Shown: positions 1-64,000, counted from the first letter of the stretch. The stretch is 64,000 nucleotides of DNA from an uncultured bacterium (GCA_964607485.1 CAZSKP010000006.1:43344-107343), one strand, 5' to 3'. Notes: generated from the letters alone by a model not told the origin. Translations and numbers: made by a program.

Positions 1-310
1 CGACCATGAAGGTGTTCACCATCACCCTCTGCCGTTTGCGAGGCAACCGCGCGAGGCTGGTGGTGACCAGCATCGCGCACGCGAGCGACAAGGCCACGAA
101 CTCGCGCCGACCCGCCATCAGCCAGGAGAATGGAATCTGAAAAACAAGCGTGTCGCTCCATCGCGCCGCCGCAACCATGCCGATGAGAGCGAACGGTACG
201 ACGTATCCGATTTGCCAATACGGACTCCGCAGGCGCGAGAACGCCCGCCCGGCAAGGACCCCAACCACCGCAAGCAAAGCAACGCCCATCGTCCCGAGGT
301 ACTCAGCCAT
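1..310 (-). CDS. 5' part of a multi-TM membrane protein, possibly the N-terminus of a C39-family cysteine peptidase (runs off the window)
   Basis: Not in the ORF track; translated by hand. ATG at 310 follows GGAGGG and reads MAEYLGTMGVALLAVVGVLAGRAFSRLRSPYWQIGYVVPFALIGM...FQIPFSWLMAGRREFVALSLACAMLVTTSLARLPRK, open to base 1. It resembles N-termini of membrane C39 peptidases as recalled; no catalytic domain is visible. Confidence 0.6.
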   Translation of the reverse strand, partial: MAEYLGTMGVALLAVVGVLAGRAFSRLRSPYWQIGYVVPFALIGMVAAARWSDTLVFQIPFSWLMAGRREFVALSLACAMLVTTSLARLPRKRQRVMVNTFMV

Positions 311-389
311 GTCCTTTCCCTCCTGTGCGGGGACCGGCCTCCCCTTCCCCGGGCGTCGCCGCTTCCCATGGTGTGGGCTTTAAGCACCA

Positions 390-1196
390 TCAATCCTCAA
401 GTGGTTCGCAATCCGGTATCGGCGCGCGCGGGCGCTCGTCGAGCAATCGCGCCATCGTTTCGGTCATCGGAAATTTCTCGCCCAGCTTGACGAATTCGAT
501 GTGACCGTCGAGATAGAGGACATTGCCGCTGGGTGGGATATGGCTGAAGTTGGCGGGGTCGGTGTATGGTCTATCCCACACAATAGGAATATCGGCGGCG
601 GTCTTGGGCGGATCATTCAAGAAACTCTCGGCTCCTCTTTTCAAACGATGAATCACGTTGCTGCCGCCATTGCCCTTTCCGTCCGCCACGACGATATCCT
701 TGTCGCGATCCTCTGGCGCGAGCTTGTCGTATGCCTCAAAGAACGCCTCGGCCTCCTCGTCGCTTGTGACGAGCCAGCCGAGGTACACGTAGCTCATATC
801 GGTGATGCAGTCCGGATGCACCTCGCCGACCTTGCAATCTGGATGATGTTCATTTGAGCGGAGGCGGAAATTGATTGTTGGGTCAAAGTCCGGATCGCTT
901 GGGCACGCCACAATCGAAGCATCCGAAGCGTACTTGAAATATTCGGGGAAAAGCGCATCGCCCTCAAAGATGAAGTTGTTCTTCGTATCATCGATGACAG
1001 GATATCGGCCTTTATTCTCAGAGCCATACAGGTCGAACGCCAGACCGAATTGTTTGAGATTGTTGACGCATGCCGCACGCCGGGCGATCTCCACCTTGCG
1101 TGAACAAGGCGAGCAAGGGAAGAGTATCAAGAACGCCACGCCCGCAATCACCAACAGCGCAATAGTCTTTCCAGTACTCGTCCGCTTCCTGCCCAT
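390..1196 (-). CDS. DUF1559-family pilin-like protein with C-terminal H-X9-DG motif
   Basis: N-terminal TM, then ARRAACVNNLKQFGLAF, ACPSD and HIPPSGNVLYLDGH. GGAGG precedes the ATG. There is no GFTLIE prepilin site. Confidence 0.8.
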   Translation of the reverse strand: MGRKRTSTGKTIALLVIAGVAFLILFPCSPCSRKVEIARRAACVNNLKQFGLAFDLYGSENKGRYPVIDDTKNNFIFEGDALFPEYFKYASDASIVACPSDPDFDPTINFRLRSNEHHPDCKVGEVHPDCITDMSYVYLGWLVTSDEEAEAFFEAYDKLAPEDRDKDIVVADGKGNGGSNVIHRLKRGAESFLNDPPKTAADIPIVWDRPYTDPANFSHIPPSGNVLYLDGHIEFVKLGEKFPMTETMARLLDERPRAPIPDCEPLED

Positions 1197-1314
1197 GGCG
1201 CACCTCCCTTTCGATAAGGCCTCAAGAGATTCGCAGCGTCACCTATCCCTCACAATAGGGTATCGAGGGGCGCGGGTGCTCGTCTAGCAACCGCGCCAGC
1301 CTCCTGTTGTGTGG

Positions 1315-3711
1315 TCATTCGGTGACGGTCGTGTCGTAACGCACGCCCTCGGGCACGGGTACCGGCACCGCCACGCTCACGCCCTCTTCTCCGGCCGTTT
1401 TCTCCAATTCGTCCACGGCCACGAACGCGGTGTATTCGCACAGAAGGTGGTACGTGAGCGACGTGTCGATTATCTTGCCTTTCAGTTCCTCCGAGGGATT
1501 ATAAGTCTCCTGGTCGGAGAGGTCGGCAATCTTCCAGCGCGCCCAGATGCTCTCGATGGCGGGATGCTCGGCCTCGGCGTCGGGGTCGACGTTGACCATG
1601 AACGAGCGCTCCTCGCCGCCGACGCGGCCGCTCACGCGGATGGCTGCCGGCGGCTCGCCCTCGAACCGACCCGTCACCAGCACGGGCCGGCCCACGAACA
1701 GGTCGGGAATCTGTCGCGGATACACATCGGAAACGTTCGCGTCGCCCCAGTCGATGCCGATGTCGGCCAACGCTGGGTGCGCCGCGCGCTCGTAGAACAG
1801 ATCCACCTCTTCTCCGGCGGAGTCATCCAGGCCGACGTACGCAACCGCCCCGCGACCGAGCCTGGCCATTCCTGCGAGCAGGTAGCGGTTCGTCGAACTG
1901 CCCACGCCGAAGCTGAAGATGCGCGCGGGCCCGACCTTCTCTTTGACGGCCGCAAGAATCTCGGCCTCGTTTCCGATGTATCCGTCGGTCATGAACGACA
2001 CGACGCGCAGGCGGTTCTCGTCGTGAGGGAAGTCGAGCGCGGCCTTGATGCCCTCTATCATCATTGTGCCGCCGCTGCCATGGAGGAACTTGAGATATGC
2101 CAGGCCCTTCCCAACGTTCCAGGCGGTGGCGGGAATAGGCTCAGACCCGAGGCTGGAGGCGTCCTGCGAGAAGCGGATGATCTGGAATGTGTCGTCGGGC
2201 TCCAGCTTGCGCAGGCAGCGCCGCATCGCCTCCTTTGCCTTGGCCAGAGGCTCGCCCGACATGCTCCCCGAACAGTCGAGCACAAACACCATCTCGCGCG
2301 GCGTCCGGGGCAGGCCGGCGAGCTCCTGCGGCGGCTGGAGAACGAGCGCGAATGTGCCTCCACTCTCGCCTCGGTGAATGAGCATTGCCGTCTTTATCCG
2401 GTCGCCCGCCGTCTTGTAACGCAGAACGAAATCGCGGTTCGGTATGCGGTCGTTTGGGCTGAGAGCCACATGCACGCGCGAGGGCGCGACGCGACTGACC
2501 TCTATCGCGTGAGTGCGACTGCGGACCTCTTCGATTGCGACGCCGGCGTCGATGTCGAGGCTGAGCGAGATGTCGTGACCGCTGCGCTCGCCGGGTTTCA
2601 GATACTGGACCTCGGTCGTCTGGCCCGACGCGCCCGCGCTGCCCCGGCCCACCGCGCCGACTCCGTTGGTTTTGCCCGGCGGGTTGAAGCGAGGGCCCAC
2701 GACCATCGGGAAGACAAACTCGTATTCGCCGTCTCGGTAGGCGAGAGGATTGAAATAGACAATCTGGACGTCCACCCGCTTGCCCGGTTCGATATTTGCC
2801 ACCTTCTGCGTGAACACGTTCGGCCGTTCCTGCGTGAGCAGCGAGGCGACGTATCCCTGCGAGCGGGCCTCTTCATATATCTCGAGCGCTTCCTCGCGCT
2901 CGCGGATGATGCCGCGTATGCGCCGCTCGCCAACGATCATTAGGAAGTCGGTGACCGCCGCGCTCTGGGGCAGAGGGAACACGTACTCGGCCTCTATCTT
3001 GGTGTCGTATGGGTTATGAAACTGCTGGGTCACCTCGACCGTGGCGACAAAGGCTGACACACGCCCCTTCACCTCGGTGTGCTCGAGAGGCACGGCCACT
3101 TCCTTTTCGTCGATGAGCGCGCGCAGCTCGCCCTGCGTGGGCTGGTCCTTGGCGGGTTCCGTCTCCGGCTCGGAAGCGGAGAGCTCGACTACCCACACCT
3201 CGTCAAATGCGCCGGCCGCCTCCCACGGTTCAAGATCCAGTTCATCGGCTATGAGCCGATTGAACCCGTACGGGCCGGCTCGTCGGGCCGACTCCCGCGC
3301 CTTGGCGAGAGATGGGAGAACGATGGCGATGGCGAGAAGGATCGAGCAGTTGAGAAACAGGCCCGCGAGCGCTCTCCGCCTGTCACCCGGCAGTGTGACG
3401 CCGAGGATGCTGGCAATGATTCCCGCGAGGCCCAGAACCGGGATGCTTATTGCGGACAGTCCGAGAAGGATCTCCGCCCAGTTTGGCAAGTATCCATTCT
3501 CGCTGAGTGCGATTAACGCCACAGTCAGCCCCGCCATGACAATGCCGGCAAGGCCCAGCCGGACGCCGGTCCTTGCCACCACGCCGGGCCTTTTCGGGGT
3601 AGGCGGGTCGCCTTGAACTTCTCTTAACTCTGAACCGCAGTGCTCACACCTGACCGCATCCTTCGGGAGTTCCTTTTTGCAGCTTGGGCAAACCTTCGAT
3701 TGCTGTGCCAT
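1315..3711 (-). CDS. Membrane-anchored VIT + VWA domain protein with N-terminal zinc ribbon
   Basis: CPSC...CEHC, three hydrophobic helices, VIT motif (VEVTQQFHNPYDTKIEAEYVFPLP), VWA MIDAS DCSGSM and FMTDG, C-terminal YTAFVAVD. Confidence 0.9.
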   Translation of the reverse strand: MAQQSKVCPSCKKELPKDAVRCEHCGSELREVQGDPPTPKRPGVVARTGVRLGLAGIVMAGLTVALIALSENGYLPNWAEILLGLSAISIPVLGLAGIIASILGVTLPGDRRRALAGLFLNCSILLAIAIVLPSLAKARESARRAGPYGFNRLIADELDLEPWEAAGAFDEVWVVELSASEPETEPAKDQPTQGELRALIDEKEVAVPLEHTEVKGRVSAFVATVEVTQQFHNPYDTKIEAEYVFPLPQSAAVTDFLMIVGERRIRGIIREREEALEIYEEARSQGYVASLLTQERPNVFTQKVANIEPGKRVDVQIVYFNPLAYRDGEYEFVFPMVVGPRFNPPGKTNGVGAVGRGSAGASGQTTEVQYLKPGERSGHDISLSLDIDAGVAIEEVRSRTHAIEVSRVAPSRVHVALSPNDRIPNRDFVLRYKTAGDRIKTAMLIHRGESGGTFALVLQPPQELAGLPRTPREMVFVLDCSGSMSGEPLAKAKEAMRRCLRKLEPDDTFQIIRFSQDASSLGSEPIPATAWNVGKGLAYLKFLHGSGGTMMIEGIKAALDFPHDENRLRVVSFMTDGYIGNEAEILAAVKEKVGPARIFSFGVGSSTNRYLLAGMARLGRGAVAYVGLDDSAGEEVDLFYERAAHPALADIGIDWGDANVSDVYPRQIPDLFVGRPVLVTGRFEGEPPAAIRVSGRVGGEERSFMVNVDPDAEAEHPAIESIWARWKIADLSDQETYNPSEELKGKIIDTSLTYHLLCEYTAFVAVDELEKTAGEEGVSVAVPVPVPEGVRYDTTVTE

Positions 3712-3755
3712 GGCAATCCCCTCCGCTTAAGTTTTTGATTCCGCCCAGTTGCATA

Positions 3756-4229
3756 TTACTCCGAGTCGTGGCTGGATTCCTGCTCCTCATCCTCCGCGCG
3801 GCGAGAGGCCTCCGCGTCCTCCGCTCGCATCAGCTTGGCGAGCTTCGCAGTGTCGGCGAACATCTCGACGTGCCCGCAGGCAGGACACGCCCGTGCCGCA
3901 ACATCGACGACCGACTCGCTAAACACGAAGAACTTGGTCTTCTTGGGCATGAAATAGAGCTTGCCCGTCGAGCGTACGCTTCCCGGCAGCAGAAAGCCGT
4001 GCCCACAGACCGAGCAACGAGCGGCGTGATGTTCGGCCTCATCCTTAGCAGTGACCTTGCGGGCGACCATGTCGAGGTTCTCGCGCCGGAACCGCGTGGC
4101 CCCGCCTATTTTGAAGAAGCTGAGCGTGCCCTCTCGCATCCATCGGAAGATGGTCGGCTCGCTGACACCGAGGTAGCGCGACGCCTCCTTGATGGTCAAC
4201 CATCCCTCTGCCGTAACCAAATCAGCCAT
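3756..4229 (-). CDS. HTH_17 (excisionase/BldC-like) DNA-binding protein with C-terminal zinc ribbon
   Basis: WLTIKEASRYLGVSEPTIFRWMREGTLSFFKIGGATRF, then CSVC...CPACG. SD AGGAGG precedes ATG 4229. Confidence 0.85.
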   Translation of the reverse strand: MADLVTAEGWLTIKEASRYLGVSEPTIFRWMREGTLSFFKIGGATRFRRENLDMVARKVTAKDEAEHHAARCSVCGHGFLLPGSVRSTGKLYFMPKKTKFFVFSESVVDVAARACPACGHVEMFADTAKLAKLMRAEDAEASRRAEDEEQESSHDSE

Positions 4230-4239
4230 TGCCACCTCC

Positions 4240-4285
4240 TATCGTTTTATATTATTGACTATCATTTCATATCATATTATATCGT
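4240..4285. promoter_or_regulatory. Five TAT(C/T)(A/G)T hexamers at exact 10-bp period; putative operator
   Basis: TATCGT 4240, TATTAT 4250, TATCAT 4260, TATCAT 4270, TATCGT 4280. Confidence 0.7.
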
Positions 4286-4304
4286 ACCGCTTCGAATCTG
4301 TCAA
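4276..4304 (-). promoter_or_regulatory. Consensus sigma70 promoter of the HTH/VIT-VWA operon
   Basis: Minus-strand TTGACA (4304-4299), 17 bp, TATAAT (4281-4276). Confidence 0.85.
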
Positions 4305-4528
4305 GGCCTAACGGTCAAGAAAATCGTTTGCAGGCAAAAAAGATCGAGAGAAGGCCTGGTCATACGAAACCTTGCCGGGAGGGGATTTCAGACGACTTCT
4401 TGTCGGCAACTAATTACCGTTGCTTATCTTAGGAATGTGGCGCATGCTGACTCTATTTTGCCTCGAACTCGCCTTTATGAAACTCGAGCTCTTTTCTTGT
4501 GGAGCGTTTGCTGCGATCAGGCGGGCCC

Positions 4529-4557
4529 TTGACAAATTGGGCGATGGGTGATAAGAT
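4529..4557 (+). promoter_or_regulatory. sigma70 promoter of the TetR-ABC operon
   Basis: TTGACA 4529-4534, 17 bp, TAAGAT 4552-4557, with extended -10 TG. Confidence 0.8.
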
Positions 4558-4560
4558 ATT

Positions 4561-4582
4561 ATTGAGTGAGTACTCACTCAAT
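4561..4582. promoter_or_regulatory. TetR operator (perfect 22-bp palindrome)
   Basis: ATTGAGTGAGTACTCACTCAAT is its own reverse complement and covers the predicted transcription start, just upstream of a TetR gene. Confidence 0.85.
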
Positions 4583-4618
4583 TTTTCGGTGGGCTTTACA
4601 GAATAAGGAGAAACGAAG

Positions 4619-5230
4619 ATCGACAGGCAACGCAAAAACCAGAAGCGGCCAAGGGCGTCGTCCTCGGAAACCAAGCAGAGAATTGTGGATGCCGCGCTCG
4701 CAATTGCAGCCAAGAAGGGGTTCGAGCAGGCGACCACGGCCGAGATCGCGAGACACGCAGGCGTGGCCGAGGGCTCGATTTATAACTATTTCCGGGCGAA
4801 AGACGACCTCCTCTTCCACATGGTCGAGCAGTATGCCACGTCCTTCCTCGGGCAGCTTACCGCTGAAATCGAGGGTGAGACGGATGCGCTCGCGAAACTC
4901 GAGCGACTCATCGCATTTCATATCCGATTTTTCACACAGGAGGGCAACATCTTCCAAGTTGTGTTCGGCAAGACATGGGGGACCAGGGTGCAGATGGCGC
5001 GCATCATTCGTGGCGCTATTGCCCCGTACATGGTCCTCGTGGAACAGATAGTCACCGAAGGCATCGCGCGGGGACGATTCAAGAAGCTGAACCCGCAGAT
5101 AGCCGCGTCGTTTCTTCTCGGGGGGCTGCAGCTCACGTTGGTGCGACGGTTTTTCGACCTCGCCGACTACAGTCCCGAAGAGGCGATCGAGCAGGTTCGG
5201 AAAATCTACCTGGACGGCCTGATAGCATAA
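4619..5230 (+). CDS. TetR/AcrR-family regulator (probable ATC start; ORF track starts at GTG 4685)
   Basis: ETKQRIVDAALAIAAKKGFEQATTAEIARHAGVAEGSIYNYFRAKDDL. SD AAGGAG lies 8 nt before an in-frame ATC. Confidence 0.88.
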   Translation: MDRQRKNQKRPRASSSETKQRIVDAALAIAAKKGFEQATTAEIARHAGVAEGSIYNYFRAKDDLLFHMVEQYATSFLGQLTAEIEGETDALAKLERLIAFHIRFFTQEGNIFQVVFGKTWGTRVQMARIIRGAIAPYMVLVEQIVTEGIARGRFKKLNPQIAASFLLGGLQLTLVRRFFDLADYSPEEAIEQVRKIYLDGLIA

Positions 5231-5265
5231 CAACCGCCTTCATAGGCTTGAATTGCGAGGATGGT

Positions 5266-6342
5266 ATGACACAGGCTACCGATGAACGCGGCACGAAGCG
5301 GAACACGAAGAGGCCATTGCTCGTGAGAATTGTCGGGATAGCTGTTCTTTTGGTGGTCGTCTCTTTCCTCTGGTGGCGCTTCGGTCCCATTTCGGAGCGG
5401 AACGCAAATCGGTCGAAGATTCTCGCCACGGGCACCATCGAGGCCACCGAAGTCGAGGTGTCTGCGGAACTCGGTGGAACAATCGAGAAACTGTTGGTCG
5501 ATGAAGGCTACCGCATGGAACGCGGGCAGCCGGTGGCGAAGATAGAGGACAGCCAATTGCAGGCCGAGGCGCTGCGCGCCGAGGCGGCGCTCGAATCGGC
5601 CCGTGCGGCGCTGGAGGACTTGGAGGCGGGAGCGCGCTCCGAGGAGTTGCAGCGCGCCCGGGCGAGGGTGGGGCTTGCCAAAGCCACGCTTGCGCTCGCC
5701 GAAACCGAGTGGCAACGCGCGGAGAGACTTTTCAAGGACGGCGTCTTGTCCGAGGACCAGCGCGACAATGCCCGCACGAGCCTCGACGTGGCAAAGAGCC
5801 AGCACGATGTCGCCGCCGAGGAACTGAAACTGCTCGAGGCCGGCTCGAGGCCCGACCAGATAGAGGCCGCCCGCTGGCAGCTCAAACAGGCCGAAGCCGC
5901 GTTGCGGCTGGCCAGGGTGAGGCTCGATAAGACGAACATATCAGCGCCCATTTCCGGAACCGTGCTGGTCAAGAGTTCCGAACAAGGCGAGGTGGTTTCC
6001 CCCGGCGTGCCCATCGTCACAATCGCCGACCTCGACGACATGTGGGTCAAGATATACATCGACGAGGTTGACATCGGAACGCTGAAGCTCGGCCAACATG
6101 CGAAGGTCCGGGTGGATTCATTTCCGGGAAAAGAGTTCTCCGGCAAAGTGACATACATATCCGACGAGGCCGAGTTCACTCCCAAGAACATCCAGACTCG
6201 CGAGGACAGGGTCAAGCTCGTGTTTGCGGTCAAGATAGGCATCGACAATGCCGGCGGCCTGCTAAAGCCGGGAATGTATGCAGACATCGAACTCGAAGCG
6301 ATGACGCCGGAACCCCACATGGCCGGCGCCGAATCGGATTGA
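5266..6342 (+). CDS. HlyD/YbhG-like periplasmic adaptor (membrane fusion protein)
   Basis: N-terminal TM, ATGTIEATEVEVS, LLVDEG, coiled coil, ISAPISGTV, AEFTPKNIQTREDR, LKPGM. Confidence 0.93.
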   Translation: MTQATDERGTKRNTKRPLLVRIVGIAVLLVVVSFLWWRFGPISERNANRSKILATGTIEATEVEVSAELGGTIEKLLVDEGYRMERGQPVAKIEDSQLQAEALRAEAALESARAALEDLEAGARSEELQRARARVGLAKATLALAETEWQRAERLFKDGVLSEDQRDNARTSLDVAKSQHDVAAEELKLLEAGSRPDQIEAARWQLKQAEAALRLARVRLDKTNISAPISGTVLVKSSEQGEVVSPGVPIVTIADLDDMWVKIYIDEVDIGTLKLGQHAKVRVDSFPGKEFSGKVTYISDEAEFTPKNIQTREDRVKLVFAVKIGIDNAGGLLKPGMYADIELEAMTPEPHMAGAESD

Positions 6343-6356
6343 GAAGGGTATCGGTC

Positions 6357-7298
6357 ATGGCGGCGAGAAACAACGAGGCGGCAATAGAGACCCACCATCT
6401 CACGCGCAGGTTCGGCTCTCTCGTGGCCGTCAATGATCTCAGCCTCAGCATTTCGCGGGGCGAGATATTCGGTTTTTTGGGGCCGAACGGAGCGGGCAAG
6501 AGCACGACCATCCGAATGCTTTGCGGCATACTGCGCCCCTCGGGGGGAACCGGCACGGTCGGCGGATACGACATCGAAAAGCAGCCCGAGCAGATCAAGC
6601 GGATCATCGGCTACATGTCGCAGAACTTCGGGCTTTACAACGACCTCACCGTGGAGGAAAACCTGGCGTTCTATTCGCGCATCTATCTCCGCAACTGGAA
6701 ACTGGCACGCGAGAAATGCGAGTCCGTCATCCAGGCGATGAAGCTGGAGGAGTACCGCAACCAGTTAAGCGCCAAGCTGTCAGGCGGCTGGAAGCAGCGG
6801 CTCGCGCTCGCCTGTGCCGTCGTGCACGAGCCGGAGATTCTGTTCCTCGACGAGCCCACGGCGGGCATAGACCCCGTCTCGCGGCGCGTGCTGTGGGACA
6901 TCCTGTACGACCTTTCGCAGAACAAGGGAATAACCCTGTTCGTGACGACGCATTACATGGAAGAGGCCGAGCGATGCAACAAGATAGGGTTCATATGGCG
7001 CGGCCTTCTCGTCGCCTGCGACTCGCCCGCCAACGTAAAGAGCCACATCATGACCGATGAGCTTCTCAACCTGAAATGCTCGGATATCCAGAAGGCATTC
7101 GAGATTCTGTCGAAATCGGGCGACATCATCGACGTCAATATTTACGGCGACGAGCTCCACATTGTCGTCCCCAACGCGCGCGAAGGGGCCGAGCGCGTGC
7201 GCCGATTCATGGACGAGGCCGGTGTGGAGGTTCAGTCGCTCGAGCCCATCGCGGCCTCGATAGAGGATGTCTTCGTGTCGCTTTCCCGCAAGAATTGA
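6357..7298 (+). CDS. ABC exporter ATP-binding protein (single NBD)
   Basis: Walker A GPNGAGKST, signature LSGGWKQR, Walker B LFLDEPT, H-loop TTHY. Confidence 0.95.
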   Translation: MAARNNEAAIETHHLTRRFGSLVAVNDLSLSISRGEIFGFLGPNGAGKSTTIRMLCGILRPSGGTGTVGGYDIEKQPEQIKRIIGYMSQNFGLYNDLTVEENLAFYSRIYLRNWKLAREKCESVIQAMKLEEYRNQLSAKLSGGWKQRLALACAVVHEPEILFLDEPTAGIDPVSRRVLWDILYDLSQNKGITLFVTTHYMEEAERCNKIGFIWRGLLVACDSPANVKSHIMTDELLNLKCSDIQKAFEILSKSGDIIDVNIYGDELHIVVPNAREGAERVRRFMDEAGVEVQSLEPIAASIEDVFVSLSRKN

Positions 7299-7356
7299 GC
7301 GCGAGTTTCCATGGACCCGAATGCTTGTGAAACTGGCAAGCACAATGTTCTAAAGG

Positions 7357-7496
7357 ATGTCATCCCGAGCGAAGCCATGTCATCCTGAGCGAAGCCATGT
7401 CATCCTGAACGAAGCCATGTCATCCTGAGCGAAGCGAAGGATCTCTTTTTGAAAAAGCTGAGGCGTCTTGAGATTCTTCGCTACGTTTAGAATGAC
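7357..7496. repeat. GTCAT...ATGAC palindromic (REP-like) element with left arm amplified as 4 x 20-bp tandem repeat
   Basis: ATGTCATCC(C/T)GA(G/A)CGAAGC(C/G) at 7357, 7377, 7397, 7417. The inverted arm GAGATTCTTCGCTACGTTTAGAATGAC is at 7470-7496. Confidence 0.9.
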
Positions 7497-7574
7497 GGTT
7501 GATGAAGTTTTGAAGCAAGAGCACACGAATCCATTCGGGCAACATTCATTTCACACCCTTCTTGAGGTAAGACG

Positions 7575-8708
7575 ATGTCGCGGCTGTTCGCGTTGATACG
7601 AAAAGAAATCATCCAGGTCCTTCGCGACCCCATCTCGCTCATCATCATGTTCGTGATGCCGGGATTCATGCTGGTCCTGTTCGGCGTGGCCATATCGCTC
7701 GACGTGAACCGGATAAGACTCGCCGTCTGGGACCTCGACCGGACGCCCAGCTCGCGCGAGTTCATCCGTCGGCTGACCGAGAGCGGCTATTTCCACATAG
7801 TCGCCCACGTCGGCAACGACCGTGAGATCAGGCGGCTGGTCGATGCCGGCGAGGTCAGCGTCGCCGTGAAGATTCCGCCCGATTTCGAGCGCAACCTGAG
7901 GGCTGCGCAGCCATCACCCGTCAGAATAGTGGTCGATGGGGCCGACAACAATACGGCCACTATCACGCTGAGCTACATCAACCTGATAGTGGAGCGATAT
8001 TCAACCGAACGACTCATCGAGGGATTCGGCCGGCGCGGGGTTCCGGTTGAAAGGGTGCGACTGCCGGTCGAGCTGGAGCCGCGCATCTGGTACAACCCCG
8101 AGCTGTTGAGCGAAAATTTCTTCGTGCCGGGATTGATAGGATTGGTCATGATGGTCACGACCACCGTGCTCACCGCGCTTTCGATCGTGAAGGAGAGAGA
8201 GCGGGGAACCATCGAGATGCTGATGGTCTCGCCCCTCTCGCGGGCAGAGCTGGTGCTGGGCAAGATATTTCCGTATTTTGTGATAGCGCTCATCAACACG
8301 GTCGTGCTGGTTGTGTTGGCACAGTTGCTGTTCGGCGTTCCCTTTCGGGGCAGCACAGCCTTGTTCCTCGCGCTATCGGCCCTCTTTCTCCTGACCGCCC
8401 TGAGCTTTGGGGTGTTCATATCGACGCTGGCTTCGAGCCAGCAGGTGGCCTGGACGGTGTGTATGCTCTCGACCGTGCTCCCTTCATTTCTGCTCTCCGG
8501 CTTCATATTCCCTATCGAGAGCATGCCGTGGGGCATACGGCTGTTCACGTATCTTGTGCCCGTGCGCTATTACATGGTCATAATCAGGGGAATCATACTC
8601 AAAGGAGTGGGCGCCGAATCGCTCGTTCCCCAGATAGTGAGTCTGGCCGTTTTCGCGTTCGTCATGATAACGGTTTCCTCGCGGAGGGTAGCCCGGAGGC
8701 TCGCATAG
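7575..8708 (+). CDS. ABC-2 type permease (YbhS-like)
   Basis: KEIIQVLRD, WYNPEL, FVPGLIG, VKERERGTIE, LLSGFIFPIESMP. Confidence 0.93.
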   Translation: MSRLFALIRKEIIQVLRDPISLIIMFVMPGFMLVLFGVAISLDVNRIRLAVWDLDRTPSSREFIRRLTESGYFHIVAHVGNDREIRRLVDAGEVSVAVKIPPDFERNLRAAQPSPVRIVVDGADNNTATITLSYINLIVERYSTERLIEGFGRRGVPVERVRLPVELEPRIWYNPELLSENFFVPGLIGLVMMVTTTVLTALSIVKERERGTIEMLMVSPLSRAELVLGKIFPYFVIALINTVVLVVLAQLLFGVPFRGSTALFLALSALFLLTALSFGVFISTLASSQQVAWTVCMLSTVLPSFLLSGFIFPIESMPWGIRLFTYLVPVRYYMVIIRGIILKGVGAESLVPQIVSLAVFAFVMITVSSRRVARRLA

Positions 8709-9866
8709 GTGTTCAGGCAGTTACTCAACATCACACTCAAGGAGTTCGTCCAACTAAGGCGGGACAAGCGCATGTTTCCGCTGATATTGATAGCTCCCAT
8801 TCTGCAGATGCTCCTTTACGGATACGCGGCCACGTTCGACATTGAGAACATACCCACCGCCGTTTACGATTCCAGCCGCTCGGCCGAATCGCGTGAGTAC
8901 CTGCGCCGGTTCTTCAATTCACGCTATTTTCGACACGAGCTCTATACCGACAGCTACGCGGGGGTTCACTCGGCCCTGGACTCCGGCAGGGTGACCGCGG
9001 CGATAGTTATTCCCGGCGACTTCTCGAGTGACCTGAGGCGCGGTAGCGGCGCGAAGGTGCAGGTGCTGATTGACGGCACCAACTCGAACGAGGCGACTCT
9101 CGCGGCCAACTATGCGGCGAGGATATCGCAGAGATACTCGGTCGAGCAGTTGATGACTCAGGTAAGAATACTGGGAGGCGGCGAGATGCTCGACGCCGCT
9201 CAGCGCGCGGCCGAAGGAGGGATGCTCGTGGACGACCGCCTCCGCGTGCTGTACAACCCCAGCCTGCAGAGCCGCAACTTCATGGTGCCCGGCGTCATCG
9301 CGCTCATACTTCTCGTCATGACGTCCATAATGACGGCGATGAGCCTCGTCCGGGAAAAGGAAATCGGGACGATGGAACAGCTCATCGTCACCCCGCTCAA
9401 CCCTGTCGCCCTGATTCTGGGGAAACTCATTCCCTTCATCGGCATCGGGATGATAGACGTCGCCATCGTGCTGGTGGCGGCGGTGTTCTGGTTCGGGATA
9501 CCCATTCGGGGCAGCGTCCCGCTTCTTTTCGCTCTTTCCGGCCTGTTCCTTATCTCCACGCTTGGGTTCGGCCTGCTCGTCTCCACTTTTTGCCGGTCGC
9601 AGCAGCAGGCGATGATTACCGCATTTCTCGCCATACTTCCGATGATCCTTCTTTCCGGCTTCATCTTTCCCATCGCAAACATGCCCGTACCCATACAGTA
9701 TATGACCTACCTGATGCCAGTCCGGTACTTCTTGATTATCATTCGGGGGATAATCCTCAAGGGCATCGGCGCAGATGTGCTCGCGGCCCAGATATATCCC
9801 CTGGTGGCATTCGGAACCGCGATGGTGCTGATCTGTCTGGCTCGCTTCCGCAAACGAATTGAGTAG
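8709..9866 (+). CDS. ABC-2 type permease (YbhR-like)
   Basis: KEFVQLRRD, LYNPSL, VREKEIGTMEQL, LLSGFIFPIANMP. GTG start immediately follows the previous stop. Confidence 0.93.
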   Translation: MFRQLLNITLKEFVQLRRDKRMFPLILIAPILQMLLYGYAATFDIENIPTAVYDSSRSAESREYLRRFFNSRYFRHELYTDSYAGVHSALDSGRVTAAIVIPGDFSSDLRRGSGAKVQVLIDGTNSNEATLAANYAARISQRYSVEQLMTQVRILGGGEMLDAAQRAAEGGMLVDDRLRVLYNPSLQSRNFMVPGVIALILLVMTSIMTAMSLVREKEIGTMEQLIVTPLNPVALILGKLIPFIGIGMIDVAIVLVAAVFWFGIPIRGSVPLLFALSGLFLISTLGFGLLVSTFCRSQQQAMITAFLAILPMILLSGFIFPIANMPVPIQYMTYLMPVRYFLIIIRGIILKGIGADVLAAQIYPLVAFGTAMVLICLARFRKRIE

Positions 9867-9935
9867 ACGTTGCACTTGATGCGAGCGCCATGATAAAATT
9901 GGCCGACGGTTGCTAACGCTGAAAGGCGGTCCCGA

Positions 9936-10799
9936 TTGGCACCCCAACACAACTTCGCTCAGGCAAAAAGGGTCCTGCTCACCGTCCTGGTGCTCAACTG
10001 GCTGGTATCAGCCGTCAAGATAGTGGTCGGCTATCTCATCAATTCCGTCAGCATGACCGCCGACGGGTTCCACTCCCTCCTCGACGGAGCCTCGAACATC
10101 ATCGGACTGGTGGGGCTCACCATCGCCTCAAAAGATCGGGATGAGACCCACCCGTACGGCCACAAGAAGTACGAGACGTTCACGGCGGTGGGAATATCGC
10201 TGCTCTTGTTCGTCACGTGCTTCGAGGTCATCGAGCTTGCGGTGCGCCGCTGGCTGGAACCGAAACAAATCCACGTGACTGCCTTCAGCTTCGGCGTGAT
10301 GATAGTCACGATGTGCATCAACTTTCTCATCATGCGATACGAGAGCAGGAAAGGTCGCGAACTGCTCAGCGACGTGCTCATCGCCGACTCGGCCCACACC
10401 AAGAGCGACATCTACGTTTCGGCCTCCGTTATCGCGACGCTCGTTCTGGCGAAGGTCGGTTATCCGCGATTCGACGTTATCGTTGCCATAGGCATTGCGC
10501 TCGCCATTGGACGCGTGGGCTTTCTGATAATGAAGCGAAGCTCCAGGGCGCTTGTCGATACGATGGTGCTCGACAAATCGCGCATCGAGGAAATATGCGC
10601 GAGCATCGAGGGTATCGAAAAATGTCACAAGATACGCACGCGCGGCCGGGAGGACGACATCAATATCGACCTTCATGTCGTCGTTGACGAGGACATGCCC
10701 GTGCACGACGCCCACGCCCTTTCACACGAACTCGAGCAACGCCTTAAACAGCAAATCCCCGGCGTCACCGATGTGCAAATCCACATAGAACCCTTCTGA
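9936..10799 (+). CDS. Cation diffusion facilitator (CDF, FieF-like) metal efflux transporter
   Basis: ADGFHSLLD, HPYGHKKYE, ADSAHTKSD, C-terminal dimerisation domain ending IHIEP. Confidence 0.93.
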   Translation: MAPQHNFAQAKRVLLTVLVLNWLVSAVKIVVGYLINSVSMTADGFHSLLDGASNIIGLVGLTIASKDRDETHPYGHKKYETFTAVGISLLLFVTCFEVIELAVRRWLEPKQIHVTAFSFGVMIVTMCINFLIMRYESRKGRELLSDVLIADSAHTKSDIYVSASVIATLVLAKVGYPRFDVIVAIGIALAIGRVGFLIMKRSSRALVDTMVLDKSRIEEICASIEGIEKCHKIRTRGREDDINIDLHVVVDEDMPVHDAHALSHELEQRLKQQIPGVTDVQIHIEPF

Positions 10800-10896
10800 C
10801 TTTTCCGCAGAACTTTTGCTTGACAGAACCTCGGCCTTCTTGATTTAATCTGCCTAGAACATCTGCCGCACCTACTAACCATCACAAGGACGCCGG

Positions 10897-12903
10897 ATGA
10901 TGAATGATATGAGGGGGAGAAGCTCCTTCCTGAAAAAGCGCGGGGTGCAATTGGCGGCCATCTGTTGGCTGTTGTTGGCACTCGTTATCGTCTTGAACCG
11001 GGAAGACATTTGGGACTTTGTCCGCCCTTACTCTCCATTTGGCAGAATAGAATATACGCCTCCACCCGCGTTGGGGGACGCGGGCCCCGGCGCCGGGTAC
11101 CTTCGTCACCCTATCCGGGGAATTAAGTACGCACATCAGACGATGTTGGCGAAGCGACAGAGTGACAATGGCCCGATAAGGTTCACTATTGACGCCGAGA
11201 AAGGGGACGGTTTGGAGGTCGGGTTGGTCCGTCTCAGCGGACCGCGCCATAATTCCGGTGAATACGTTTTCAACGTTTACGAACTGCTGAAAGGAAAAAG
11301 GAAGAAGCTGCTCGAGACGTCGGGAGAATTTCCGGTGGATAAGTGGACGTTTTTTCGAATCAACAATGGTTTGGCAGGGCGAAACGACGGCACCACTGAA
11401 ATCCAATACACGATCAGACGCAAAGGATGGAAAGGGAAAATCGCGTCAATTTTTTCGAGGGGAAAAGAGGGCGACGGCCTCTATCAGAATTTCGCGTTCC
11501 TGAAGCCCAATCTATTAAACAAGAGGAAGCAGGGAGAGTTAAACGTCATCCTGATTTCATTCGATACACTCCGCGCCGATCACCTGGGTTGTTACGGATA
11601 TCCTCGCGACACGAGTCCCAACATCGATGACTTCGCCCGCAAGAGCGTTATGTTTTCGCAGGCGATAAGTCCGCAGCCGCAAACGATTCCCGCCCATCGC
11701 AGTTTGTTTACCGGGCTCTATCCAATGGCCCACGGGTACCAGGAGAAGGTGGGAGGGTGGGACGAGTTTATCGGAATATTCCGGCCCCTATACCCCCATG
11801 CGACGCTCGCCAGTGTCCTGAGGGACAACGGATATTACACGGCTGCGTTCACTGGCGGCGGAACCATATCCTCGGAGTTCGGGTTTGCAAGAGGCTTCAA
11901 CGTTTACGAGGAGTTTTGTAGCTTCGAACGGATCGATGATCCCAAGTTAATGGGAATAAGTCGCGACAACGATACGAAAAAAATATTCGACAACGCCATT
12001 CAATGGCTGAAGGAGAATTCCGACCTGAAGTTCTTCATGTTTGTCCACACATTCGAGTGTCACTCTCCCTATGAAGGTACTTACTTTCTTTCCGACGACT
12101 CAGCGAGCAGCCTTATCGAACAGAGAAAGGCGCTCTATGACGGGGACATCAGAATCGCGGATTCGCACTTCGGCAGACTCATGCAGGCAGTTGATTCGCT
12201 TAACCTCCTGTCGGACACGGTGATCTTGTTTGTGAGCGATCACGGCGACGACCTTTACGATCACTATCGGGAGAGCGACTGGATTCCGCCCATTCCCAAA
12301 GATCTTATCATTCCCCAAGTAAACCGAATCGACCACGGTCATTCGCTATATGATGAACTCATTCATGTTCCTCTAATCGTCTATATTCCCGGGATAGAGC
12401 CTCCGAAGCGCATCATCGGCAATCAGGTGCAGCTAACAGATGTGATGCCAACAATCCTTCAACTTCTCGGCATTGAATATGAAGGCCCTGTCAACGGAAC
12501 GAGCATATTGGAACTCATGATGACGGGCAGAAGAAATGAAGATCCTCCGGCTTTAGGCGAGTGCGGCATCACCGGAGAAAACCGAAAATCGATTCGAAAG
12601 GACGGATACAAATACATCTGGACCAAGGACCCGGCACGCGTGCCGCCGAGCGGCGTAACTCTGAGAAATCTCCACGAACACGAGCTCTTCAACTTGAAGA
12701 GCGACCCCAAGGAAAAGATCAATATCTATGATGAAAACAAGGAACTGGGCGCGGAATATGACAAAATTCTCAAGGAGCAGCTCGAGGCGACGGCGGCCCT
12801 CAAAAACAGGTTGCAGACAATGAATAAGCAGACCGACGAGGAATCAACCCGCTTGTCGGAGGACGTATATGACAGCGTTAAGGCTCTGGGATACCTGCAA
12901 TGA
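10897..12903 (+). CDS. Membrane-anchored sulfatase-like (alkaline phosphatase superfamily) hydrolase/transferase
   Basis: N-terminal TM, ILISFDTLRADHLGCYG, QTIPAHRSLFTG, HSPY, YDGDI, SDHGD, ELFNLKSDPKE, KALGYLQ. Exact start uncertain. Confidence 0.88.
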   Translation: MMNDMRGRSSFLKKRGVQLAAICWLLLALVIVLNREDIWDFVRPYSPFGRIEYTPPPALGDAGPGAGYLRHPIRGIKYAHQTMLAKRQSDNGPIRFTIDAEKGDGLEVGLVRLSGPRHNSGEYVFNVYELLKGKRKKLLETSGEFPVDKWTFFRINNGLAGRNDGTTEIQYTIRRKGWKGKIASIFSRGKEGDGLYQNFAFLKPNLLNKRKQGELNVILISFDTLRADHLGCYGYPRDTSPNIDDFARKSVMFSQAISPQPQTIPAHRSLFTGLYPMAHGYQEKVGGWDEFIGIFRPLYPHATLASVLRDNGYYTAAFTGGGTISSEFGFARGFNVYEEFCSFERIDDPKLMGISRDNDTKKIFDNAIQWLKENSDLKFFMFVHTFECHSPYEGTYFLSDDSASSLIEQRKALYDGDIRIADSHFGRLMQAVDSLNLLSDTVILFVSDHGDDLYDHYRESDWIPPIPKDLIIPQVNRIDHGHSLYDELIHVPLIVYIPGIEPPKRIIGNQVQLTDVMPTILQLLGIEYEGPVNGTSILELMMTGRRNEDPPALGECGITGENRKSIRKDGYKYIWTKDPARVPPSGVTLRNLHEHELFNLKSDPKEKINIYDENKELGAEYDKILKEQLEATAALKNRLQTMNKQTDEESTRLSEDVYDSVKALGYLQ

Positions 12904-12960
12904 TACGAAGCTGAGGTCAGGGAGACAGGCCCCATTTTCGCCGAGCCGCCGGCCAGTGCC

Positions 12961-13722
12961 TCACGCTGTCGAGCCGCCGTCGATGTTGACGATGGCGCCG
13001 GTGAGGTAGCTGGCGGCGTCGGACGCGAGGAATGTCGCAAGGCCGACGATTTCATCCGTCGTGGCGAGCCTGCCCAGCGGGATGTCGCGTACGACCTCGG
13101 CGTGCATCTCGGGGCTGCTCCAGATCGCCTCGCTGAATTTCGTCTCGACCATGCCGGGTGAGATGGCGTTCACGCGTATGCCCACACCGGCAAGCTCCTT
13201 GGCGAGCACCTTGGTGAGCATATCGACGCCTGCCTTGCTCACGCTGTATGCCCCGAGCAGCGGCGCAGCCTTCTGTCCGGCCACCGACGATACGTTTATG
13301 ATGACTCCGCTCCCCTGTCCCATCATGACCTGTCCCACGGCCTGTGCGAAGAGGAAGTAGCTCTTCAGGTTGGTGTTCATGATCTTGTCCCACCCATCCT
13401 CGCGTAGGTTCATGATGGGCGACATGATGCTGCGGGCGACGTTGTTCACGAGAATGTCTATCCGACCGAACTTCTCGAGCGCGGCGGAGACGAACCGTTC
13501 GATGTCCTCTCTCTTGCCCACGTCGGCCGCTGTCGCAAGTGCGCGCCGGCCGAGCTGTTCTATCTCGACCGCAACGGGTTCCACGTTCTCCGCCTTTCGG
13601 CTGCAGATGGCCACATCTGCGCCGGCCTGGGCAAACCCGAGCGCAATTGCCTTCCCGATTCCTCTGCTGGCTCCCGCCACGAGCGCTATCTTGCCGGTCA
13701 ACGCGAATCTATCAAGCGACAT
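12961..13722 (-). CDS. Short-chain dehydrogenase/reductase (DHRS4-like)
   Basis: GASRGIG, DILVNN, catalytic S...YSVSK, RVNAISPG. SD AAGGAG precedes ATG 13722. Confidence 0.93.
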   Translation of the reverse strand: MSLDRFALTGKIALVAGASRGIGKAIALGFAQAGADVAICSRKAENVEPVAVEIEQLGRRALATAADVGKREDIERFVSAALEKFGRIDILVNNVARSIMSPIMNLREDGWDKIMNTNLKSYFLFAQAVGQVMMGQGSGVIINVSSVAGQKAAPLLGAYSVSKAGVDMLTKVLAKELAGVGIRVNAISPGMVETKFSEAIWSSPEMHAEVVRDIPLGRLATTDEIVGLATFLASDAASYLTGAIVNIDGGSTA

Positions 13723-13935
13723 CGGCGCCTCTCCTTCCATCGGTTGATTCCATTTTCCTCTGAAAACTGCCAAATGATACCATCGACGCTTCAGCTTGTC
13801 AAACGGTTTTGGAGGAAGGAATCCGCCCCCCTTTCTCTTTCTGGGTTAGGAGAAAAAAAGAAAGAAAGTAGAGGAGCGACCTCGTCTTGTTTGAGACGCC
13901 GGCCGGGGAATTCTTAGGAGGGAGAGTCCAATTCT

Positions 13936-13968
13936 GTACATTTTTTGTCGAAACGACAACATTTGTCG
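13936..13968. promoter_or_regulatory. Putative enhancer (UAS) for a sigma54 activator
   Basis: Inverted repeat CGACAA-CAT-TTGTCG (13954-13968) and a related copy GTACATTTTTTGTCG 18 bp upstream, about 100-130 bp upstream of the -24/-12 motif. Confidence 0.55.
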
Positions 13969-14011
13969 GTTTCGCCATATGTTGAAGCATTGCTTGGTAT
14001 AAATAATGTTA

Positions 14012-14024
14012 TATCAATTGCTTA
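14012..14024 (+). promoter_or_regulatory. IHF binding site
   Basis: TATCAATTGCTTA matches WATCAANNNNTTR exactly and is preceded by an AT-rich tract. Confidence 0.65.
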
Positions 14025-14066
14025 AGCCAGAGTCGGCCGTGGTCGTATCCCCGCAAGCACACTATT

Positions 14067-14082
14067 TGGCACAGATAGTGCT
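14067..14082 (+). promoter_or_regulatory. sigma54 (-24/-12) promoter of the pilus operon
   Basis: TGGCACAGATAGTGCT, with GG-N10-GC spacing. Confidence 0.7.
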
Positions 14083-14323
14083 CGGTGCATGGAGAGAAAT
14101 CTGGAAGAGTCTCTGGTAAGAGCCTGAGTTTTCGATAGTTTTGGTAGGATTCGTATATTCCGAGTAACCGAAGAGTCGGTCGGCGGACCGCGAATCCAAT
14201 GTGTGTGTCTGCTAAGAAAAAGACAGTGGAATAGGGAAGGGGGGATGCGCGAGGCGATGCGCGGAGCAATTTCTGTTGTATTGTTCGTCTTCTGATTTCA
14301 GGAACTATAAGGGAGGGAAAAAG

Positions 14324-15013
14324 ATGCGTAAGAATGCAGGATTCACACTGATCGAGGTTATTGTAGCGGTGGGCATAGTGGCGATTCTTTCCGCCGCCGT
14401 GGCCGTCAGCGTGGTCAAGTATCTCAACGACGGCAGAATCGCGCGCGCCGCGAGCGACTCGCAGACCATCGGCACGGCCGTCATGGCCTTTATGAAGGAC
14501 ACAGGGAAGTGGCCGGTCAGCAATGACGGCAACATCAACGACGCGGGCGAAGTCAGCCGTCTCGTCGGCCTGGCAAGGGGCGACGTGGGCAATGCTGCAA
14601 TGATACCCGACGGCGCCGGCACCGCCGTGGGCGACGGCAACTGGGACGGCGGCGGCTCCGGCGGAACCGCGGCTGCCATGGAAGACATGCTGATCCTCAA
14701 CCAGGATGCCGACACGGTTCCGCTCTATGCCGTGAGCCAAACCGCTCCGGTCAGACAGGGCTGGAACGGTCCGTACATTGACAGCATTCCTCTGGATCCG
14801 TGGGGGAACCCCTACGTGTGCAACATCCGGTATGCTCCGGGCGGCAGTGTCGGTGGCGTGACTCCCGCCGAAGAGGCGACACATGCGGTGTTTGTGTTGT
14901 CAGCCGGTCCGAACGCTCTGTTCGAGACCTCCTTCGACGATGCCACCGCGCTGGGTAATGCCGGAGTCGGCGGAGACGACATCGGTTTTCTGGTTGCGGG
15001 CGCCACGCAGTAA
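14324..15013 (+). CDS. GspG-like major (pseudo)pilin 1
   Basis: MRKNAG/FTLIEVIV type IV signal, DTGKWP, GWNGPYI...LDPWGNPY, VLSAGPN, GDDI. Confidence 0.9.
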   Translation: MRKNAGFTLIEVIVAVGIVAILSAAVAVSVVKYLNDGRIARAASDSQTIGTAVMAFMKDTGKWPVSNDGNINDAGEVSRLVGLARGDVGNAAMIPDGAGTAVGDGNWDGGGSGGTAAAMEDMLILNQDADTVPLYAVSQTAPVRQGWNGPYIDSIPLDPWGNPYVCNIRYAPGGSVGGVTPAEEATHAVFVLSAGPNALFETSFDDATALGNAGVGGDDIGFLVAGATQ

Positions 15014-15035
15014 GCGTCGAACGAAGGTATCCGAA

Positions 15036-15650
15036 TTGAGAGAATCTCGCGGGTTCACGATCATCGAGGCAATTGTCGCTCTGGCTATCGTAGCGATCTT
15101 GTCGGGAGTAGTCACGGTTGCGGTCTTGAACTATTTGAATTCCGGCAAGATCGCGCGAGCGCAGAGTGATTGCGCCACGATAGCCAAGGCCATCCTCCAG
15201 TTTCGGGCTGATTGCGCATTCTGGCCGACGAGGACGAACGCCGCGGCGGCCGAAAATGTCGACTGCCTCATAACCGGAGGTCCGGGGACCGTGCCGCCGG
15301 GCGACGACTCGGTGGCTCCGGGTGCAAGCAACTGGGGAAGCTTCGGAGTCGTCGATACGATCTCCGACCAGTTGATTACGAATGCTCCCGTCTATTCGAC
15401 TACTGTGAATCCCCGGCTTCAGCCCGGATGGAACGGCCCGTACCTGAACGCCGATGTCCTGGACCCATGGGGAAACTCCTATATGGTCAACATCCGGTAC
15501 CTGAGGTCTAACGGGCCGGCCAACAGCGCGGCGCACAACGTGTTTGTGCTGTCCGCGGGAGCCAACGGAATCACTGAAACCGCGTATAACGACGGTGTCG
15601 TCGGGGAGGTCATTACGCTCGGAGACGACATAGGCTATCAGGTGCGATGA
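15036..15650 (+). CDS. GspG-like (pseudo)pilin 2, paralogue of pilin 1
   Basis: TTG start after GAAGGT gives MRESRG/FTIIEAIV; GWNGPYL...LDPWGNSY, VLSAGAN, GDDIG. Confidence 0.88.
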   Translation: MRESRGFTIIEAIVALAIVAILSGVVTVAVLNYLNSGKIARAQSDCATIAKAILQFRADCAFWPTRTNAAAAENVDCLITGGPGTVPPGDDSVAPGASNWGSFGVVDTISDQLITNAPVYSTTVNPRLQPGWNGPYLNADVLDPWGNSYMVNIRYLRSNGPANSAAHNVFVLSAGANGITETAYNDGVVGEVITLGDDIGYQVR

Positions 15651-15714
15651 ATGGGGGAGCATTAACTTCTGATTTCTCCCGTTCGTGTCGCTATAGCGGA
15701 AAGACAGACTGAAG

Positions 15715-17424
15715 ATGCGTGTCAAGAAGCAAATCGGCCAACTGTTGTTGGAACGACAGATTCTCACCCAGAGCCAGCTCGACCTGGCACTGAACGAGCA
15801 GAAACGCACGGGCGAGAAGCTGGGCAAGGTGCTGCACAATCTTGGTTTCATCACCGAAGACCTGCTCTCCTCCGTGCTTGCGTTTCAGTCGGGCGCGGAA
15901 CAGGTCGACCTCTCGCAGATCGAGCCCGAGCCTCGTTTGCTGACCCTCATTCCGAAGGAACTCGTCAAGGCGGAGCTGGTTTTCCCCATATCCCTTAAGG
16001 GAAGGCTCCTGACGCTCGCCATGGCGAATCCTTTCGACATCATGACGATAGACCATGTGGAGCAGAACACAGGCTTCAAGGTCAGGAGCGTGTGCGCCAC
16101 CGAGAGCGACATCATCAGGGCCATCGACGCGTATTACGAAGACAGCGCCAACATTGAACGCATAATTGAGGATTGCATAAAAGAGGCCGAAGATTTCACC
16201 CAGAATCTCAAAAGGGGGGAGAGCGATAATTCGGCGATAATCCGATTGGTCAACCACATTTTCATGAAGGCCGTTGCGGAAGGGGCGACGGACATTCACA
16301 TCGAGCCCGAAGAGAACGTCGTCAGGATGCGTTTTCGTATTGACGGCGTGCTGCAGCAGGGCGCGGCCCTTCCGAAGGTGCTTCAGATGCCAGTCGTCAC
16401 TCGCATAAAAATCATGTCCAACCTCAATATAGCGGAAAGCCGCCTGCCCCAGGACGGCAGGTACCTGTTTGAAATAGGAAAGAAGAGGGTCGATTGCAGG
16501 ATTTCCACGCTTCCCACCACCTACGGCGAGAACGTCGTTATCAGGGTTCTCGACAAATCGAAAATAACGCTGAATCTTAAAGAGCTTGGATTGTTGGACG
16601 AAAAGATGAAGCTTCTGAGTTCATCCTTTTTGAAACCATACGGAATGATACTCGTGACGGGCCCGACCGGCTCGGGGAAAACCACCACCCTCTACGCCAC
16701 GCTCTCGAAGATGAATTCCCTCGAGAAAAACATCCTCACGCTGGAGGACCCGGTGGAATACGACCTCCCCGTCATCCGGCAGACTCAGGTGAATCGGAAG
16801 GCCGGGTTGACCTTCGCCACCTGTCTCCGATCCGTCCTGAGACAGGACCCCGATGTGATTCTCATCGGCGAGACGCGCGACGCGGAAACCGCCGAGCTGT
16901 CGGTTCACGCCGCGCTCACGGGACACCTCGTGTTCTCGACCCTCCACACGAACAACGCCTCCGGCGCCATTCCGAGGTTGATTGAGATGGGAGTGAAACC
17001 CTATCTCTTGGCCTCGGCGCTGCTCTGCATTGTGGCCCAACGGCTGGTACGAAAAATCTGTCCCCACTGTAGGGTCGCCGACCATGAATATGACGAACAG
17101 CTCTCGAAACTGGGCATAACCGACCACGCCGGAACCCAGTTTTTCAAAGGACAGGGATGTGAGAATTGCTACCAAACAGGCTACAGAGGCCGAACGGGAG
17201 TGTTTGAGATACTGACCGTGAACGAAGAGGTCAGGCGCTTGATATTGCTTCAATCGGACAGCGAGACGATTCTGAAGGCGGCCAGGGCGAACGGAATGGC
17301 GACGATGCTGGAAGACGGAATCGACAAGGCCGCAGCCGGTTTGACCTCGTTGGCGGAAATAGTCCGGGTGTGTCCGACGGATGCGACGTATCTCGTGGAC
17401 GATCTTGTCATGGAGAAGGCATGA
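15715..17424 (+). CDS. GspE/PilB/MshE assembly ATPase with MshEN-like N-terminus
   Basis: ATDIHIEP, RLPQDG, Walker [31 protein letters not shown]...CENC. Confidence 0.95.
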   Translation: MRVKKQIGQLLLERQILTQSQLDLALNEQKRTGEKLGKVLHNLGFITEDLLSSVLAFQSGAEQVDLSQIEPEPRLLTLIPKELVKAELVFPISLKGRLLTLAMANPFDIMTIDHVEQNTGFKVRSVCATESDIIRAIDAYYEDSANIERIIEDCIKEAEDFTQNLKRGESDNSAIIRLVNHIFMKAVAEGATDIHIEPEENVVRMRFRIDGVLQQGAALPKVLQMPVVTRIKIMSNLNIAESRLPQDGRYLFEIGKKRVDCRISTLPTTYGENVVIRVLDKSKITLNLKELGLLDEKMKLLSSSFLKPYGMILVTGPTGSGKTTTLYATLSKMNSLEKNILTLEDPVEYDLPVIRQTQVNRKAGLTFATCLRSVLRQDPDVILIGETRDAETAELSVHAALTGHLVFSTLHTNNASGAIPRLIEMGVKPYLLASALLCIVAQRLVRKICPHCRVADHEYDEQLSKLGITDHAGTQFFKGQGCENCYQTGYRGRTGVFEILTVNEEVRRLILLQSDSETILKAARANGMATMLEDGIDKAAAGLTSLAEIVRVCPTDATYLVDDLVMEKA

Positions 17425-17453
17425 CCTCCTCCTGCTCGGAGGAGCTGACATTC

Positions 17454-17598
17454 GTCATTCTGAGCGTAGCGAAGAATCTCAAAGAATGCGGCAATTTCAG
17501 GCCAGGTATGAGATCCTTCACTTCGTTCAGGATGACGAGAATATGATGATGACGAGAATATGATGATGACGAGAATATGATGACGACGAGAATGTGAT
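17454..17598. repeat. GTCAT...ATGAC palindromic element followed by 4 x 17-bp tandem repeat
   Basis: GTCATTCTGAGCGTAGCGAAGAATCTC ... GAGATCCTTCACTTCGTTCAGGATGAC (17454-17536). GATGACGAGAATATGAT occurs at 17531, 17548, 17565, with a variant at 17582. Confidence 0.9.
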
Positions 17599-17633
17599 GC
17601 GTAGCAACATTGTGAGGAGATATTCGATTTCCG

Positions 17634-18836
17634 ATGCCTAAGTATGGATACAAGGCGGTGAGCGCCGAAGGAGCGAACGTGAGCGGCACGATGTATGCCG
17701 CGAACGCGCAGGAACTCGAGCGCATGCTCGATTCGCTCGACGTCTATCTCATATCCGCCAAGCAGAAAGGCGACGCTCCCACGTTTCTCCTCGGGCGGCG
17801 CGTTTCCCGCAAGGAATTGATAGCGTTCTCGATTCATCTCAGCACGTTGATAAGCGCCGGTGTGCCCCTGCTGGCCGGCCTGGAGGAGCTTGAAAAGGAA
17901 GCTGGAAGCAGGGCGTTCAAGAATACCGTGGCGGATGTCCGAAGAAACATCGAGACGGGGAGCACGCTGGCCGACTCGCTCTCGATGCATCCCGAGGCGT
18001 TTTCCCAGTTGTACGTGAGCGTTGTGAGGGCCGGCGAATCGACGGGAAAGCTCGACGACACCCTGAACGATTTGCTCACGTTCCTCGAGTGGCAGGAGGA
18101 GCTGTCGAGGGATGTGAAGCAGGCGGTCATTTACCCGTGCATGGTGCTGGCGGCGGTCATCGGGCTCATAGCTCTTCTGCTCGGGTTTGTCTTTCCGAAG
18201 TTCATATCGATCTTTGAGCAGTTCGATTTCGCGCTGCCGCTTCCGACGAGAATGCTGATGTTCATGAGCAGATTCTTTGTCAGCTACTGGATATGGCTGC
18301 TCGTGGGCATTTTCCTTGTCATCGGCGCGTTCAATCTCATGAAAAACCGGGAGGCCGTCCGAGAGATCATCGACAGGGCCAAGCTCGGCTTTCCCATTCT
18401 CGGGCCGCTGTTCCAGAAGATCGCTCTCTCGCGTTTCGCCCATCATCTGGGGGTGCTGTTCAAATCGGGAGTCAGCCTCACGCAGTCCCTCGAAATAGTC
18501 GAACGCGTGGTGGGAAACAGGGTGTTGGGCAGGGAGATAGCCATGGCCGGCGAACGGGTGGCAAACGGCGAGCCCCTCTCTCAGGCCCTTGAGGTGAGCA
18601 GACGTTTCCCCGGGCTGGTCATCAGGATGATCCGCGTGGGCGAACAGACGGGCGATCTCGACCAAACGCTGGGCAAAGTGAACAAGTATTATGACCGCGA
18701 GGTACCCGCCACGGTCAGAAAAATTTTCACGGTATCCGAAGGCCTGCTCCTCGTGGTCCTGGGTGGAATAGTCTTGTTCGTGGGGCTGGCCATAATCCTG
18801 CCGCTCTATCAATTCCAAGGGGCGATTCTGCACTAG
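17634..18836 (+). CDS. GspF/PilC/MshG inner-membrane platform protein
   Basis: LSTLISAGVPL, RAGESTGKLD, AVIYP, LPLPT, IRVGEQTGDL. Confidence 0.95.
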   Translation: MPKYGYKAVSAEGANVSGTMYAANAQELERMLDSLDVYLISAKQKGDAPTFLLGRRVSRKELIAFSIHLSTLISAGVPLLAGLEELEKEAGSRAFKNTVADVRRNIETGSTLADSLSMHPEAFSQLYVSVVRAGESTGKLDDTLNDLLTFLEWQEELSRDVKQAVIYPCMVLAAVIGLIALLLGFVFPKFISIFEQFDFALPLPTRMLMFMSRFFVSYWIWLLVGIFLVIGAFNLMKNREAVREIIDRAKLGFPILGPLFQKIALSRFAHHLGVLFKSGVSLTQSLEIVERVVGNRVLGREIAMAGERVANGEPLSQALEVSRRFPGLVIRMIRVGEQTGDLDQTLGKVNKYYDREVPATVRKIFTVSEGLLLVVLGGIVLFVGLAIILPLYQFQGAILH

Positions 18837-18846
18837 GGAGACTGCA

Positions 18847-19755
18847 ATGAATGACAATCGCACAGAATGGCATCTTGCGGGTCGGACGAAGGGATTCTCG
18901 CTCATCGAGATGATTATCGCCATCGCGATTCTTGCGGTGCTGTCGGCCGCGGTTGTGCCCGTGTTGTATCGCGGCATCGACGCCCAGAGACATCAGGCCA
19001 CGTTCGAGGAAATGGAGGCGATCGCCGAGGCGATTGTCGGGAACCCGGCCGAGGACAATTACGGCTATATCGGCGACATGGGCGGTCTTCCCGCGAGCCT
19101 CAACGACCTGAACACCAACCCCGGCGCGACCACTCATTCGGTCCAGACGAACGGGGTGCCCATGGGCTGGAACGGCCCGTACTTGAACGTCGGCTCCACG
19201 CCGAACGATTACCTCTCCGATGCATGGAGCAGACCCTATGTCTATAACAGTGCAACCGGACAGATAACCAGCGGCGGGCTGAATGGAACCGTCGGCGATG
19301 CAGACGACATCATCGTGCCGCCGAATCCTGTGGTCGCCTCCGGGACCGTCGCCGTCACGGTGACGAGCGACAGCATTCAGAATCCGGGAAGCACGGACAC
19401 GCTTGACGACACGATGGCGGTCGTTGTGGTTCTGTTCTCGAACAACGGAGTCGAAACCGCTGCTGCAACAACCTACAATGGGTCGAGCTTTGTAGCCACC
19501 GGGCCGAACATTCACAGGGGCGTGCACGCCGTGATTGTGAACGGACTGGACGGACCGGTTGAACCAGGACCGGGCCAGGGCCAGGGTCAAGGTCAGGGAC
19601 ATGGCCAAGGTCAGGGGCAAGGTCAGGGCCAGGGGCAAGGGCAAGGCCAGGGTCAGGGCCAGAGTACCGACACCGATGATTTTTCTGGGCGGACTGGCGC
19701 CGCAAACGTCGTGGTCGGTCAAGGCGTTTCCACCGTGACCGTGTACATTCGGTAG
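18847..19755 (+). CDS. GspG-like (pseudo)pilin 3 with C-terminal extension containing a (GQ)n tract
   Basis: KG/FSLIEMII, GDMGGLP, GWNGPYL, DAWSRPY; 15 Gly-Gln/His dipeptides at 19573-19662. Confidence 0.87.
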   Translation: MNDNRTEWHLAGRTKGFSLIEMIIAIAILAVLSAAVVPVLYRGIDAQRHQATFEEMEAIAEAIVGNPAEDNYGYIGDMGGLPASLNDLNTNPGATTHSVQTNGVPMGWNGPYLNVGSTPNDYLSDAWSRPYVYNSATGQITSGGLNGTVGDADDIIVPPNPVVASGTVAVTVTSDSIQNPGSTDTLDDTMAVVVVLFSNNGVETAAATTYNGSSFVATGPNIHRGVHAVIVNGLDGPVEPGPGQGQGQGQGHGQGQGQGQGQGQGQGQGQGQSTDTDDFSGRTGAANVVVGQGVSTVTVYIR

Positions 19756-19773
19756 GAAGAGGGCTGTCTCGAA

Positions 19774-21420
19774 ATGAAATCGCAATCTGTCCTCGCTTTG
19801 GAAGTGGAGGATTACAACCTGCTGGCCGTGGAGGCGGTCCGGAGGGCCGAGTCGGTCAAAGTCCTCAAATTCGGCCGATTCACCCTGCCCGAAGGAGCCA
19901 ACGGCGAGGGGTTGGGCCGTGCGATCAGGACGGTTCTCCGTTCAAACGGATTCACCGAGAAAAAGGTCGCAGTCCTGTTCTCCAGCGAGTTTGTCGAACA
20001 TCGCCTGCTCGACCTGCCCTCGGTTTCCGGATCCAAACTGGCCGCCATCGTCAAGGGACAATCCATGAAGGACTCCCGACTGGCCGCCATCGAGCAGGTG
20101 CAAAACCAGTTCTGCGTCCTGGAGGAAGTCAAGGAAAAGGGCAAGACGAAGAAGAGGGTGTTCTGCACGAACTTCTCTCAATCGGAACTGCAAAACATAT
20201 TGCTGTCGATGTCGGAGGCCGGGCTTAAACCCTGTTACGCAACATCGGCGTCGGCTGCACTGTCGCAGCTTGCGCTTGCCTGTTCTCGTGACATCGGAAA
20301 GGGATGCAAGGCGCTTCTGCACATACGGGGCCGACAGGGACACATCCTCATTTTTGACAGGAAGGGCTGGTTGTTCTCGCGCGAATTCAAGCTTGCGCCC
20401 GGTTTCTCCGACGACTATGCCGCCCGCTCATTTGGCGAGACGGAGGACCCTTCCGAGGACGAGCCCTGGTCTTCCTCCAGCGAAGACGAAACGGCGTCGG
20501 GCGGCGATGGCGGGCTCTTCGCGGATATGGCGATAGACGAGATAAACCGGTCCATTCTCTACTTCAAGCAGAACAGCCGCAGGATGGTTGACGAGATTCT
20601 CCTCGCCTGCGACGACGAACTCGGGAGCGAGCTGGAAAAAAGGATCGTCGGGGAACTGGGAATTTCCGCGAAAAACTTCGATGCGTGCGAGAACGTCGAT
20701 CTTTCGGGTCTCCATAGCTCACCCAATCAAGAGGCATTCGCCCTGAACGAATATCTGCCCCTTATCGCGCTCATCTCCGCGCCCGAGTCGCAGATATGCC
20801 CCAACCTGATTCCATCCGACTTTCTCGAGCGGCGGGCGAGGACGGCGGCGAAGACGATTCTGGCGGTCGTCGCGCTTGGACTTCTCAGCGCGGGGGTGGT
20901 CGGATATACAGCCCTTGCCTACAGCGACAGGACGCTTGCCGCCCTCTTGAGGCAGAAGCAGGCCTATATGGAAACGAGGCGGTCGCGCATTGAAAATCTG
21001 GCCGAGCTGATGAGCAGGAAGAAGTCGTTCACGAAAAAGGAGCTGATTCTGAAGCAGTCGCTCGCGCCCCAGCCTCCCTGGGCGGAGATGCTGAGGCGGG
21101 TGAGCCTGATGGCTTCCGATGAACTCCTGCTTACTCGGTTGTCGGTCGAGAGGAGAGGCGACGGCTGTTGGGTCAGCGTCTCGGGCGAGGTGCGCGCGGC
21201 GAGTCCAAACGACGCCCAAACCAGCTTCCGAAAATTCTGCGATGAGTGGGACGGCTCAGCGTGTTTTTCACAGACCGTCCTGGAGCCGGTCAGGCTTCAG
21301 ATAGTCGAGAACGATTCGGGCGGACAGGCCGTCGAGCCCGCCGCCGTTGCGGCCCAATCGAAGTACAGAGTGCTTTTCAGCATGCAGTCCAAACTGGTGG
21401 GAAGAGATGAAGCTTCTTGA
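19774..21420 (+). CDS. PilM-PilN (GspL/MshI-like) fused alignment protein
   Basis: Actin-like N-terminus (LALEVEDYNLLAVE...EINRSILYF), then PNLIP, TM, coiled coil and PilN-like PWAEMLRRVS...VSGEV. Confidence 0.75.
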   Translation: MKSQSVLALEVEDYNLLAVEAVRRAESVKVLKFGRFTLPEGANGEGLGRAIRTVLRSNGFTEKKVAVLFSSEFVEHRLLDLPSVSGSKLAAIVKGQSMKDSRLAAIEQVQNQFCVLEEVKEKGKTKKRVFCTNFSQSELQNILLSMSEAGLKPCYATSASAALSQLALACSRDIGKGCKALLHIRGRQGHILIFDRKGWLFSREFKLAPGFSDDYAARSFGETEDPSEDEPWSSSSEDETASGGDGGLFADMAIDEINRSILYFKQNSRRMVDEILLACDDELGSELEKRIVGELGISAKNFDACENVDLSGLHSSPNQEAFALNEYLPLIALISAPESQICPNLIPSDFLERRARTAAKTILAVVALGLLSAGVVGYTALAYSDRTLAALLRQKQAYMETRRSRIENLAELMSRKKSFTKKELILKQSLAPQPPWAEMLRRVSLMASDELLLTRLSVERRGDGCWVSVSGEVRAASPNDAQTSFRKFCDEWDGSACFSQTVLEPVRLQIVENDSGGQAVEPAAVAAQSKYRVLFSMQSKLVGRDEAS

Positions 21421-22081
21421 CAATATCAGCTTTCGGATGAAGGCGCTCCTTTGCGTTCTGGCGATCGTTATCGGCATCAACGTGCTTTTTTTCGCCGTGT
21501 TTAGGCCGAAGATTTCTTCGATGGTCCAAACGAAGACGAGGCTCGAGACGCTCGTGGCCGAGATAAACAGGGAAGCCAGGGAAGAAACCGACTTCGTCGT
21601 ACCCACCGCGGAGGAGCAGAGGGAGTGGATGGGGGTCGAGTCGGAGCTGAGACGGAGGATTCCCGAAGACATGGAACTGCCTCGAGTGCTTGAAAGCATT
21701 GCGACATTGGCAAAGGACACGGGAATCGAAGACCTCACAATGGCCAGCCTGCCTCAGGATGCCGATGAAAATGCACCGGGTGACCGGGTCGTCCAAATTG
21801 GCGACAAGAAGTTCTCACTCTCTTCCGGAGGCGACGCTCCCGAAGGGACGAATCCGCTGGGGAATCTGGAGCTGGAGCAGGCGACGATAGACATGACGTT
21901 TCACTCCGAGTACAAGGCGCTGGCCGAGTTTCTGGAGGGTTTGTGCGGCCTTCCCCGATTTGTGCTGATAAGGAAGCTCGACATCGAGCGCGAGCTCCCG
22001 ATGATTTCGGTCAGCGTGTCCGTGAGAGTCTTCTCGCTCGCAGAGGCGCAGACGCGCGTTCAGACGATCGAGTCGAATTGA
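21407..22081 (+). CDS. PilO/GspM/MshJ-like protein
   Basis: N-terminal TM, RRIPEDMELPRVLESI, YKALAEFLEGLCGLPRFVLIRKLDI. Overlaps the previous stop. Confidence 0.8.
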   Translation: MKLLDNISFRMKALLCVLAIVIGINVLFFAVFRPKISSMVQTKTRLETLVAEINREAREETDFVVPTAEEQREWMGVESELRRRIPEDMELPRVLESIATLAKDTGIEDLTMASLPQDADENAPGDRVVQIGDKKFSLSSGGDAPEGTNPLGNLELEQATIDMTFHSEYKALAEFLEGLCGLPRFVLIRKLDIERELPMISVSVSVRVFSLAEAQTRVQTIESN

Positions 22082-22092
22082 GGACAGCCAAA

Positions 22093-22668
22093 ATGGAACG
22101 GTGGTTTGACACGAAGCGATTGGGTCTGGGAATGCTTCTGGTGATATTCATTCTTGGCGCAGTCATCCTGTGGGTCGGCAAACCGAGCAATCTCGCCCAT
22201 GGCAGCCTCGTGCGGCCTGAGCAGTCGCTCTCGTCGAGCGAATCTCAATTCGAGGCCGACAGCTCATTAGAACAGATCAAGGGCTACTTCAATGACAAGT
22301 TCCTCGTGGACGATTACGTCCATGGCCCCGGCTGGTCGGAGCATCCGTGGGGGAGAAATCCCTTCCTGACGCCGGGCGAAATACGTTTCTTCGGGAGCGG
22401 CGAACGTACGGCGACCGCCCCGGGAAGCGCCGGCAACGCCGTGAGCAGCGGAATATCGATAGTGGGAATCATGTTGGGCTCGAATGAAAAGAAGATTGCC
22501 TTGGTTGACGACGGAAGAATGCTTCGCGTCGGCGACAAAGTTGGAAACGAGTTGGTGGCGAAGATCGATATCGACGGCGTTGTTCTTGCAAGCAAGAGTG
22601 GAAGCAGGCGCATCGAGCTGCCTCAGAGCACGGTCCGATTGGAGAGCGCCACCAGGACAGTTGAATAG
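22093..22668 (+). CDS. PilP/MshK/GspC-like protein
   Basis: N-terminal TM, WGRNPF, ISIVGIM...IALVDDGRMLRVGDKV; lies between the PilO-like gene and the secretin. Confidence 0.65.
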   Translation: MERWFDTKRLGLGMLLVIFILGAVILWVGKPSNLAHGSLVRPEQSLSSSESQFEADSSLEQIKGYFNDKFLVDDYVHGPGWSEHPWGRNPFLTPGEIRFFGSGERTATAPGSAGNAVSSGISIVGIMLGSNEKKIALVDDGRMLRVGDKVGNELVAKIDIDGVVLASKSGSRRIELPQSTVRLESATRTVE

Positions 22669-22696
22669 AGGGGATTCCAAAAGAAGGAATAGGCCA

Positions 22697-24481
22697 ATGC
22701 ATACGAGAGTTCTCCGACGTCACACTTCAGAGAAGCCCCGCCCGACGCTATGGATTGTTGTGACGGGATTTGGAGTTCTGCTGCTCTCTTCTCTTGTTGC
22801 TTGTTCGACATTGCAGCCGCAACCGCCGATGAAGAATATGGACGTCATGGTTGGAGCATCGTCCGAGCCCGAGCCGGCCGAACAGCCACCTAAGCTTGAA
22901 GAGAGGCCTCTGTTCCTGTTGGGCGAGAAGGAACCCCAAGCGGGCGAGACGGCGGCAGTCCTTCCGAAAAGATTTACGCTCTCCGTGCGCGACGCCGACA
23001 TTAAGGACGTTTTGATGGCCTTTTCCAAAGACAGCGATTACAACATCGTCATTAGTCCCTCCGTAGAGGGAAAGGTTTCGGTTGACCTGAAGGAAGTTGA
23101 CATCTTTCAAGCGCTCGATTCGATTCTGACCCCTCTGGGTTACACGTACATGCGCAAGGGGAATTTCTTCCGCATCATGCCCGAGCAACTGGTGACTCGT
23201 GCATTCTCGTTCAACTACGTCACCACTCGGCGCAAGAGCGAGCGCTCTCTGACATTCACGAATATGTCGGTTGTCGGTCAGACATCGAGCGTCAGTTTCA
23301 CGGGCGGCGCGAGCGGCTCGAGCGGTTCGAGCGGAGGCGGGGGAGGGAATAACCAGAGCGAGACCACGCTTGATGATATCGTCTCCTCCAGCATATGGAA
23401 CGATGTGCAGACGTCGCTGGAAACGATTGTCTTCGGCGATTCACAATCGTCTTCTACTGGCACGGAGCAGTTGACCGGATTCAGCCGCGGGGATGAGTTT
23501 GGCAGGCGCCTCATCGTGAATCCGCAGGGAGGAACGATCTACGTCTCGGCCTTCCCGCGCGAGATGGAACAGGTGGAAGCCTTTTTGAGCGACCTGGAGG
23601 AATCGGTCAGGCGCCAGGTGCTCATAGAGGCCAGGATACTGGAGGTGCTGCTGTCCGACGAATTCGCCTACGGCGTGAACTGGAGCTATGCCTTGAAATT
23701 CCCCCACCTGAGCGATCTGGGAGGAAACCTGCTCGATTTCACCGGGACCATTTCCGATTCCACCTTTAATCAGACCCTGGCGCCGGAGGAATCCGACTTT
23801 CAGATCGGTGTCGCCAACGACCATTTCTCCGCGTTGCTGAACACGCTCGCGAGGCGGGGTCAGGTGAACGTTCTGTCGAGTCCGCGCGTCTCGACCATGA
23901 ACAATCAACCCGCCGTCATACGCGTCATAAGGGACGAGGTCTTCTTCCAGGCCGATGTGGCTCCGATCGTGATTGTCAATGGAACGGTCACGGGCGGCGA
24001 AGTGGAGTATAACCCGGTGGTCCTGCCCATCGGCGTCGTGCTGGAGGTCACACCCCAGGTCGGCGACGACGACACCATCTCCATGGACATACATCCGACC
24101 ATTTCATCGATAGTGCGGGTTGAGAAGTCGCCGATCGGCGATGAGCAGCCCGTTGTCGACCGAAGAGAGATCGACACGGTGGTCAGGGTGCGCAACGGCG
24201 ACACGCTCGTGCTTGCGGGCCTCATTCAAGAAACGCATCAGGAAACCAACCGCGAAGTGCCTTTGGTCGGGAGAATTCCGGTCGTTGGCAGTCTCCTGTT
24301 CAAGGGTACGGACCAGGAAAATGCGAAAACGGAACTCGTGATAGTGATGAAGCCGACCATCCTGAGCGATTTCAGGATTGCGCGGATCCACGAGGAGAGC
24401 ATGAACAGGCTGGGACAACTGAAGCGAAAACCCTCCATGAACTTGAATCCTTACGTATACGACAAGAAAGCCGGGGAGTAA
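22697..24481 (+). CDS. mshL: Secretin, MshL-like lipoprotein
   Basis: Lipobox LVAC, TRAFSFNYVTTRR followed by a Ser/Gly insert, RQVLIEARILEV, VLSSPRVSTMNNQPA, VPLVGRIPVVGSLLF, KTELVIVMKP. Confidence 0.85.
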   Translation: MHTRVLRRHTSEKPRPTLWIVVTGFGVLLLSSLVACSTLQPQPPMKNMDVMVGASSEPEPAEQPPKLEERPLFLLGEKEPQAGETAAVLPKRFTLSVRDADIKDVLMAFSKDSDYNIVISPSVEGKVSVDLKEVDIFQALDSILTPLGYTYMRKGNFFRIMPEQLVTRAFSFNYVTTRRKSERSLTFTNMSVVGQTSSVSFTGGASGSSGSSGGGGGNNQSETTLDDIVSSSIWNDVQTSLETIVFGDSQSSSTGTEQLTGFSRGDEFGRRLIVNPQGGTIYVSAFPREMEQVEAFLSDLEESVRRQVLIEARILEVLLSDEFAYGVNWSYALKFPHLSDLGGNLLDFTGTISDSTFNQTLAPEESDFQIGVANDHFSALLNTLARRGQVNVLSSPRVSTMNNQPAVIRVIRDEVFFQADVAPIVIVNGTVTGGEVEYNPVVLPIGVVLEVTPQVGDDDTISMDIHPTISSIVRVEKSPIGDEQPVVDRREIDTVVRVRNGDTLVLAGLIQETHQETNREVPLVGRIPVVGSLLFKGTDQENAKTELVIVMKPTILSDFRIARIHEESMNRLGQLKRKPSMNLNPYVYDKKAGE

Positions 24482-24487
24482 TCCAAC

Positions 24488-25420
24488 ATGTACGAGGAAT
24501 ATTTCGGGCTGAAAGAGCTGCCGTTTCACATAACACCCGACCCCAAGTTCATCTTCATGAGCAACGCGCACAGAGAGGGGCTGAATCACCTGCTTTACGG
24601 AATCAAGATGCGCAAAGGCTTCCTCGCGCTTATCGGCGAAGTGGGAATGGGGAAGACAACTCTGTACCGCTTCCTTTTCGAGAAACTTGGCCCCGCCTAT
24701 CCGACGGCGGTCGTGCTCAATCCGCTCCTTACCGGCAAACAGATGATCACCGCCATTCTGAGAGATTTTGACGTTCCCGTGACTTCGATAGGAAGAACCG
24801 GCGAGGCTCTGGTCGATAAGCTCAACCGTTTCTTGAAGTCGAAAAACGAGGAGAAAAAGATCCCCTTGCTGGTGGTGGACGAGGCGCACCAGCTTCCCGA
24901 TTCTCTGCTTGAGCTGCTCCGAATATTGTCCAACTATGAGACCAATCGGCAGAAGCTTCTCCAAATTCTTATGGTGGGACAGCCCGAACTGCTCCGAAGA
25001 CTTTCCTCGCCGGCCCTCCGGCAATTGAACCAGCGCATCAACGTACGCTGCTACCTCGGCGGGCTGGAGAAGGACGAGGTGAATCGGTACATCGAGCATC
25101 GGCTCACGGTCGGGGGCAACAACGGCAGTATTCGGTTCACTCCCGGCGCAAACCGGGTGATACGAAAGTCTTCACGCGGCGTCCCGAGATTGGTGAATCA
25201 GATTTGCGACAGGGCGCTCCTGAGCGCGTTTGTCCACGGCGTTCGAGTGGTCCGCAGGCGAGACGTGAGAGAAGCCATTGTGAGCCTCGAGGGCGGCTGC
25301 AGCCTGTCGCCTCTGTCGTTTCATGGCCCGTCCGGTTCGGAGTCGTATGTGGGAAGCTCGAACCAGCGGTTGAAGTTCTGCCAGCTATCTCCCGACTTGA
25401 AGATTGGAGTGCACGTATGA
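24488..25420 (+). CDS. ExeA/MshM-type AAA ATPase
   Basis: MYEEYFGLKELPFHITPDP, GEVGMGKT, VVDEAH, VGQPEL, GVPRLVNQICD. Confidence 0.92.
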   Translation: MYEEYFGLKELPFHITPDPKFIFMSNAHREGLNHLLYGIKMRKGFLALIGEVGMGKTTLYRFLFEKLGPAYPTAVVLNPLLTGKQMITAILRDFDVPVTSIGRTGEALVDKLNRFLKSKNEEKKIPLLVVDEAHQLPDSLLELLRILSNYETNRQKLLQILMVGQPELLRRLSSPALRQLNQRINVRCYLGGLEKDEVNRYIEHRLTVGGNNGSIRFTPGANRVIRKSSRGVPRLVNQICDRALLSAFVHGVRVVRRRDVREAIVSLEGGCSLSPLSFHGPSGSESYVGSSNQRLKFCQLSPDLKIGVHV

Positions 25421-26634
25421 GCCTTATCACGGAGGCGCTCAACAAATTAGACGACCGGATGAGGCCCGGAGACGTGGACGCGCACGGTGGAGACGACGCC
25501 GAGCCGATTCCCATCGCTCGCAGGCAGACTGCAAGGAAGAAAAGAAAGAAGGCGCTCTATCTTATTCCGGCCGCTCTTCTCATTATCGCAATCGGAGGCT
25601 TTCTCTCACTGAAATTCTTCGTGAAGCACCGGCCCGACAGAACCGTCGTGGCTCGGCAAGTCGAATCGAACAACGGAAGAAACGCTCCTGAAACCGGCGT
25701 GCCGGCAGTATCACAGCCTCCGGCGCAGGACGAACCGGCCGACCCGGCGGCGAGTGAGCCACAGGATGCCTCCCAAGAACCATCCGCGCCGCCGGTTGAA
25801 GAAGCGGCAGCGGCGGCGACACCGCCGACAGCAGAACCGACTCCGTCTTCATCCGTCGAGAACCCCGGTTCCGAGACCCCCGTTGCCATTAACGAGGGAA
25901 CGGTTGCAACCGAGGAACCGATTGCAGAAGAGCAAACCCCCTCCGAACCACCGGCCGAGGCCGCCATCGAAGAAGCGGAAGAGCATGATGCTGAAACAGC
26001 GTCGAGTCTTGTAACCGTATCGGCGACAGAGTCGATGCGTCAGAAATTTGCGGAGGCCTTCGACCGCGCGGTCGCTTATCATAGAGCCAAGGACTACTTC
26101 AACGCTCTCAGTTGCTACAAGCAATGTCTATCTATCAATCCCGATGCGTCGGATGTGTATGCGAACATGGGAATCATATGCACCATCATGGAAGATTATG
26201 ACGCCGCAATTTCCCATCTGAAGAAGGCTTTGAGCATAGACCCCAAGAACCCAACAGCGCATAACAACCTCGGAGTCATCTACCTGCAACGCAACGACAA
26301 TAAACATGCGTTCGCAGAATTTGAGTCGGCCCTGACTCAGAATCCCGACAACCCGGAAAGCTGTGTCAACCTTGGACTCGCCTGCATGGGACTGGGGCGT
26401 CCGAGCGGGGCGGCCCAGGCGTTTGAAGCGGCCTTGCGGCTTGCGCCCGCTCAGCCGGATGCGCATTACAATTATGCCCTGCTCCTGGACAGGCAAGGCG
26501 ACTATGAGGAAGCTATCCACCATTACTCGCAGTTTGTCCAATGGGCCGAGAAGAACGAACCCCGGAGCGTCCAACAGGTGCGAAACCGAATTCTGTATCT
26601 CCAGAAGAAACGCCTCTCGCACGAAAGCCACTAA
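25417..26634 (+). CDS. MshN-like TPR protein
   Basis: ATGA-coupled start MSLITEALNKL, TM, Pro/Ala/Glu-rich linker, several TPRs (AHNNLGVIY, AHYNYALLL). Confidence 0.8.
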   Translation: MSLITEALNKLDDRMRPGDVDAHGGDDAEPIPIARRQTARKKRKKALYLIPAALLIIAIGGFLSLKFFVKHRPDRTVVARQVESNNGRNAPETGVPAVSQPPAQDEPADPAASEPQDASQEPSAPPVEEAAAAATPPTAEPTPSSSVENPGSETPVAINEGTVATEEPIAEEQTPSEPPAEAAIEEAEEHDAETASSLVTVSATESMRQKFAEAFDRAVAYHRAKDYFNALSCYKQCLSINPDASDVYANMGIICTIMEDYDAAISHLKKALSIDPKNPTAHNNLGVIYLQRNDNKHAFAEFESALTQNPDNPESCVNLGLACMGLGRPSGAAQAFEAALRLAPAQPDAHYNYALLLDRQGDYEEAIHHYSQFVQWAEKNEPRSVQQVRNRILYLQKKRLSHESH

Positions 26635-26645
26635 GGAGAACCGAG

Positions 26646-28196
26646 TTGATTGAGGATATCAATGTAAAAAGACTGCTCGCTGAATCGGACAATCTTCCCA
26701 CAATGCCGGCAGTAGCCAGCCAGCTCTTGGTAATCACAGAGTGGGAGAATGTGGACTTGGGCAAGGTGGCGGAGACGATAAGCAAGGATGTCTCGCTCAC
26801 CTCCAAGATCCTGCGCGTAGTCAACTCGCCCTTCTACGGGCTGGGGCAGGAAATAAGCACCATATCGCAGGCGCTGGTAGTGCTCGGGGCACGGGCCACG
26901 CGGTCGCTTACTCTCAGCTTTTCCATATTGACGATGTGCAAGGGCGACGGGACGTCTCGGTTTGATTATCCCGGCTTCTGGACACGGTCGCTCAACACGG
27001 CGGCCGTTGCGCGCGAACTTGCGTTCGCTGTGGGGCTTCGGACAGAGGAAGAGGCCTTCCTCGCAGGGCTGTTACAGAACATGGGCGTCATGGTGGTCGC
27101 CCGATGTGTTCCACAATTGTATGCTCGCGTCGTCGGGGAAGCCGGAGACAAACTCGCGCCTTCGCTTGAGGCGGAGAGAGAGCACCTGGGCATCGACCAC
27201 GTCGAGGTGGCCAAATTGCTTTTCGAGAAATGGAATCTGCCGGCCTCGCTGTGCATACCGATCTTCTACCACCACACCCCGGAGAAAGCGAATAACGCCG
27301 AGGGCCAGACGCTTACCTCGATTCGCATCCAATATTTTGCGGGACGCGTCGGAGAGTGGCTGTATAGCCACGACGGCGACGACGCATTGCTGCAAGAACT
27401 TAAGAAAGAAGCGTCACAGTATTTCGATATTTCTCCAAACGAATTCGAAGCGCTCATGTACCGGGTTGACACCAAGATGGAGGAGATGTCTGAGCTTTTT
27501 GAATTGAGCAAATCAAGGCCCAATACCTATGCGAATCTTCTGGAACAGGCGAATCTTAAGCTCGGCGATATCGTCAGCAAACAGGAACGCCTTCTCAGGG
27601 AGCTCGAAGCGGCCAAGGTCGAGGCGCAGACGCTCGCCGAACAGCTCCGCATAGCGAACAATAAGCTGCTTGAGGAAGCGCGGAGAGACCCGCTCACCGA
27701 CCTGCCCAACCGGCGACTGTTTGAAGAGTTCCTCCGGAAAGAACTGGAGCGTTCGATACGATACCATCATCCTATTGCGTTGTTGTTCATCGATATCGAC
27801 GACTTCAAGTCGTTGAACGACCGGTACGGGCACCTGGAGGGAGATTCGGCGCTGAGGCAGGTGGCACACGTTCTGGGGAAAGGAGTTCGCGTGAGCGACA
27901 TCGTGGCCCGCTACGGCGGGGAAGAGTTTATCGTGGCGCTTGTGGAAACCAGGAGCACCGAAGCGATGGCGGTCGCCGAACGGCTCAGGCGCTCCATCGA
28001 GGAGACGCCGATTCATTCCAGTGAAGGTGACACGCCCATACGCCTGACCGCGAGCATAGGCGCAACGACGTGGGAACCCCCCAGCCAGCCCGTGAGCATA
28101 GACGAGCTCATAGAAGAGGCCGACCGCGCCATGTATCGGGCCAAGAAAGCGGGAAAAAATTGCGTTGTAACTGAAAATGAGCAGGTCCCGCAGTAG
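26646..28196 (+). CDS. HDOD-GGDEF diguanylate cyclase
   Basis: TTG start after AAGGAG. HDOD motifs (LPTMPAVA, KILRVVNSPFYG, AFLAGLLQNMG, WNLP), coiled coil, DPLTDLPNRR, I-site RVSD, active site GGEEF. Confidence 0.93.
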   Translation: MIEDINVKRLLAESDNLPTMPAVASQLLVITEWENVDLGKVAETISKDVSLTSKILRVVNSPFYGLGQEISTISQALVVLGARATRSLTLSFSILTMCKGDGTSRFDYPGFWTRSLNTAAVARELAFAVGLRTEEEAFLAGLLQNMGVMVVARCVPQLYARVVGEAGDKLAPSLEAEREHLGIDHVEVAKLLFEKWNLPASLCIPIFYHHTPEKANNAEGQTLTSIRIQYFAGRVGEWLYSHDGDDALLQELKKEASQYFDISPNEFEALMYRVDTKMEEMSELFELSKSRPNTYANLLEQANLKLGDIVSKQERLLRELEAAKVEAQTLAEQLRIANNKLLEEARRDPLTDLPNRRLFEEFLRKELERSIRYHHPIALLFIDIDDFKSLNDRYGHLEGDSALRQVAHVLGKGVRVSDIVARYGGEEFIVALVETRSTEAMAVAERLRRSIEETPIHSSEGDTPIRLTASIGATTWEPPSQPVSIDELIEEADRAMYRAKKAGKNCVVTENEQVPQ

Positions 28197-28348
28197 CGGC
28201 CCAGAGCAGCCGCAGTCCATCCCAACCCCGGGATCCACCGGCAAAAGCGAGAATCCCATCCCTCATACCCGCCTCGCCCCTCTTTTTCCGCAATGAAGGA
28301 AAACCAAGAAAAGAACGGCCTATTGCCCAAAAAAACAAGTACCTATTT

Positions 28349-28453
28349 GTCATTCTGATCGAAGCGAAGAATCTCTGTTTTGAGATGAACATTTCCAGAA
28401 AAGCGAGAGATTCTTCGTCGCCCGGGTCTGCGACCCTTCGCTCCTCAGAATGA
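28349..28453. repeat. GTCAT...ATGA palindromic element, variant with a branched right arm
   Basis: GTCATTCTGATCGAAGCGAAGAATCTCT ... AGAGATTCTTCGTCG(insert)CTCCTCAGAATGA. Confidence 0.8.
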
Positions 28454-28532
28454 GAGTTCTGATAGACTTAGGAAACAAGAACCTGTTTGCGCAACACGCC
28501 GAAAAAAGGAGATTTTTCCGTCGATTTAGGGC

Positions 28533-28592
28533 TTGACAGCCGGCCGGTTTGGTGGTATAATGACACTGCGACGATATTATGACATAGTGTCA
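28533..28592 (+). promoter_or_regulatory. Consensus sigma70 promoter and TetR operator for the tetR-GRE operon
   Basis: TTGACA 28533-38, 17 bp, TATAAT 28556-61. Inverted repeat TGACACT...AGTGTCA (28561-28592) includes TGACA-TAG-TGTCA. Confidence 0.82.
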
Positions 28593-28605
28593 GAGGAGGC
28601 TCTGC

Positions 28606-29229
28606 ATGGCCAGACGGCATAGGATTGAACAAGAGAGGCAGGCGAGGATGGACCTCATCCTCGATAGCGCCGAGAAACTCTTCATAGAAAAGGGTTACAA
28701 CGATACTTCCATGAACGACATCGGCGAACGTGCCGATTTCAGCCGTACGTCGGTCTATCAATATTTCAGCAGCAAGGAGGAAATATACCTCTGCATCCTC
28801 GAGCAGTACAACGAATTGCTCACCGACCGTGTCGCCGAGGCCACCGCCAACGCGCTCACCACGCCTGATAAGATCAGGGCCTTTCTCGAAGAGATACGGA
28901 AGATGATAAAGGAGAAGCCGAATTTCTTCGGGCTGTATTTCATCCAGAGGCACCAGGTGGAACCGCGATTGTCTGAGGAACTCAGGGCACGGCTCAATAC
29001 AGAGCGGAGAAGGCTTGAGAACGTTTTCCGCGATTTCTATCGGGAGGGAGTCGAGAGGGGCGAGGTCCGCAACATAGGCGTCAAGGATGCCTCGAACCTC
29101 TTTTTTGCGCAGATCATGGGCATGATGTTGCTGCACGAGTACTACGGGAAAGAGTTCGATGTGACGCTCGACGAACACCTTGATAAGTCGCTTCAACTGT
29201 ATCTTGAGTTCGTCGAGAAGGTGGATTAA
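28606..29229 (+). CDS. TetR-family regulator
   Basis: ILDSAEKLFIEKGYNDTSMNDIGERADFSRTSVYQYFSSKEEI; SD GGAGG. Confidence 0.93.
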   Translation: MARRHRIEQERQARMDLILDSAEKLFIEKGYNDTSMNDIGERADFSRTSVYQYFSSKEEIYLCILEQYNELLTDRVAEATANALTTPDKIRAFLEEIRKMIKEKPNFFGLYFIQRHQVEPRLSEELRARLNTERRRLENVFRDFYREGVERGEVRNIGVKDASNLFFAQIMGMMLLHEYYGKEFDVTLDEHLDKSLQLYLEFVEKVD

Positions 29230-29254
29230 CCGGGCAGAGGGGGAGGTAATTGTC

Positions 29255-31723
29255 ATGGAACAGGCTGTTGCAGAGATACTATCGCCGCAAGAGGAGAGAA
29301 TAGAGCGAGGGGAGCCCATCGGGCTTGTCGGCGAGGACGCCCAGAGGAAACGAGCCAGAATCCACAAGATGCTGGAAGGTTTCAGGGACAAGCCGATAAG
29401 AATGAACCTGGAGAGGGCGCGCCTTCTTACGCAGTCATTCAAAGAAACCGAGGGCCAGCCGGTGGTGTTGAGGTGGGGCAAGGCCATGGCCCACATATTG
29501 CGCAACTTCCCCATTCATATCGACGAGGATGAATTGATCGTGGGCAGCGCCGGACCTCCCGGACGCTATGCCGTCTTCTTCCCGGAACTGGAGGAAAAGT
29601 TCTTCTCGCAGGAAGTCCGTCCGAGCGAACCGGACGAGCCGCTAGCGCTGACGGAGGAAGACGTACGAATTATCAACGAGGAGCTCAGACCTTATTGGGA
29701 AGGCAAGCAGTATCACACGGCGTACGTGAACGCCCTGCCCGAGGATACCCGCCGCCTGCTGGAACTGTATTGCATCGTCACCCCCACCGCGACGGCCCGC
29801 ACAAGCCTGGCATGGAACCACGACTATGAGAAGGTGCTCAAGCGAGGCCTCAGGGGATTCAAACAGGAGGCCGAGGAGAAGCTGGCCTCGCTCGACCCGC
29901 TGAATCCGAAGGACAAGCTGGAGAAAGAACCCTTCCTGAAGGCCGTGATACTTGTCTGCGACGCTATTGTCGAGTTCGCCAAGAGATACGCCGAGCTCGC
30001 GAGAAGCATGGCCAAAGATGAAGCGGACGAGGAAAGAAAGCGGGAGCTTCTGAACATCGCCGAGGTCTGCGAATGGGTTCCCGAAAATCCGGCCAGGACG
30101 TTTCACGAGGCCGTTCAGTCGCAATGGTTGATTCAGACCGTGTCCCGGCTCGAACAGCGCATCGGCGGAACGGTCGGCAACGGAAGGATCGACCAGTACT
30201 TCTATCCTTATTATAAGAAAGATATCGAGGAAGGTCGGATTACGAAGGACAAAGCGCTCGAGCTTATAGAATGCCTGTGGATCGGCATGGCAAAGAACGT
30301 CGAGATATACACGGCGCCGGGCAGCCTGTCCTTCACCGATGGGTACGCCCATTGGGAAGCGACCACGATAGGCGGCGTGACAAAAGAAGGAGAGGACGCG
30401 ACCAACGAGCTGTCCTACCTGATGCTCGAATCGAAGCGCGAATTCCCCCTCAACTATCCCGACCTCGCCGCGCGGATACACGCGCAGACACCCGAACCGT
30501 TCCTCCACGCAATCGCCGAGACGATAAAGGAAGGTACCGGCTTCCCCAAGCTTTTCTTCGACGAAGAGATCATTCCTCTTTTTCTCGCCAAAGGCGGGCA
30601 GGTGGAGGAGGCGAACGACTATTGCATATGCGGCTGCACCGAGGCGAAGATGCTGAACCGTGACGCGGTCTCGACCGGATGCGCCTGGACCAACCTGGGC
30701 GCCGTCGTCGAGATGACGCTCAATGACGGCAAGCTGAAACTGTTCGGCGAGCAGCAGATAGGCGTCAGCACCGGCGACGCGAGAAAGTTCGCCTCGTACG
30801 ACGACCTTTGGAACGCCTTCTGCCGCCAGGGCGAGAACGTCATGAAGCATACGTTCGTCCAGCAGTACGTCGCCGATACGCTCAAGTCGCGCTTCATCGC
30901 GGCGCCGATGTCGTCGATGCTCCACGACCTCTGCATGAAAGAGTGCAAGGACATGCATTCGGGTCCAATCGACGGGGCTCTCTACCTCGGGTTCATCGAC
31001 ACGCTCGGCTTTGCCACCGCGATAGATTCGCTGGCCGCCATAAAGAAACTCGTGTTCGACGACAAGAAGCTGACGATGGCCGAGCTGCTGGACGCGGTGG
31101 ACGCCAACTTCGACGGGAAAGAGGCCATAAGGCAGATGTGCCTGAACGCCCCCAAGTACGGCAACAACGACCCATACGCCGATTCGATAGGCCGCGACAT
31201 CGAGGAGTTCTTCGTCAAGCTGACCCGCAGGTACAAGTCGGCGTTCGGCGGGGAACTGGACATACGATACGTCACCATCACGGCGCATGTGCCGTTCGGA
31301 GCCGTGCTGGGCGCGACGCCCGACGGAAGGAAGGCGGGCGAGCCCATAGCCGAGGGTGTCAGCCCCTCTCAAGGCGCCGACAGGAAGGGGCCGACCGCGA
31401 GCCTCGCCTCCATCGCGAAGACCAAGGCGGCGGGCTACAAGGAGCGCGCGGCAAGGCTGCTGAACATGAAGCTGTCGCCGTCGGCGGTGGCGGGTAAAGA
31501 TGGCAGCAAGAAACTAATGTCGCTCATGAGGACCGCGTGCGACCTGAAAATGTGGCACCTGCAGTTCAACATCATCAACAGGGACACGCTCATCGCCGCG
31601 CAGAAAGACCCCGAAAAATATCGGGACCTGCTCGTCCGTGTCGCCGGCTACAGCGCGTACTTCGTGGACCTGACGCCGCAGCTTCAGGACGAGATAATAA
31701 AGAGAACGGAACACAGCTTTTAG
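29255..31723 (+). CDS. Glycyl radical enzyme, IslA/HpsG (C-S lyase)-like clade, substrate unknown
   Basis: Gly loop LLVRVAGYSAYF (Gly798), Cys loop YCICGCTEAKM (Cys461, Glu463). Blocks GYAHWEA, SKREFPLNYPDLAARIH and ERAARLLN match IslA as recalled. Confidence 0.92.
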   Translation: MEQAVAEILSPQEERIERGEPIGLVGEDAQRKRARIHKMLEGFRDKPIRMNLERARLLTQSFKETEGQPVVLRWGKAMAHILRNFPIHIDEDELIVGSAGPPGRYAVFFPELEEKFFSQEVRPSEPDEPLALTEEDVRIINEELRPYWEGKQYHTAYVNALPEDTRRLLELYCIVTPTATARTSLAWNHDYEKVLKRGLRGFKQEAEEKLASLDPLNPKDKLEKEPFLKAVILVCDAIVEFAKRYAELARSMAKDEADEERKRELLNIAEVCEWVPENPARTFHEAVQSQWLIQTVSRLEQRIGGTVGNGRIDQYFYPYYKKDIEEGRITKDKALELIECLWIGMAKNVEIYTAPGSLSFTDGYAHWEATTIGGVTKEGEDATNELSYLMLESKREFPLNYPDLAARIHAQTPEPFLHAIAETIKEGTGFPKLFFDEEIIPLFLAKGGQVEEANDYCICGCTEAKMLNRDAVSTGCAWTNLGAVVEMTLNDGKLKLFGEQQIGVSTGDARKFASYDDLWNAFCRQGENVMKHTFVQQYVADTLKSRFIAAPMSSMLHDLCMKECKDMHSGPIDGALYLGFIDTLGFATAIDSLAAIKKLVFDDKKLTMAELLDAVDANFDGKEAIRQMCLNAPKYGNNDPYADSIGRDIEEFFVKLTRRYKSAFGGELDIRYVTITAHVPFGAVLGATPDGRKAGEPIAEGVSPSQGADRKGPTASLASIAKTKAAGYKERAARLLNMKLSPSAVAGKDGSKKLMSLMRTACDLKMWHLQFNIINRDTLIAAQKDPEKYRDLLVRVAGYSAYFVDLTPQLQDEIIKRTEHSF

Positions 31724-31747
31724 GTATTACTCGGAGCAGTTATTAGT

Positions 31748-31829
31748 GTCATTCTGAGCGTAGCGAAGAATGTCAGAGATTACGTCAGGTGCGGAGAAAG
31801 ACGAGATCCTTCACTTCGTTCAGGATGAC
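31748..31829. repeat. GTCAT...ATGAC palindromic element
   Basis: GTCATTCTGAGCGTAGCGAAGAATGTC ... GAGATCCTTCACTTCGTTCAGGATGAC; arms near-identical to the 17454 copy. Confidence 0.9.
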
Positions 31830-31882
31830 GAAAGTGGGCAGGGCTGCCAATAGTAAGGCAGTTCACTGAGGGCATTGAGGAG

Positions 31883-31906
31883 GTGGGGGCGCACGGCGGT
31901 GCGCCC
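31883..31906 (+). repeat. GTAG-type REP-like hairpin
   Basis: GTGG-GGGCGCAC-GGCG-GTGCGCCC, with an 8-bp perfect stem. Confidence 0.5.
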
Positions 31907-31920
31907 TCGCCGCAATCCGC

Positions 31921-32868
31921 ATGAAACACAGAGCCGAAAACTCCAGCCGTCGAGATGGCGAGCTTGGACTCGTCTTCAACATACAGAAATTTTCCCTCCA
32001 CGACGGCTCCGGGATAAGGACACTGGTCTTTCTCAAAGGGTGTCCGTTGACGTGCAAGTGGTGCTCCAACCCCGAAGGGCAGTCCTATTCACCCGAGCTG
32101 GCATACAACGTGAACAAATGCATCGGAATGAATGAGTGTGACAGGTGCATGCGGGTTTGCAAACCGGGGGCGGTTCGAGAGGGCAGCGACGGAAAGGTGG
32201 AGATCGACAGAGAGCTGTGCGATAACTGCGGCAGTTGCGTCGATGTGTGTCCCTCCAAAGCCCTGGAGCTCTTCGGCAGGCACATGAGCGTGGACGATGT
32301 CATCAAGGTTGTCGAGGAGGACAGCGGCTTTTATGCGAGGTCCGGCGGCGGATTGACCCTCAGTGGCGGAGAGCCGTTGTCGCAGGCCAAGTTTGTCGGC
32401 CGGCTGCTCGAGGCGGCCCGCAGCCGGGGCATCGACACGGCGCTGGAGACCTCGGGATATTGTGACTGGGAAGACTTGAGATACGCGTGCAGTCTTGCAA
32501 ATCAAGTCTTCTTCGACATCAAATCAATGGATCCCAAAAAGCACAAAGATGCCGTCGGCGTCGAAAACGGGTTGATACTGGACAACTTTCGAAGGCTGTG
32601 CGAAAGCCTTCCGGATATTCCCATAATCGTACGGACGCCTATCATCCCGGGATTCAACGATTCGCCGAACGACATCAGGCTCATAGCAGACCTTATCGGC
32701 GCAATGCCGGGCTCACCCAAGCATGAGCTTCTCTCATACCACGGATTCGGCGAGCCCAAGTATCGACAATTGGGCAAGCAGTATCCACTGCAAGGTCTCA
32801 AGCCGCCGCCCGAAGAGCGCATGGCAGTCCTGAGGAGAGTGTTACGCTCGAGCGAATCTCCCGTGTGA
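31921..32868 (+). CDS. Glycyl radical enzyme activase (radical SAM) with 2x[4Fe-4S] ferredoxin insert
   Basis: IQKFSLHDGSGIRTLVFLKGCPLTCKWCSNPE, CIGMNECDRCMRVC and CDNCGSCVDVCP, GGLTLSGGEP. Confidence 0.95.
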   Translation: MKHRAENSSRRDGELGLVFNIQKFSLHDGSGIRTLVFLKGCPLTCKWCSNPEGQSYSPELAYNVNKCIGMNECDRCMRVCKPGAVREGSDGKVEIDRELCDNCGSCVDVCPSKALELFGRHMSVDDVIKVVEEDSGFYARSGGGLTLSGGEPLSQAKFVGRLLEAARSRGIDTALETSGYCDWEDLRYACSLANQVFFDIKSMDPKKHKDAVGVENGLILDNFRRLCESLPDIPIIVRTPIIPGFNDSPNDIRLIADLIGAMPGSPKHELLSYHGFGEPKYRQLGKQYPLQGLKPPPEERMAVLRRVLRSSESPV

Positions 32869-32906
32869 ATCCATCGGGGCCGGAGGCAACTTTCTCTCTG
32901 TGGCGC

Positions 32907-32935
32907 TTGACTTTAGGACAAGAATTTGTTATCTT
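32907..32935 (+). promoter_or_regulatory. sigma70 promoter of the tRNA-tig operon
   Basis: TTGACT, 17 bp, TATCTT with extended -10 TG. Confidence 0.65.
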
Positions 32936-32971
32936 TTTGTTACCGGGCGGAAGGGCCCGATTCTTTTGATT

Positions 32972-33044
32972 GGGCCGTTAGCTCAACTGGTAGAGCAAGT
33001 GACTCTTAATCACTAGGTTCGGGGTTCGAGTCCCTGACGGCTCA
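32972..33044 (+). tRNA. tRNA-Lys(CTT), CCA not encoded
   Basis: Acceptor GGGCCGT/ACGGCTC, D arm GCTC/GAGC, anticodon arm AGTGA-CTCTTAA-TCACT, T loop TTCGAGT. Confidence 0.95.
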
Positions 33045-33049
33045 CACGG

Positions 33050-33132
33050 GGGCGGGTGGCGGAATCTGGCAGACGCGCATGACTTAGGATCATGTACCAT
33101 GTGGTGTGCGGGTTCAAATCCCGCCCCGCCCA
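33050..33132 (+). tRNA. tRNA-Leu(TAG), CCA not encoded
   Basis: Acceptor GGGCGGG/CCCGCCC, anticodon arm CATGA-CTTAGGA-TCATG, long variable arm, T arm GCGGG-TTCAAAT-CCCGC. Confidence 0.95.
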
Positions 33133-33177
33133 CCGCCTCGCCTCACCGGGCATCACATTCCTACAGGGGGAATTCAC

Positions 33178-34518
33178 GTGAAAGTCAGTGTGGAAAAACC
33201 GTCAAGCTACCAGAGGGTCCTGACGATTGAGGTCCCTTCTGAGACGGTTGACGCAGAAATTGAGAACATCTATTCCAGAATTGATAAGACGGCCACCCAT
33301 CCAGGCTTCCGAAAGGGAAAAGTCCCTCGAAAGATAATCGAGAAAAAGTTTGGTAAATCGGTCCGCCTGGAGGCGGTCGAGTCCACTGTCTCTTCTTCTC
33401 TCAAAAAAGCGCTGGAAGAGCAGAAGCTTACTCCTCTGACCGACCCCGATTTCGACGACGTCAAGTTCGAAGACGAGGGACCGCTTTCGTTCAAGGCGAC
33501 GATAGAGATCGAGCCGACGGTCGAGCTGGGCGACTACAAGGAACTCGAGCTGAAATGCCCGAAGGCCGAGGTTACCGACGAAGATGTCGCAAGGGTTCTC
33601 GAAAGGCTGCGTCTAAACAATGCCAAGTACACTCCGGCGGAACGATCCGTTGAGAAAGGCGATATTGTCATAATCGATTTCGAGGGCTTCAAGGACGGCA
33701 AACCCGTGAAGGGCGTGAAGGCCGAAAACTTCCCATTGGAGGTGGGCTCCAACGTCTTCGGGGAGGATTTCGAGAATGAGCTCGTGGGAGCGGGCAAGGA
33801 TAATAAGAAGCAGATCACTGTCGCGTATCCCGAGGATTTTCGCACGAAGGAGCTGGCCGGCAAGGAGATAACGTTCGCGGTGACGGTGAAGGATGTCAAG
33901 GTGAGGCAGCTCCCCGACTTGGACGACGACTTTGCGAAGGACCTCGGCGAATACGATACACTCGATAAGCTGAAGCAGCACGTGCGCGAGAACCTCGAAA
34001 AGGACTTACGGAAGCGCATCGACCATTTTGTGCGTGAGCAGGCCCTGATGAAAGTTGTGACCGATTCGAAGGCGGAGATACCGCCCAAATTGAGGTCGAA
34101 AGTGGCCGCCTCCATATTCGAGGAAGAAGTAAAAAAACTGGCGTACCGTGGCGCCGACCGCGAGGCCCTGACCGCAGAACGTGACAAGATAGCGGAGTTC
34201 GCCGAAGCCGAGGCCGCGCGCCAGTTGAAGGTGACCTTTGTGACCGACGCAATAGCCCGGCAGGAGAACCTGGACGTCTCCGATGAGGAGCTGAATCAAA
34301 GCCTGGAGGAGACCATCAAGGAGTCGGAGCAGACCGACCCCCGTGTAAGGAGCTATTTGAACAGTGAGCGCGTGCGCGAACGCTACCGGGAGCAGCTACG
34401 GGTCGGGAAGATATTGGATTTTATCGTGAGCAGTGCTAAAATAGAAGAGGTCGATCAGGCGGCGGGCGGAGCTGCGTCCGCGCCGACCCCTGGCGGAGAA
34501 GAAGAAGGAGAAAGTTAG
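33178..34518 (+). CDS. tig: Trigger factor
   Basis: GTG start; PGFRKGKVP ribosome-binding motif; FKBP-like middle domain; precedes clpP. Confidence 0.96.
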   Translation: MKVSVEKPSSYQRVLTIEVPSETVDAEIENIYSRIDKTATHPGFRKGKVPRKIIEKKFGKSVRLEAVESTVSSSLKKALEEQKLTPLTDPDFDDVKFEDEGPLSFKATIEIEPTVELGDYKELELKCPKAEVTDEDVARVLERLRLNNAKYTPAERSVEKGDIVIIDFEGFKDGKPVKGVKAENFPLEVGSNVFGEDFENELVGAGKDNKKQITVAYPEDFRTKELAGKEITFAVTVKDVKVRQLPDLDDDFAKDLGEYDTLDKLKQHVRENLEKDLRKRIDHFVREQALMKVVTDSKAEIPPKLRSKVAASIFEEEVKKLAYRGADREALTAERDKIAEFAEAEAARQLKVTFVTDAIARQENLDVSDEELNQSLEETIKESEQTDPRVRSYLNSERVRERYREQLRVGKILDFIVSSAKIEEVDQAAGGAASAPTPGGEEEGES

Positions 34519-34521
34519 AAA

Positions 34522-35118
34522 ATGCCCCTCATCATACCAAGGATTGTCGAACAGGACGCACGAGGCGAAAAGGGCTGGGACATAATCTCTCGCCTGCTCA
34601 AAGACCGCATCATCTTCATCGGCGAGGCGATCGACGAGTGGGTGTCTCAGTTGATAATAGCCCAGCTCCTGTATCTCGAGGCGGAGGACCCTGAGAAAGA
34701 CATATACGTTTACATCAACAGCCCCGGCGGCTACGTCACGGCGGGCCTGGCGATATACGACACGATGCAATACATACGCGCGAACATTTCAACGATCTGC
34801 ATCGGCCAGGCGGCGAGTCTGGGCGCGCTGTTGCTGTGCGCCGGCACCAAGGGCAAACGGTTCGCGCTTCCTTATGCGCGAATTCTCATACATCAGCCGC
34901 TCGGCGGAGCCCACGGTCAGGCGACCGACATCGAGATTCAGGCCAAGGAGATTCTGAAGGTCAGAGAGATCATCAACGAGATTCTCGTCAGACACACGGG
35001 CCAATCGCCGGAGAAGATTCGGCAGGATACGGAGCGGGACTATTACATGTCCGCCGAGGAAGCCAGGGCATACGGCATCGTCGATGAGGTGCTCGTCAAG
35101 AACATCGATACTAAATAG
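34522..35118 (+). CDS. clpP: ATP-dependent Clp protease proteolytic subunit
   Basis: [24 protein letters not shown] (Ser), IHQP (His), ERD (Asp). Confidence 0.97.
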
Positions 35119-35132
35119 GCGGGGGATGTCAG

Positions 35133-36380
35133 ATGGTGTTTAATTACGGCGAGGGCAGCGACGTGCCCACCTGTTCGTTCTGCGGGAAGAGACAGGACGA
35201 GGTGAAGAAGCTGATCGCAGGCCCCATGGTGTACATCTGCGACGAGTGCGTGGAACTGTGCGGGGAAATGCTTGAGGGCGAGGCCCGCGTCGCTCCCGCC
35301 GCGCAGCGTCCGAAAGTTCCAAAGCCGAAGGAAATCAAGAAGATTCTCGACGAATATGTCATCGGCCAGGAACGCGCGAAAAAAATCCTCTCCGTCGCGG
35401 TTCACAATCATTATAAGCGGATTGAGTTCGACCTAGACGACGACGTCGAACTGCAGAAGAGCAACGTTCTTCTGGTCGGACCCACGGGGTCGGGCAAGAC
35501 ACTGCTCGCGCAGACTCTGGCCCGTATTCTCGACGTGCCGTTCGCCATCGCCGATGCAACCACGCTCACCGAGGCGGGGTACGTGGGCGAGGATGTGGAG
35601 AACATCATCCTGAAACTTCTCCAGAACGCCGACTACGACCCCGAACAGGCCGAGGTGGGAATCGTCTACGTCGATGAAATAGACAAGATAGCCCGGAAGA
35701 ACGAGAACGTGTCCATCACCCGCGATGTCTCCGGCGAAGGAGTGCAGCAGGCGCTTCTGAAGATACTCGAAGGCACGATAGCGAACGTGCCCCCACAGGG
35801 CGGGCGCAAGCATCCTCAGCAGGAATACATTCAGGTGGATACCACCAACGTTCTCTTCATCTGCGGCGGCGCGTTCGTCGGCGTTGAAAAGATGATCGAG
35901 TCGCGGCTGGGCAAGAACGCCATCGGCTTCGGCGCCGAGCCCCGGCCGCGCCAGAAGGGGCGGGTGGGCGAAATCCTGAAGCACATTCAGCCCGAGGATT
36001 TGCTGAAGTACGGAATGATACCGGAATTCGTCGGCCGTATTCCGGTCATTGCCACGTTCGATGAACTTTGCGAAGACGACCTGATTCGCATCCTGCAAGA
36101 GCCGAAGAACGCGCTTGTGAAACAATACGAAAAATTTTTCGGGATCGAAAACGTCAAGCTGACTTTCACCGATGACGCATTGGTCGAAATCGCGCGCCAG
36201 GCCATCGCGCGCAAGAGCGGCGCCCGGGGCCTCCGCGCCATCATGGAGGAGGTCATGCTCGACATAATGTATGAGACTCCTTCAAAGAGCGATGTTCGAG
36301 AATGCATCATCACCGCCGCGGTTGTACGAAAACAGGAAGAGCCCAGGCTCGTGCACGTGAGCCGAAAGCGCTCGGCCTGA
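35133..36380 (+). CDS. clpX: ATP-dependent Clp protease ATP-binding subunit
   Basis: CSFC...CDEC zinc domain, [25 protein letters not shown] loop. Confidence 0.97.
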
Positions 36381-36402
36381 GCAGGCATGTGAGTTAATAT
36401 TG

Positions 36403-36435
36403 AGAGAGGCAGCCCGGGGCTGTCTCTTTTGCTTT
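36403..36435 (+). terminator. Intrinsic terminator after clpX
   Basis: Stem AGAGGCAGCC/GGCTGTCTCT followed by TTTGCTTT. Confidence 0.7.
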
Positions 36436-36476
36436 GTCCGAAGCTTGGCTTCTCCGTTGCCGTCGGGGCGCAGGGA

Positions 36477-37055
36477 ATGAAGATTACTTCCTCGGAATAC
36501 ATCGTCAGCGCGTTCAACAGGACGCAGTTCCCAAAAGACCGGTTGCCTGAGATCGCCTTTGCGGGCAGGTCAAACGTCGGCAAGTCTTCGCTCCTCAATT
36601 GCCTTGTCGGAAGAGACATCGCCAAAATCAGCGGCACTCCCGGCAAAACGCGGGCGATCAATTTCTTTCTCATCAATCGGAAATTCTATTTCGTTGACTT
36701 GCCGGGATACGGTTATGCGCGCGTGCCGAAGCGTATGCAGGAGAGTTGGCGGCAATTGATGGAGGGATACATCGGCGGGAGGCCCAACCTCAGGGCGGCC
36801 GTCGTGATCATCGACGTCCGCAGGGAGGCGATTCCGGAAATGGATTTGCAGATGATCGACTACCTGTCATCCGTCAAAGTCGCGTGCGTTCCCGTTCTGA
36901 CCAAGGTGGACAAGCTGAGCCGGTCCGCGCTGGCCCGTTTGAAAAAGGCTCACGCCCGCCAGCTTCCTTCCGAAGCGCACCCGACGCTGTTTTCCGCCGT
37001 CACACGCGAGGGACTCAGCGAGCTGCGGAACCGAATAGCCGACTATCTCGCCTGA
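36477..37055 (+). CDS. engB: Ribosome biogenesis GTPase YihA/YsxC
   Basis: GRSNVGKSS, TPGKT, DLPGYG, TKVDK. Confidence 0.95.
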   Translation: MKITSSEYIVSAFNRTQFPKDRLPEIAFAGRSNVGKSSLLNCLVGRDIAKISGTPGKTRAINFFLINRKFYFVDLPGYGYARVPKRMQESWRQLMEGYIGGRPNLRAAVVIIDVRREAIPEMDLQMIDYLSSVKVACVPVLTKVDKLSRSALARLKKAHARQLPSEAHPTLFSAVTREGLSELRNRIADYLA

Positions 37056-38740
37056 GTCTGCGCTTCTTCCTCCGAAACGTCGTATATGAAGATGGAATAT
37101 CCCAGGGTCTTTTTCGGTTGTAGCTTCTTCAGCCAGTCGTGGCAGTGCCGGTCTTTCAGGTAAAGGTTCTGAAGGTAAGTCGCGCTGACTGCCCATACAC
37201 CGGGAGAGGGCTCGCAGTCGTTCAGGTCGGCGTTTTTCAATCCATAGTATTCCATCACTCCGGGAGGCCCGAAGTATTTAATTTTCGCATCCGTTATGTC
37301 GTTTTTGGCAAGGTAATTTGCAAGCTCGCCGAGGCTCTGGCCCCAGTCGAGATTGGAGTCCACGAGATACTTATACCCGTTGCTCGGACCGCCGACCAAC
37401 TCGTTGAAATAGGCGAGATAGTGCGGATATATCCACGCCGCCGACGCCGCATACCAGACGCACAGCAGCGCCAGAGCTTGCCTCCATTTTTTCGATTCGG
37501 TGGTCGCGACTTTTCCGGCAAGAATACAAAACAGCGGGATCAGCGGAAGAATATATCTGAGCCCGATGTTTATCTTTGTCGGGAGCGAGAACAGTATTAT
37601 CATGGGCGCCATCGATAACAACAGAAAGCGTTCATCTTCTTTCCGCTCGTTCGCGTTTCTGCGCGTGACGAGCGCCACCGCGAGGAAAATGATGAATGGC
37701 AGCGGAGTTTTTATCAAAAAGGCCGCCCAGTAGAAATACCACCAGCCGGTGGACGAGATGTGACCGAAGAGGAAATTGTCTTTCCAGCCCTTGGCCGCCG
37801 CAAGCTGGGTGTAGATGCCGAGGATGTACGAATATGCCGGCACGCGCACCCCGCGACTTGCGAGCGCGTCCACCGCATGCCAGAACGGTTTTTCCTTCAC
37901 CAACCTCTGCGCCTCCGGCTTCAGCCACTCCGGCATGAATGGGACGCCGAACTGGAAGCCATAACCCGCCCAAACGACGAACACCGCGACGCCGAAAATG
38001 AGCGCGAGCCTCAACGCAAGTTGGCTCAGAGTGTGCGGGCGGCTCGATTTCTCCCCGGGCCGGCGCCACTGCATGAGCGCGACAAAGAGAAACGTGGGAA
38101 CCAGGATCAGCCCGGTGAACTTCGACAGCAACGCGAGGCCCAGCCCCAGCCCGGTCAGGAGAAGACGCCCGGCCGACGGATTCCGAAGGTAGCGGCTCAG
38201 CAAATACAGCGCCAGCGTCATGGTCAGCGCGAGCAGCAGGTCGGCCGTCGCCAGCCGGCAGTGCGCGAGAATCGTCGGACACAGCGCGTAAAGAAACGTC
38301 GCGAGAACGGCGGCGGATGCGCCGTAGATTTCTCTGCACCAGAGGAATACCAACAGTCCCAGCAGGGCCGAAAGGATGACAAACGGGACACGAGCCAGAA
38401 ACATCATGAGGGCGGGGGAGTGTCCTGAGTCGAACACCAGCGGCGGGCCGATGTACTTGCGATATATGTATTGCTCGTCGCCGAACCGGTCGGGCTGGAA
38501 CTTCAGCGGGAACAGCAGGAGGCTGTTTACGTAATAAGAGAGCGGCGGATGGAGCTGAAGCGCCGTGATTCCGTAGTTCCGCGTCTCAAGGAGCTGGCGG
38601 CCGACGCCGATGTAGCTAGGCTCGTCCCACGTGAGCGACGCCTGCCGCATGCTTCCCACCGCCAGCGCAACATGCACGGCGAGCAATGCGGCCACGACTC
38701 TTAAAATCGGGACAGAGCCTATTTTTTCGCCATTAATCAT
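37043..38740 (-). CDS. GT-C fold glycosyltransferase (ArnT/PMT-like, GT39/GT83)
   Basis: LTWDEPSY, HPPLSY, LLSKFTG, GWWYFY, IGLRYILP, LVDSNLDWGQ, many TMs. The first 11 codons lie inside the adjacent element. Confidence 0.85.
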   Translation of the reverse strand: MINGEKIGSVPILRVVAALLAVHVALAVGSMRQASLTWDEPSYIGVGRQLLETRNYGITALQLHPPLSYYVNSLLLFPLKFQPDRFGDEQYIYRKYIGPPLVFDSGHSPALMMFLARVPFVILSALLGLLVFLWCREIYGASAAVLATFLYALCPTILAHCRLATADLLLALTMTLALYLLSRYLRNPSAGRLLLTGLGLGLALLSKFTGLILVPTFLFVALMQWRRPGEKSSRPHTLSQLALRLALIFGVAVFVVWAGYGFQFGVPFMPEWLKPEAQRLVKEKPFWHAVDALASRGVRVPAYSYILGIYTQLAAAKGWKDNFLFGHISSTGWWYFYWAAFLIKTPLPFIIFLAVALVTRRNANERKEDERFLLLSMAPMIILFSLPTKINIGLRYILPLIPLFCILAGKVATTESKKWRQALALLCVWYAASAAWIYPHYLAYFNELVGGPSNGYKYLVDSNLDWGQSLGELANYLAKNDITDAKIKYFGPPGVMEYYGLKNADLNDCEPSPGVWAVSATYLQNLYLKDRHCHDWLKKLQPKKTLGYSIFIYDVSEEEAQTQAR

Positions 38741-39407
38741 GTTTTTTCAATGACTTAGAGGGGCGACCCCTCCTCGATTTCCGAAGTTTTCGGCCAAGTA
38801 CACGCTCAAGCTTATTGAGAAAATCAGGCGAACCTAGCGGATTTCCCGCCAGAGTTGAGCGTCTAATTTCGTCGGTCTCGGAGTGGGTTTCGCTTCTTGC
38901 GACGAATTCACGCCATTCCATGAGCAAATCCTTCGGGGGCCATCTTCTGGATAGGAGCCGGTCCATCTCGTCCATGTGACCCCGTGTGCTCGACCACAAA
39001 TAATCCCAAGGCCGCGCCACCGACCCGGCTCTCACGGGGTTCCGCTCAACATAGCGGACGGCGGCCAGCGTGTGCATCTCGTCGAGAATGCACGAGAAAA
39101 AACGCCCTTGCCAGAGATGCCCGGACTGAGAGTATTTTCGGTTGAAATGTTGGGCGTAGCGCATGTGCGTATCGGCGAGCGTTCGAGCCAGTGAATGTTG
39201 GCTCTTGGGGACGCACACGAGGTGGACATGGTTGGACATCAAGCAGTACGCGAAAATCTCAAGGCCGTGCTTTTCGCGATACCTCGCAAGCAGGTCGAGA
39301 TAGAGACGGCGGTCGGCATCGTCCAGAAAAACCTCCTGTTGCCTGTTACCGCGCTGAGTCACGTGATGCGGAAGACCCGCGGCCACGACTCTGGCTATTC
39401 TCGGCAT
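38733..39407 (-). CDS. Y1 (HUH) tyrosine transposase, RAYT/IS200-like
   Basis: PHHVTQRGN, AYCLMSNHVHL (HUH), GHLWQGRF, RYVERNPVRAG (catalytic Tyr), YLWSS. Confidence 0.93.
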   Translation of the reverse strand: MPRIARVVAAGLPHHVTQRGNRQQEVFLDDADRRLYLDLLARYREKHGLEIFAYCLMSNHVHLVCVPKSQHSLARTLADTHMRYAQHFNRKYSQSGHLWQGRFFSCILDEMHTLAAVRYVERNPVRAGSVARPWDYLWSSTRGHMDEMDRLLSRRWPPKDLLMEWREFVARSETHSETDEIRRSTLAGNPLGSPDFLNKLERVLGRKLRKSRRGRPSKSLKKHD

Positions 39408-39413
39408 GGAAGA

Positions 39414-39442
39414 ATAATACCGGAATACTCTGCGCGTGTCAA
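39414..39442 (-). promoter_or_regulatory. sigma70 promoter of the transposase (leaderless geometry)
   Basis: Minus-strand TTGACA (39442-39437), 17 bp, TATTAT (39419-39414); ATG 7 nt downstream. Confidence 0.75.
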
Positions 39443-39545
39443 GGAGGCGATGTCGTTACTATTATAGTGGTAATGAGTTAGTACTAAAAAATAGGCTCTG
39501 TCCCTTTAAAGTGTCCCTTTAAAGACGCACACTTCGCGCGTGCAT

Positions 39546-39902
39546 TCAGAGTAACCACCTAAAATAAATTAACACAAGGAAGGCGAAGGAAAGCACAAAC
39601 ACCCATCCAGCAGTGAAAATCGACTCTTCCACAAATCGTCCTGATAGGCTGGCATATTGGTTCAAGCAGAACATTATCGCGAAGCCCACAATAGAACAGA
39701 TCAGGTTGAGTTTCAAGAAATACATCACAGCGGCCCCGCCTCCTGTAATCAAAAGGGTATCGACGAAAGGGTTGATATATCGATGGACAAGCTGATTCGT
39801 AGGTGGGGGCCACCATCTGGAACATGTTATCGCAGGAGTGACAACAATCGCTATGACGTATTCAGCGAGAAGGAATAAGAAGAACTTACCGAGCATCAGC
39901 AT
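39546..39902 (-). CDS. Small multi-TM hypothetical protein (AT-rich)
   Basis: 118 aa with about four hydrophobic segments; GA-rich stretch upstream; no family recognised. Confidence 0.6.
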   Translation of the reverse strand: MLMLGKFFLFLLAEYVIAIVVTPAITCSRWWPPPTNQLVHRYINPFVDTLLITGGGAAVMYFLKLNLICSIVGFAIMFCLNQYASLSGRFVEESIFTAGWVFVLSFAFLVLIYFRWLL

Positions 39903-39965
39903 ATCTCTCTATTCCTCACGCGCTCACGCAAATGGGATCAGTTGATCCTATTGTTCCATTATGTC

Positions 39966-40415
39966 TTATCTGAGTCTTCTCAGTCTCCAAAACCTCTTCA
40001 GCATACCATGAGAGTAGTACTTCTTGCCGGTAGAAGCCTGCGCGAAGGCGACATACTTTTCAGATTTCTGCCCGTACTCCAGAGCCTTTTTCTCATCGAT
40101 GAAGTATGAATGCGTCCTTCCTTCTGTCAGCTCGACATTTTGTATAGAGTCTTGAGCAATCGTATAGCGGTGCGCTGTTCCACGAGGATAGACAAGACCT
40201 GCTCCTGAGATCGTGATTGGCCTTCTCCCGGTATTGACAACGGAAATGTGAATCAAATCCATGTTGGCGTATTCTCCGATCGGCGGATATATCTTGAAGC
40301 CTCCAGAAACCCAAACTTTCACTTCTGGACGGTCTTTCAAGAATTCGACTATTCTGATAAGAGCCAAAATTGTTGAAAGTACCGCTCCCCAGATCGCAAG
40401 TAGCAAAGTGGCCAT
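39966..40415 (-). CDS. Hypothetical protein with one N-terminal TM and a beta-rich domain (AT-rich)
   Basis: MATLLLAIWGAVLSTILALIRIVEF-DRPEVKV...ISVVNTGRRPITISGAG. Alternative GTG start at 40439. Confidence 0.75.
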   Translation of the reverse strand: MATLLLAIWGAVLSTILALIRIVEFLKDRPEVKVWVSGGFKIYPPIGEYANMDLIHISVVNTGRRPITISGAGLVYPRGTAHRYTIAQDSIQNVELTEGRTHSYFIDEKKALEYGQKSEKYVAFAQASTGKKYYSHGMLKRFWRLRRLR

Positions 40416-40438
40416 ATCTGTTCCGTCTGAACCCAACA

Positions 40439-41167
40439 CTATATGTTCCCGGTCGATTTCAGTTCTTCGGCGAGTTTGGCAACAAACTGCGTAGACAGGC
40501 GCTCATCAAAACAAAGGGTGAGCGTCCCGGTTTCGGAAAGAAATTTGCTGGCAATCATGGCCTCCGGAGGACGTTTAGAGACAAAGAAAATCCAAAGGAA
40601 TCCACCTAAGATGAGCCGATAACAGTAGTGCCCGCGCGGACGCAGTTTTTCTGCACCCAATATCGCGTCCGTGATCAGTTGCCCGTTAACAACAAGTCCG
40701 CATACGAGGCACCCATATTTGTCTGGAGCGCCCGGGTCTTCGTTCAGCAACATCTTCCTTATGATTGGCTCATGCGGGCCCAATTTGACCTCCGCAAATG
40801 CTTTGTGTTTTGCTACTCCAGCTCGCCATAGCAAGGATAACTGAAATAGCTTGAATTTCTGGTAGTCGATTCCGGTAAGGGTTGTATTTCCAGCTATCTT
40901 ACCTTTAACTGTGGGGATCGTTATGGTCCGGCCGTTAAAAGCAGAGGAGGCATATGTTTCGAGCTTAGAAAACTTTGTTTCGCACGGCTGGCAGAGTAAT
41001 TTCTCTTGGATTCCCTTTTGCAGAAATTCGTGTTGTTTGTCTGCAACTGTGGAAAGTTTGTGGAATCGATGTATGCTATCGTATAACGGCTTATAGACAA
41101 ACTCAGGTATGATGTGCGAATTCCGCAGATCATCCTGACTTCCACACAGTTTGCACGGCATTTTCAT
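40439..41167 (-). CDS. HNH-like zinc-binding hypothetical protein (AT-rich)
   Basis: CKLC...SHIIPEF...LLCQPCE, followed by an unrecognised domain of about 170 aa. Confidence 0.75.
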   Translation of the reverse strand: MKMPCKLCGSQDDLRNSHIIPEFVYKPLYDSIHRFHKLSTVADKQHEFLQKGIQEKLLCQPCETKFSKLETYASSAFNGRTITIPTVKGKIAGNTTLTGIDYQKFKLFQLSLLWRAGVAKHKAFAEVKLGPHEPIIRKMLLNEDPGAPDKYGCLVCGLVVNGQLITDAILGAEKLRPRGHYCYRLILGGFLWIFFVSKRPPEAMIASKFLSETGTLTLCFDERLSTQFVAKLAEELKSTGNI

Positions 41168-41219
41168 TCTTTCAGAGTTGAAGAAGCGAATGATAGCTTC
41201 ATAAGACGCAGTGCTGATC

Positions 41220-42212
41220 CTACTTCTCCTGCAGGGTTTCTTCGATTTTCATGCCGAAGTGGCGGCCGCCGGATTGGCGGTGGACGAGGACTTCAGTGCC
41301 TTTTTTGAGGGAGGCGACGGAGACGGATTCGCCGCCGGGTTGGACGAGCCGGATGGTCTCGGCGTTTTGCAGGATGGTGGTGACTCGCTTGCCCCCGACC
41401 TCGGCGACGACGAGCAGGAGCGGCCGCTTCTCTATCTTGCAGCGGCCGACGTTGGCGATCTGCGTGGCGCCCTCGTAATCGACCACCATCGCCTCTTCGC
41501 CGGTCGCGAGTTCCGAGAGGTACCTCGTCTTACCGTCGGGGCTGAGTATGTAGGCGTGGACGGGGCCGGCGTTGACGCGGAACGGTCTCGCGGCGACGTA
41601 GGGGTTCTCTTCGGATTCCGACTGAACGAGGAAGAACGCGTCGCTCGCGTTGCCGATGAGCATTCCCTGGCCTCGTGTCATCTGCGTGCAGGTGTCGATG
41701 CACACGCGGTCGCCCATGCCGAGAATCTTCGTTTCGACGACCTTCGCCGTTTCCATCTCCAGTTTGGGAAGGAGGCCGTGGATGATATCGACCGTCTTGC
41801 GTACCTCGTTCGGGTCGTCGGTGCGAAGCACGACGCCGTCCACCCCTTTTTCGAGTATCTGGACCGCGGTCCTGGCCATCTCGGAATCCTTGACCTCGAC
41901 AAACAGGCCGCCCCTCTGGGCGATGAGGTTTTCGAGCGGGATGACCGTCCAGTCCTTCATGCGGAGGATAAGCTGTTTTCCCTTCGGAGCGCGGGCGGCC
42001 TTCTGTTCGTCGTCCTTCCCCTTGATTTCGAGGCTGAGGACTTCGTCGCCCAGCTTAATGTCGCCGTCGTCGGCCACGGTGGGTATTATCCCGAGTTCTT
42101 TGACCTTCGGCGTGTATCCCTTCGGGACGACGACCGCGTCGGCTCCGCACTCGAGCGCGCGTATGACGATATCCTTATTCCATGGGTCGGCGTTCACCCA
42201 TATCTTCTTCAT
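41220..42212 (-). CDS. aroB': 3-dehydroquinate synthase II (archaeal-type AroB')
   Basis: DWTVIPLENLIA, LEKGVDGV, GMGDRVCIDTC, RPFRVNAGPVH, LQNAETIRL, GRHFGMKIEE. Confidence 0.93.
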   Translation of the reverse strand: MKKIWVNADPWNKDIVIRALECGADAVVVPKGYTPKVKELGIIPTVADDGDIKLGDEVLSLEIKGKDDEQKAARAPKGKQLILRMKDWTVIPLENLIAQRGGLFVEVKDSEMARTAVQILEKGVDGVVLRTDDPNEVRKTVDIIHGLLPKLEMETAKVVETKILGMGDRVCIDTCTQMTRGQGMLIGNASDAFFLVQSESEENPYVAARPFRVNAGPVHAYILSPDGKTRYLSELATGEEAMVVDYEGATQIANVGRCKIEKRPLLLVVAEVGGKRVTTILQNAETIRLVQPGGESVSVASLKKGTEVLVHRQSGGRHFGMKIEETLQEK

Positions 42213-42215
42213 CGT

Positions 42216-43010
42216 CTATTTCTCCAACACTTTCTTCGCCTGCTTGGCGGTTGCCCCGTCGTGCACCACTTTGCCGATGGCCTCGACAATCTTCTCGGGC
42301 TTCTTATGTTGAAACGCGTTTCGGCCTATCGACACGCCCACGGCTCCCGCCTTGAGCGCATGTTCGACCATCGTGAGAAGCTGCGTCTCGGTCTCCATCT
42401 TCTCGCCGCCCGCGATGACGACGGGAACGGGGCAGCCCGCGACGACCTGCTTGAACGAATCGACGCTGCCCGTGTAGTTGCATTTGACGATGTCGGCGCC
42501 CAGCTCGGCCCCGACGCGCGCCGCATGCTTCACGTATTTCACGTCGTATTCGCTCTCAATTTTCCTGCCGCGCGTGTACATCATCGCCACCAGAGGCATG
42601 CCCCACTGGTAACAGGCCTTGGAGACTTGGCCGAAGTACTCCAACATCTCGGTGTCTCTCTCCGCGCCGAGGTTGATGTGGATACTGACGGCGTCGGCCC
42701 CCAGCCTGATCGCTTCCTCCACGGTACAGACCGGAACCTTCGTGTTGGGGTCGGGGCTCAACGAGGTGCTGCCGGACAGATGGATGATGAGACCGACGTC
42801 TTTTCCGCTGCCGCGATGGCCTGCGCCGACTATACCCTTATGAATGATGATGGCGTTGGCGCCGCCCTCGGTGACCTTGTTTATCGTCGTCCTCATATCT
42901 ACGAGGCCCTCGATAGGCCCCATCGTCGTGCCGTGGTCCATGGGCACGATCACCGTCCTGCCAGAATTTCTGTCGATGATCCTTTCGAGCCTTATCTTTT
43001 TTCCTATCAT
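42216..43010 (-). CDS. aroA': 2-amino-3,7-dideoxy-D-threo-hept-6-ulosonate synthase (AroA', DhnA-type class I aldolase)
   Basis: [39 protein letters not shown] (Schiff-base Lys), GRNAFQH; adjacent to aroB'. Confidence 0.9.
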
Positions 43011-43277
43011 GGCGGATCCTTTCTCTGCGACGTCGTATAGCTCGATTTCTAAACACGCGTCGAATAATGACAAAACAAAAACATATTCTACTCCTTTATC
43101 ATCCAAAATTCAATTTTCCTAAGGAACAACGGAAATTTGCCCGAAAAACCGTGAATCCTTTCCCACGAGCCGGGCGCAATTCGCTTGCGATTCACGCCGC
43201 AGCGACCGGGTCCGATTTGCTAATCCTACTGCTGAGATTTGACACCAGTTGATCGGGCAGGATTCGTCGTTGAGGTC

Positions 43278-43778
43278 TCAAAAGAAGAATTTGAAATCTC
43301 TGAAGCAGTTTCCATTCGTGTGCAACAGGCAGCCCTTTATTTGAGGATACACTTCGTATTCTATCGCCAGTCCGTCGAACCAGCCTGCCATCCTGGCGAA
43401 TATGCCGCAGTCGTATCCGTCAATGGCCCCCATCTTCTTGATCCCCTCGTAGGCGAAGCATCGATTCGTCTCGATGTGCAGAATATTCTCTGTGCCGAGG
43501 TCGAAGGCGAAATCCATGAAATCGCCTCTGACCACGTCGAATCCCTCGTCAATGAGCTCCTTGAGTTCCTCGAAGGTCTCGATTTTTTCTATGCCGAGGG
43601 CCCTCGTGATCTTCTTTGCCTCCGCTGCGCCTATCGCTCTCGCTGCCGCCTGATTTATCTTGCTGGTCTTCTCGGCGCCGCATTCCTGCAAGCAGTGGTA
43701 GAACCACAACCCATCGTGGGTCATCCAGCACCTGACCAGGAGCTCCTTGAGTTCCTTTTTATCCAATGATCTCATCAT
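43278..43778 (-). CDS. DUF6125-like (V4R/ATC-hydrolase-like) hypothetical protein
   Basis: KELLVRCWMTHDGLWF, three Cys-containing C-terminal motifs; SD AGGAG. Confidence 0.7.
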   Translation of the reverse strand: MMRSLDKKELKELLVRCWMTHDGLWFYHCLQECGAEKTSKINQAAARAIGAAEAKKITRALGIEKIETFEELKELIDEGFDVVRGDFMDFAFDLGTENILHIETNRCFAYEGIKKMGAIDGYDCGIFARMAGWFDGLAIEYEVYPQIKGCLLHTNGNCFRDFKFFF

Positions 43779-44022
43779 GCATGCTCCTCTCATTCCGACT
43801 GGCTAAATCACGGCTGAGAGCATATCGAAAAGTGAAGACACTCCCGTCCGGGGAGATGGAGAAGACGGCACAGTCTCGCCAAGCGAGCACCGTCTTCCCC
43901 ATCCCGGAGTATGATGTCACGCGCTGCCTGTGCGTTCACATATTCCTTGCTTTGCACAGAGAATCAGTTTCGTCCAAATGAGCAGCGTATAGGGATTTCT
44001 GCAAAATCCTCCAGCGGCCTCA

Positions 44023-45102
44023 TCAATCCACTGTGAAATTCATCCCGCGCTCGGCGGCGCGCTTCAGGCTCCAATCCATCAGGTTTGCGGGGGGCTTGTC
44101 ATGTTCGGACTCCGGTTTTCGGACGAGCTTGATCGACTCCGTCGGGCACGTCGGCGCGCAGACCCCGCATCCGATACAGCGCTCAGCCAGCACGCGGTAA
44201 GCGCCGTTCTCTTCGACAATCGCATCCATCGGGCAGCGCTCGTCCGCGCATACGCCGCAAACGGAACAACTCTCCTGGTCTATCGCGGCCACGAAATGGC
44301 TCTTCGCGATCATGTTTGGGGACTTGAACTCCTTGATGGCGCGCATTCCCGCGCAGCAGCAGGAGCAGCAGTTGCACACAAATATCTGTCCCTTTTGGAC
44401 GTTGTAGGTGCAGTGTACCAGTCCCTCCTCCTCGGCGTCCTTTATGACCTTCAGCGCCTCTTCCTTGGAAATGACCCTTCCTCTCAGGTAGTTCTCATGG
44501 TAGGCATCCTCCTCGGGGGAGAAGAATAAGCACGCCTCCAATGTGTGGCCGCATCCTTTACCCTCCAGGGTGCGCTCTTTTCGACAGATGCAATCCGTCA
44601 CCTGGAACGATTTTGCCTCCTCGATCATCCGGCGCACGTCCTCGTATCTGTGTACGTGAAGGTCTTGCTTGATCTCGGTGCTCACGGGCACCACGCGTGC
44701 CAACGACGGTTCGAATCCTCCCAGCGTTTCGACCAGCTTAGGCATGTACTCCTCGAAGAGCTCAGCAAACTGCTTGTCCATCCGATTCAACTGTAGCTCG
44801 TAAAGGCCTATTATGAATGGGAGAAACACGTACACATGCTGCCCGGCTATCTTGGCGGCCGCGATATGTCCTCTTCGGACCATGTCGTCCAGAATTTTCT
44901 GCATTTCGTCCACGGGTTTCCCGAAACGTTCTGCGATTGCCTCGACGGTCTCGGGCATGGGCTTTATCTTCAGGACCATCTCGGCTTCTTCGGGTGTGAA
45001 TATCTTCTTAAGAATCTTCAGTTCGACACCGCTGTCGGTAGCGGGGAAACCGTTTGGAAAGCCATCCAGTTTTTTTGCCAGTCGTCTGTAGACATCTGTC
45101 AT
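44023..45102 (-). CDS. Multi-cluster 4Fe-4S protein
   Basis: MTDVYRRLAKKLD, CICRK, VCNCCSCCC, two ferredoxin motifs (CSVCGVCADERCP, CIGCGVCAPTCP); SD AGGAGG. Confidence 0.88.
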   Translation of the reverse strand: MTDVYRRLAKKLDGFPNGFPATDSGVELKILKKIFTPEEAEMVLKIKPMPETVEAIAERFGKPVDEMQKILDDMVRRGHIAAAKIAGQHVYVFLPFIIGLYELQLNRMDKQFAELFEEYMPKLVETLGGFEPSLARVVPVSTEIKQDLHVHRYEDVRRMIEEAKSFQVTDCICRKERTLEGKGCGHTLEACLFFSPEEDAYHENYLRGRVISKEEALKVIKDAEEEGLVHCTYNVQKGQIFVCNCCSCCCAGMRAIKEFKSPNMIAKSHFVAAIDQESCSVCGVCADERCPMDAIVEENGAYRVLAERCIGCGVCAPTCPTESIKLVRKPESEHDKPPANLMDWSLKRAAERGMNFTVD

Positions 45103-45357
45103 GGTCTTCCTCCTTTGGTTAGAAAACCGCATGCGGGTTTTCAGTCAAAGAGCTGGATGATGCCGCCGCTCATCCCGCCGTCCGATATCCTCGCCGAAAA
45201 CGGGGTGTGCGAGGAATCGGCAGGCAATTATCCTCAGCGACTGAGAGGGCAGCGCGCCCTCGAAAAGCGTCTTTGGGCGAGGCCGAATCGCCTCTCGTCA
45301 CTGTAATCCCGCGCCGAACTTTGCACCAACCTTGCTATAATTCATGCGCCGTCCAAG

Positions 45358-45969
45358 CTACTCCTGCCCCTGCAGCGCCAGCCAGGCTGCGTGGGCCAAT
45401 TGTTCAGCGGCTTCGGAAGGCTTCATCCGCGCCTTTCCTGAAAGCCACACCCCCGCATACTCCTGGCATGGTCCGAAGAGGATTGAAAAAACAATTTCCG
45501 GAGGCAGGCGCTTCACCGCCCCCGCTTCAATATGCGGTTGAAGCCAGTCGAGGAGTCGTTTAAAGAAAGGCCTGTTCAGCTCTGAGATCGAAGCCTCCGT
45601 GGCCTCCATGAAATCGGCATATCTCATCTGCCACAGGTAACGCGCCCAGTCCGGATTCTCCGTCACCCATCGGATATGAAAACCGATGATCGCGTACACG
45701 CCTGCGCGTGCCCCCTGATTTTGGTCAAGCTCGGCGAGGAGACCGGCCTGGTAAGCTTTCAACCCTTCAAGGTAAACAGCGGCGGCAAGCATCTCTTTGT
45801 TCGAGAAATGATGATAGATGCTGCCGTTACTCGCTCTTGCTCGCCGACAGATGTCTTCCATCGTCGTATTGGAGAAGCCGAGTTCAACAAAACAGCCTAA
45901 GGCCGCCTGTATGATCTTCTGCTTGCGCTTCGGGGTTCTTGCGTGGCTTATACGTACCTTTCTCGGCAT
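45358..45969 (-). CDS. TetR-family regulator (leaderless geometry)
   Basis: IIQAALGCFVELGFSNTTMEDICRRARASNGSIYHHFSNKE. Confidence 0.92.
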   Translation of the reverse strand: MPRKVRISHARTPKRKQKIIQAALGCFVELGFSNTTMEDICRRARASNGSIYHHFSNKEMLAAAVYLEGLKAYQAGLLAELDQNQGARAGVYAIIGFHIRWVTENPDWARYLWQMRYADFMEATEASISELNRPFFKRLLDWLQPHIEAGAVKRLPPEIVFSILFGPCQEYAGVWLSGKARMKPSEAAEQLAHAAWLALQGQE

Positions 45970-45975
45970 ATTATA

Positions 45976-46004
45976 ATTATACTCTAGAATCTTATTCTTG
46001 TCAA
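45976..46004 (-). promoter_or_regulatory. Consensus sigma70 promoter with an operator in the spacer
   Basis: Minus-strand TTGACA (46004-45999), 17 bp, TATAAT (45981-45976); palindrome AGAAT-CTT-ATTCT at 45986-45998. Confidence 0.85.
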
Positions 46005-46262
46005 TATATAAATTACTATAAATTAGTCCTTTAAATAATTAAAGAGAAGTCAATGTTCCGTCTCCGCGACGTTCTCGGGCGGAAGATGGCAGGACGGAAC
46101 CTCGGGACGATGCCGCAAAATGATCACTATACGGTTTGCGAACGCACACCAGTGGGACTCCGGAACGCCGGAAGGATCTTCGGGCTGTGCGGACAACCGC
46201 AGGATGCATGCGCAGGCGTTTCAATTCCAGCCGCGCATGCCGAGCCATGCTTCGAGGTCAAG

Positions 46263-46291
46263 TTGCAAAAACGAGAGCGAAGTGGTAAAAT
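46263..46291 (+). promoter_or_regulatory. sigma70 promoter of the tat genes
   Basis: TTGCAA, 17 bp, TAAAAT with extended -10 TG. Confidence 0.65.
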
Positions 46292-46413
46292 GTAAATTGT
46301 TGTTAAGTTTGCACTTGAGACTTCTGGGCGTCGCTGCGCGCCGGAGACGCCCGACGGTTTTTCGCAGACTGAAGCGATAAGTTGCCGACATTGAAACAGG
46401 GAGGTGAACCGAT

Positions 46414-46623
46414 TTGCTTGGCTGGCAGGAACTGATAATCATCTTAGTCATCGTGATGCTCATCTTCGGGACAAGCAAGATCAGCGGTATCGGTAAGTCG
46501 CTGGGCACGGCGATACGCGATTTCAGAGACAGCATGAAGGGCGAGCCTTCGGAAGAGAACAAGTCGCCCGAACAAAGCCCCAACGAAGAAAATCCGAAGG
46601 ACGCTGGCAAGTCAAATGAATGA
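46414..46623 (+). CDS. tatA: Twin-arginine translocase TatA
   Basis: TTG start after GGAGGTG; GWQELIIILVIVMLIFGTSKISGIGKSLGTAIRDFR. Confidence 0.92.
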   Translation: MLGWQELIIILVIVMLIFGTSKISGIGKSLGTAIRDFRDSMKGEPSEENKSPEQSPNEENPKDAGKSNE

Positions 46624-47332
46624 TGTGAAGATGACCTTCACCGAGCACCTCTCGGAGCTCAGGGTTCGCTTGGTGAAGGGACTCGTTGCGATTGCCGTTT
46701 TCTCGGTGGCCGGTTACATTTTTCGTGGAGCCGTACTTGAGGTTATCAAGAAGCCGCTCGGCGAAACGGTTCCTCTTCACGCGTTCGACCTCTTCGAACA
46801 GTTCTTTGCTTCTCTGAGGATTGCCGTTTACACCGGCATATTCTTCGGGTTGCCTTTCCTCATTTATCAAATCCTGATGTTTTGTCTGCCCGCGCTCAGG
46901 CCAAACGAGAAGAAGGTCATCGTCGTCGGGCTGTGTTTCGGCGTCTTCCTTCTTTACGGCGGCATAATTTTTTCGTACCTTCTGATACTACCGTTGCTGA
47001 TACCACAGCTCTCGGGTTTCTTTTCGACGGGGGTGGAGCAGACGTTTTCGCTGAATATGTACATAAACAAAGTCTTCCGATTCATCATAGCCTTTGGCCT
47101 GGGGTTTCAGCTCCCCATAGTCCTGATCATCCTCGTCCGCATCGGCGTGATATCGGTTGAAGGGTTGAGGAAGAACAGGAAGTATATGATAATCGGAATT
47201 TTTGTGATGGCGGCAATACTCACGCCCCCCGACATGATATCTCAATTGCTGCTGGCCGTCCCCCTCTTGGCGCTTTACGAACTAAGCATCTGGGTATCAG
47301 TGCTGCTTGAAAGGGGGAAGCACACGTCATGA
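46616..47332 (+). CDS. tatC: Twin-arginine translocase TatC
   Basis: MTFTEHLSELRVRL, PALRPNEK, FQLP, AAILTPPD, LYE. Confidence 0.95.
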   Translation: MNDVKMTFTEHLSELRVRLVKGLVAIAVFSVAGYIFRGAVLEVIKKPLGETVPLHAFDLFEQFFASLRIAVYTGIFFGLPFLIYQILMFCLPALRPNEKKVIVVGLCFGVFLLYGGIIFSYLLILPLLIPQLSGFFSTGVEQTFSLNMYINKVFRFIIAFGLGFQLPIVLIILVRIGVISVEGLRKNRKYMIIGIFVMAAILTPPDMISQLLLAVPLLALYELSIWVSVLLERGKHTS

Positions 47333-47694
47333 TGGGCATCGGGCCGATGGAGATTATCGTCATACTGATAGTGACCCTTATTGTGGTCGGTCCGGAGAAG
47401 ATGCCGGAGCTTGCCCGCGCGCTCGCCCGACTGATGCGCGACCTTCGCCATGCGATGAACGAGGTGCGCGACCAGTTCGATGAACTGACGCGGGAAGACC
47501 TGCTCGGCACAAAGGAAATCGATTCGTACTATCGCGAGACTATCGACAGCGTGAAGAAGTCGGTCGAGCCGCCGCCGGACGTGAAGGAAATCGGCAAGGA
47601 AATAGAGAAATCCATCCAGCAGGAAGAACGCCCGGAAGAGAAACCGAAAGACGAACCGAAGCAGGACACGCCGCCCACTCAGCCTTCTCCGTGA
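47329..47694 (+). CDS. tatB: Twin-arginine translocase TatB
   Basis: GIGPMEIIVILIVTLIVVGPEKMPELAR. Confidence 0.9.
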   Translation: MMGIGPMEIIVILIVTLIVVGPEKMPELARALARLMRDLRHAMNEVRDQFDELTREDLLGTKEIDSYYRETIDSVKKSVEPPPDVKEIGKEIEKSIQQEERPEEKPKDEPKQDTPPTQPSP

Positions 47695-47771
47695 ACCCAC
47701 TTCCACATTCCCGATTCCTCCTCGAATCTTATCTCGAATTTCTTGCTGCTACAGGCAGGAACTCTTGAAGG

Positions 47772-49520
47772 TCAGAGCTTGTAGATAAAAATCTCCGGGT
47801 CTTGCGTGGGGGACTCCAGGAAGGCAAAATTGCCCGGGAATTTTTGAATCGGCTCGAGGTGTGCGAACGGCTCGTCGAACGCGGAGACGGGTTCCTTGTC
47901 GAGACGGTCCACCTTGAAGCGTCCTGCGACAAAGTACTCGAAGCCGAGCTCGCGCAGGTACGACAGGTTCACGTTCCGCTGCGCAATCGGAATCACCTCA
48001 AAAGCGGCGTCCGAAAGAGTGGGAAGATGGAAGTGCAATTCGGCTGCCACCGCCGTTTTTGCGCCGGCCGGAATGTTCTGTTTCATCCATTCGGCGGCCA
48101 CGAGCCTTGTATCTCGATGGCGGTGGAGTTCCCATCCGTCTCTCAAGCTGGTCACGGCCGGGTAAAGCGCCAGAAGCACTACGATGGCTGCCGGCAGGAA
48201 GCGAAGCATGGACGATTTTCTTCCCGGCCTGAAAAGGCCCAGTGGGACGGCGGCAAATAGTGCGAGAAACGGAACGACGGGCATCATGTTTCTGGAGAAA
48301 GCCGAAGTCTGCACAGACATGTAGCAATAATACAAGAGAGGGAAGCTGACAAGGAAGGCCGCCTTCTTACGCCATTCTCTGGAGAATAATCCATACGCGA
48401 CCCCTGCGAGTGCCAGGATGGAGAGAATCTTGAGGCCCAACGCTTCCGAAAAGAGCCAACGGGCGTAGAAGAGCCAGTTGCTCTCCATGGGGCTGCCCCT
48501 GAATTTTGTCGCCCCATACAGGCGGGCAACGTAGCCCAGGTCGTTGACGAAACGGTTCATGTCGAAGAGCGCAAACGGAGTCGCCACGAAAAATCCCAAG
48601 GCGATGAAGATCACGCCGACCGCAGTTTTGAACGCGGCGTGGCGCCTGACGGTGATCGACGCCAGCGCGGCGAACAGGTATGGAACGACCACCGGAAACA
48701 CGTTGTATTTCGTCGATATCGCCAGTCCACAGGCCGTAGCCGCGAAGCAGTACTCGAGCCAGGAGTCTTCCTGCAGCACCCGTGCGCATAGATACACCGC
48801 GAGGACGACCATGAACGCCGCGGGGACATCAACCGCGACAAGGTTCGACTGGGCGATGTGGCCGGGACTCACGGCCAGAAACAGGGCCGACGCCAGCGCG
48901 ATGTTCTTCTTCTTGAAAAGCGAGCGAGCCAACATGTACAGGACGACGACGGTCAATGCGCCCACTACGCAGGTCAGGATTCGGCCCCAGAGGTAAAGCT
49001 CGGGCGTCGTGATAGACCAGCCGCCGAAGTAGTGGATGTCGTCCAATGAGGTTATCGCACCCCGTGAAACCTTGAAGAGGAAGAAAAGGAGGACCACGAT
49101 GAATTGCAGATAGATGACGAGGGAGGGATAGTGGAAATAGTGAGGGTTGAAGTCGCCCGTCTTGAGCATCTGGACGGCTCGATACATGAAGTGAAACTCG
49201 TCGTAGTGGTAGAGATACGGCAGCCCGAAATCGGCTCGGAGCACCCGGAGAAACAGCGCCAGCAGAAAAATCGCCAGTATCGCCCAGTGTTCCCTGAGAA
49301 TCCCGGCCGGCGCGCTTGGAGGAACCGAGGCTTCCCGTTCTTTTTCGACCGAGCGAAGCGCACGATAGGCTTCGCGAGCGGACAGGATATCGTTCAACTC
49401 CTGCGCATCGCTGAATTTCCCTGCCAGGTCGGGGCGGGCCTTCCTGAGATACTCGAGAAAGTCCTCGCCGTCCCCAAATTCTTTGGGGAAATCCTTGCCT
49501 CTATTGTTTTCCTCGCCCAT
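47772..49520 (-). CDS. GT-C fold glycosyltransferase (GT39-like) with a soluble N-terminal extension
   Basis: FGLPYLYHYDE, GDFNPHYFHYPS, STKYN, ATPFALFD, RNMMPVVP, DTRLVAAEWMKQNIP. Confidence 0.85.
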   Translation of the reverse strand: MGEENNRGKDFPKEFGDGEDFLEYLRKARPDLAGKFSDAQELNDILSAREAYRALRSVEKEREASVPPSAPAGILREHWAILAIFLLALFLRVLRADFGLPYLYHYDEFHFMYRAVQMLKTGDFNPHYFHYPSLVIYLQFIVVLLFFLFKVSRGAITSLDDIHYFGGWSITTPELYLWGRILTCVVGALTVVVLYMLARSLFKKKNIALASALFLAVSPGHIAQSNLVAVDVPAAFMVVLAVYLCARVLQEDSWLEYCFAATACGLAISTKYNVFPVVVPYLFAALASITVRRHAAFKTAVGVIFIALGFFVATPFALFDMNRFVNDLGYVARLYGATKFRGSPMESNWLFYARWLFSEALGLKILSILALAGVAYGLFSREWRKKAAFLVSFPLLYYCYMSVQTSAFSRNMMPVVPFLALFAAVPLGLFRPGRKSSMLRFLPAAIVVLLALYPAVTSLRDGWELHRHRDTRLVAAEWMKQNIPAGAKTAVAAELHFHLPTLSDAAFEVIPIAQRNVNLSYLRELGFEYFVAGRFKVDRLDKEPVSAFDEPFAHLEPIQKFPGNFAFLESPTQDPEIFIYKL

Positions 49521-49888
49521 GAGTGAGTTGCAGCCGAGTAGTCATGACCCGTGCGTCGCGCATGTTCTCCTGGCGTTTCCAAGAGCGGTGTCGGCAGACA
49601 TTTGGCAAACATTCTAGCATATCGATACACTTCTGTCATTATTCCGTGACGCCGCGTGTTCACTTTTCGTAACGGAGACGGTGCGTTGCTCGATGCGCGC
49701 AAGTCCTTGACACCAGAAACTTTCGTGTGATAATATCGCTCTGGTTTCGAAAGTGCGGATGAATAGATTCGACTTGCTGCAAGCGCATCTGGTTGCCTGC
49801 GGGATGTGCGGAAGGCGTCGCACGGCGAGGTTGTTCACGCGCAGCGGTTCTGCTTGTGTCATCGGCAGAGAAAACTGGTAGGTAAAGG

Positions 49889-51148
49889 ATGACTAAGAAG
49901 ATATGCGTGCTGGGCCTCGGCTACGTGGGGTTGCCGACGGCGTGCATGTTTGCAATGCAGGGGCATAGGGTCATCGGCGTCGATGTGAAGCCCGAAGTTG
50001 TCGAGACCGTCTCGAAGGGGGGAGTCCACATAGAGGAAGCCGGCCTGAAGACGATGCTGCAGGCCGCGATAAACAGCCGAAACCTCGTGGCCCGAACGGA
50101 AGTAGAACCGGCCGATGTGTTCATCATCGCTGTTCCGACGCCGCTCACCTCCGACAAGCGGGCCGACATGAGCTGTGTCGAGCGCAGTGCACGCTCGCTG
50201 GTTCCCGTTCTCGCGCCCGGCAATCTCGTCATACTGGAATCGACGGTGCCGCCGGGCACGACTGTTGGCCTTCTGTGCCGAATCCTGTCGGAGTCGGGTC
50301 TGGAGCCGGGCTCCGATTTTCGCGTGGCTCATTCGCCCGAACGAGTGCTGCCGGGCAATATCTTCAGCGAACTGGTCTCGAACGACCGCGTAGTCGGAGG
50401 CGTGACACCCGAGTGCGCGGAGGCTGCGTCGGAGCTGTACAAGACGTTTGTGGAAGGAGAGATATTCCTGACCGATGCGACCACGGCGGAGATGGTGAAG
50501 CTCGTTGAGAATACCTTCCGCGACGTCAATATCGCTCTTGCAAATGAGCTGGCCTTGGTTGCGGCCGAAAACGATGTGGACATCTTCGAGGTCATTGCTC
50601 TTGCCAACCGGCATGCGCGGGTCAACGTCCACCAGCCGGGTCCCGGCGTCGGGGGCCACTGCATCCCGATAGACCCGTGGTTCATCATCGAAAAATCCAA
50701 CGAGGCGGGAGAGCTCATACGGGCTGCGCGGACAGTGAACGATTCGATGCCGGACAGAATCGTGGAGTTTCTGGAAGAGGTCGTCGGCAGCGGCGCCGAT
50801 AACAAGATCAGCGTTTGGGGCGTTGCCTACAAGGGAAATGTGGATGACACGCGTGAGACGCCGGCCGTTCATATAATAAACGACCTGAAGGAGCGAAACT
50901 ACAGGCTCGGGCTGTTCGATTTCCACGTCAAAAACTTCGACTTCGAGCTCGACAGCCTTGAAAAAGCGGTGACCGACGCTGATTCCATCCTGCTCCTGGC
51001 GGACCACAAGGAATTCAGATACCTCGACCCTCATCTTATCGGACAGAAGATGCGACGGCGGATCGTGATTGACACTCGCAACTGCCTCGACGCGGCAAAA
51101 TGGAAAGACGCGGGATTTGAATTCTATCATCTTCGGAAGAAGCTGTGA
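49889..51148 (+). CDS. Nucleotide-sugar 6-dehydrogenase (WecC/UDP-ManNAc dehydrogenase-like)
   Basis: GLGYVGLP, AVPTP, ESTVPPGTT, PERVLPG, KLVENTFRDVNIA, GVGGHC, YKGNVDDTRE. Confidence 0.92.
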   Translation: MTKKICVLGLGYVGLPTACMFAMQGHRVIGVDVKPEVVETVSKGGVHIEEAGLKTMLQAAINSRNLVARTEVEPADVFIIAVPTPLTSDKRADMSCVERSARSLVPVLAPGNLVILESTVPPGTTVGLLCRILSESGLEPGSDFRVAHSPERVLPGNIFSELVSNDRVVGGVTPECAEAASELYKTFVEGEIFLTDATTAEMVKLVENTFRDVNIALANELALVAAENDVDIFEVIALANRHARVNVHQPGPGVGGHCIPIDPWFIIEKSNEAGELIRAARTVNDSMPDRIVEFLEEVVGSGADNKISVWGVAYKGNVDDTRETPAVHIINDLKERNYRLGLFDFHVKNFDFELDSLEKAVTDADSILLLADHKEFRYLDPHLIGQKMRRRIVIDTRNCLDAAKWKDAGFEFYHLRKKL

Positions 51149-51207
51149 CGGGGAAGACTGTTTGCAATGGCCATCGGGACGCTTCAATCGGGGGAAAACC
51201 AGACTGA

Positions 51208-52188
51208 ATGACCATGAATGATGCTGGAGCAATCTACTGCAGCGTCGTATCTCCCATGTTCAACGAGGAAGCCAATATCGCTTCCACCGTCGAGACCATC
51301 GAGAAGGTCATGGACGGCATCGGCAAACCGTGGGAGCTCATTCTGGTAAACGACGGCAGCACCGACCACACCGAAGAGGCAGCCGACAAAATCTGCCGGG
51401 AAAAACCCTATGCCAGACTGCTCTCCTACAAGCGCAACCGGGGTCGCGGCAAGGCGCTCCGCACGGGCTTCGCACAGGCGAGAGGACGATTCATACTCAC
51501 GATAGAATCCGACCTTAGCTGGGACGCCTCGCTCATGCCGGCCATGTTGCGCATCCTGGAGGAAGACGAAGCCGACATGGTTCTCGCTTCGCCCTATGCG
51601 AAGGGGGGCGGAACGGAGGGGGTGCCACCGGCCCGGCTCATGATAAGCCGGTTGGGCAATCTCATACTGAATTTCGTGATTCCGGGCAATTTCAAGATGG
51701 TCACCCAGATGTTTCGGGCATATAAGCGTGAGGTCATCGATTCGCTTGAACTCGAATCGGACGATAAAGAGATTCACCTGGAAATACTCTCGAAAGCCCT
51801 CGCGCTGGGATATCGCGCGAAGGAAATACCCGCGGTTCTGCGGTCTCGCGGGTCGGGCAAGTCGAAGTTCAAGCTGGGTAAGACCGTGGCGTCGCACCTG
51901 GCCTTTTCGTATTTCGAGAAGCCGCTTTTTCTGTTCGGACTTGCGGGACTCGCTTTCCTGGCGCTCGCCCTCGCCATCGGAATATATCTCCTGGTAGAGT
52001 TTTCCCGGGGCGCGCTCAACCCCGACCGACCGCTGATGACGCTGATAGTCATCCTGATCATCGGCGGACTCCAATTCGTCTCTTTGGGCCTCGTTGGCAC
52101 CCAGATAGTCCAACTTCGAAAAGAGATCTATCGTATTCAGATGAAGAATCGCGAGCTGGAGCGACAGGTCTCGGGCGGAAAACGCTGA
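51208..52188 (+). CDS. GT2 polyprenol-phosphate glycosyltransferase (GtrB/DPM1-like)
   Basis: PMFNEE, VNDGSTD, NRGRGKA, ESD at the DxD position, two C-terminal TMs. Confidence 0.88.
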   Translation: MTMNDAGAIYCSVVSPMFNEEANIASTVETIEKVMDGIGKPWELILVNDGSTDHTEEAADKICREKPYARLLSYKRNRGRGKALRTGFAQARGRFILTIESDLSWDASLMPAMLRILEEDEADMVLASPYAKGGGTEGVPPARLMISRLGNLILNFVIPGNFKMVTQMFRAYKREVIDSLELESDDKEIHLEILSKALALGYRAKEIPAVLRSRGSGKSKFKLGKTVASHLAFSYFEKPLFLFGLAGLAFLALALAIGIYLLVEFSRGALNPDRPLMTLIVILIIGGLQFVSLGLVGTQIVQLRKEIYRIQMKNRELERQVSGGKR

Positions 52189-52189
52189 G

Positions 52190-53377
52190 GTGATAACGAC
52201 CGGGCCAATGCGTCGCTCTGTCTGCCTGCTCACGAATGCATACCCCGATTTTCCCGATTCCAACCGCGTCGTGTTCATCCGTGCTCTCGCTCAATTGCTC
52301 TCCCGGGAAGGCTGGACGGTCTCGGTCGTCGCTCCGCGCATTTTCCCCGGCAGCAGGCGGAGCGAGCGCGAGGGCGCGGTCGAGATTCGGCGATTTTTCT
52401 CTTTCATGGGCCATAAGCTGCTCGTCGAGTATTCGCGGGTTCCGGTCTTTCGCCTGATAGGATATATGGCCGCCGGCATCCTTTCCGCCATACGCTGCGT
52501 TCGCAAGAAGAAATGCGAGTTGATACACGCCCATTGGGCCATCCCCGCCGGGTTGATGGCGCTTGTCGTCGGCAGGATATGCGGAAAGCCGGTCATTGTT
52601 ACGGCTCATGGCTCGGATATATTGGTCACGCCCAAAGGTAACGCTCTGATAACGAATATCGTCAGGCTCGTGTTGAATCGCGCGGATGCAGTCACTTCGG
52701 TCGCCGAGCACCTGACGGCCGAGATTATCGGCATGGGTATTCCGGAGGACAAGCTTCTCACATTTCCGATGAGCGTGCTCCCTGAGTCGTTTCAGGCCGA
52801 TGGGCCGTTGCCAGACGGCTGGGGCGCGGAGCGCGTGATATTCAGCAATCGAAGCCTCTATCCCGTGTACGATATCGAGTCGCTCGTAAGGGCGGCTTCG
52901 GCGATTCTCGAGAGGGTTCCCGATGCAAAGGTGCTCATCGCGGGAGAGGGGCCCGAGGCGGGCAGGCTCGCCTCTCTTGCCCGCGAACTGGGTGTAGCCG
53001 AACGAGTGGAACTCCTGGGGGCGGTTCCTCACGAGCAGATGCCCAAATACCTGAGAGGCGCATCGGCGTATGTTTCGACTGCGCTTTCCGACGGCGCGTC
53101 GGTTTCCTTGCTCGAAGCGATGGCGTGCGGGACATTTCCCATCGTTGCCGATATTCCCGCGAATCGTGAATGGATCGAAGATGGCAGAAACGGGTTCTTG
53201 TTTCCGCCCAACGATGCCGACGCGTTGGCGCGGAAGGTGGAGGAGTGTCTCAACCAACCCGGCCTTGTGGCGAAGGCGCGCGAAATCAACGCGCGGCTGA
53301 TTTACGAGAGGGCTCGATGGAGATCGAACATAGAGAAACTGCTCGGGCTATACGAGAGAGTTACGGCTCGGTCGTAA
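52190..53377 (+). CDS. GT4 glycosyltransferase
   Basis: IHAHWAIPAG, TAHGSD, DGASVSLLEAMACG, NGFLF. Confidence 0.92.
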   Translation: MITTGPMRRSVCLLTNAYPDFPDSNRVVFIRALAQLLSREGWTVSVVAPRIFPGSRRSEREGAVEIRRFFSFMGHKLLVEYSRVPVFRLIGYMAAGILSAIRCVRKKKCELIHAHWAIPAGLMALVVGRICGKPVIVTAHGSDILVTPKGNALITNIVRLVLNRADAVTSVAEHLTAEIIGMGIPEDKLLTFPMSVLPESFQADGPLPDGWGAERVIFSNRSLYPVYDIESLVRAASAILERVPDAKVLIAGEGPEAGRLASLARELGVAERVELLGAVPHEQMPKYLRGASAYVSTALSDGASVSLLEAMACGTFPIVADIPANREWIEDGRNGFLFPPNDADALARKVEECLNQPGLVAKAREINARLIYERARWRSNIEKLLGLYERVTARS

Positions 53378-53397
53378 GCGCGGAGGGAGGCAAGGGA

Positions 53398-54579
53398 CTG
53401 AGGGTCTTCTTCCTTGCGCTCACGGTGGATGCCGGCGCGTATCAGGGCGACAGCACCCACGTCAGGGAATTGGTTTCTCATCTGCGACAGATGGGACATC
53501 ATGTCCGCTGGGTGGCCCGACAGAGCAGCGGCCGCACGGGGTGGTCCGACCCCTTCTTCCACTGCGTGAGCCGCGCTCCCAAACCGGCCGGCGAGCTCAT
53601 GCGCCTGTTGCAGTTGTTGCTTTCAATGGGATGGGGCACATATCACATCCTTCGACACACCTCGGACGCGGACATCATATACTCTCGCGACCGGTTCTCT
53701 CTGCTGCTCGCTCTGCTTCCGGCGAAGCTTGCGCGCAAGCCGATTGTGTATGAGGTCAACGGGTTGACCAGTGAGCAGCGCAAGATGCACGGCGACTACC
53801 TGCTGAATCGACTGTACGTATGGCTGCTCGAGACTCTCGACAAGCTGGCGTTCAAGAACGCGGCCCGCGTCGTCTGCGTGACCGACGCAATCAGGGATTT
53901 CTACTGCGGGCGCCATCCCGCATATGCGGACAAGTTCCTCACCGTCAACAACGGTGTCAATACGAAGCTTTTTCATCCTCTCCCCGTGGATGAGGAGGTC
54001 GCCGAGCTCAGGAAACGGCTGGGATTCGATGAGGGCGAGGAGATCGTCGCGTATGTAGGCAACCTTTCGATTTGGCAGGGAGTCGAATACCTCATCAGGA
54101 GTGCTCCAAAAGTCGTGAAGGGCAATCCCGCCGTCAGGTTTATGATTGTGGGCCATGGCCCGACGCTTTCCGCGTGCCGGAAGCTTGCCGACGAGCTGGG
54201 CGTCGGCGACAAGTTCAAATTTGTCGGGCAGGCGCCTTATACGTCGCTGGCGTACTACATCAATATCGCCGACGTCTGCGTGGCGCCGTACACGCGCGAC
54301 ATTCCCAATTGCCCAATCAAAGTCTACGAGTACCTCGCCTGCGGGAAACCCGTCGTGTGCTCCGACATCCCCGGAATCGACAACTTGCGTCGAAGCGGAG
54401 CCGTCGTTCTGACCGAGCCGTGCAACCCCGACGCGCTCGCGTCGGCCCTGCTGAGGGTGCTCGCGGACATGCACGCCAGGACCGCCCAAAGAGAGCTGGG
54501 CCCGAAGGCGGTGGCGGAATACACGTGGGTGAACACCGCCGGCAAGGTGGCCGCCATCTGCGAAAAAGTGGCGAGCTAG
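53398..54579 (+). CDS. GT4 glycosyltransferase (probable CTG start)
   Basis: GGAGGGAGG lies 7 nt before CTG; RVFFLAL, YEVNG, NGVN, WQGVE, PIKVYEYLACGKPVV. Confidence 0.88.
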   Translation: MRVFFLALTVDAGAYQGDSTHVRELVSHLRQMGHHVRWVARQSSGRTGWSDPFFHCVSRAPKPAGELMRLLQLLLSMGWGTYHILRHTSDADIIYSRDRFSLLLALLPAKLARKPIVYEVNGLTSEQRKMHGDYLLNRLYVWLLETLDKLAFKNAARVVCVTDAIRDFYCGRHPAYADKFLTVNNGVNTKLFHPLPVDEEVAELRKRLGFDEGEEIVAYVGNLSIWQGVEYLIRSAPKVVKGNPAVRFMIVGHGPTLSACRKLADELGVGDKFKFVGQAPYTSLAYYINIADVCVAPYTRDIPNCPIKVYEYLACGKPVVCSDIPGIDNLRRSGAVVLTEPCNPDALASALLRVLADMHARTAQRELGPKAVAEYTWVNTAGKVAAICEKVAS

Positions 54580-54661
54580 CCGCTCATGCGTTTCTATGCT
54601 TGGGACGCTCGCGCCTCTTGCCGCTGTCTGAGAAAACGATAACGTGCAAACATAATTGCCC

Positions 54662-56839
54662 ATGGTAACCAGGTCAGACCGTCTGCGTTCGCTTCCATCC
54701 GCTCTCGACACGGGTGAAAACCGCCGGTTCTGCGTGACTCTGGCGGCAGCAATTCTGATCCTGTGCGTCATGGCGCTGCCGCTATTTCGCGGGCTTGTCT
54801 ATACGTTCAACGACCTCGGAGACTACCACCTTCCGATTCGCTTCTTCTACGCGCAGAGCCTGGCAGCCGGCGAGAGCTTCATCTGGCTGCCGAATATTTT
54901 CTGCGGTTTTTATATCCACGGCGAAGGCCAGGCGGGCATGCTTCATCCACTTCATCTCATCCTCTACCGAGTGCTGCCGCTCGATACCGCATTCAACATT
55001 GACTTGTTGTTCAGCTATCCGTTCATGCTGGCGGGCATGTTCCTTTTCTTGCGGCGCTGGAACATTCGCCGTGACGCGTCTATGTTTGGAGCGCTCGTGT
55101 TCGCGTTTTCCGGATTCGATCTCCTCCATTTCATACATATGAACTTGGTGGCTGTGGCCGCGCATATTCCGTGGCTCCTATTGGCCGTCGATGTTGCCGT
55201 GCGTGGTCGCAGCGCCAGGAGCGAGGCCTTAGGCGGTTTGGGCGTAGTGTTGCTTACGGCATCCCAGCTCCTCCTCGGTTTTCCGCAGTTCGTCTTTTTC
55301 TCACTGTTGCTCGAAATCTTGTACGCCGCGTTTCTTGCAGCATCATTGAAAAGAGTCCGGCGGCTGCTGCCACTGGGTGGGGCAATAATATTGGGTCTGC
55401 TTGCGGGTTCCGTTCAGATATTTCCTACCTTGGATGTTTTGTCTGCTTCGGTTCGTGAGACTCCGCAGCCGGACTTTCTCTACTGGCGCTCTTTGCACCC
55501 CATTAACCTCGTACAGTTGGTGGGGCCGTATTTTTTCCGAGGCCGAGTGTTCGGCGACAACACTCACGAACTGGGAATATATAACGGGGCAATTACGTTG
55601 GTGTTGCTCATTGTGCTTGTGCTCCGGAGGAAGGAATGGGGCTCGATGCGACAACTGACCGCGGGCGCCCTTGGGTTGGGGGCTGTGGCCTTCGTTCTTG
55701 CTTTGGGGAAATATGGTTATCTGTATCGGCTGCAAACGCTGCTGCCGCTCGTCGGACTGTTTCGAGGGCCTGTCCGTTACATCTTCGTGTTTCACTTCGC
55801 TATGGCGATTTGCGCTGCGATTGCCTTCAGCGAGCTTTCGGCTCTTGTCCAGAAGCGGGAGCGACTCGCGTGGCGCAAGCTCTGGCCGCTGGGGCTGGTG
55901 CCGATTGCGAGCATACTGCCGGTCATCTTCCTGTTTTGGGCCGATGGGCATCTCGACCCCGCGACGGCGCAGAAGATTTTTCGGTACATCGCACCGCAAA
56001 ATCTGGTGCTCGTAGGTCCGGTGCTTCTGACTCTGGCGACCGTAATCGTCGTCGCCGCATCGCGGGGGAGCCGGGTTGCCCTGGTGGGAGTAATATTGTT
56101 TGCCGCTGCCGATTTGGGCGCTTACGGGCTGACCTACATCTGGAGCAGTCCGCCGGCCGACATCGCGTCTTTTAAAGATTCCCTGTTGATGCCTCCCGAG
56201 GTGTCCGGGCACCGGATTCAATCCGCAGACGACGCGTTGATCATGAAGGGAGCCAGCCTTGCCAGCGGGTACGTCGCCCTGGAGCCAAAGCACAAGCTCG
56301 ACGACGAAAGCAGAGGGCGTCTGCGACTGGCGGACGTGAGCTGGGTTTGGGCCAAGCGCGGCGAGCCGTTGTATGGAAAAATTTACGGTTGGCAAGTTCC
56401 CGATCCCTTGCCGCGGGCCAGGCTCGTGTCGAGGACGGTTGTGAGCTCCGACCCCGGCAGAGATATCGACACCATCGATATAGATACGACCGCGCTCGTC
56501 TCGGAAGAACTCGGCCTGCCGGGAGGGCAGCCGGGCAGCGCGACCATCGTGAGCGACCGCCCGGGCGAAATCAGCGTGACCACCGACGCCGAATCCAGGC
56601 AGTTTCTGGTCCTGTCGGAGAGCTATCACGATGGCTGGCGGGCGAGCGTTGACGGCAGGGAGACCCCGGTGGTACGGGCGTACGGCGATTTCATGGGCTG
56701 TGTCGTGGATGCCGGCACGCACAAAGTAGAGTTTTCGTTTCGTCCGAAGAGCCTCCGAGTGGGCGCATGGTTCTCCGCGCTCGGGCTGGGGCTCACGCTT
56801 GTCTTCTTTCTTGTCTTGTTACATCCTCGGGAGGGATAA
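54662..56839 (+). CDS. YfhO-like GT-C membrane glycosyltransferase
   Basis: WLPNIFCGFYIHGE, multiple TMs, FRGPVRY, PLPRA, LVLSESYHDGWRASVDG, GTHKVEFSFRP. Confidence 0.85.
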   Translation: MVTRSDRLRSLPSALDTGENRRFCVTLAAAILILCVMALPLFRGLVYTFNDLGDYHLPIRFFYAQSLAAGESFIWLPNIFCGFYIHGEGQAGMLHPLHLILYRVLPLDTAFNIDLLFSYPFMLAGMFLFLRRWNIRRDASMFGALVFAFSGFDLLHFIHMNLVAVAAHIPWLLLAVDVAVRGRSARSEALGGLGVVLLTASQLLLGFPQFVFFSLLLEILYAAFLAASLKRVRRLLPLGGAIILGLLAGSVQIFPTLDVLSASVRETPQPDFLYWRSLHPINLVQLVGPYFFRGRVFGDNTHELGIYNGAITLVLLIVLVLRRKEWGSMRQLTAGALGLGAVAFVLALGKYGYLYRLQTLLPLVGLFRGPVRYIFVFHFAMAICAAIAFSELSALVQKRERLAWRKLWPLGLVPIASILPVIFLFWADGHLDPATAQKIFRYIAPQNLVLVGPVLLTLATVIVVAASRGSRVALVGVILFAAADLGAYGLTYIWSSPPADIASFKDSLLMPPEVSGHRIQSADDALIMKGASLASGYVALEPKHKLDDESRGRLRLADVSWVWAKRGEPLYGKIYGWQVPDPLPRARLVSRTVVSSDPGRDIDTIDIDTTALVSEELGLPGGQPGSATIVSDRPGEISVTTDAESRQFLVLSESYHDGWRASVDGRETPVVRAYGDFMGCVVDAGTHKVEFSFRPKSLRVGAWFSALGLGLTLVFFLVLLHPREG

Positions 56840-56946
56840 TCCCAATCTGAACTCTTTCACTACCACAGGTCTTCTTGACACACCTCGGCTGTTCCAAATA
56901 TGATTTATGTTTGTGAATCAAGGGCACAAGGGAAATTCACATACCG

Positions 56947-57948
56947 ATGCCGCGAAAGAACATTTCTATTGGATTTTTCGATCCCGTCGGCGAGATGACC
57001 GGGGGGAGGGCGTACCGGGAGGCCGTGCGCGAGGCCTTGGGCAAGAGATACGACGTTGAGGTGTTCACCGCCACCGGTGAGGCCGGAATAATCCCTTCGG
57101 TCAGGCTCCGGCGAATGGCCGAAATAGCGAGAGTAAAGGCACCCAAAGGCGTTTGGATTCGAGATTTCTATCCCGTCGTCGGCATGAGCATTCGACGGAA
57201 TCCGGGAAAGAACATAGCCCTTTTTCTCCACATGTACACCGAAGGCGAGCAATCCGACATCTTGGGGCGGCTGTTCACGAGCCTGTTCTTCCGCAACATC
57301 AGGAAATGCGAGCGCGTCGTCACAATCGCGAATTTCTGGAAGGACTATCTCACGCGACTCGGCATAGGGAATGTCCGGGTGATACTAAACGCAATTGACC
57401 CGGCAGAATTCACCTTCCAGCCCGATGAGATCGAAGCGTTCAAAAGAAAATATTCTCTGACCGACGCCGCCGTGGTTTATATCGGCAACTGCCGCAGGAA
57501 TAAGGGGGTTGTCGAAGCGTATGACGCGCTTAAGGACCGGGGGTATCATCTGGTGACAAGCGGCGAGCCCGACGTTCGGCTTCCGTGCCCGAACTTCAAC
57601 TTACCATATCGCGAATATCTCCTCCTGCTCAAGGCGTCATCGGTGGTGGTCACGCTGTCGAAGTTTCGAGAAGGCTGGTGCAGAACCGCTCACGAGGCGA
57701 TGCTCTGCAAGACCCCCGTCGTGGGGTCGGGCGCGGGCGGAATGGCCGAGCTGCTTGAAGGTGGAGGGCAGTTCATATGCCGGGACGTCTCCGAGCTTCC
57801 GCATATGGTCGAGACCGCCATGAGCCGGAGCGAGGCGGTGGGGGAGGAGGGGTACAAGTTCGCGAGCGCTTTGACGGTGGAGCGGTTTGAAAGAGAATGG
57901 TCGGAGCTGATAGAGGAGGTGGTGCACGACGATTCTCGGCCCCGGTAA
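56947..57948 (+). CDS. GT4 glycosyltransferase
   Basis: NKGV, EGWCRTAHEAMLCKTPVV (E-X7-E); TTGACA-18-TATGAT upstream (56875-56904). Confidence 0.88.
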   Translation: MPRKNISIGFFDPVGEMTGGRAYREAVREALGKRYDVEVFTATGEAGIIPSVRLRRMAEIARVKAPKGVWIRDFYPVVGMSIRRNPGKNIALFLHMYTEGEQSDILGRLFTSLFFRNIRKCERVVTIANFWKDYLTRLGIGNVRVILNAIDPAEFTFQPDEIEAFKRKYSLTDAAVVYIGNCRRNKGVVEAYDALKDRGYHLVTSGEPDVRLPCPNFNLPYREYLLLLKASSVVVTLSKFREGWCRTAHEAMLCKTPVVGSGAGGMAELLEGGGQFICRDVSELPHMVETAMSRSEAVGEEGYKFASALTVERFEREWSELIEEVVHDDSRPR

Positions 57949-57979
57949 GCCCACAGGCGAGACGGAACAGCGGTCGGCG

Positions 57980-59440
57980 ATGCGGGCGCCGTTTTCCCGG
58001 ATTCTCGAAAGGCTATCCGTTCCCGACGACATCGTCCGCCTCTCCACGGATACCGTTTACTACGGCGTCGGCAAGGGAGCCGAGGCGCTGGCGGCTCTCG
58101 TTCTGATTCCCGTGCTCACGCGCGCCTTTTCCCCCGCCCAGTTCGGCCTGTGGGACGTCACCATGACGTTCTTCCTGCTCACGACGACCGTGGCATCTCT
58201 GGCGCTGGAGCCGGCGCTTGCCGCGTTCTACTTCGAGACGCAGCAAGGCGAACAAAGAAGACTCGTCGCCTCGACGTCTGTCCATTTCCGGCTTGTTTCG
58301 TCTGTCCTTGTCGCAATCCCGGTCTTTGCGCTTGCGCCCCACATTTCGCGGATTATATTCGACACGCCCGAACACGCCTCGTATTTTCGGATTGTGGCGG
58401 CTGCCATCCCATTCTTTCTCATGGTCAACGTATTCAAGCAGATCCTTCGCATCGACTTCGCCCCGGGGAAATTCAACGTCGTCGCGGTGGGCCACGCGTG
58501 CCTTTACGCGGCGCTGGGCATTTTTCTCGTAACGACGATGCAGATGGGAGTGACGGGAATTTTGCTCGGCATGCTCGGGGCGGCAGTTTGTTTTTCGTTG
58601 GTCGGCGGGGCGCTGGCTTCGCGGCTGGTTTCCTTTGAGTTCTCGGGCCGGGAGCTCAAGAATATGCTCGCCTTCGGCCTTCCATTGCTGCCCTCCCTGT
58701 TGGCGTACTGGGTGATCGATTTTTCGGACCGATACTTTCTGACGAAGCTCAGCACGCTCGAGCAGGTGGGCATCTATTCGGTGGGCGCCAGGATAAGCTC
58801 GATAATTATCCTGTTCGTCACCTCGTTCCAGATGGCATGGGCTCCGGTGGCACTGAGCTTTCAGCACCGGCCGGACGCGAAGGAACGATATTCCCGCGGC
58901 CTTTTCTTCTTCCTTGTCGTCGCCCTCACGGCAGCCACCGCCATCGTCGTCTTCGCCAGGCCTATCCTCATCGTTTTAACTCAGCCGAAATATTATGGGG
59001 CGGAGAAGGTGGTCGGCCTGCTTGTGCTGGCGACCGTCGCTTTTGGCGCGTTCCTCATCATAAACATCGGCCTAATACTCACGAAGAAGACCTCGCTCAC
59101 CAGCATTGCCATCGCGGTAGGAGCTGTCATCAACCTCGCGCTGAACTATCTGCTCATTCCCCGGTTCCAGATGATGGGCGCCGCGGTCGCAACGCTGGTT
59201 TCGTATTCTGTGGCTGTGGCGCTCCTGTACCGGTTCGCCCAAAGACACTATCCGATAGACTACGGAATTCCGCGGATAGCCAAGCTCGCGTTGCTGGCGG
59301 TTGGCGTGATGGCAGTCGCGACGGTAATTACTTTTGAGAAGTCGGTGTTCATGGATTCGCTGTTCGGCGTTGTGCTCATGGCGGTATTCCTGTTTTTGCT
59401 CATCCGCTATTTCTTACGCGACCGGATAAGGACCGAATGA
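57980..59440 (+). CDS. Wzx/MOP-family oligosaccharide flippase
   Basis: LIPVLTRAFSPAQFG, AFGLPL, SDRYFL, VGIYS, LNYLLIPRFQMMGAAVAT; about 12-14 TMs. Confidence 0.9.
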   Translation: MRAPFSRILERLSVPDDIVRLSTDTVYYGVGKGAEALAALVLIPVLTRAFSPAQFGLWDVTMTFFLLTTTVASLALEPALAAFYFETQQGEQRRLVASTSVHFRLVSSVLVAIPVFALAPHISRIIFDTPEHASYFRIVAAAIPFFLMVNVFKQILRIDFAPGKFNVVAVGHACLYAALGIFLVTTMQMGVTGILLGMLGAAVCFSLVGGALASRLVSFEFSGRELKNMLAFGLPLLPSLLAYWVIDFSDRYFLTKLSTLEQVGIYSVGARISSIIILFVTSFQMAWAPVALSFQHRPDAKERYSRGLFFFLVVALTAATAIVVFARPILIVLTQPKYYGAEKVVGLLVLATVAFGAFLIINIGLILTKKTSLTSIAIAVGAVINLALNYLLIPRFQMMGAAVATLVSYSVAVALLYRFAQRHYPIDYGIPRIAKLALLAVGVMAVATVITFEKSVFMDSLFGVVLMAVFLFLLIRYFLRDRIRTE

Positions 59441-61305
59441 TGGAATCGATGGACGACACGCGCGACGGAACGAGGCCCGGGCGGAACTCTATGTTTGCGG
59501 CCGGCCTGTTGCTATGTTTCCTGGCAGCGCTCGTCTTCGCCAACTCGTTCAAGAACGATTTTGTCGGATATGACGACCAGAACCTCATAGTGAATAATCC
59601 CGCGATTCGCAGCCTGTCGCCTGACAATGTCGCTCAGATGTTTGTACCGAAGCTCAGGGGCAACTACCAGCCGATTCGCACGCTGTCGTATGCCATCGAT
59701 TACGCCATCTGGGGAGCGCGCCCTCTGGGCTTTCATCTGACGAACATTGTTCTCCATGCGTTGACCGTGGTCTGCGTCTGGCTTCTGCTTCGTGGCCTGT
59801 TGTCTGAGCCGGTTGCCCTGCTCGCGGCAATGCTCTTTGCGGTGCACCCTATCCACGTGGAGAGCGTGACGTGGATGTCGGCCCGGAAGGATCTTCTGTC
59901 GCTGGCCTTCTTCTTGTTGGCGATTCTGTGGTACGAAAAGTCGGAGTCGAGCGGAAAGGTCGTTCCATACGTGGGCTCAATCATCGCGACCGCGCTCGCG
60001 CTGCTTTCCAAGCTGACGGCCGTATCGCTGCCGTTCTGCATCTTGCTGCTGGAATTCTGTCGGCATGGTCGGCCGGGAGCGGCCGAACTGGGGCGAAAGC
60101 TGGTTCGCCTGTTGCCGCATTTTCTCCTGGTATGCCTGGTCGTGGGGCTGAACTTTCTCCGCGTCGGGACGATGCCCACGCATGGCGACGCGTTGGTCGG
60201 GCTTGAACAAGCTGGACACCCGTTCGTTCGCGACGTGTGGCTGAGCATGCCGATGGTTGTCTGCCGGTATATCGGTCTGCTGCTCGTCCCCTGCCGTTTG
60301 AGCACGCATTACGACGTGACCCGGCTCACGGACTTGGCCGATGCTCGGGTGCTCGTTCCTTCGGCATTTCTCGCAGCGGTCGTTCTCATTGGAGTTGTTG
60401 CTTTCTTTCGCGGCCGCATGGCGCTCGCATTTTGCATCGGATGGTTTGTCATCACGTTTCTGCCCACGTCCAATCTGGTTCCGACGGCCGCAATGATGAC
60501 CGACCGGTATATGCACATCCCCTCCATCGGATTTGCCGCCCTTCTCGCCATGGCTTTGACGTATCCCATCAAGAAAATGTCCGGCGCCACAAATCCGACC
60601 GTCCGCCTGCTTGCGCTGGCGCCGGCCCTAATCGTCATGTTGCTGTTTTCAGTGCTGACGGTCCGGCGCAACACCGATTGGCGCGACACGACCTCGTTGT
60701 TCTCCCGAACGCTGCTCGTTAATCCAAGGAGCGTCGATGCCAGGCTGGCTATCGGCGCGATGTACGACAGGGCGGGCGATTACAACGCCGCCATCGAGAT
60801 GTATCGGAGCGCGCTCGACATCGTCCCCGGCCATTATCGCGTTCTCTACGATTTGGGTGTGTCGTACATGAAGAAGGGCTGGCTCCATCAGGCCATTGAG
60901 GCCCTCGAGGAATCCCGCGCGGCGAATCCGGATTTTCTGGCGACGCATTTCAACCTTGCGCTTTCCTATCACGAACAGGGACGGTACGATGATGCGATTG
61001 CCGAGCACAGGGAAGTTTTGAGGATCAACCCCCGTTATGCCGCATCGCACGGCGATCTCGGCCGCATTTACATCGAGATGGGTGAGCCGGAACTGGCGCT
61101 GAAGGAGCTGAATCGTGCTCTCACTATCCAGCCCGACCTGGCGCCCGCCCTCATCGACAGGGCCGGCCTGTTGATACGTGAGGGCCGTTACGAAGACGCC
61201 GAGCAGGACATACGAAAGCTCGCGTCGCTCGGCGTCGATACGAGCGAATTGCGGGAAAAGCTGGTTACGGCCCGGAAAGCGAAACAGGAATCCCCTTCCG
61301 ATTGA
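59437..61305 (+). CDS. TMTC-like GT-C protein with C-terminal TPRs
   Basis: FVGYDD, YQPIRTLSYAID, FHLTNIVLH, FAVHPIHVESVTWMSARKDLL, DRYMHIPS, RNTDW, TPR array. Confidence 0.9.
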   Translation: MMESMDDTRDGTRPGRNSMFAAGLLLCFLAALVFANSFKNDFVGYDDQNLIVNNPAIRSLSPDNVAQMFVPKLRGNYQPIRTLSYAIDYAIWGARPLGFHLTNIVLHALTVVCVWLLLRGLLSEPVALLAAMLFAVHPIHVESVTWMSARKDLLSLAFFLLAILWYEKSESSGKVVPYVGSIIATALALLSKLTAVSLPFCILLLEFCRHGRPGAAELGRKLVRLLPHFLLVCLVVGLNFLRVGTMPTHGDALVGLEQAGHPFVRDVWLSMPMVVCRYIGLLLVPCRLSTHYDVTRLTDLADARVLVPSAFLAAVVLIGVVAFFRGRMALAFCIGWFVITFLPTSNLVPTAAMMTDRYMHIPSIGFAALLAMALTYPIKKMSGATNPTVRLLALAPALIVMLLFSVLTVRRNTDWRDTTSLFSRTLLVNPRSVDARLAIGAMYDRAGDYNAAIEMYRSALDIVPGHYRVLYDLGVSYMKKGWLHQAIEALEESRAANPDFLATHFNLALSYHEQGRYDDAIAEHREVLRINPRYAASHGDLGRIYIEMGEPELALKELNRALTIQPDLAPALIDRAGLLIREGRYEDAEQDIRKLASLGVDTSELREKLVTARKAKQESPSD

Positions 61306-61322
61306 CCGGTACGCTCGGAGGG

Positions 61323-62978
61323 TCAGTCGAGCGAGTACAGATCTCTTAGAACGGTTTTCAGTTCCTCCGGAGAGGAAGGCGCGAGGACGCCCCCCGTATA
61401 AACGAGGAAAGGCGAGACGCCGTATCTGTCCCAATCGAGCAGGTATCGGGAATCTTTTCGGAGGATCCCGAGGTCGATAAGCCTGCGCCAACGCGCCGCA
61501 ATTTGGGGGTTCTGCAGGCTTTCTTCGGAGAGATACACATGGCGGCCCATCGCCGCGATTTTGAAATAGGCCGATTCGGCGTTGGAAAGAGAGCCTTGCG
61601 GCACCCTGTCGAGCGTGACGATTCGTACGGCCTCGATTGAATCGTCTTCATAAGCAAGCCAGAGCGCATAAGTAAGGTTGTCGAATCTGAATACCAACGC
61701 GCCCCCAATGGAATCGGGCACGTTCAGGAAGAAGAACGTTTTGTTCCGTGGGGGCGTCGGATAAGAGCGTGTCGTTTGTTCGACTACACTGCCGGCAACC
61801 TCGGAAGCATATCTCCATATCTCCTGCCTCTCCTTGAGAAAGAAGCAGCTCGACGTTGCGTACATGACCACAAAAAAAGACGTGAGCGCAATCGATGCTC
61901 CGTTCGTCCGACGGGTTATCCACTCGGCGAATCTGAACAAGACGATAGAGACAAGGAGGGCCGCGCCGACGGAGCCCAGCACCACATGCCTCTCCGATGG
62001 CACCAGCCCAAGCGCCATGACGGGCGCGGCGCTCGCCAGAATCCACCACAGCAGAAACGTGAGCCGGAATCTCTTGAGAGCTACCGGGACCACGGCGACC
62101 ATGATAATGGCGCACGCGGCGAGGATATAGAATACTGTTCCGGCCGCAGCCAGCCTGTCGAACCAATTCAGCGCAAGAGCCCAATCGATTGGAGAAAGAG
62201 TCATTATCAGCGAATACCAGAGCCCCAGCATCATAATGTGCCAGTCGAAGGAGGTAACGGAAGGCGGCAATTCGGCCTGTCTCATCACCAGGCTTCGAAG
62301 CGCGATGAACAGAATCCCTATGAGAACGAAAGGCCAGCCGCTTTTCGCCGCGCGCTTCGCCGCCGTGGGCCAGCGCACTTCTCCTCCCAATAGCAGGTCA
62401 TAGAGAATAAGGACAATAGGGAGGACGACCGCCGATTCCTTCGTGAACACAGCCAGGACAAAGAAGATCAGCGAAAGCGCGTAAGCGAAACGTCTGGAGC
62501 TTCGACGCCAGAAAACGAAGAAGATGAGCGATGTTAGAACGAGAATGTTCTCGACAGCTCCGTTCAGGCTTGAAATCCAGAAGATTACCTCGGCATGCAC
62601 GGTCGACGTCAGGAAGATGACCGCCGCAGCCAGCGCCATGGACCAACGCTCGCACAGGAGCAGTCCGAGCACATAGACCTGCATACAGAGCAGCGCGTAG
62701 CACACCAGGCTCACTGCGTGAAATGCCCCGGCCCACAGCCCGAACGATTTCGCCAAGACTTCGAAGAATATCTTGATGCCGGGTCGATAATACACTCCCC
62801 ACGACGGCTTCAGGAATTCCGTGAGTCCTTCGCTCAGCGTGTCGGCCGGTCGGTTGAGCGCATGGTAGAGGACGATGTAATCGTCGGAATTGAAACCGTG
62901 GCTCACCGTCCTGCCGAAGAGGATGCAGACGAGAGCGATAAGAGAGAGCACGGCAACGATGTGTCTGTATTTCCCCAC
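61323..62978 (-). CDS. TMTC/PMT-like GT-C membrane protein without TPRs
   Basis: FNSDDY, YYRPG, HAEVIFWIS, FTKESAVVLP, SERHVVL. Confidence 0.8.
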   Translation of the reverse strand: MGKYRHIVAVLSLIALVCILFGRTVSHGFNSDDYIVLYHALNRPADTLSEGLTEFLKPSWGVYYRPGIKIFFEVLAKSFGLWAGAFHAVSLVCYALLCMQVYVLGLLLCERWSMALAAAVIFLTSTVHAEVIFWISSLNGAVENILVLTSLIFFVFWRRSSRRFAYALSLIFFVLAVFTKESAVVLPIVLILYDLLLGGEVRWPTAAKRAAKSGWPFVLIGILFIALRSLVMRQAELPPSVTSFDWHIMMLGLWYSLIMTLSPIDWALALNWFDRLAAAGTVFYILAACAIIMVAVVPVALKRFRLTFLLWWILASAAPVMALGLVPSERHVVLGSVGAALLVSIVLFRFAEWITRRTNGASIALTSFFVVMYATSSCFFLKERQEIWRYASEVAGSVVEQTTRSYPTPPRNKTFFFLNVPDSIGGALVFRFDNLTYALWLAYEDDSIEAVRIVTLDRVPQGSLSNAESAYFKIAAMGRHVYLSEESLQNPQIAARWRRLIDLGILRKDSRYLLDWDRYGVSPFLVYTGGVLAPSSPEELKTVLRDLYSLD

Positions 62979-62998
62979 TGATTTTCCCTAAGGTTCAC

Positions 62999-63730
62999 TT
63001 ACCCCTTCGAGGCGACCATCAGTATCGAGAGCCCGAACGGCAGGTCGCGTCGGTCGAGCAGCCGGCGTTCCACCCTCATGACTCCGAGCAGGACCCGGTT
63101 GAGCAGCTTCAGGTTCTCATAATACCTGATGCGGTATTTTGACGGATCTCTCCTGAACTTTCCAAGGGTCAGCCTCGCTGCCGCGACGGGCGGGAAGAGA
63201 AGGGTGTTGAAATAGCTCAGGCGCTCAACAATGTAACCGGCGGCCTCCGCCTTACGCGACAGTTCCCGCTTGGAGTATCTCCGCCTGTGATGCAGCGCGA
63301 CATCGTGCGCGCTCCACAGCGTCTCGTGAGCGGGAACGCTTGCCAGCAGCCTGCCCCGAGGCGCGGTGACCCTGTGCAGTTCGCCGAGCACCGCCTCGTC
63401 GTGCTCGCAGTGCTCGAGCAAGTCTGCAGCGACGACCAGCTCGAATGCGTCTGACCCGAAGGGGAGCATGCCGGCATCGGCCTGGCACAGTTTGGCTAAT
63501 CCGACGCTGCGGCAATGAGTCAGTGCGCCGATGTTGTCGTCTATTCCAAACACGGGGCCGACGCTCGCGAACCTCTTCATCATCAGCCCCGAGCCGCATC
63601 CGACGTCGAGGATCCGTTTGCCGCGAAGCTCTTCCCGGTATGCGCTGAAAAACAGGAGATCGCGGGTTCCGACAAACCACCAGTGATTTTCGCCGAGCCG
63701 AAAAAGCTGGGCGTACTCTTCAGGATTCAT
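62999..63730 (-). CDS. Class I SAM-dependent methyltransferase
   Basis: ENHWWFVGTR, ILDVGCGSG, DLLEH, LWSAHDVALHHRRRY, LPFGLS. Confidence 0.92.
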   Translation of the reverse strand: MNPEEYAQLFRLGENHWWFVGTRDLLFFSAYREELRGKRILDVGCGSGLMMKRFASVGPVFGIDDNIGALTHCRSVGLAKLCQADAGMLPFGSDAFELVVAADLLEHCEHDEAVLGELHRVTAPRGRLLASVPAHETLWSAHDVALHHRRRYSKRELSRKAEAAGYIVERLSYFNTLLFPPVAAARLTLGKFRRDPSKYRIRYYENLKLLNRVLLGVMRVERRLLDRRDLPFGLSILMVASKG

Positions 63731-64000
63731 TCGACGCTGTCTGTCTTTCTCCCATACACGAGCATTATGTCGAACGGGTTGACATAGACCACGCGGTCGG
63801 CGATGCGAAGCAGCCGAGCCGCTCGGGAGAGCAGGCGTTGCGTCGCCGAGCTGTATTGTCCCGCCCTCTTGATGAAGAATTGCACGTCTATGTATTTGCC
63901 GACGTGTGTCAACCGAACGGGCTCGAAATGGTACTTGACGAGAAAACGGCGGATGGTGTCGGGTGAGAAATAGTACAGGTGCTCTCCCTGTTTGATGCCC
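63727..64000 (-). CDS. 3' end of a probable class I SAM-dependent methyltransferase (partial)
   Basis: Frame is open to the window end: GIKQGEHLYYFSPDTIRRFL...NPFDIMLVYGRK; ATGA overlap with the next gene. Confidence 0.7.
   Translation of the reverse strand, partial: GIKQGEHLYYFSPDTIRRFLVKYHFEPVRLTHVGKYIDVQFFIKRAGQYSSATQRLLSRAARLLRIADRVVYVNPFDIMLVYGRKTDSVE

Follow-up and report, generated by a model that had tools for sequence, protein, structure and literature searches.

The analysed window, a stretch of 64,000 nucleotides from an uncultured bacterium, carries between positions 28533 and 32868 a sigma-70 type promoter, a palindromic operator, a tetR gene, a gene for a glycyl radical enzyme (GRE) and an activase gene, in this order and all on the plus strand. 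The promoter (28533-28561) has TTGACA at 28533-28538 and TATAAT at 28556-28561, which gives 12 of 12 matches, with a 17-nt spacer that contains a TG. It is followed by the operator (28561-28592), a TetR-family regulator of 207 aa (28606-29229), a GRE of 822 aa (P0001, 29255-31723) and a GRE-activating radical SAM enzyme of 315 aa (31921-32868). ORF calling placed the start of the GRE at a TTG at 29180, inside tetR; this was set aside for the ATG at 29255, because the latter is preceded by the ribosome-binding site GGGGGAGG and homologs align from residues 1-8. The 5' neighbor of the unit is an HDOD-GGDEF gene, while on the 3' side there are two tRNA genes and then tig, clpP and clpX. No gene for a microcompartment shell, an aldehyde dehydrogenase or a sulfonate transporter was found by Pfam adjoining the unit, in agreement with the original prediction, and the stand-alone unit that it described, with tetR, GRE and activase under a promoter and operator of their own, is real and also conserved across the loci of the clade to which this GRE belongs.

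The operator consists of an imperfect upstream site, TGACActgCGACG (28561-28573), and, 19 bp from it, the perfect 13-bp palindrome TGACATAGTGTCA (28580-28592); the -10 hexamer and the probable transcription start share bases with this operator. The palindrome GACACT...AGTGTC noted earlier is present at 28563-28592, with TGACATAGTGTCA being the part of it that is conserved across loci. TGACATAGTGTCA is the sole such site within the window. Allowing at most one mismatch, TGACAnnnTGTCA was found in all 17 tetR upstream regions, compared with 36 matches in the total of 1.07 Mb (loci and window), one of them in the window. Of the 17 regions examined, which are the window and 16 loci, 13 have an exact TTGACA 5' of tetR, namely the window and 12 loci. 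Orthologs of the tetR gene (63-77% identity) are situated directly 5' of the GRE gene in 17 clade loci, that is in 17 of the 19 with upstream sequence, and in none of 48 other GRE loci. The regulator has the features of a TetR-family repressor: an N-terminal TetR helix-turn-helix (TetR_N, PF00440, 62 bits), an all-helical ligand domain (TetR_C_24, PF17932, 29.5 bits) and a palindrome at its own promoter; its predicted model has nine helices at a pLDDT of 93. We infer that it binds the operator.

By sequence, the nearest solved relatives of this TetR are mostly acyl-CoA-responsive regulators, namely FadR of B. subtilis (3WHB/3WHC), FadR and PfmR of T. thermophilus, FasR of M. tuberculosis and MbdR, with E values of 1e-9 to 1e-15 over both domains but only 17-27% identity. 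The fold compares with FadR at a TM of 0.77-0.78, with or without stearoyl-CoA. Such a likeness does not obviously fit the originally proposed sensing of the substrate, if this is a small hydroxy-anion. However, TetR folds are all alike and SmeT and DarR, TetRs unrelated by ligand, score close to FadR in the fold comparison, and the likeness does not assign a ligand.

The GRE matches PF02901 (PFL-like, 632 bits) and PF01228 (Gly_radical, 108 bits), which places it in the PFL-like superfamily. The translation and the alignments to PDB chains position Gly798 in the motif RVAGYSAYF and the catalytic Cys461 on the Cys loop. Cys461 and Glu463 form a C-x-E motif (C461-T-E463), and none of the 120 homologs differs at either position. 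This motif is a common feature of GRE eliminases, in which the Glu hydrogen-bonds the substrate hydroxyl (PMC13450708, section 5.6), and by this motif the enzyme would belong to the 1,2-eliminase class. HpfG (DHPS dehydratase), CutC (choline TMA-lyase) and HypD (hydroxyproline dehydratase) are of the same C-x-E class, but the NCBIfam scores of the enzyme for them fall far under the respective cut-offs (487 against 1000 for HpfG, NF048009; 601 against 1050 and 586 against 1100). The activase gene, directly 3' of the GRE, scores 340 bits with TIGR02494 (cut-off 174) and its product has a ferredoxin-like insert and a CX3CX2C motif (C41-x3-C45-x2-C48). An activase lies 3' of the GRE in all 21 clade loci that reach that far.

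The best PDB matches of the GRE are IseG of Desulfovibrio vulgaris (5YMR, 993 bits) and IslA of Bilophila wadsworthia (7KQ3, 957 bits), both over the full length, followed by HpsG of B. wadsworthia (6LON, 923 bits; its locus is L035, to which the identity is about 49-50%). Residue positions were counted by hand on HMMER alignments to these three chains, and the substrate-contact role of the changed residues was taken from the published IslA and IseG structures. The constant offset of -7 relative to IslA that had been proposed is correct, and the residue mapping holds against IseG and HpsG too. Cys461, Glu463, Gly798, Trp367 (IslA Trp374), Arg182 and Arg671 are kept, as the original prediction stated. 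With IslA and IseG the enzyme shares its fold family (PFL-like), the Gly radical and C-x-E motifs, the two arginines that bind the sulfonate, the IslA-type Trp, Val673 (V680 of IslA) and, on the 3' side, an activase gene of its own.

It departs from IslA in the pocket. The predicted changes Gln193 to Ala186, Thr312 to Gly305 and Tyr587 to Phe580 were recovered in the alignment, and Arg472 is replaced by Lys465. The Arg/Gln/Arg sulfonate triad of IslA (R189, Q193, R678), used by all three characterised C-S lyases (PMC13450708, section 5.6.3), here reads R182, A186 and R671, and in the HpsG triad (R183/Q187/R672) it is likewise Gln187 that corresponds to Ala186. Isethionate is contacted in IseG, as described in PMC6453916, by R187, Q191, R676, F680, I190 and T310; the equivalents here are R182, A186, R671, I675, L185 and G305, and four of the six differ. 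The leaving-group site thus has no Gln side chain, and several bulky residues have become small ones (relative to IslA, F188 to A181, F682 to I675, F590 to T583, T312 to G305 and S315 to G308). The shortening of the loop before Arg182 was also borne out, with seven residues missing before Leu169, ahead of strand beta1. Two of the proposed traits stand in part. The change from Phe682 to Ile675 is real relative to IslA but is not distinctive, as HpsG likewise has Ile there. The Cys loop does read YCICGCTE (YAVSGCIE in IslA, YAVSGCTE in IseG and YAISGCTE in HpsG), but of its two extra cysteines only C457 is conserved (115 of 120 homologs), while position 459 is occupied by C in 45, A in 43, T in 23, V in 6 and S in 3. 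HpsG also has a small residue, Ala, at the Thr312 position, therefore a part of what looked like a rebuilt pocket is common to the DHPS lyase; unlike the present enzyme, HpsG has Tyr in place of Ala181 and no loop deletion.

Among 120 homologs (66-100% identity) A186, G305, R182, R671, K465 and D582 are each invariant, and since this holds for Ala186 and Gly305 in every one of them, the pocket changes are more than chance. Compared with 21 Arg/Gln/Arg relatives, several traits are found only in this clade: A186 (Q in all 21), G305 (A in 18, T in 3), K465 and K544 (R in all 21), Y577, D690 and the seven-residue deletion. In trees the enzymes with the anion site Arg182/Ala186/Arg671, here called the R-A-R clade, are monophyletic (SH-aLRT 100) with a long stem of 0.28-0.30, and are separate from both the IseG/IslA-like and the HpsG-like clade. 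Instead of clustering with a characterised GRE having the same pocket, the GRE is a member of a new, large and uncharacterised clade. The sister of this clade (support 96-98) is a small Arg/Gln/Arg clade with Desulfotruncus arcticus (L013), Desulfocucumis palustris (L012) and two MAGs (L011 and L049), for which we found no characterisation in the literature. Its members are the nearest relatives (59-64% identity) and share small residues of Thr/Asp/Leu type at several pocket positions; unlike the R-A-R clade they keep the Gln, have no deletion and are encoded in GntR-(MFS)-SDR-GRE-activase operons with no tetR.

Both proteins exceed the cut-offs of NCBIfam profiles for the DHPS system, the GRE with 1207 bits for the HpsG equivalog NF048011 (cut-off 1000) and the activase with 433.3 for HpsH NF048010 (cut-off 430), and therefore an automatic pipeline would name a DHPS enzyme. 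However, NF048011 gives 1133-1207 bits in the R-A-R clade (1133 for two other members), 1395-1441 in the sister clade and 1474-1588 in the IseG-like and HpsG-like branches; it spans the whole IslA/IseG/HpsG branch and therefore assigns no function, and the R-A-R clade ranks lowest among the branches tested.

The neighborhoods of 23 clade loci, 19 of them with flanks, offer no consistent partner gene as a clue to the substrate. A TPP enzyme of acetolactate-synthase or 2-hydroxyacyl-CoA-lyase type and a VOC protein are divergent from tetR in L017 and L018, and a TPP enzyme is present in L022, where the contig ends within its gene. L018 has, in addition, an SDR and L004 an aldehyde:ferredoxin oxidoreductase, and in this minority of loci such neighbors fit a carbonyl product. 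L017 has a true Xsc (838 bits, cut-off 620) close to the module, and in L018 the SDR is accompanied by a class III aminotransferase; such neighbors fit C2-sulfonate metabolism, even of isethionate. In L004, 1.2 kb 3' of the activase, there are true genes for PhnW (481 bits against a cut-off of 296) and PhnX (305 against 220). A transporter within the operon was seen only in L044 (MFS). Pfam searches of flanking ORFs in 20 clade loci found neither a TauE-type sulfite exporter nor a dissimilatory sulfite reductase. Taurine/isethionate pathway genes and microcompartment genes are absent here, which, together with TetR control, the loop deletion and the separate clade, distinguishes the unit from IslA/IseG systems; microcompartment genes are reportedly indicated in B. 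wadsworthia. To our knowledge the clade hosts, judged by their MAG labels, include phyla without known sulfite reducers.

From these results we consider it fairly probable that the locus is a TetR-repressed, self-contained module of an R-A-R clade glycyl radical 1,2-eliminase and its activase, and that the eliminase acts on some hydroxylated anion different from both isethionate and DHPS. TetR bound to the operator over the -10 region would shut off tetR, GRE and activase until a ligand frees the operator. The activase would then install the radical on Gly798, Cys461 would become a thiyl radical and abstract hydrogen from the substrate carbon that bears the hydroxyl, Glu463 would deprotonate this hydroxyl, and the anionic group, bound by Arg182 and Arg671, would depart from the neighboring carbon, leaving a carbonyl product. 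The clade is without a residue needed by isethionate sulfite-lyases, therefore a different substrate is probable. In the IslA variants listed in Table 2 of PMC8473560, Q193A had 17% of the glycyl radical installed and no detectable sulfite release, while F682A was about 50-fold less efficient with low activity retained, so that the packing positions (Trp kept, Phe682 and Thr312 replaced) do not settle whether the enzyme is of the IslA/IseG type. Judged from the sequence, the substrate would be a hydroxylated organic anion, not isethionate and probably not DHPS, that is larger than these or has another anionic group. This may be a larger sulfonate, a phosphonate, a phosphate or a carboxylate, and any new chemistry would likewise be conjectural. 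Overall, this oxygen-sensitive relative of the isethionate sulfite-lyases, likewise a radical enzyme, probably acts on another compound.

As for the kind of anion, the enzyme may still cleave a C-S bond, but in another and larger sulfonate, although this is somewhat unlikely; examples are 3-sulfolactate, which would yield pyruvate and sulfite, 2-hydroxyalkanesulfonates and fragments of sulfo-sugars. The R-A-R clade derives in trees from within the Arg/Gln/Arg sulfonate-lyase branch and keeps the Arg pair, the HpsG-like Ile675 gives space for a C3 substituent in an enlarged pocket compatible with a larger sulfonate, and the Xsc of L017 would suit this reading too. A product of pyruvate type would require no dedicated downstream enzyme, which matches a stand-alone module. 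On the other hand, the Gln that contacts the departing sulfite is missing from every clade member and no sulfonate transporter or sulfite-handling gene adjoins the module, the MFS of L044 being the sole operon transporter of any kind; our literature search found no paper on a GRE of this kind.

More doubtful is an anion that is not a sulfonate, i.e. a phosphonate, phosphate ester, sulfate ester or carboxylate, processed by elimination or 1,2-migration. According to the IslA authors, in the Discussion of PMC8473560, migration chemistry would be sterically blocked by Gln193 and Thr312, and it is at these two positions that all 120 clade members have Ala and Gly; the same Discussion reports no turnover of 2-hydroxyethylphosphonate by IslA. 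Other eliminases, as described in PMC8473560, have the general acid His, or else an Asp, at the Gln193-equivalent site, therefore Ala186 may suggest that the leaving group requires no assistance from this position. PhnW and PhnX in L004 point in the same direction, but phosphonate neighbors occur in just one of 23 clade loci, a host with PhnX has no need for a GRE on the same carbon skeleton, and genes that handle phosphite or phosphate did not turn up. This reading is drawn purely from sequence, and we found nothing in the literature on a GRE of this type.

Least probable is an ordinary sulfite-lyase on isethionate or DHPS under just another regulator: since both arginines are kept, water or the clade-specific Tyr577 might stand in for the Gln and retain sulfonate chemistry, and the profile scores, the closest solved structures, the retained Trp and V673 and the neighbors in L017 and L018 agree with it, but the inactive Q193A variant of IslA, the altered isethionate contacts, the low rank in NF048011, the long stem with invariant A186 and G305, the lack of TauE-type sulfite exporter and dissimilatory sulfite reductase genes in the flanks of the 20 clade loci searched with Pfam and the host phyla speak against it.

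Outside the genes, a 24-nt dispersed repeat lies on the plus strand just 5' of the promoter (28349-28372) and again in the 197-nt spacer between GRE and activase (31748-31771); the window holds five copies of it, with none expected from 100 shuffles.

The unit comprises three genes on the + strand: tetR, encoding a TetR-family regulator (28606-29229, from the ORF and Pfam), the gene of the glycyl radical enzyme (GRE) of 822 aa (29255-31723; Pfam PFL-like 632 bits, Gly_radical 108 bits) and that of the GRE activase (31921-32868; radical SAM and ferredoxin-like cluster domains in Pfam), whose CX3CX2C motif is C41/C45/C48. The start codon TTG at 29180 from the automatic ORF list was dropped, as it falls inside tetR; the start is placed at ATG 29255 because the ribosome binding site GGGGGAGG precedes it and the alignments of homologs begin at residues 1-8. 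The promoter of its own that the original prediction gave this unit is present at 28533-28561; it matches the consensus at 12 of 12 positions and carries the TG extension. Upstream lies an HDOD-GGDEF gene, itself preceded by pilus genes, and directly after the activase come tRNA-Lys(CTT) (32972-33045) and tRNA-Leu(TAG) (33050-33134), followed by tig, clpP and clpX. An Rfam scan of 27500-33500 returned only these two tRNAs and no riboswitch. No genes for a microcompartment, aldehyde dehydrogenase, sulfonate transporter or sulfite reductase were seen across the 64-kb window, which is in accordance with the predicted absence of the first three next to the unit.

The best solved relatives of the GRE are the isethionate sulfite-lyases IseG (5YMR, 993 bits) and IslA (7KQ3, 957 bits) and the DHPS sulfolyase HpsG (6LON, 923 bits). 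Residues were mapped by manual counting along the alignments to these three chains, and the pocket of HpsG was taken from the available part of a review (PMC13450708) and from the 6LON alignment. On this count the predicted constant offset of -7 from IslA holds. The catalytic Cys, Glu and Gly (IslA C468, E470 and G805) are C461, E463 and G798, the conserved Trp (W374) is W367 and the anion-binding Arg pair (R189 and R678) is R182 and R671, all kept as had been claimed. The alignment also agrees with the claimed substitutions, the sulfonate-binding Gln (Q193) being A186 and the packing residues T312, F682 and Y587 being G305, I675 and F580; F188, S315 and R472 are further changed to A181, G308 and K465. 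The shortened loop before Arg182 corresponds to seven residues absent, relative to IslA, immediately before Leu169. The pocket changes are thus real, but the idea of a rebuilt pocket has to be narrowed, as HpsG also carries Ile at the Phe682 position and already has Ala at the Thr312 position. IseG and HpsG share the Gln of IslA while the window GRE has Ala, and therefore it differs at this position from all three characterised C-S lyases. In the available parts of the sources, each characterised C-S lyase holds the sulfonate via two Arg and a Gln, no enzyme in the list of characterised eliminases is named with Arg/Ala/Arg (PMC13450708), and Q193 is a unique conserved Gln placed at the leaving sulfite (Peck et al., PMC6386719). 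The isethionate contacts given for IseG in the accessible portion of PMC6453916 are R187, Q191, R676, F680, I190 and T310, and four of these six are changed in the window GRE.

These features are not peculiar to a single protein. The protein search scored 7999 candidates and gave 2786 matches at E <= 1e-100, of which the best 120, 66-100% identical to the window GRE, were aligned. A186, G305, R182, R671, C461, E463, W367, K465 and D582 are present in all 120 and G798 in 119 (one row is gapped), while position 675 holds Ile in 100 members and Val in the other 20. The prediction of extra cysteines in the Cys loop stands for C457 (115/120) and fails for position 459, which is variable (Cys in 45, Ala in 43, Thr in 23, Val in six, Ser in three). 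We refer to this group as the R-A-R clade, after its Arg182/Ala186/Arg671 anion site, and set 116 of its full-length members against 21 Arg/Gln/Arg relatives. A186 is restricted to the clade (Gln in 21/21 relatives), as are G305 (Ala in 18, Thr in three), K465 and K544 (both Arg in all 21), T474, Y577, D690 and a few positions outside the pocket. Two deletions, of seven residues and of one, are also clade-specific. The clade comprises at least 120 clusters at 90% identity, from MAGs labelled as many phyla and from soil, groundwater and subsurface samples. The best identity in a tblastn search of PLSDB plasmids was 39%, therefore no member resides on a known plasmid.

Two trees were built by quick methods, and their root depends on distant outgroups: a FastTree tree of 58 rows, made up of every locus GRE with 45% identity or more, five outgroups and nine of the 119 database homologs, and a tree of 33 rows drawn from the same sets, obtained by a quick IQ-TREE search under LG+G4. 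In both, the R-A-R clade is a single group with support of 100 and a stem of 0.28-0.30 changes per site, so that it does not cluster with a characterised GRE of like pocket. Its sister (support 96-98) consists of four Arg/Gln/Arg members, from Desulfotruncus arcticus, Desulfocucumis palustris and two MAGs, and the two clades together have the IseG/IslA-like and HpsG-like proteins as their sister group. The sister clade retains Arg/Gln/Arg, has Ile, Ala and Val at the positions of IslA F188, T312 and F682 and, in the loci L011, L012, L013 and L049, has a conserved GntR-(MFS)-SDR-GRE-activase operon of its own; no characterisation was found in the literature searched, and it may represent a further sulfonate lyase specificity. 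Two GRE genes on one Clostridia MAG contig (L045, 3735-6242 and 12368-14881), in which the beta1 motif is the variant Arg...Gln-Asn (RSSQNW) and Phe replaces the IslA-type Trp, form one more uncharacterised branch, placed basally in the sulfonate-lyase group.

The NCBIfam model of HpsG, NF048011, matches the window GRE with 1207 bits (cut-off 1000), and NF048010 matches the activase with 433.3 bits (cut-off 430). The model is described as '(2S)-3-sulfopropanediol dehydratase', while in the available part of PMC13450708 HpsG is the sulfolyase and HpfG the dehydratase. To judge its specificity, the same library was run on 11 other GREs: two other R-A-R members scored 1133 bits, the sister clade 1395-1441 bits and the IseG/IslA-like and HpsG-like enzymes, including that of B. 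wadsworthia (L035), 1474-1588 bits. No isethionate-lyase model was among the NCBIfam matches of the GREs tested. Since all these groups exceed the cut-off, NF048011 spans the whole branch, and the R-A-R clade is its weakest match among the groups scored. We therefore rejected this label as evidence of a DHPS activity, the model being too broad to separate the functions. As current NCBI models would name the clade a DHPS enzyme, metagenome surveys of sulfonate degradation or H2S potential could overcount it, and its members are likely to be mis-annotated in sulfonate surveys.

A scan of species-representative genomes gave 71 loci; 23 of them encode a clade member (73% identity or more) and 48 do not. 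All 23 are in MAGs, labelled as Abyssobacteria/Hydrogenedentota, Dehalococcoidia, Poribacteria, Thermodesulfobacteriota, Gemmatimonadota, Spirochaetales and 'delta proteobacterium'. Presence of tetR and the activase was scored by tblastn. A TetR 63-77% identical to that of the window immediately precedes the GRE in 17 clade loci, and no ortholog was detected in the 48 non-clade loci. Of the remaining six, four begin inside the GRE, and two (L006 and L037) have upstream sequence yet no tetR. The activase follows the GRE in all 21 clade loci that reach that far. In L006 (7886-12460) the gene of an OYE/FadH-like flavoenzyme directly adjoins the GRE, about 36 nt away, while in the near-identical L007 (7133-12457) tetR lies between the two.

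The probable operator claimed for the unit contains the 13-bp palindrome TGACAnnnTGTCA at 28580-28592, found with at most one mismatch in 17/17 tetR upstream regions (16 loci and the window); in 13 of these the -35 hexamer is exactly TTGACA. Across the 1.07 Mb covered there are 36 occurrences of the palindrome pattern, with a single one in the window. In most regions the palindrome is preceded by an imperfect second site, 19 bp away in L005, L017, L018, L019 and L022, and the window has its own at 28561-28573 with the same spacing. With both sites included (28561-28592), the putative operator overlaps both the -10 hexamer and the probable start of transcription, so that the TetR is most readily seen as an autoregulated repressor. 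Its structural model is confident (pLDDT 93), and acyl-CoA sensors predominate among its nearest solved relatives, both by sequence and by fold (TM up to 0.78): FadR from Bacillus, Thermus and Staphylococcus, FasR, PfmR, MbdR, KstR2 and AibR. Because the unrelated regulators SmeT and DarR score similarly, this likeness is a lead only, and the comparison leans weakly toward a ligand of the acyl-CoA type. No paper on a TetR-linked GRE of the IslA/IseG/HpsG branch was found in the literature searched. The dedicated regulator with its putative operator could serve as a probe for the ligand.

To look for substrate clues, crude ORFs were called in all 71 loci, clustered by BLAST and scanned with Pfam and NCBIfam. 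Among the ORFs of the clade loci no neighbor common to the whole clade was found besides tetR and the activase; the remaining ones are restricted to one locus or one group of related loci. OYE/FadH-like flavoenzymes lie just upstream in L006, L007, L020 and L021 (a shorter one in L061), and these four loci carry NifS after the activase with NifU beside it; NifS is also found in L048. L017 and L018 have a TPP enzyme (acetolactate-synthase / 2-hydroxyacyl-CoA-lyase type) and a VOC protein divergent from tetR, and in L022 the contig ends within the TPP gene, so that the VOC position is missing. L017 further encodes a true Xsc (838 bits, cut-off 620), a sulfatase and an acyl-CoA ligase; L018 a class III aminotransferase and an SDR; L044 an M24 hydrolase and an MFS transporter in operon position; and L061 a double-cubane reductase with activator. 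In L004 a true PhnW (481 bits, cut-off 296) and PhnX (305 bits, cut-off 220) stand 1.2 kb after the activase, and an aldehyde:ferredoxin oxidoreductase is also present. These neighbors fit a carbonyl product and hint at C2/C3 organosulfonate or organophosphonate chemistry, although they are too few to decide.

Five bulky residues of the pocket have become small (F188A, F682I, F590T, T312G and S315G in IslA numbering) and the Gln is lost from the anion site; judged from the residues, a substrate larger than isethionate, or one bearing another anion, is therefore expected. In the proposed mechanism a ligand would free TetR from the operator and the activase would make the Gly798 radical; once the Cys461 thiyl had taken the hydrogen atom from the hydroxyl-bearing carbon, Glu463 would take the proton off the hydroxyl, the anion held by Arg182 and Arg671 would leave the adjacent carbon or migrate, and the product radical would regain a hydrogen atom from Cys461 to give a carbonyl compound. 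Cleavage of another sulfonate is possible, if doubtful; the Arg pair is kept. In the available text of PMC8473560 the IslA variant V680A is dead, and the equivalent V673 is retained in the window GRE; in the same text Q193A carries 17% glycyl radical with undetectable sulfite release, and F682A lowers efficiency about 50-fold. An anion other than sulfonate we consider unlikely. That the clade performs on such an anion a reaction of no known GRE we rate as very improbable; it could be cleavage of the C-P bond in a 2-hydroxyalkylphosphonate via 1,2-migration, with an aldehyde and phosphite as products, or beta-elimination by a radical route from an ester of phosphate or sulfate. In the accessible part of PMC8473560, IslA does not turn over 2-hydroxyethylphosphonate, and its Gln193 and Thr312 would sterically block migration chemistry; these positions are Ala and Gly in every clade member (120/120 homologs aligned), so both proposed blockers are gone while the two anion-binding Arg are retained. 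Neither an Arg/Ala/Arg GRE nor a GRE C-P lyase was described in the literature searched. An ordinary isethionate or DHPS lyase, toward whose sulfonate metabolism some of the clade-locus neighbors do point, is quite unlikely in view of the clade-wide loss of the Gln.

Assignment of function in the GRE superfamily rests largely on a few pocket residues. Whole GRE clades still lack experimental validation, according to the available part of a 2026 review (PMC13450708). The R-A-R clade carries a natural 'Q193A/T312G' pocket and is a well-defined target for enzymology, and identification of its substrate would widen the known range of radical elimination. If the anion is not sulfonate, this would be a new type of bond cleavage for the family, and were phosphite the product, an anaerobic biological source of it in subsurface habitats.

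The high identity across phylum labels, the flanks that differ in nearly every clade locus, the tRNA genes and dispersed 24-nt repeats suggest that tetR-GRE-activase moves as a cassette, although MAG binning errors could inflate the spread over phyla. tRNA genes are a typical landing site for mobile DNA, and the position of tRNA-Lys and tRNA-Leu after the activase fits this idea. The GTCATTCTGAKCGWAGCGAAGAAT-like repeat has five copies in the window (7419-7442, 7473-7496 (-), 17454-17477, 28349-28372 and 31748-31771), with none expected by chance; the last two bracket tetR-GRE, and it looks like a REP- or MITE-type element. The window also has an IS200/Y1-type transposase gene (38733-39407 (-)), and a homolog from the same BLAST cluster lies directly after the activase in L001 (6153-6650 (-)).

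Elsewhere in the window, a long pilus/secretion cluster (15715-26634) encodes a T2SS-E ATPase with MshEN domain, a T2SS-F protein, a pseudopilin, PilM/PilO-like proteins and an MshL-type secretin, and after these parts come an XrtA/PEP-CTERM-associated ATPase and then a TPR protein. A second TetR-family gene (45358-45969, within 44023-45969 (-)) adjoins the gene (44023-45132) of a protein of 369 aa that has a 4Fe-4S domain of ferredoxin type. A 3-dehydroquinate synthase II (PF01959) adjoins a DeoC/LacD-family aldolase at 41220-43106 (-); the two together constitute the archaeal-type dehydroquinate route, here in a bacterial-looking window.
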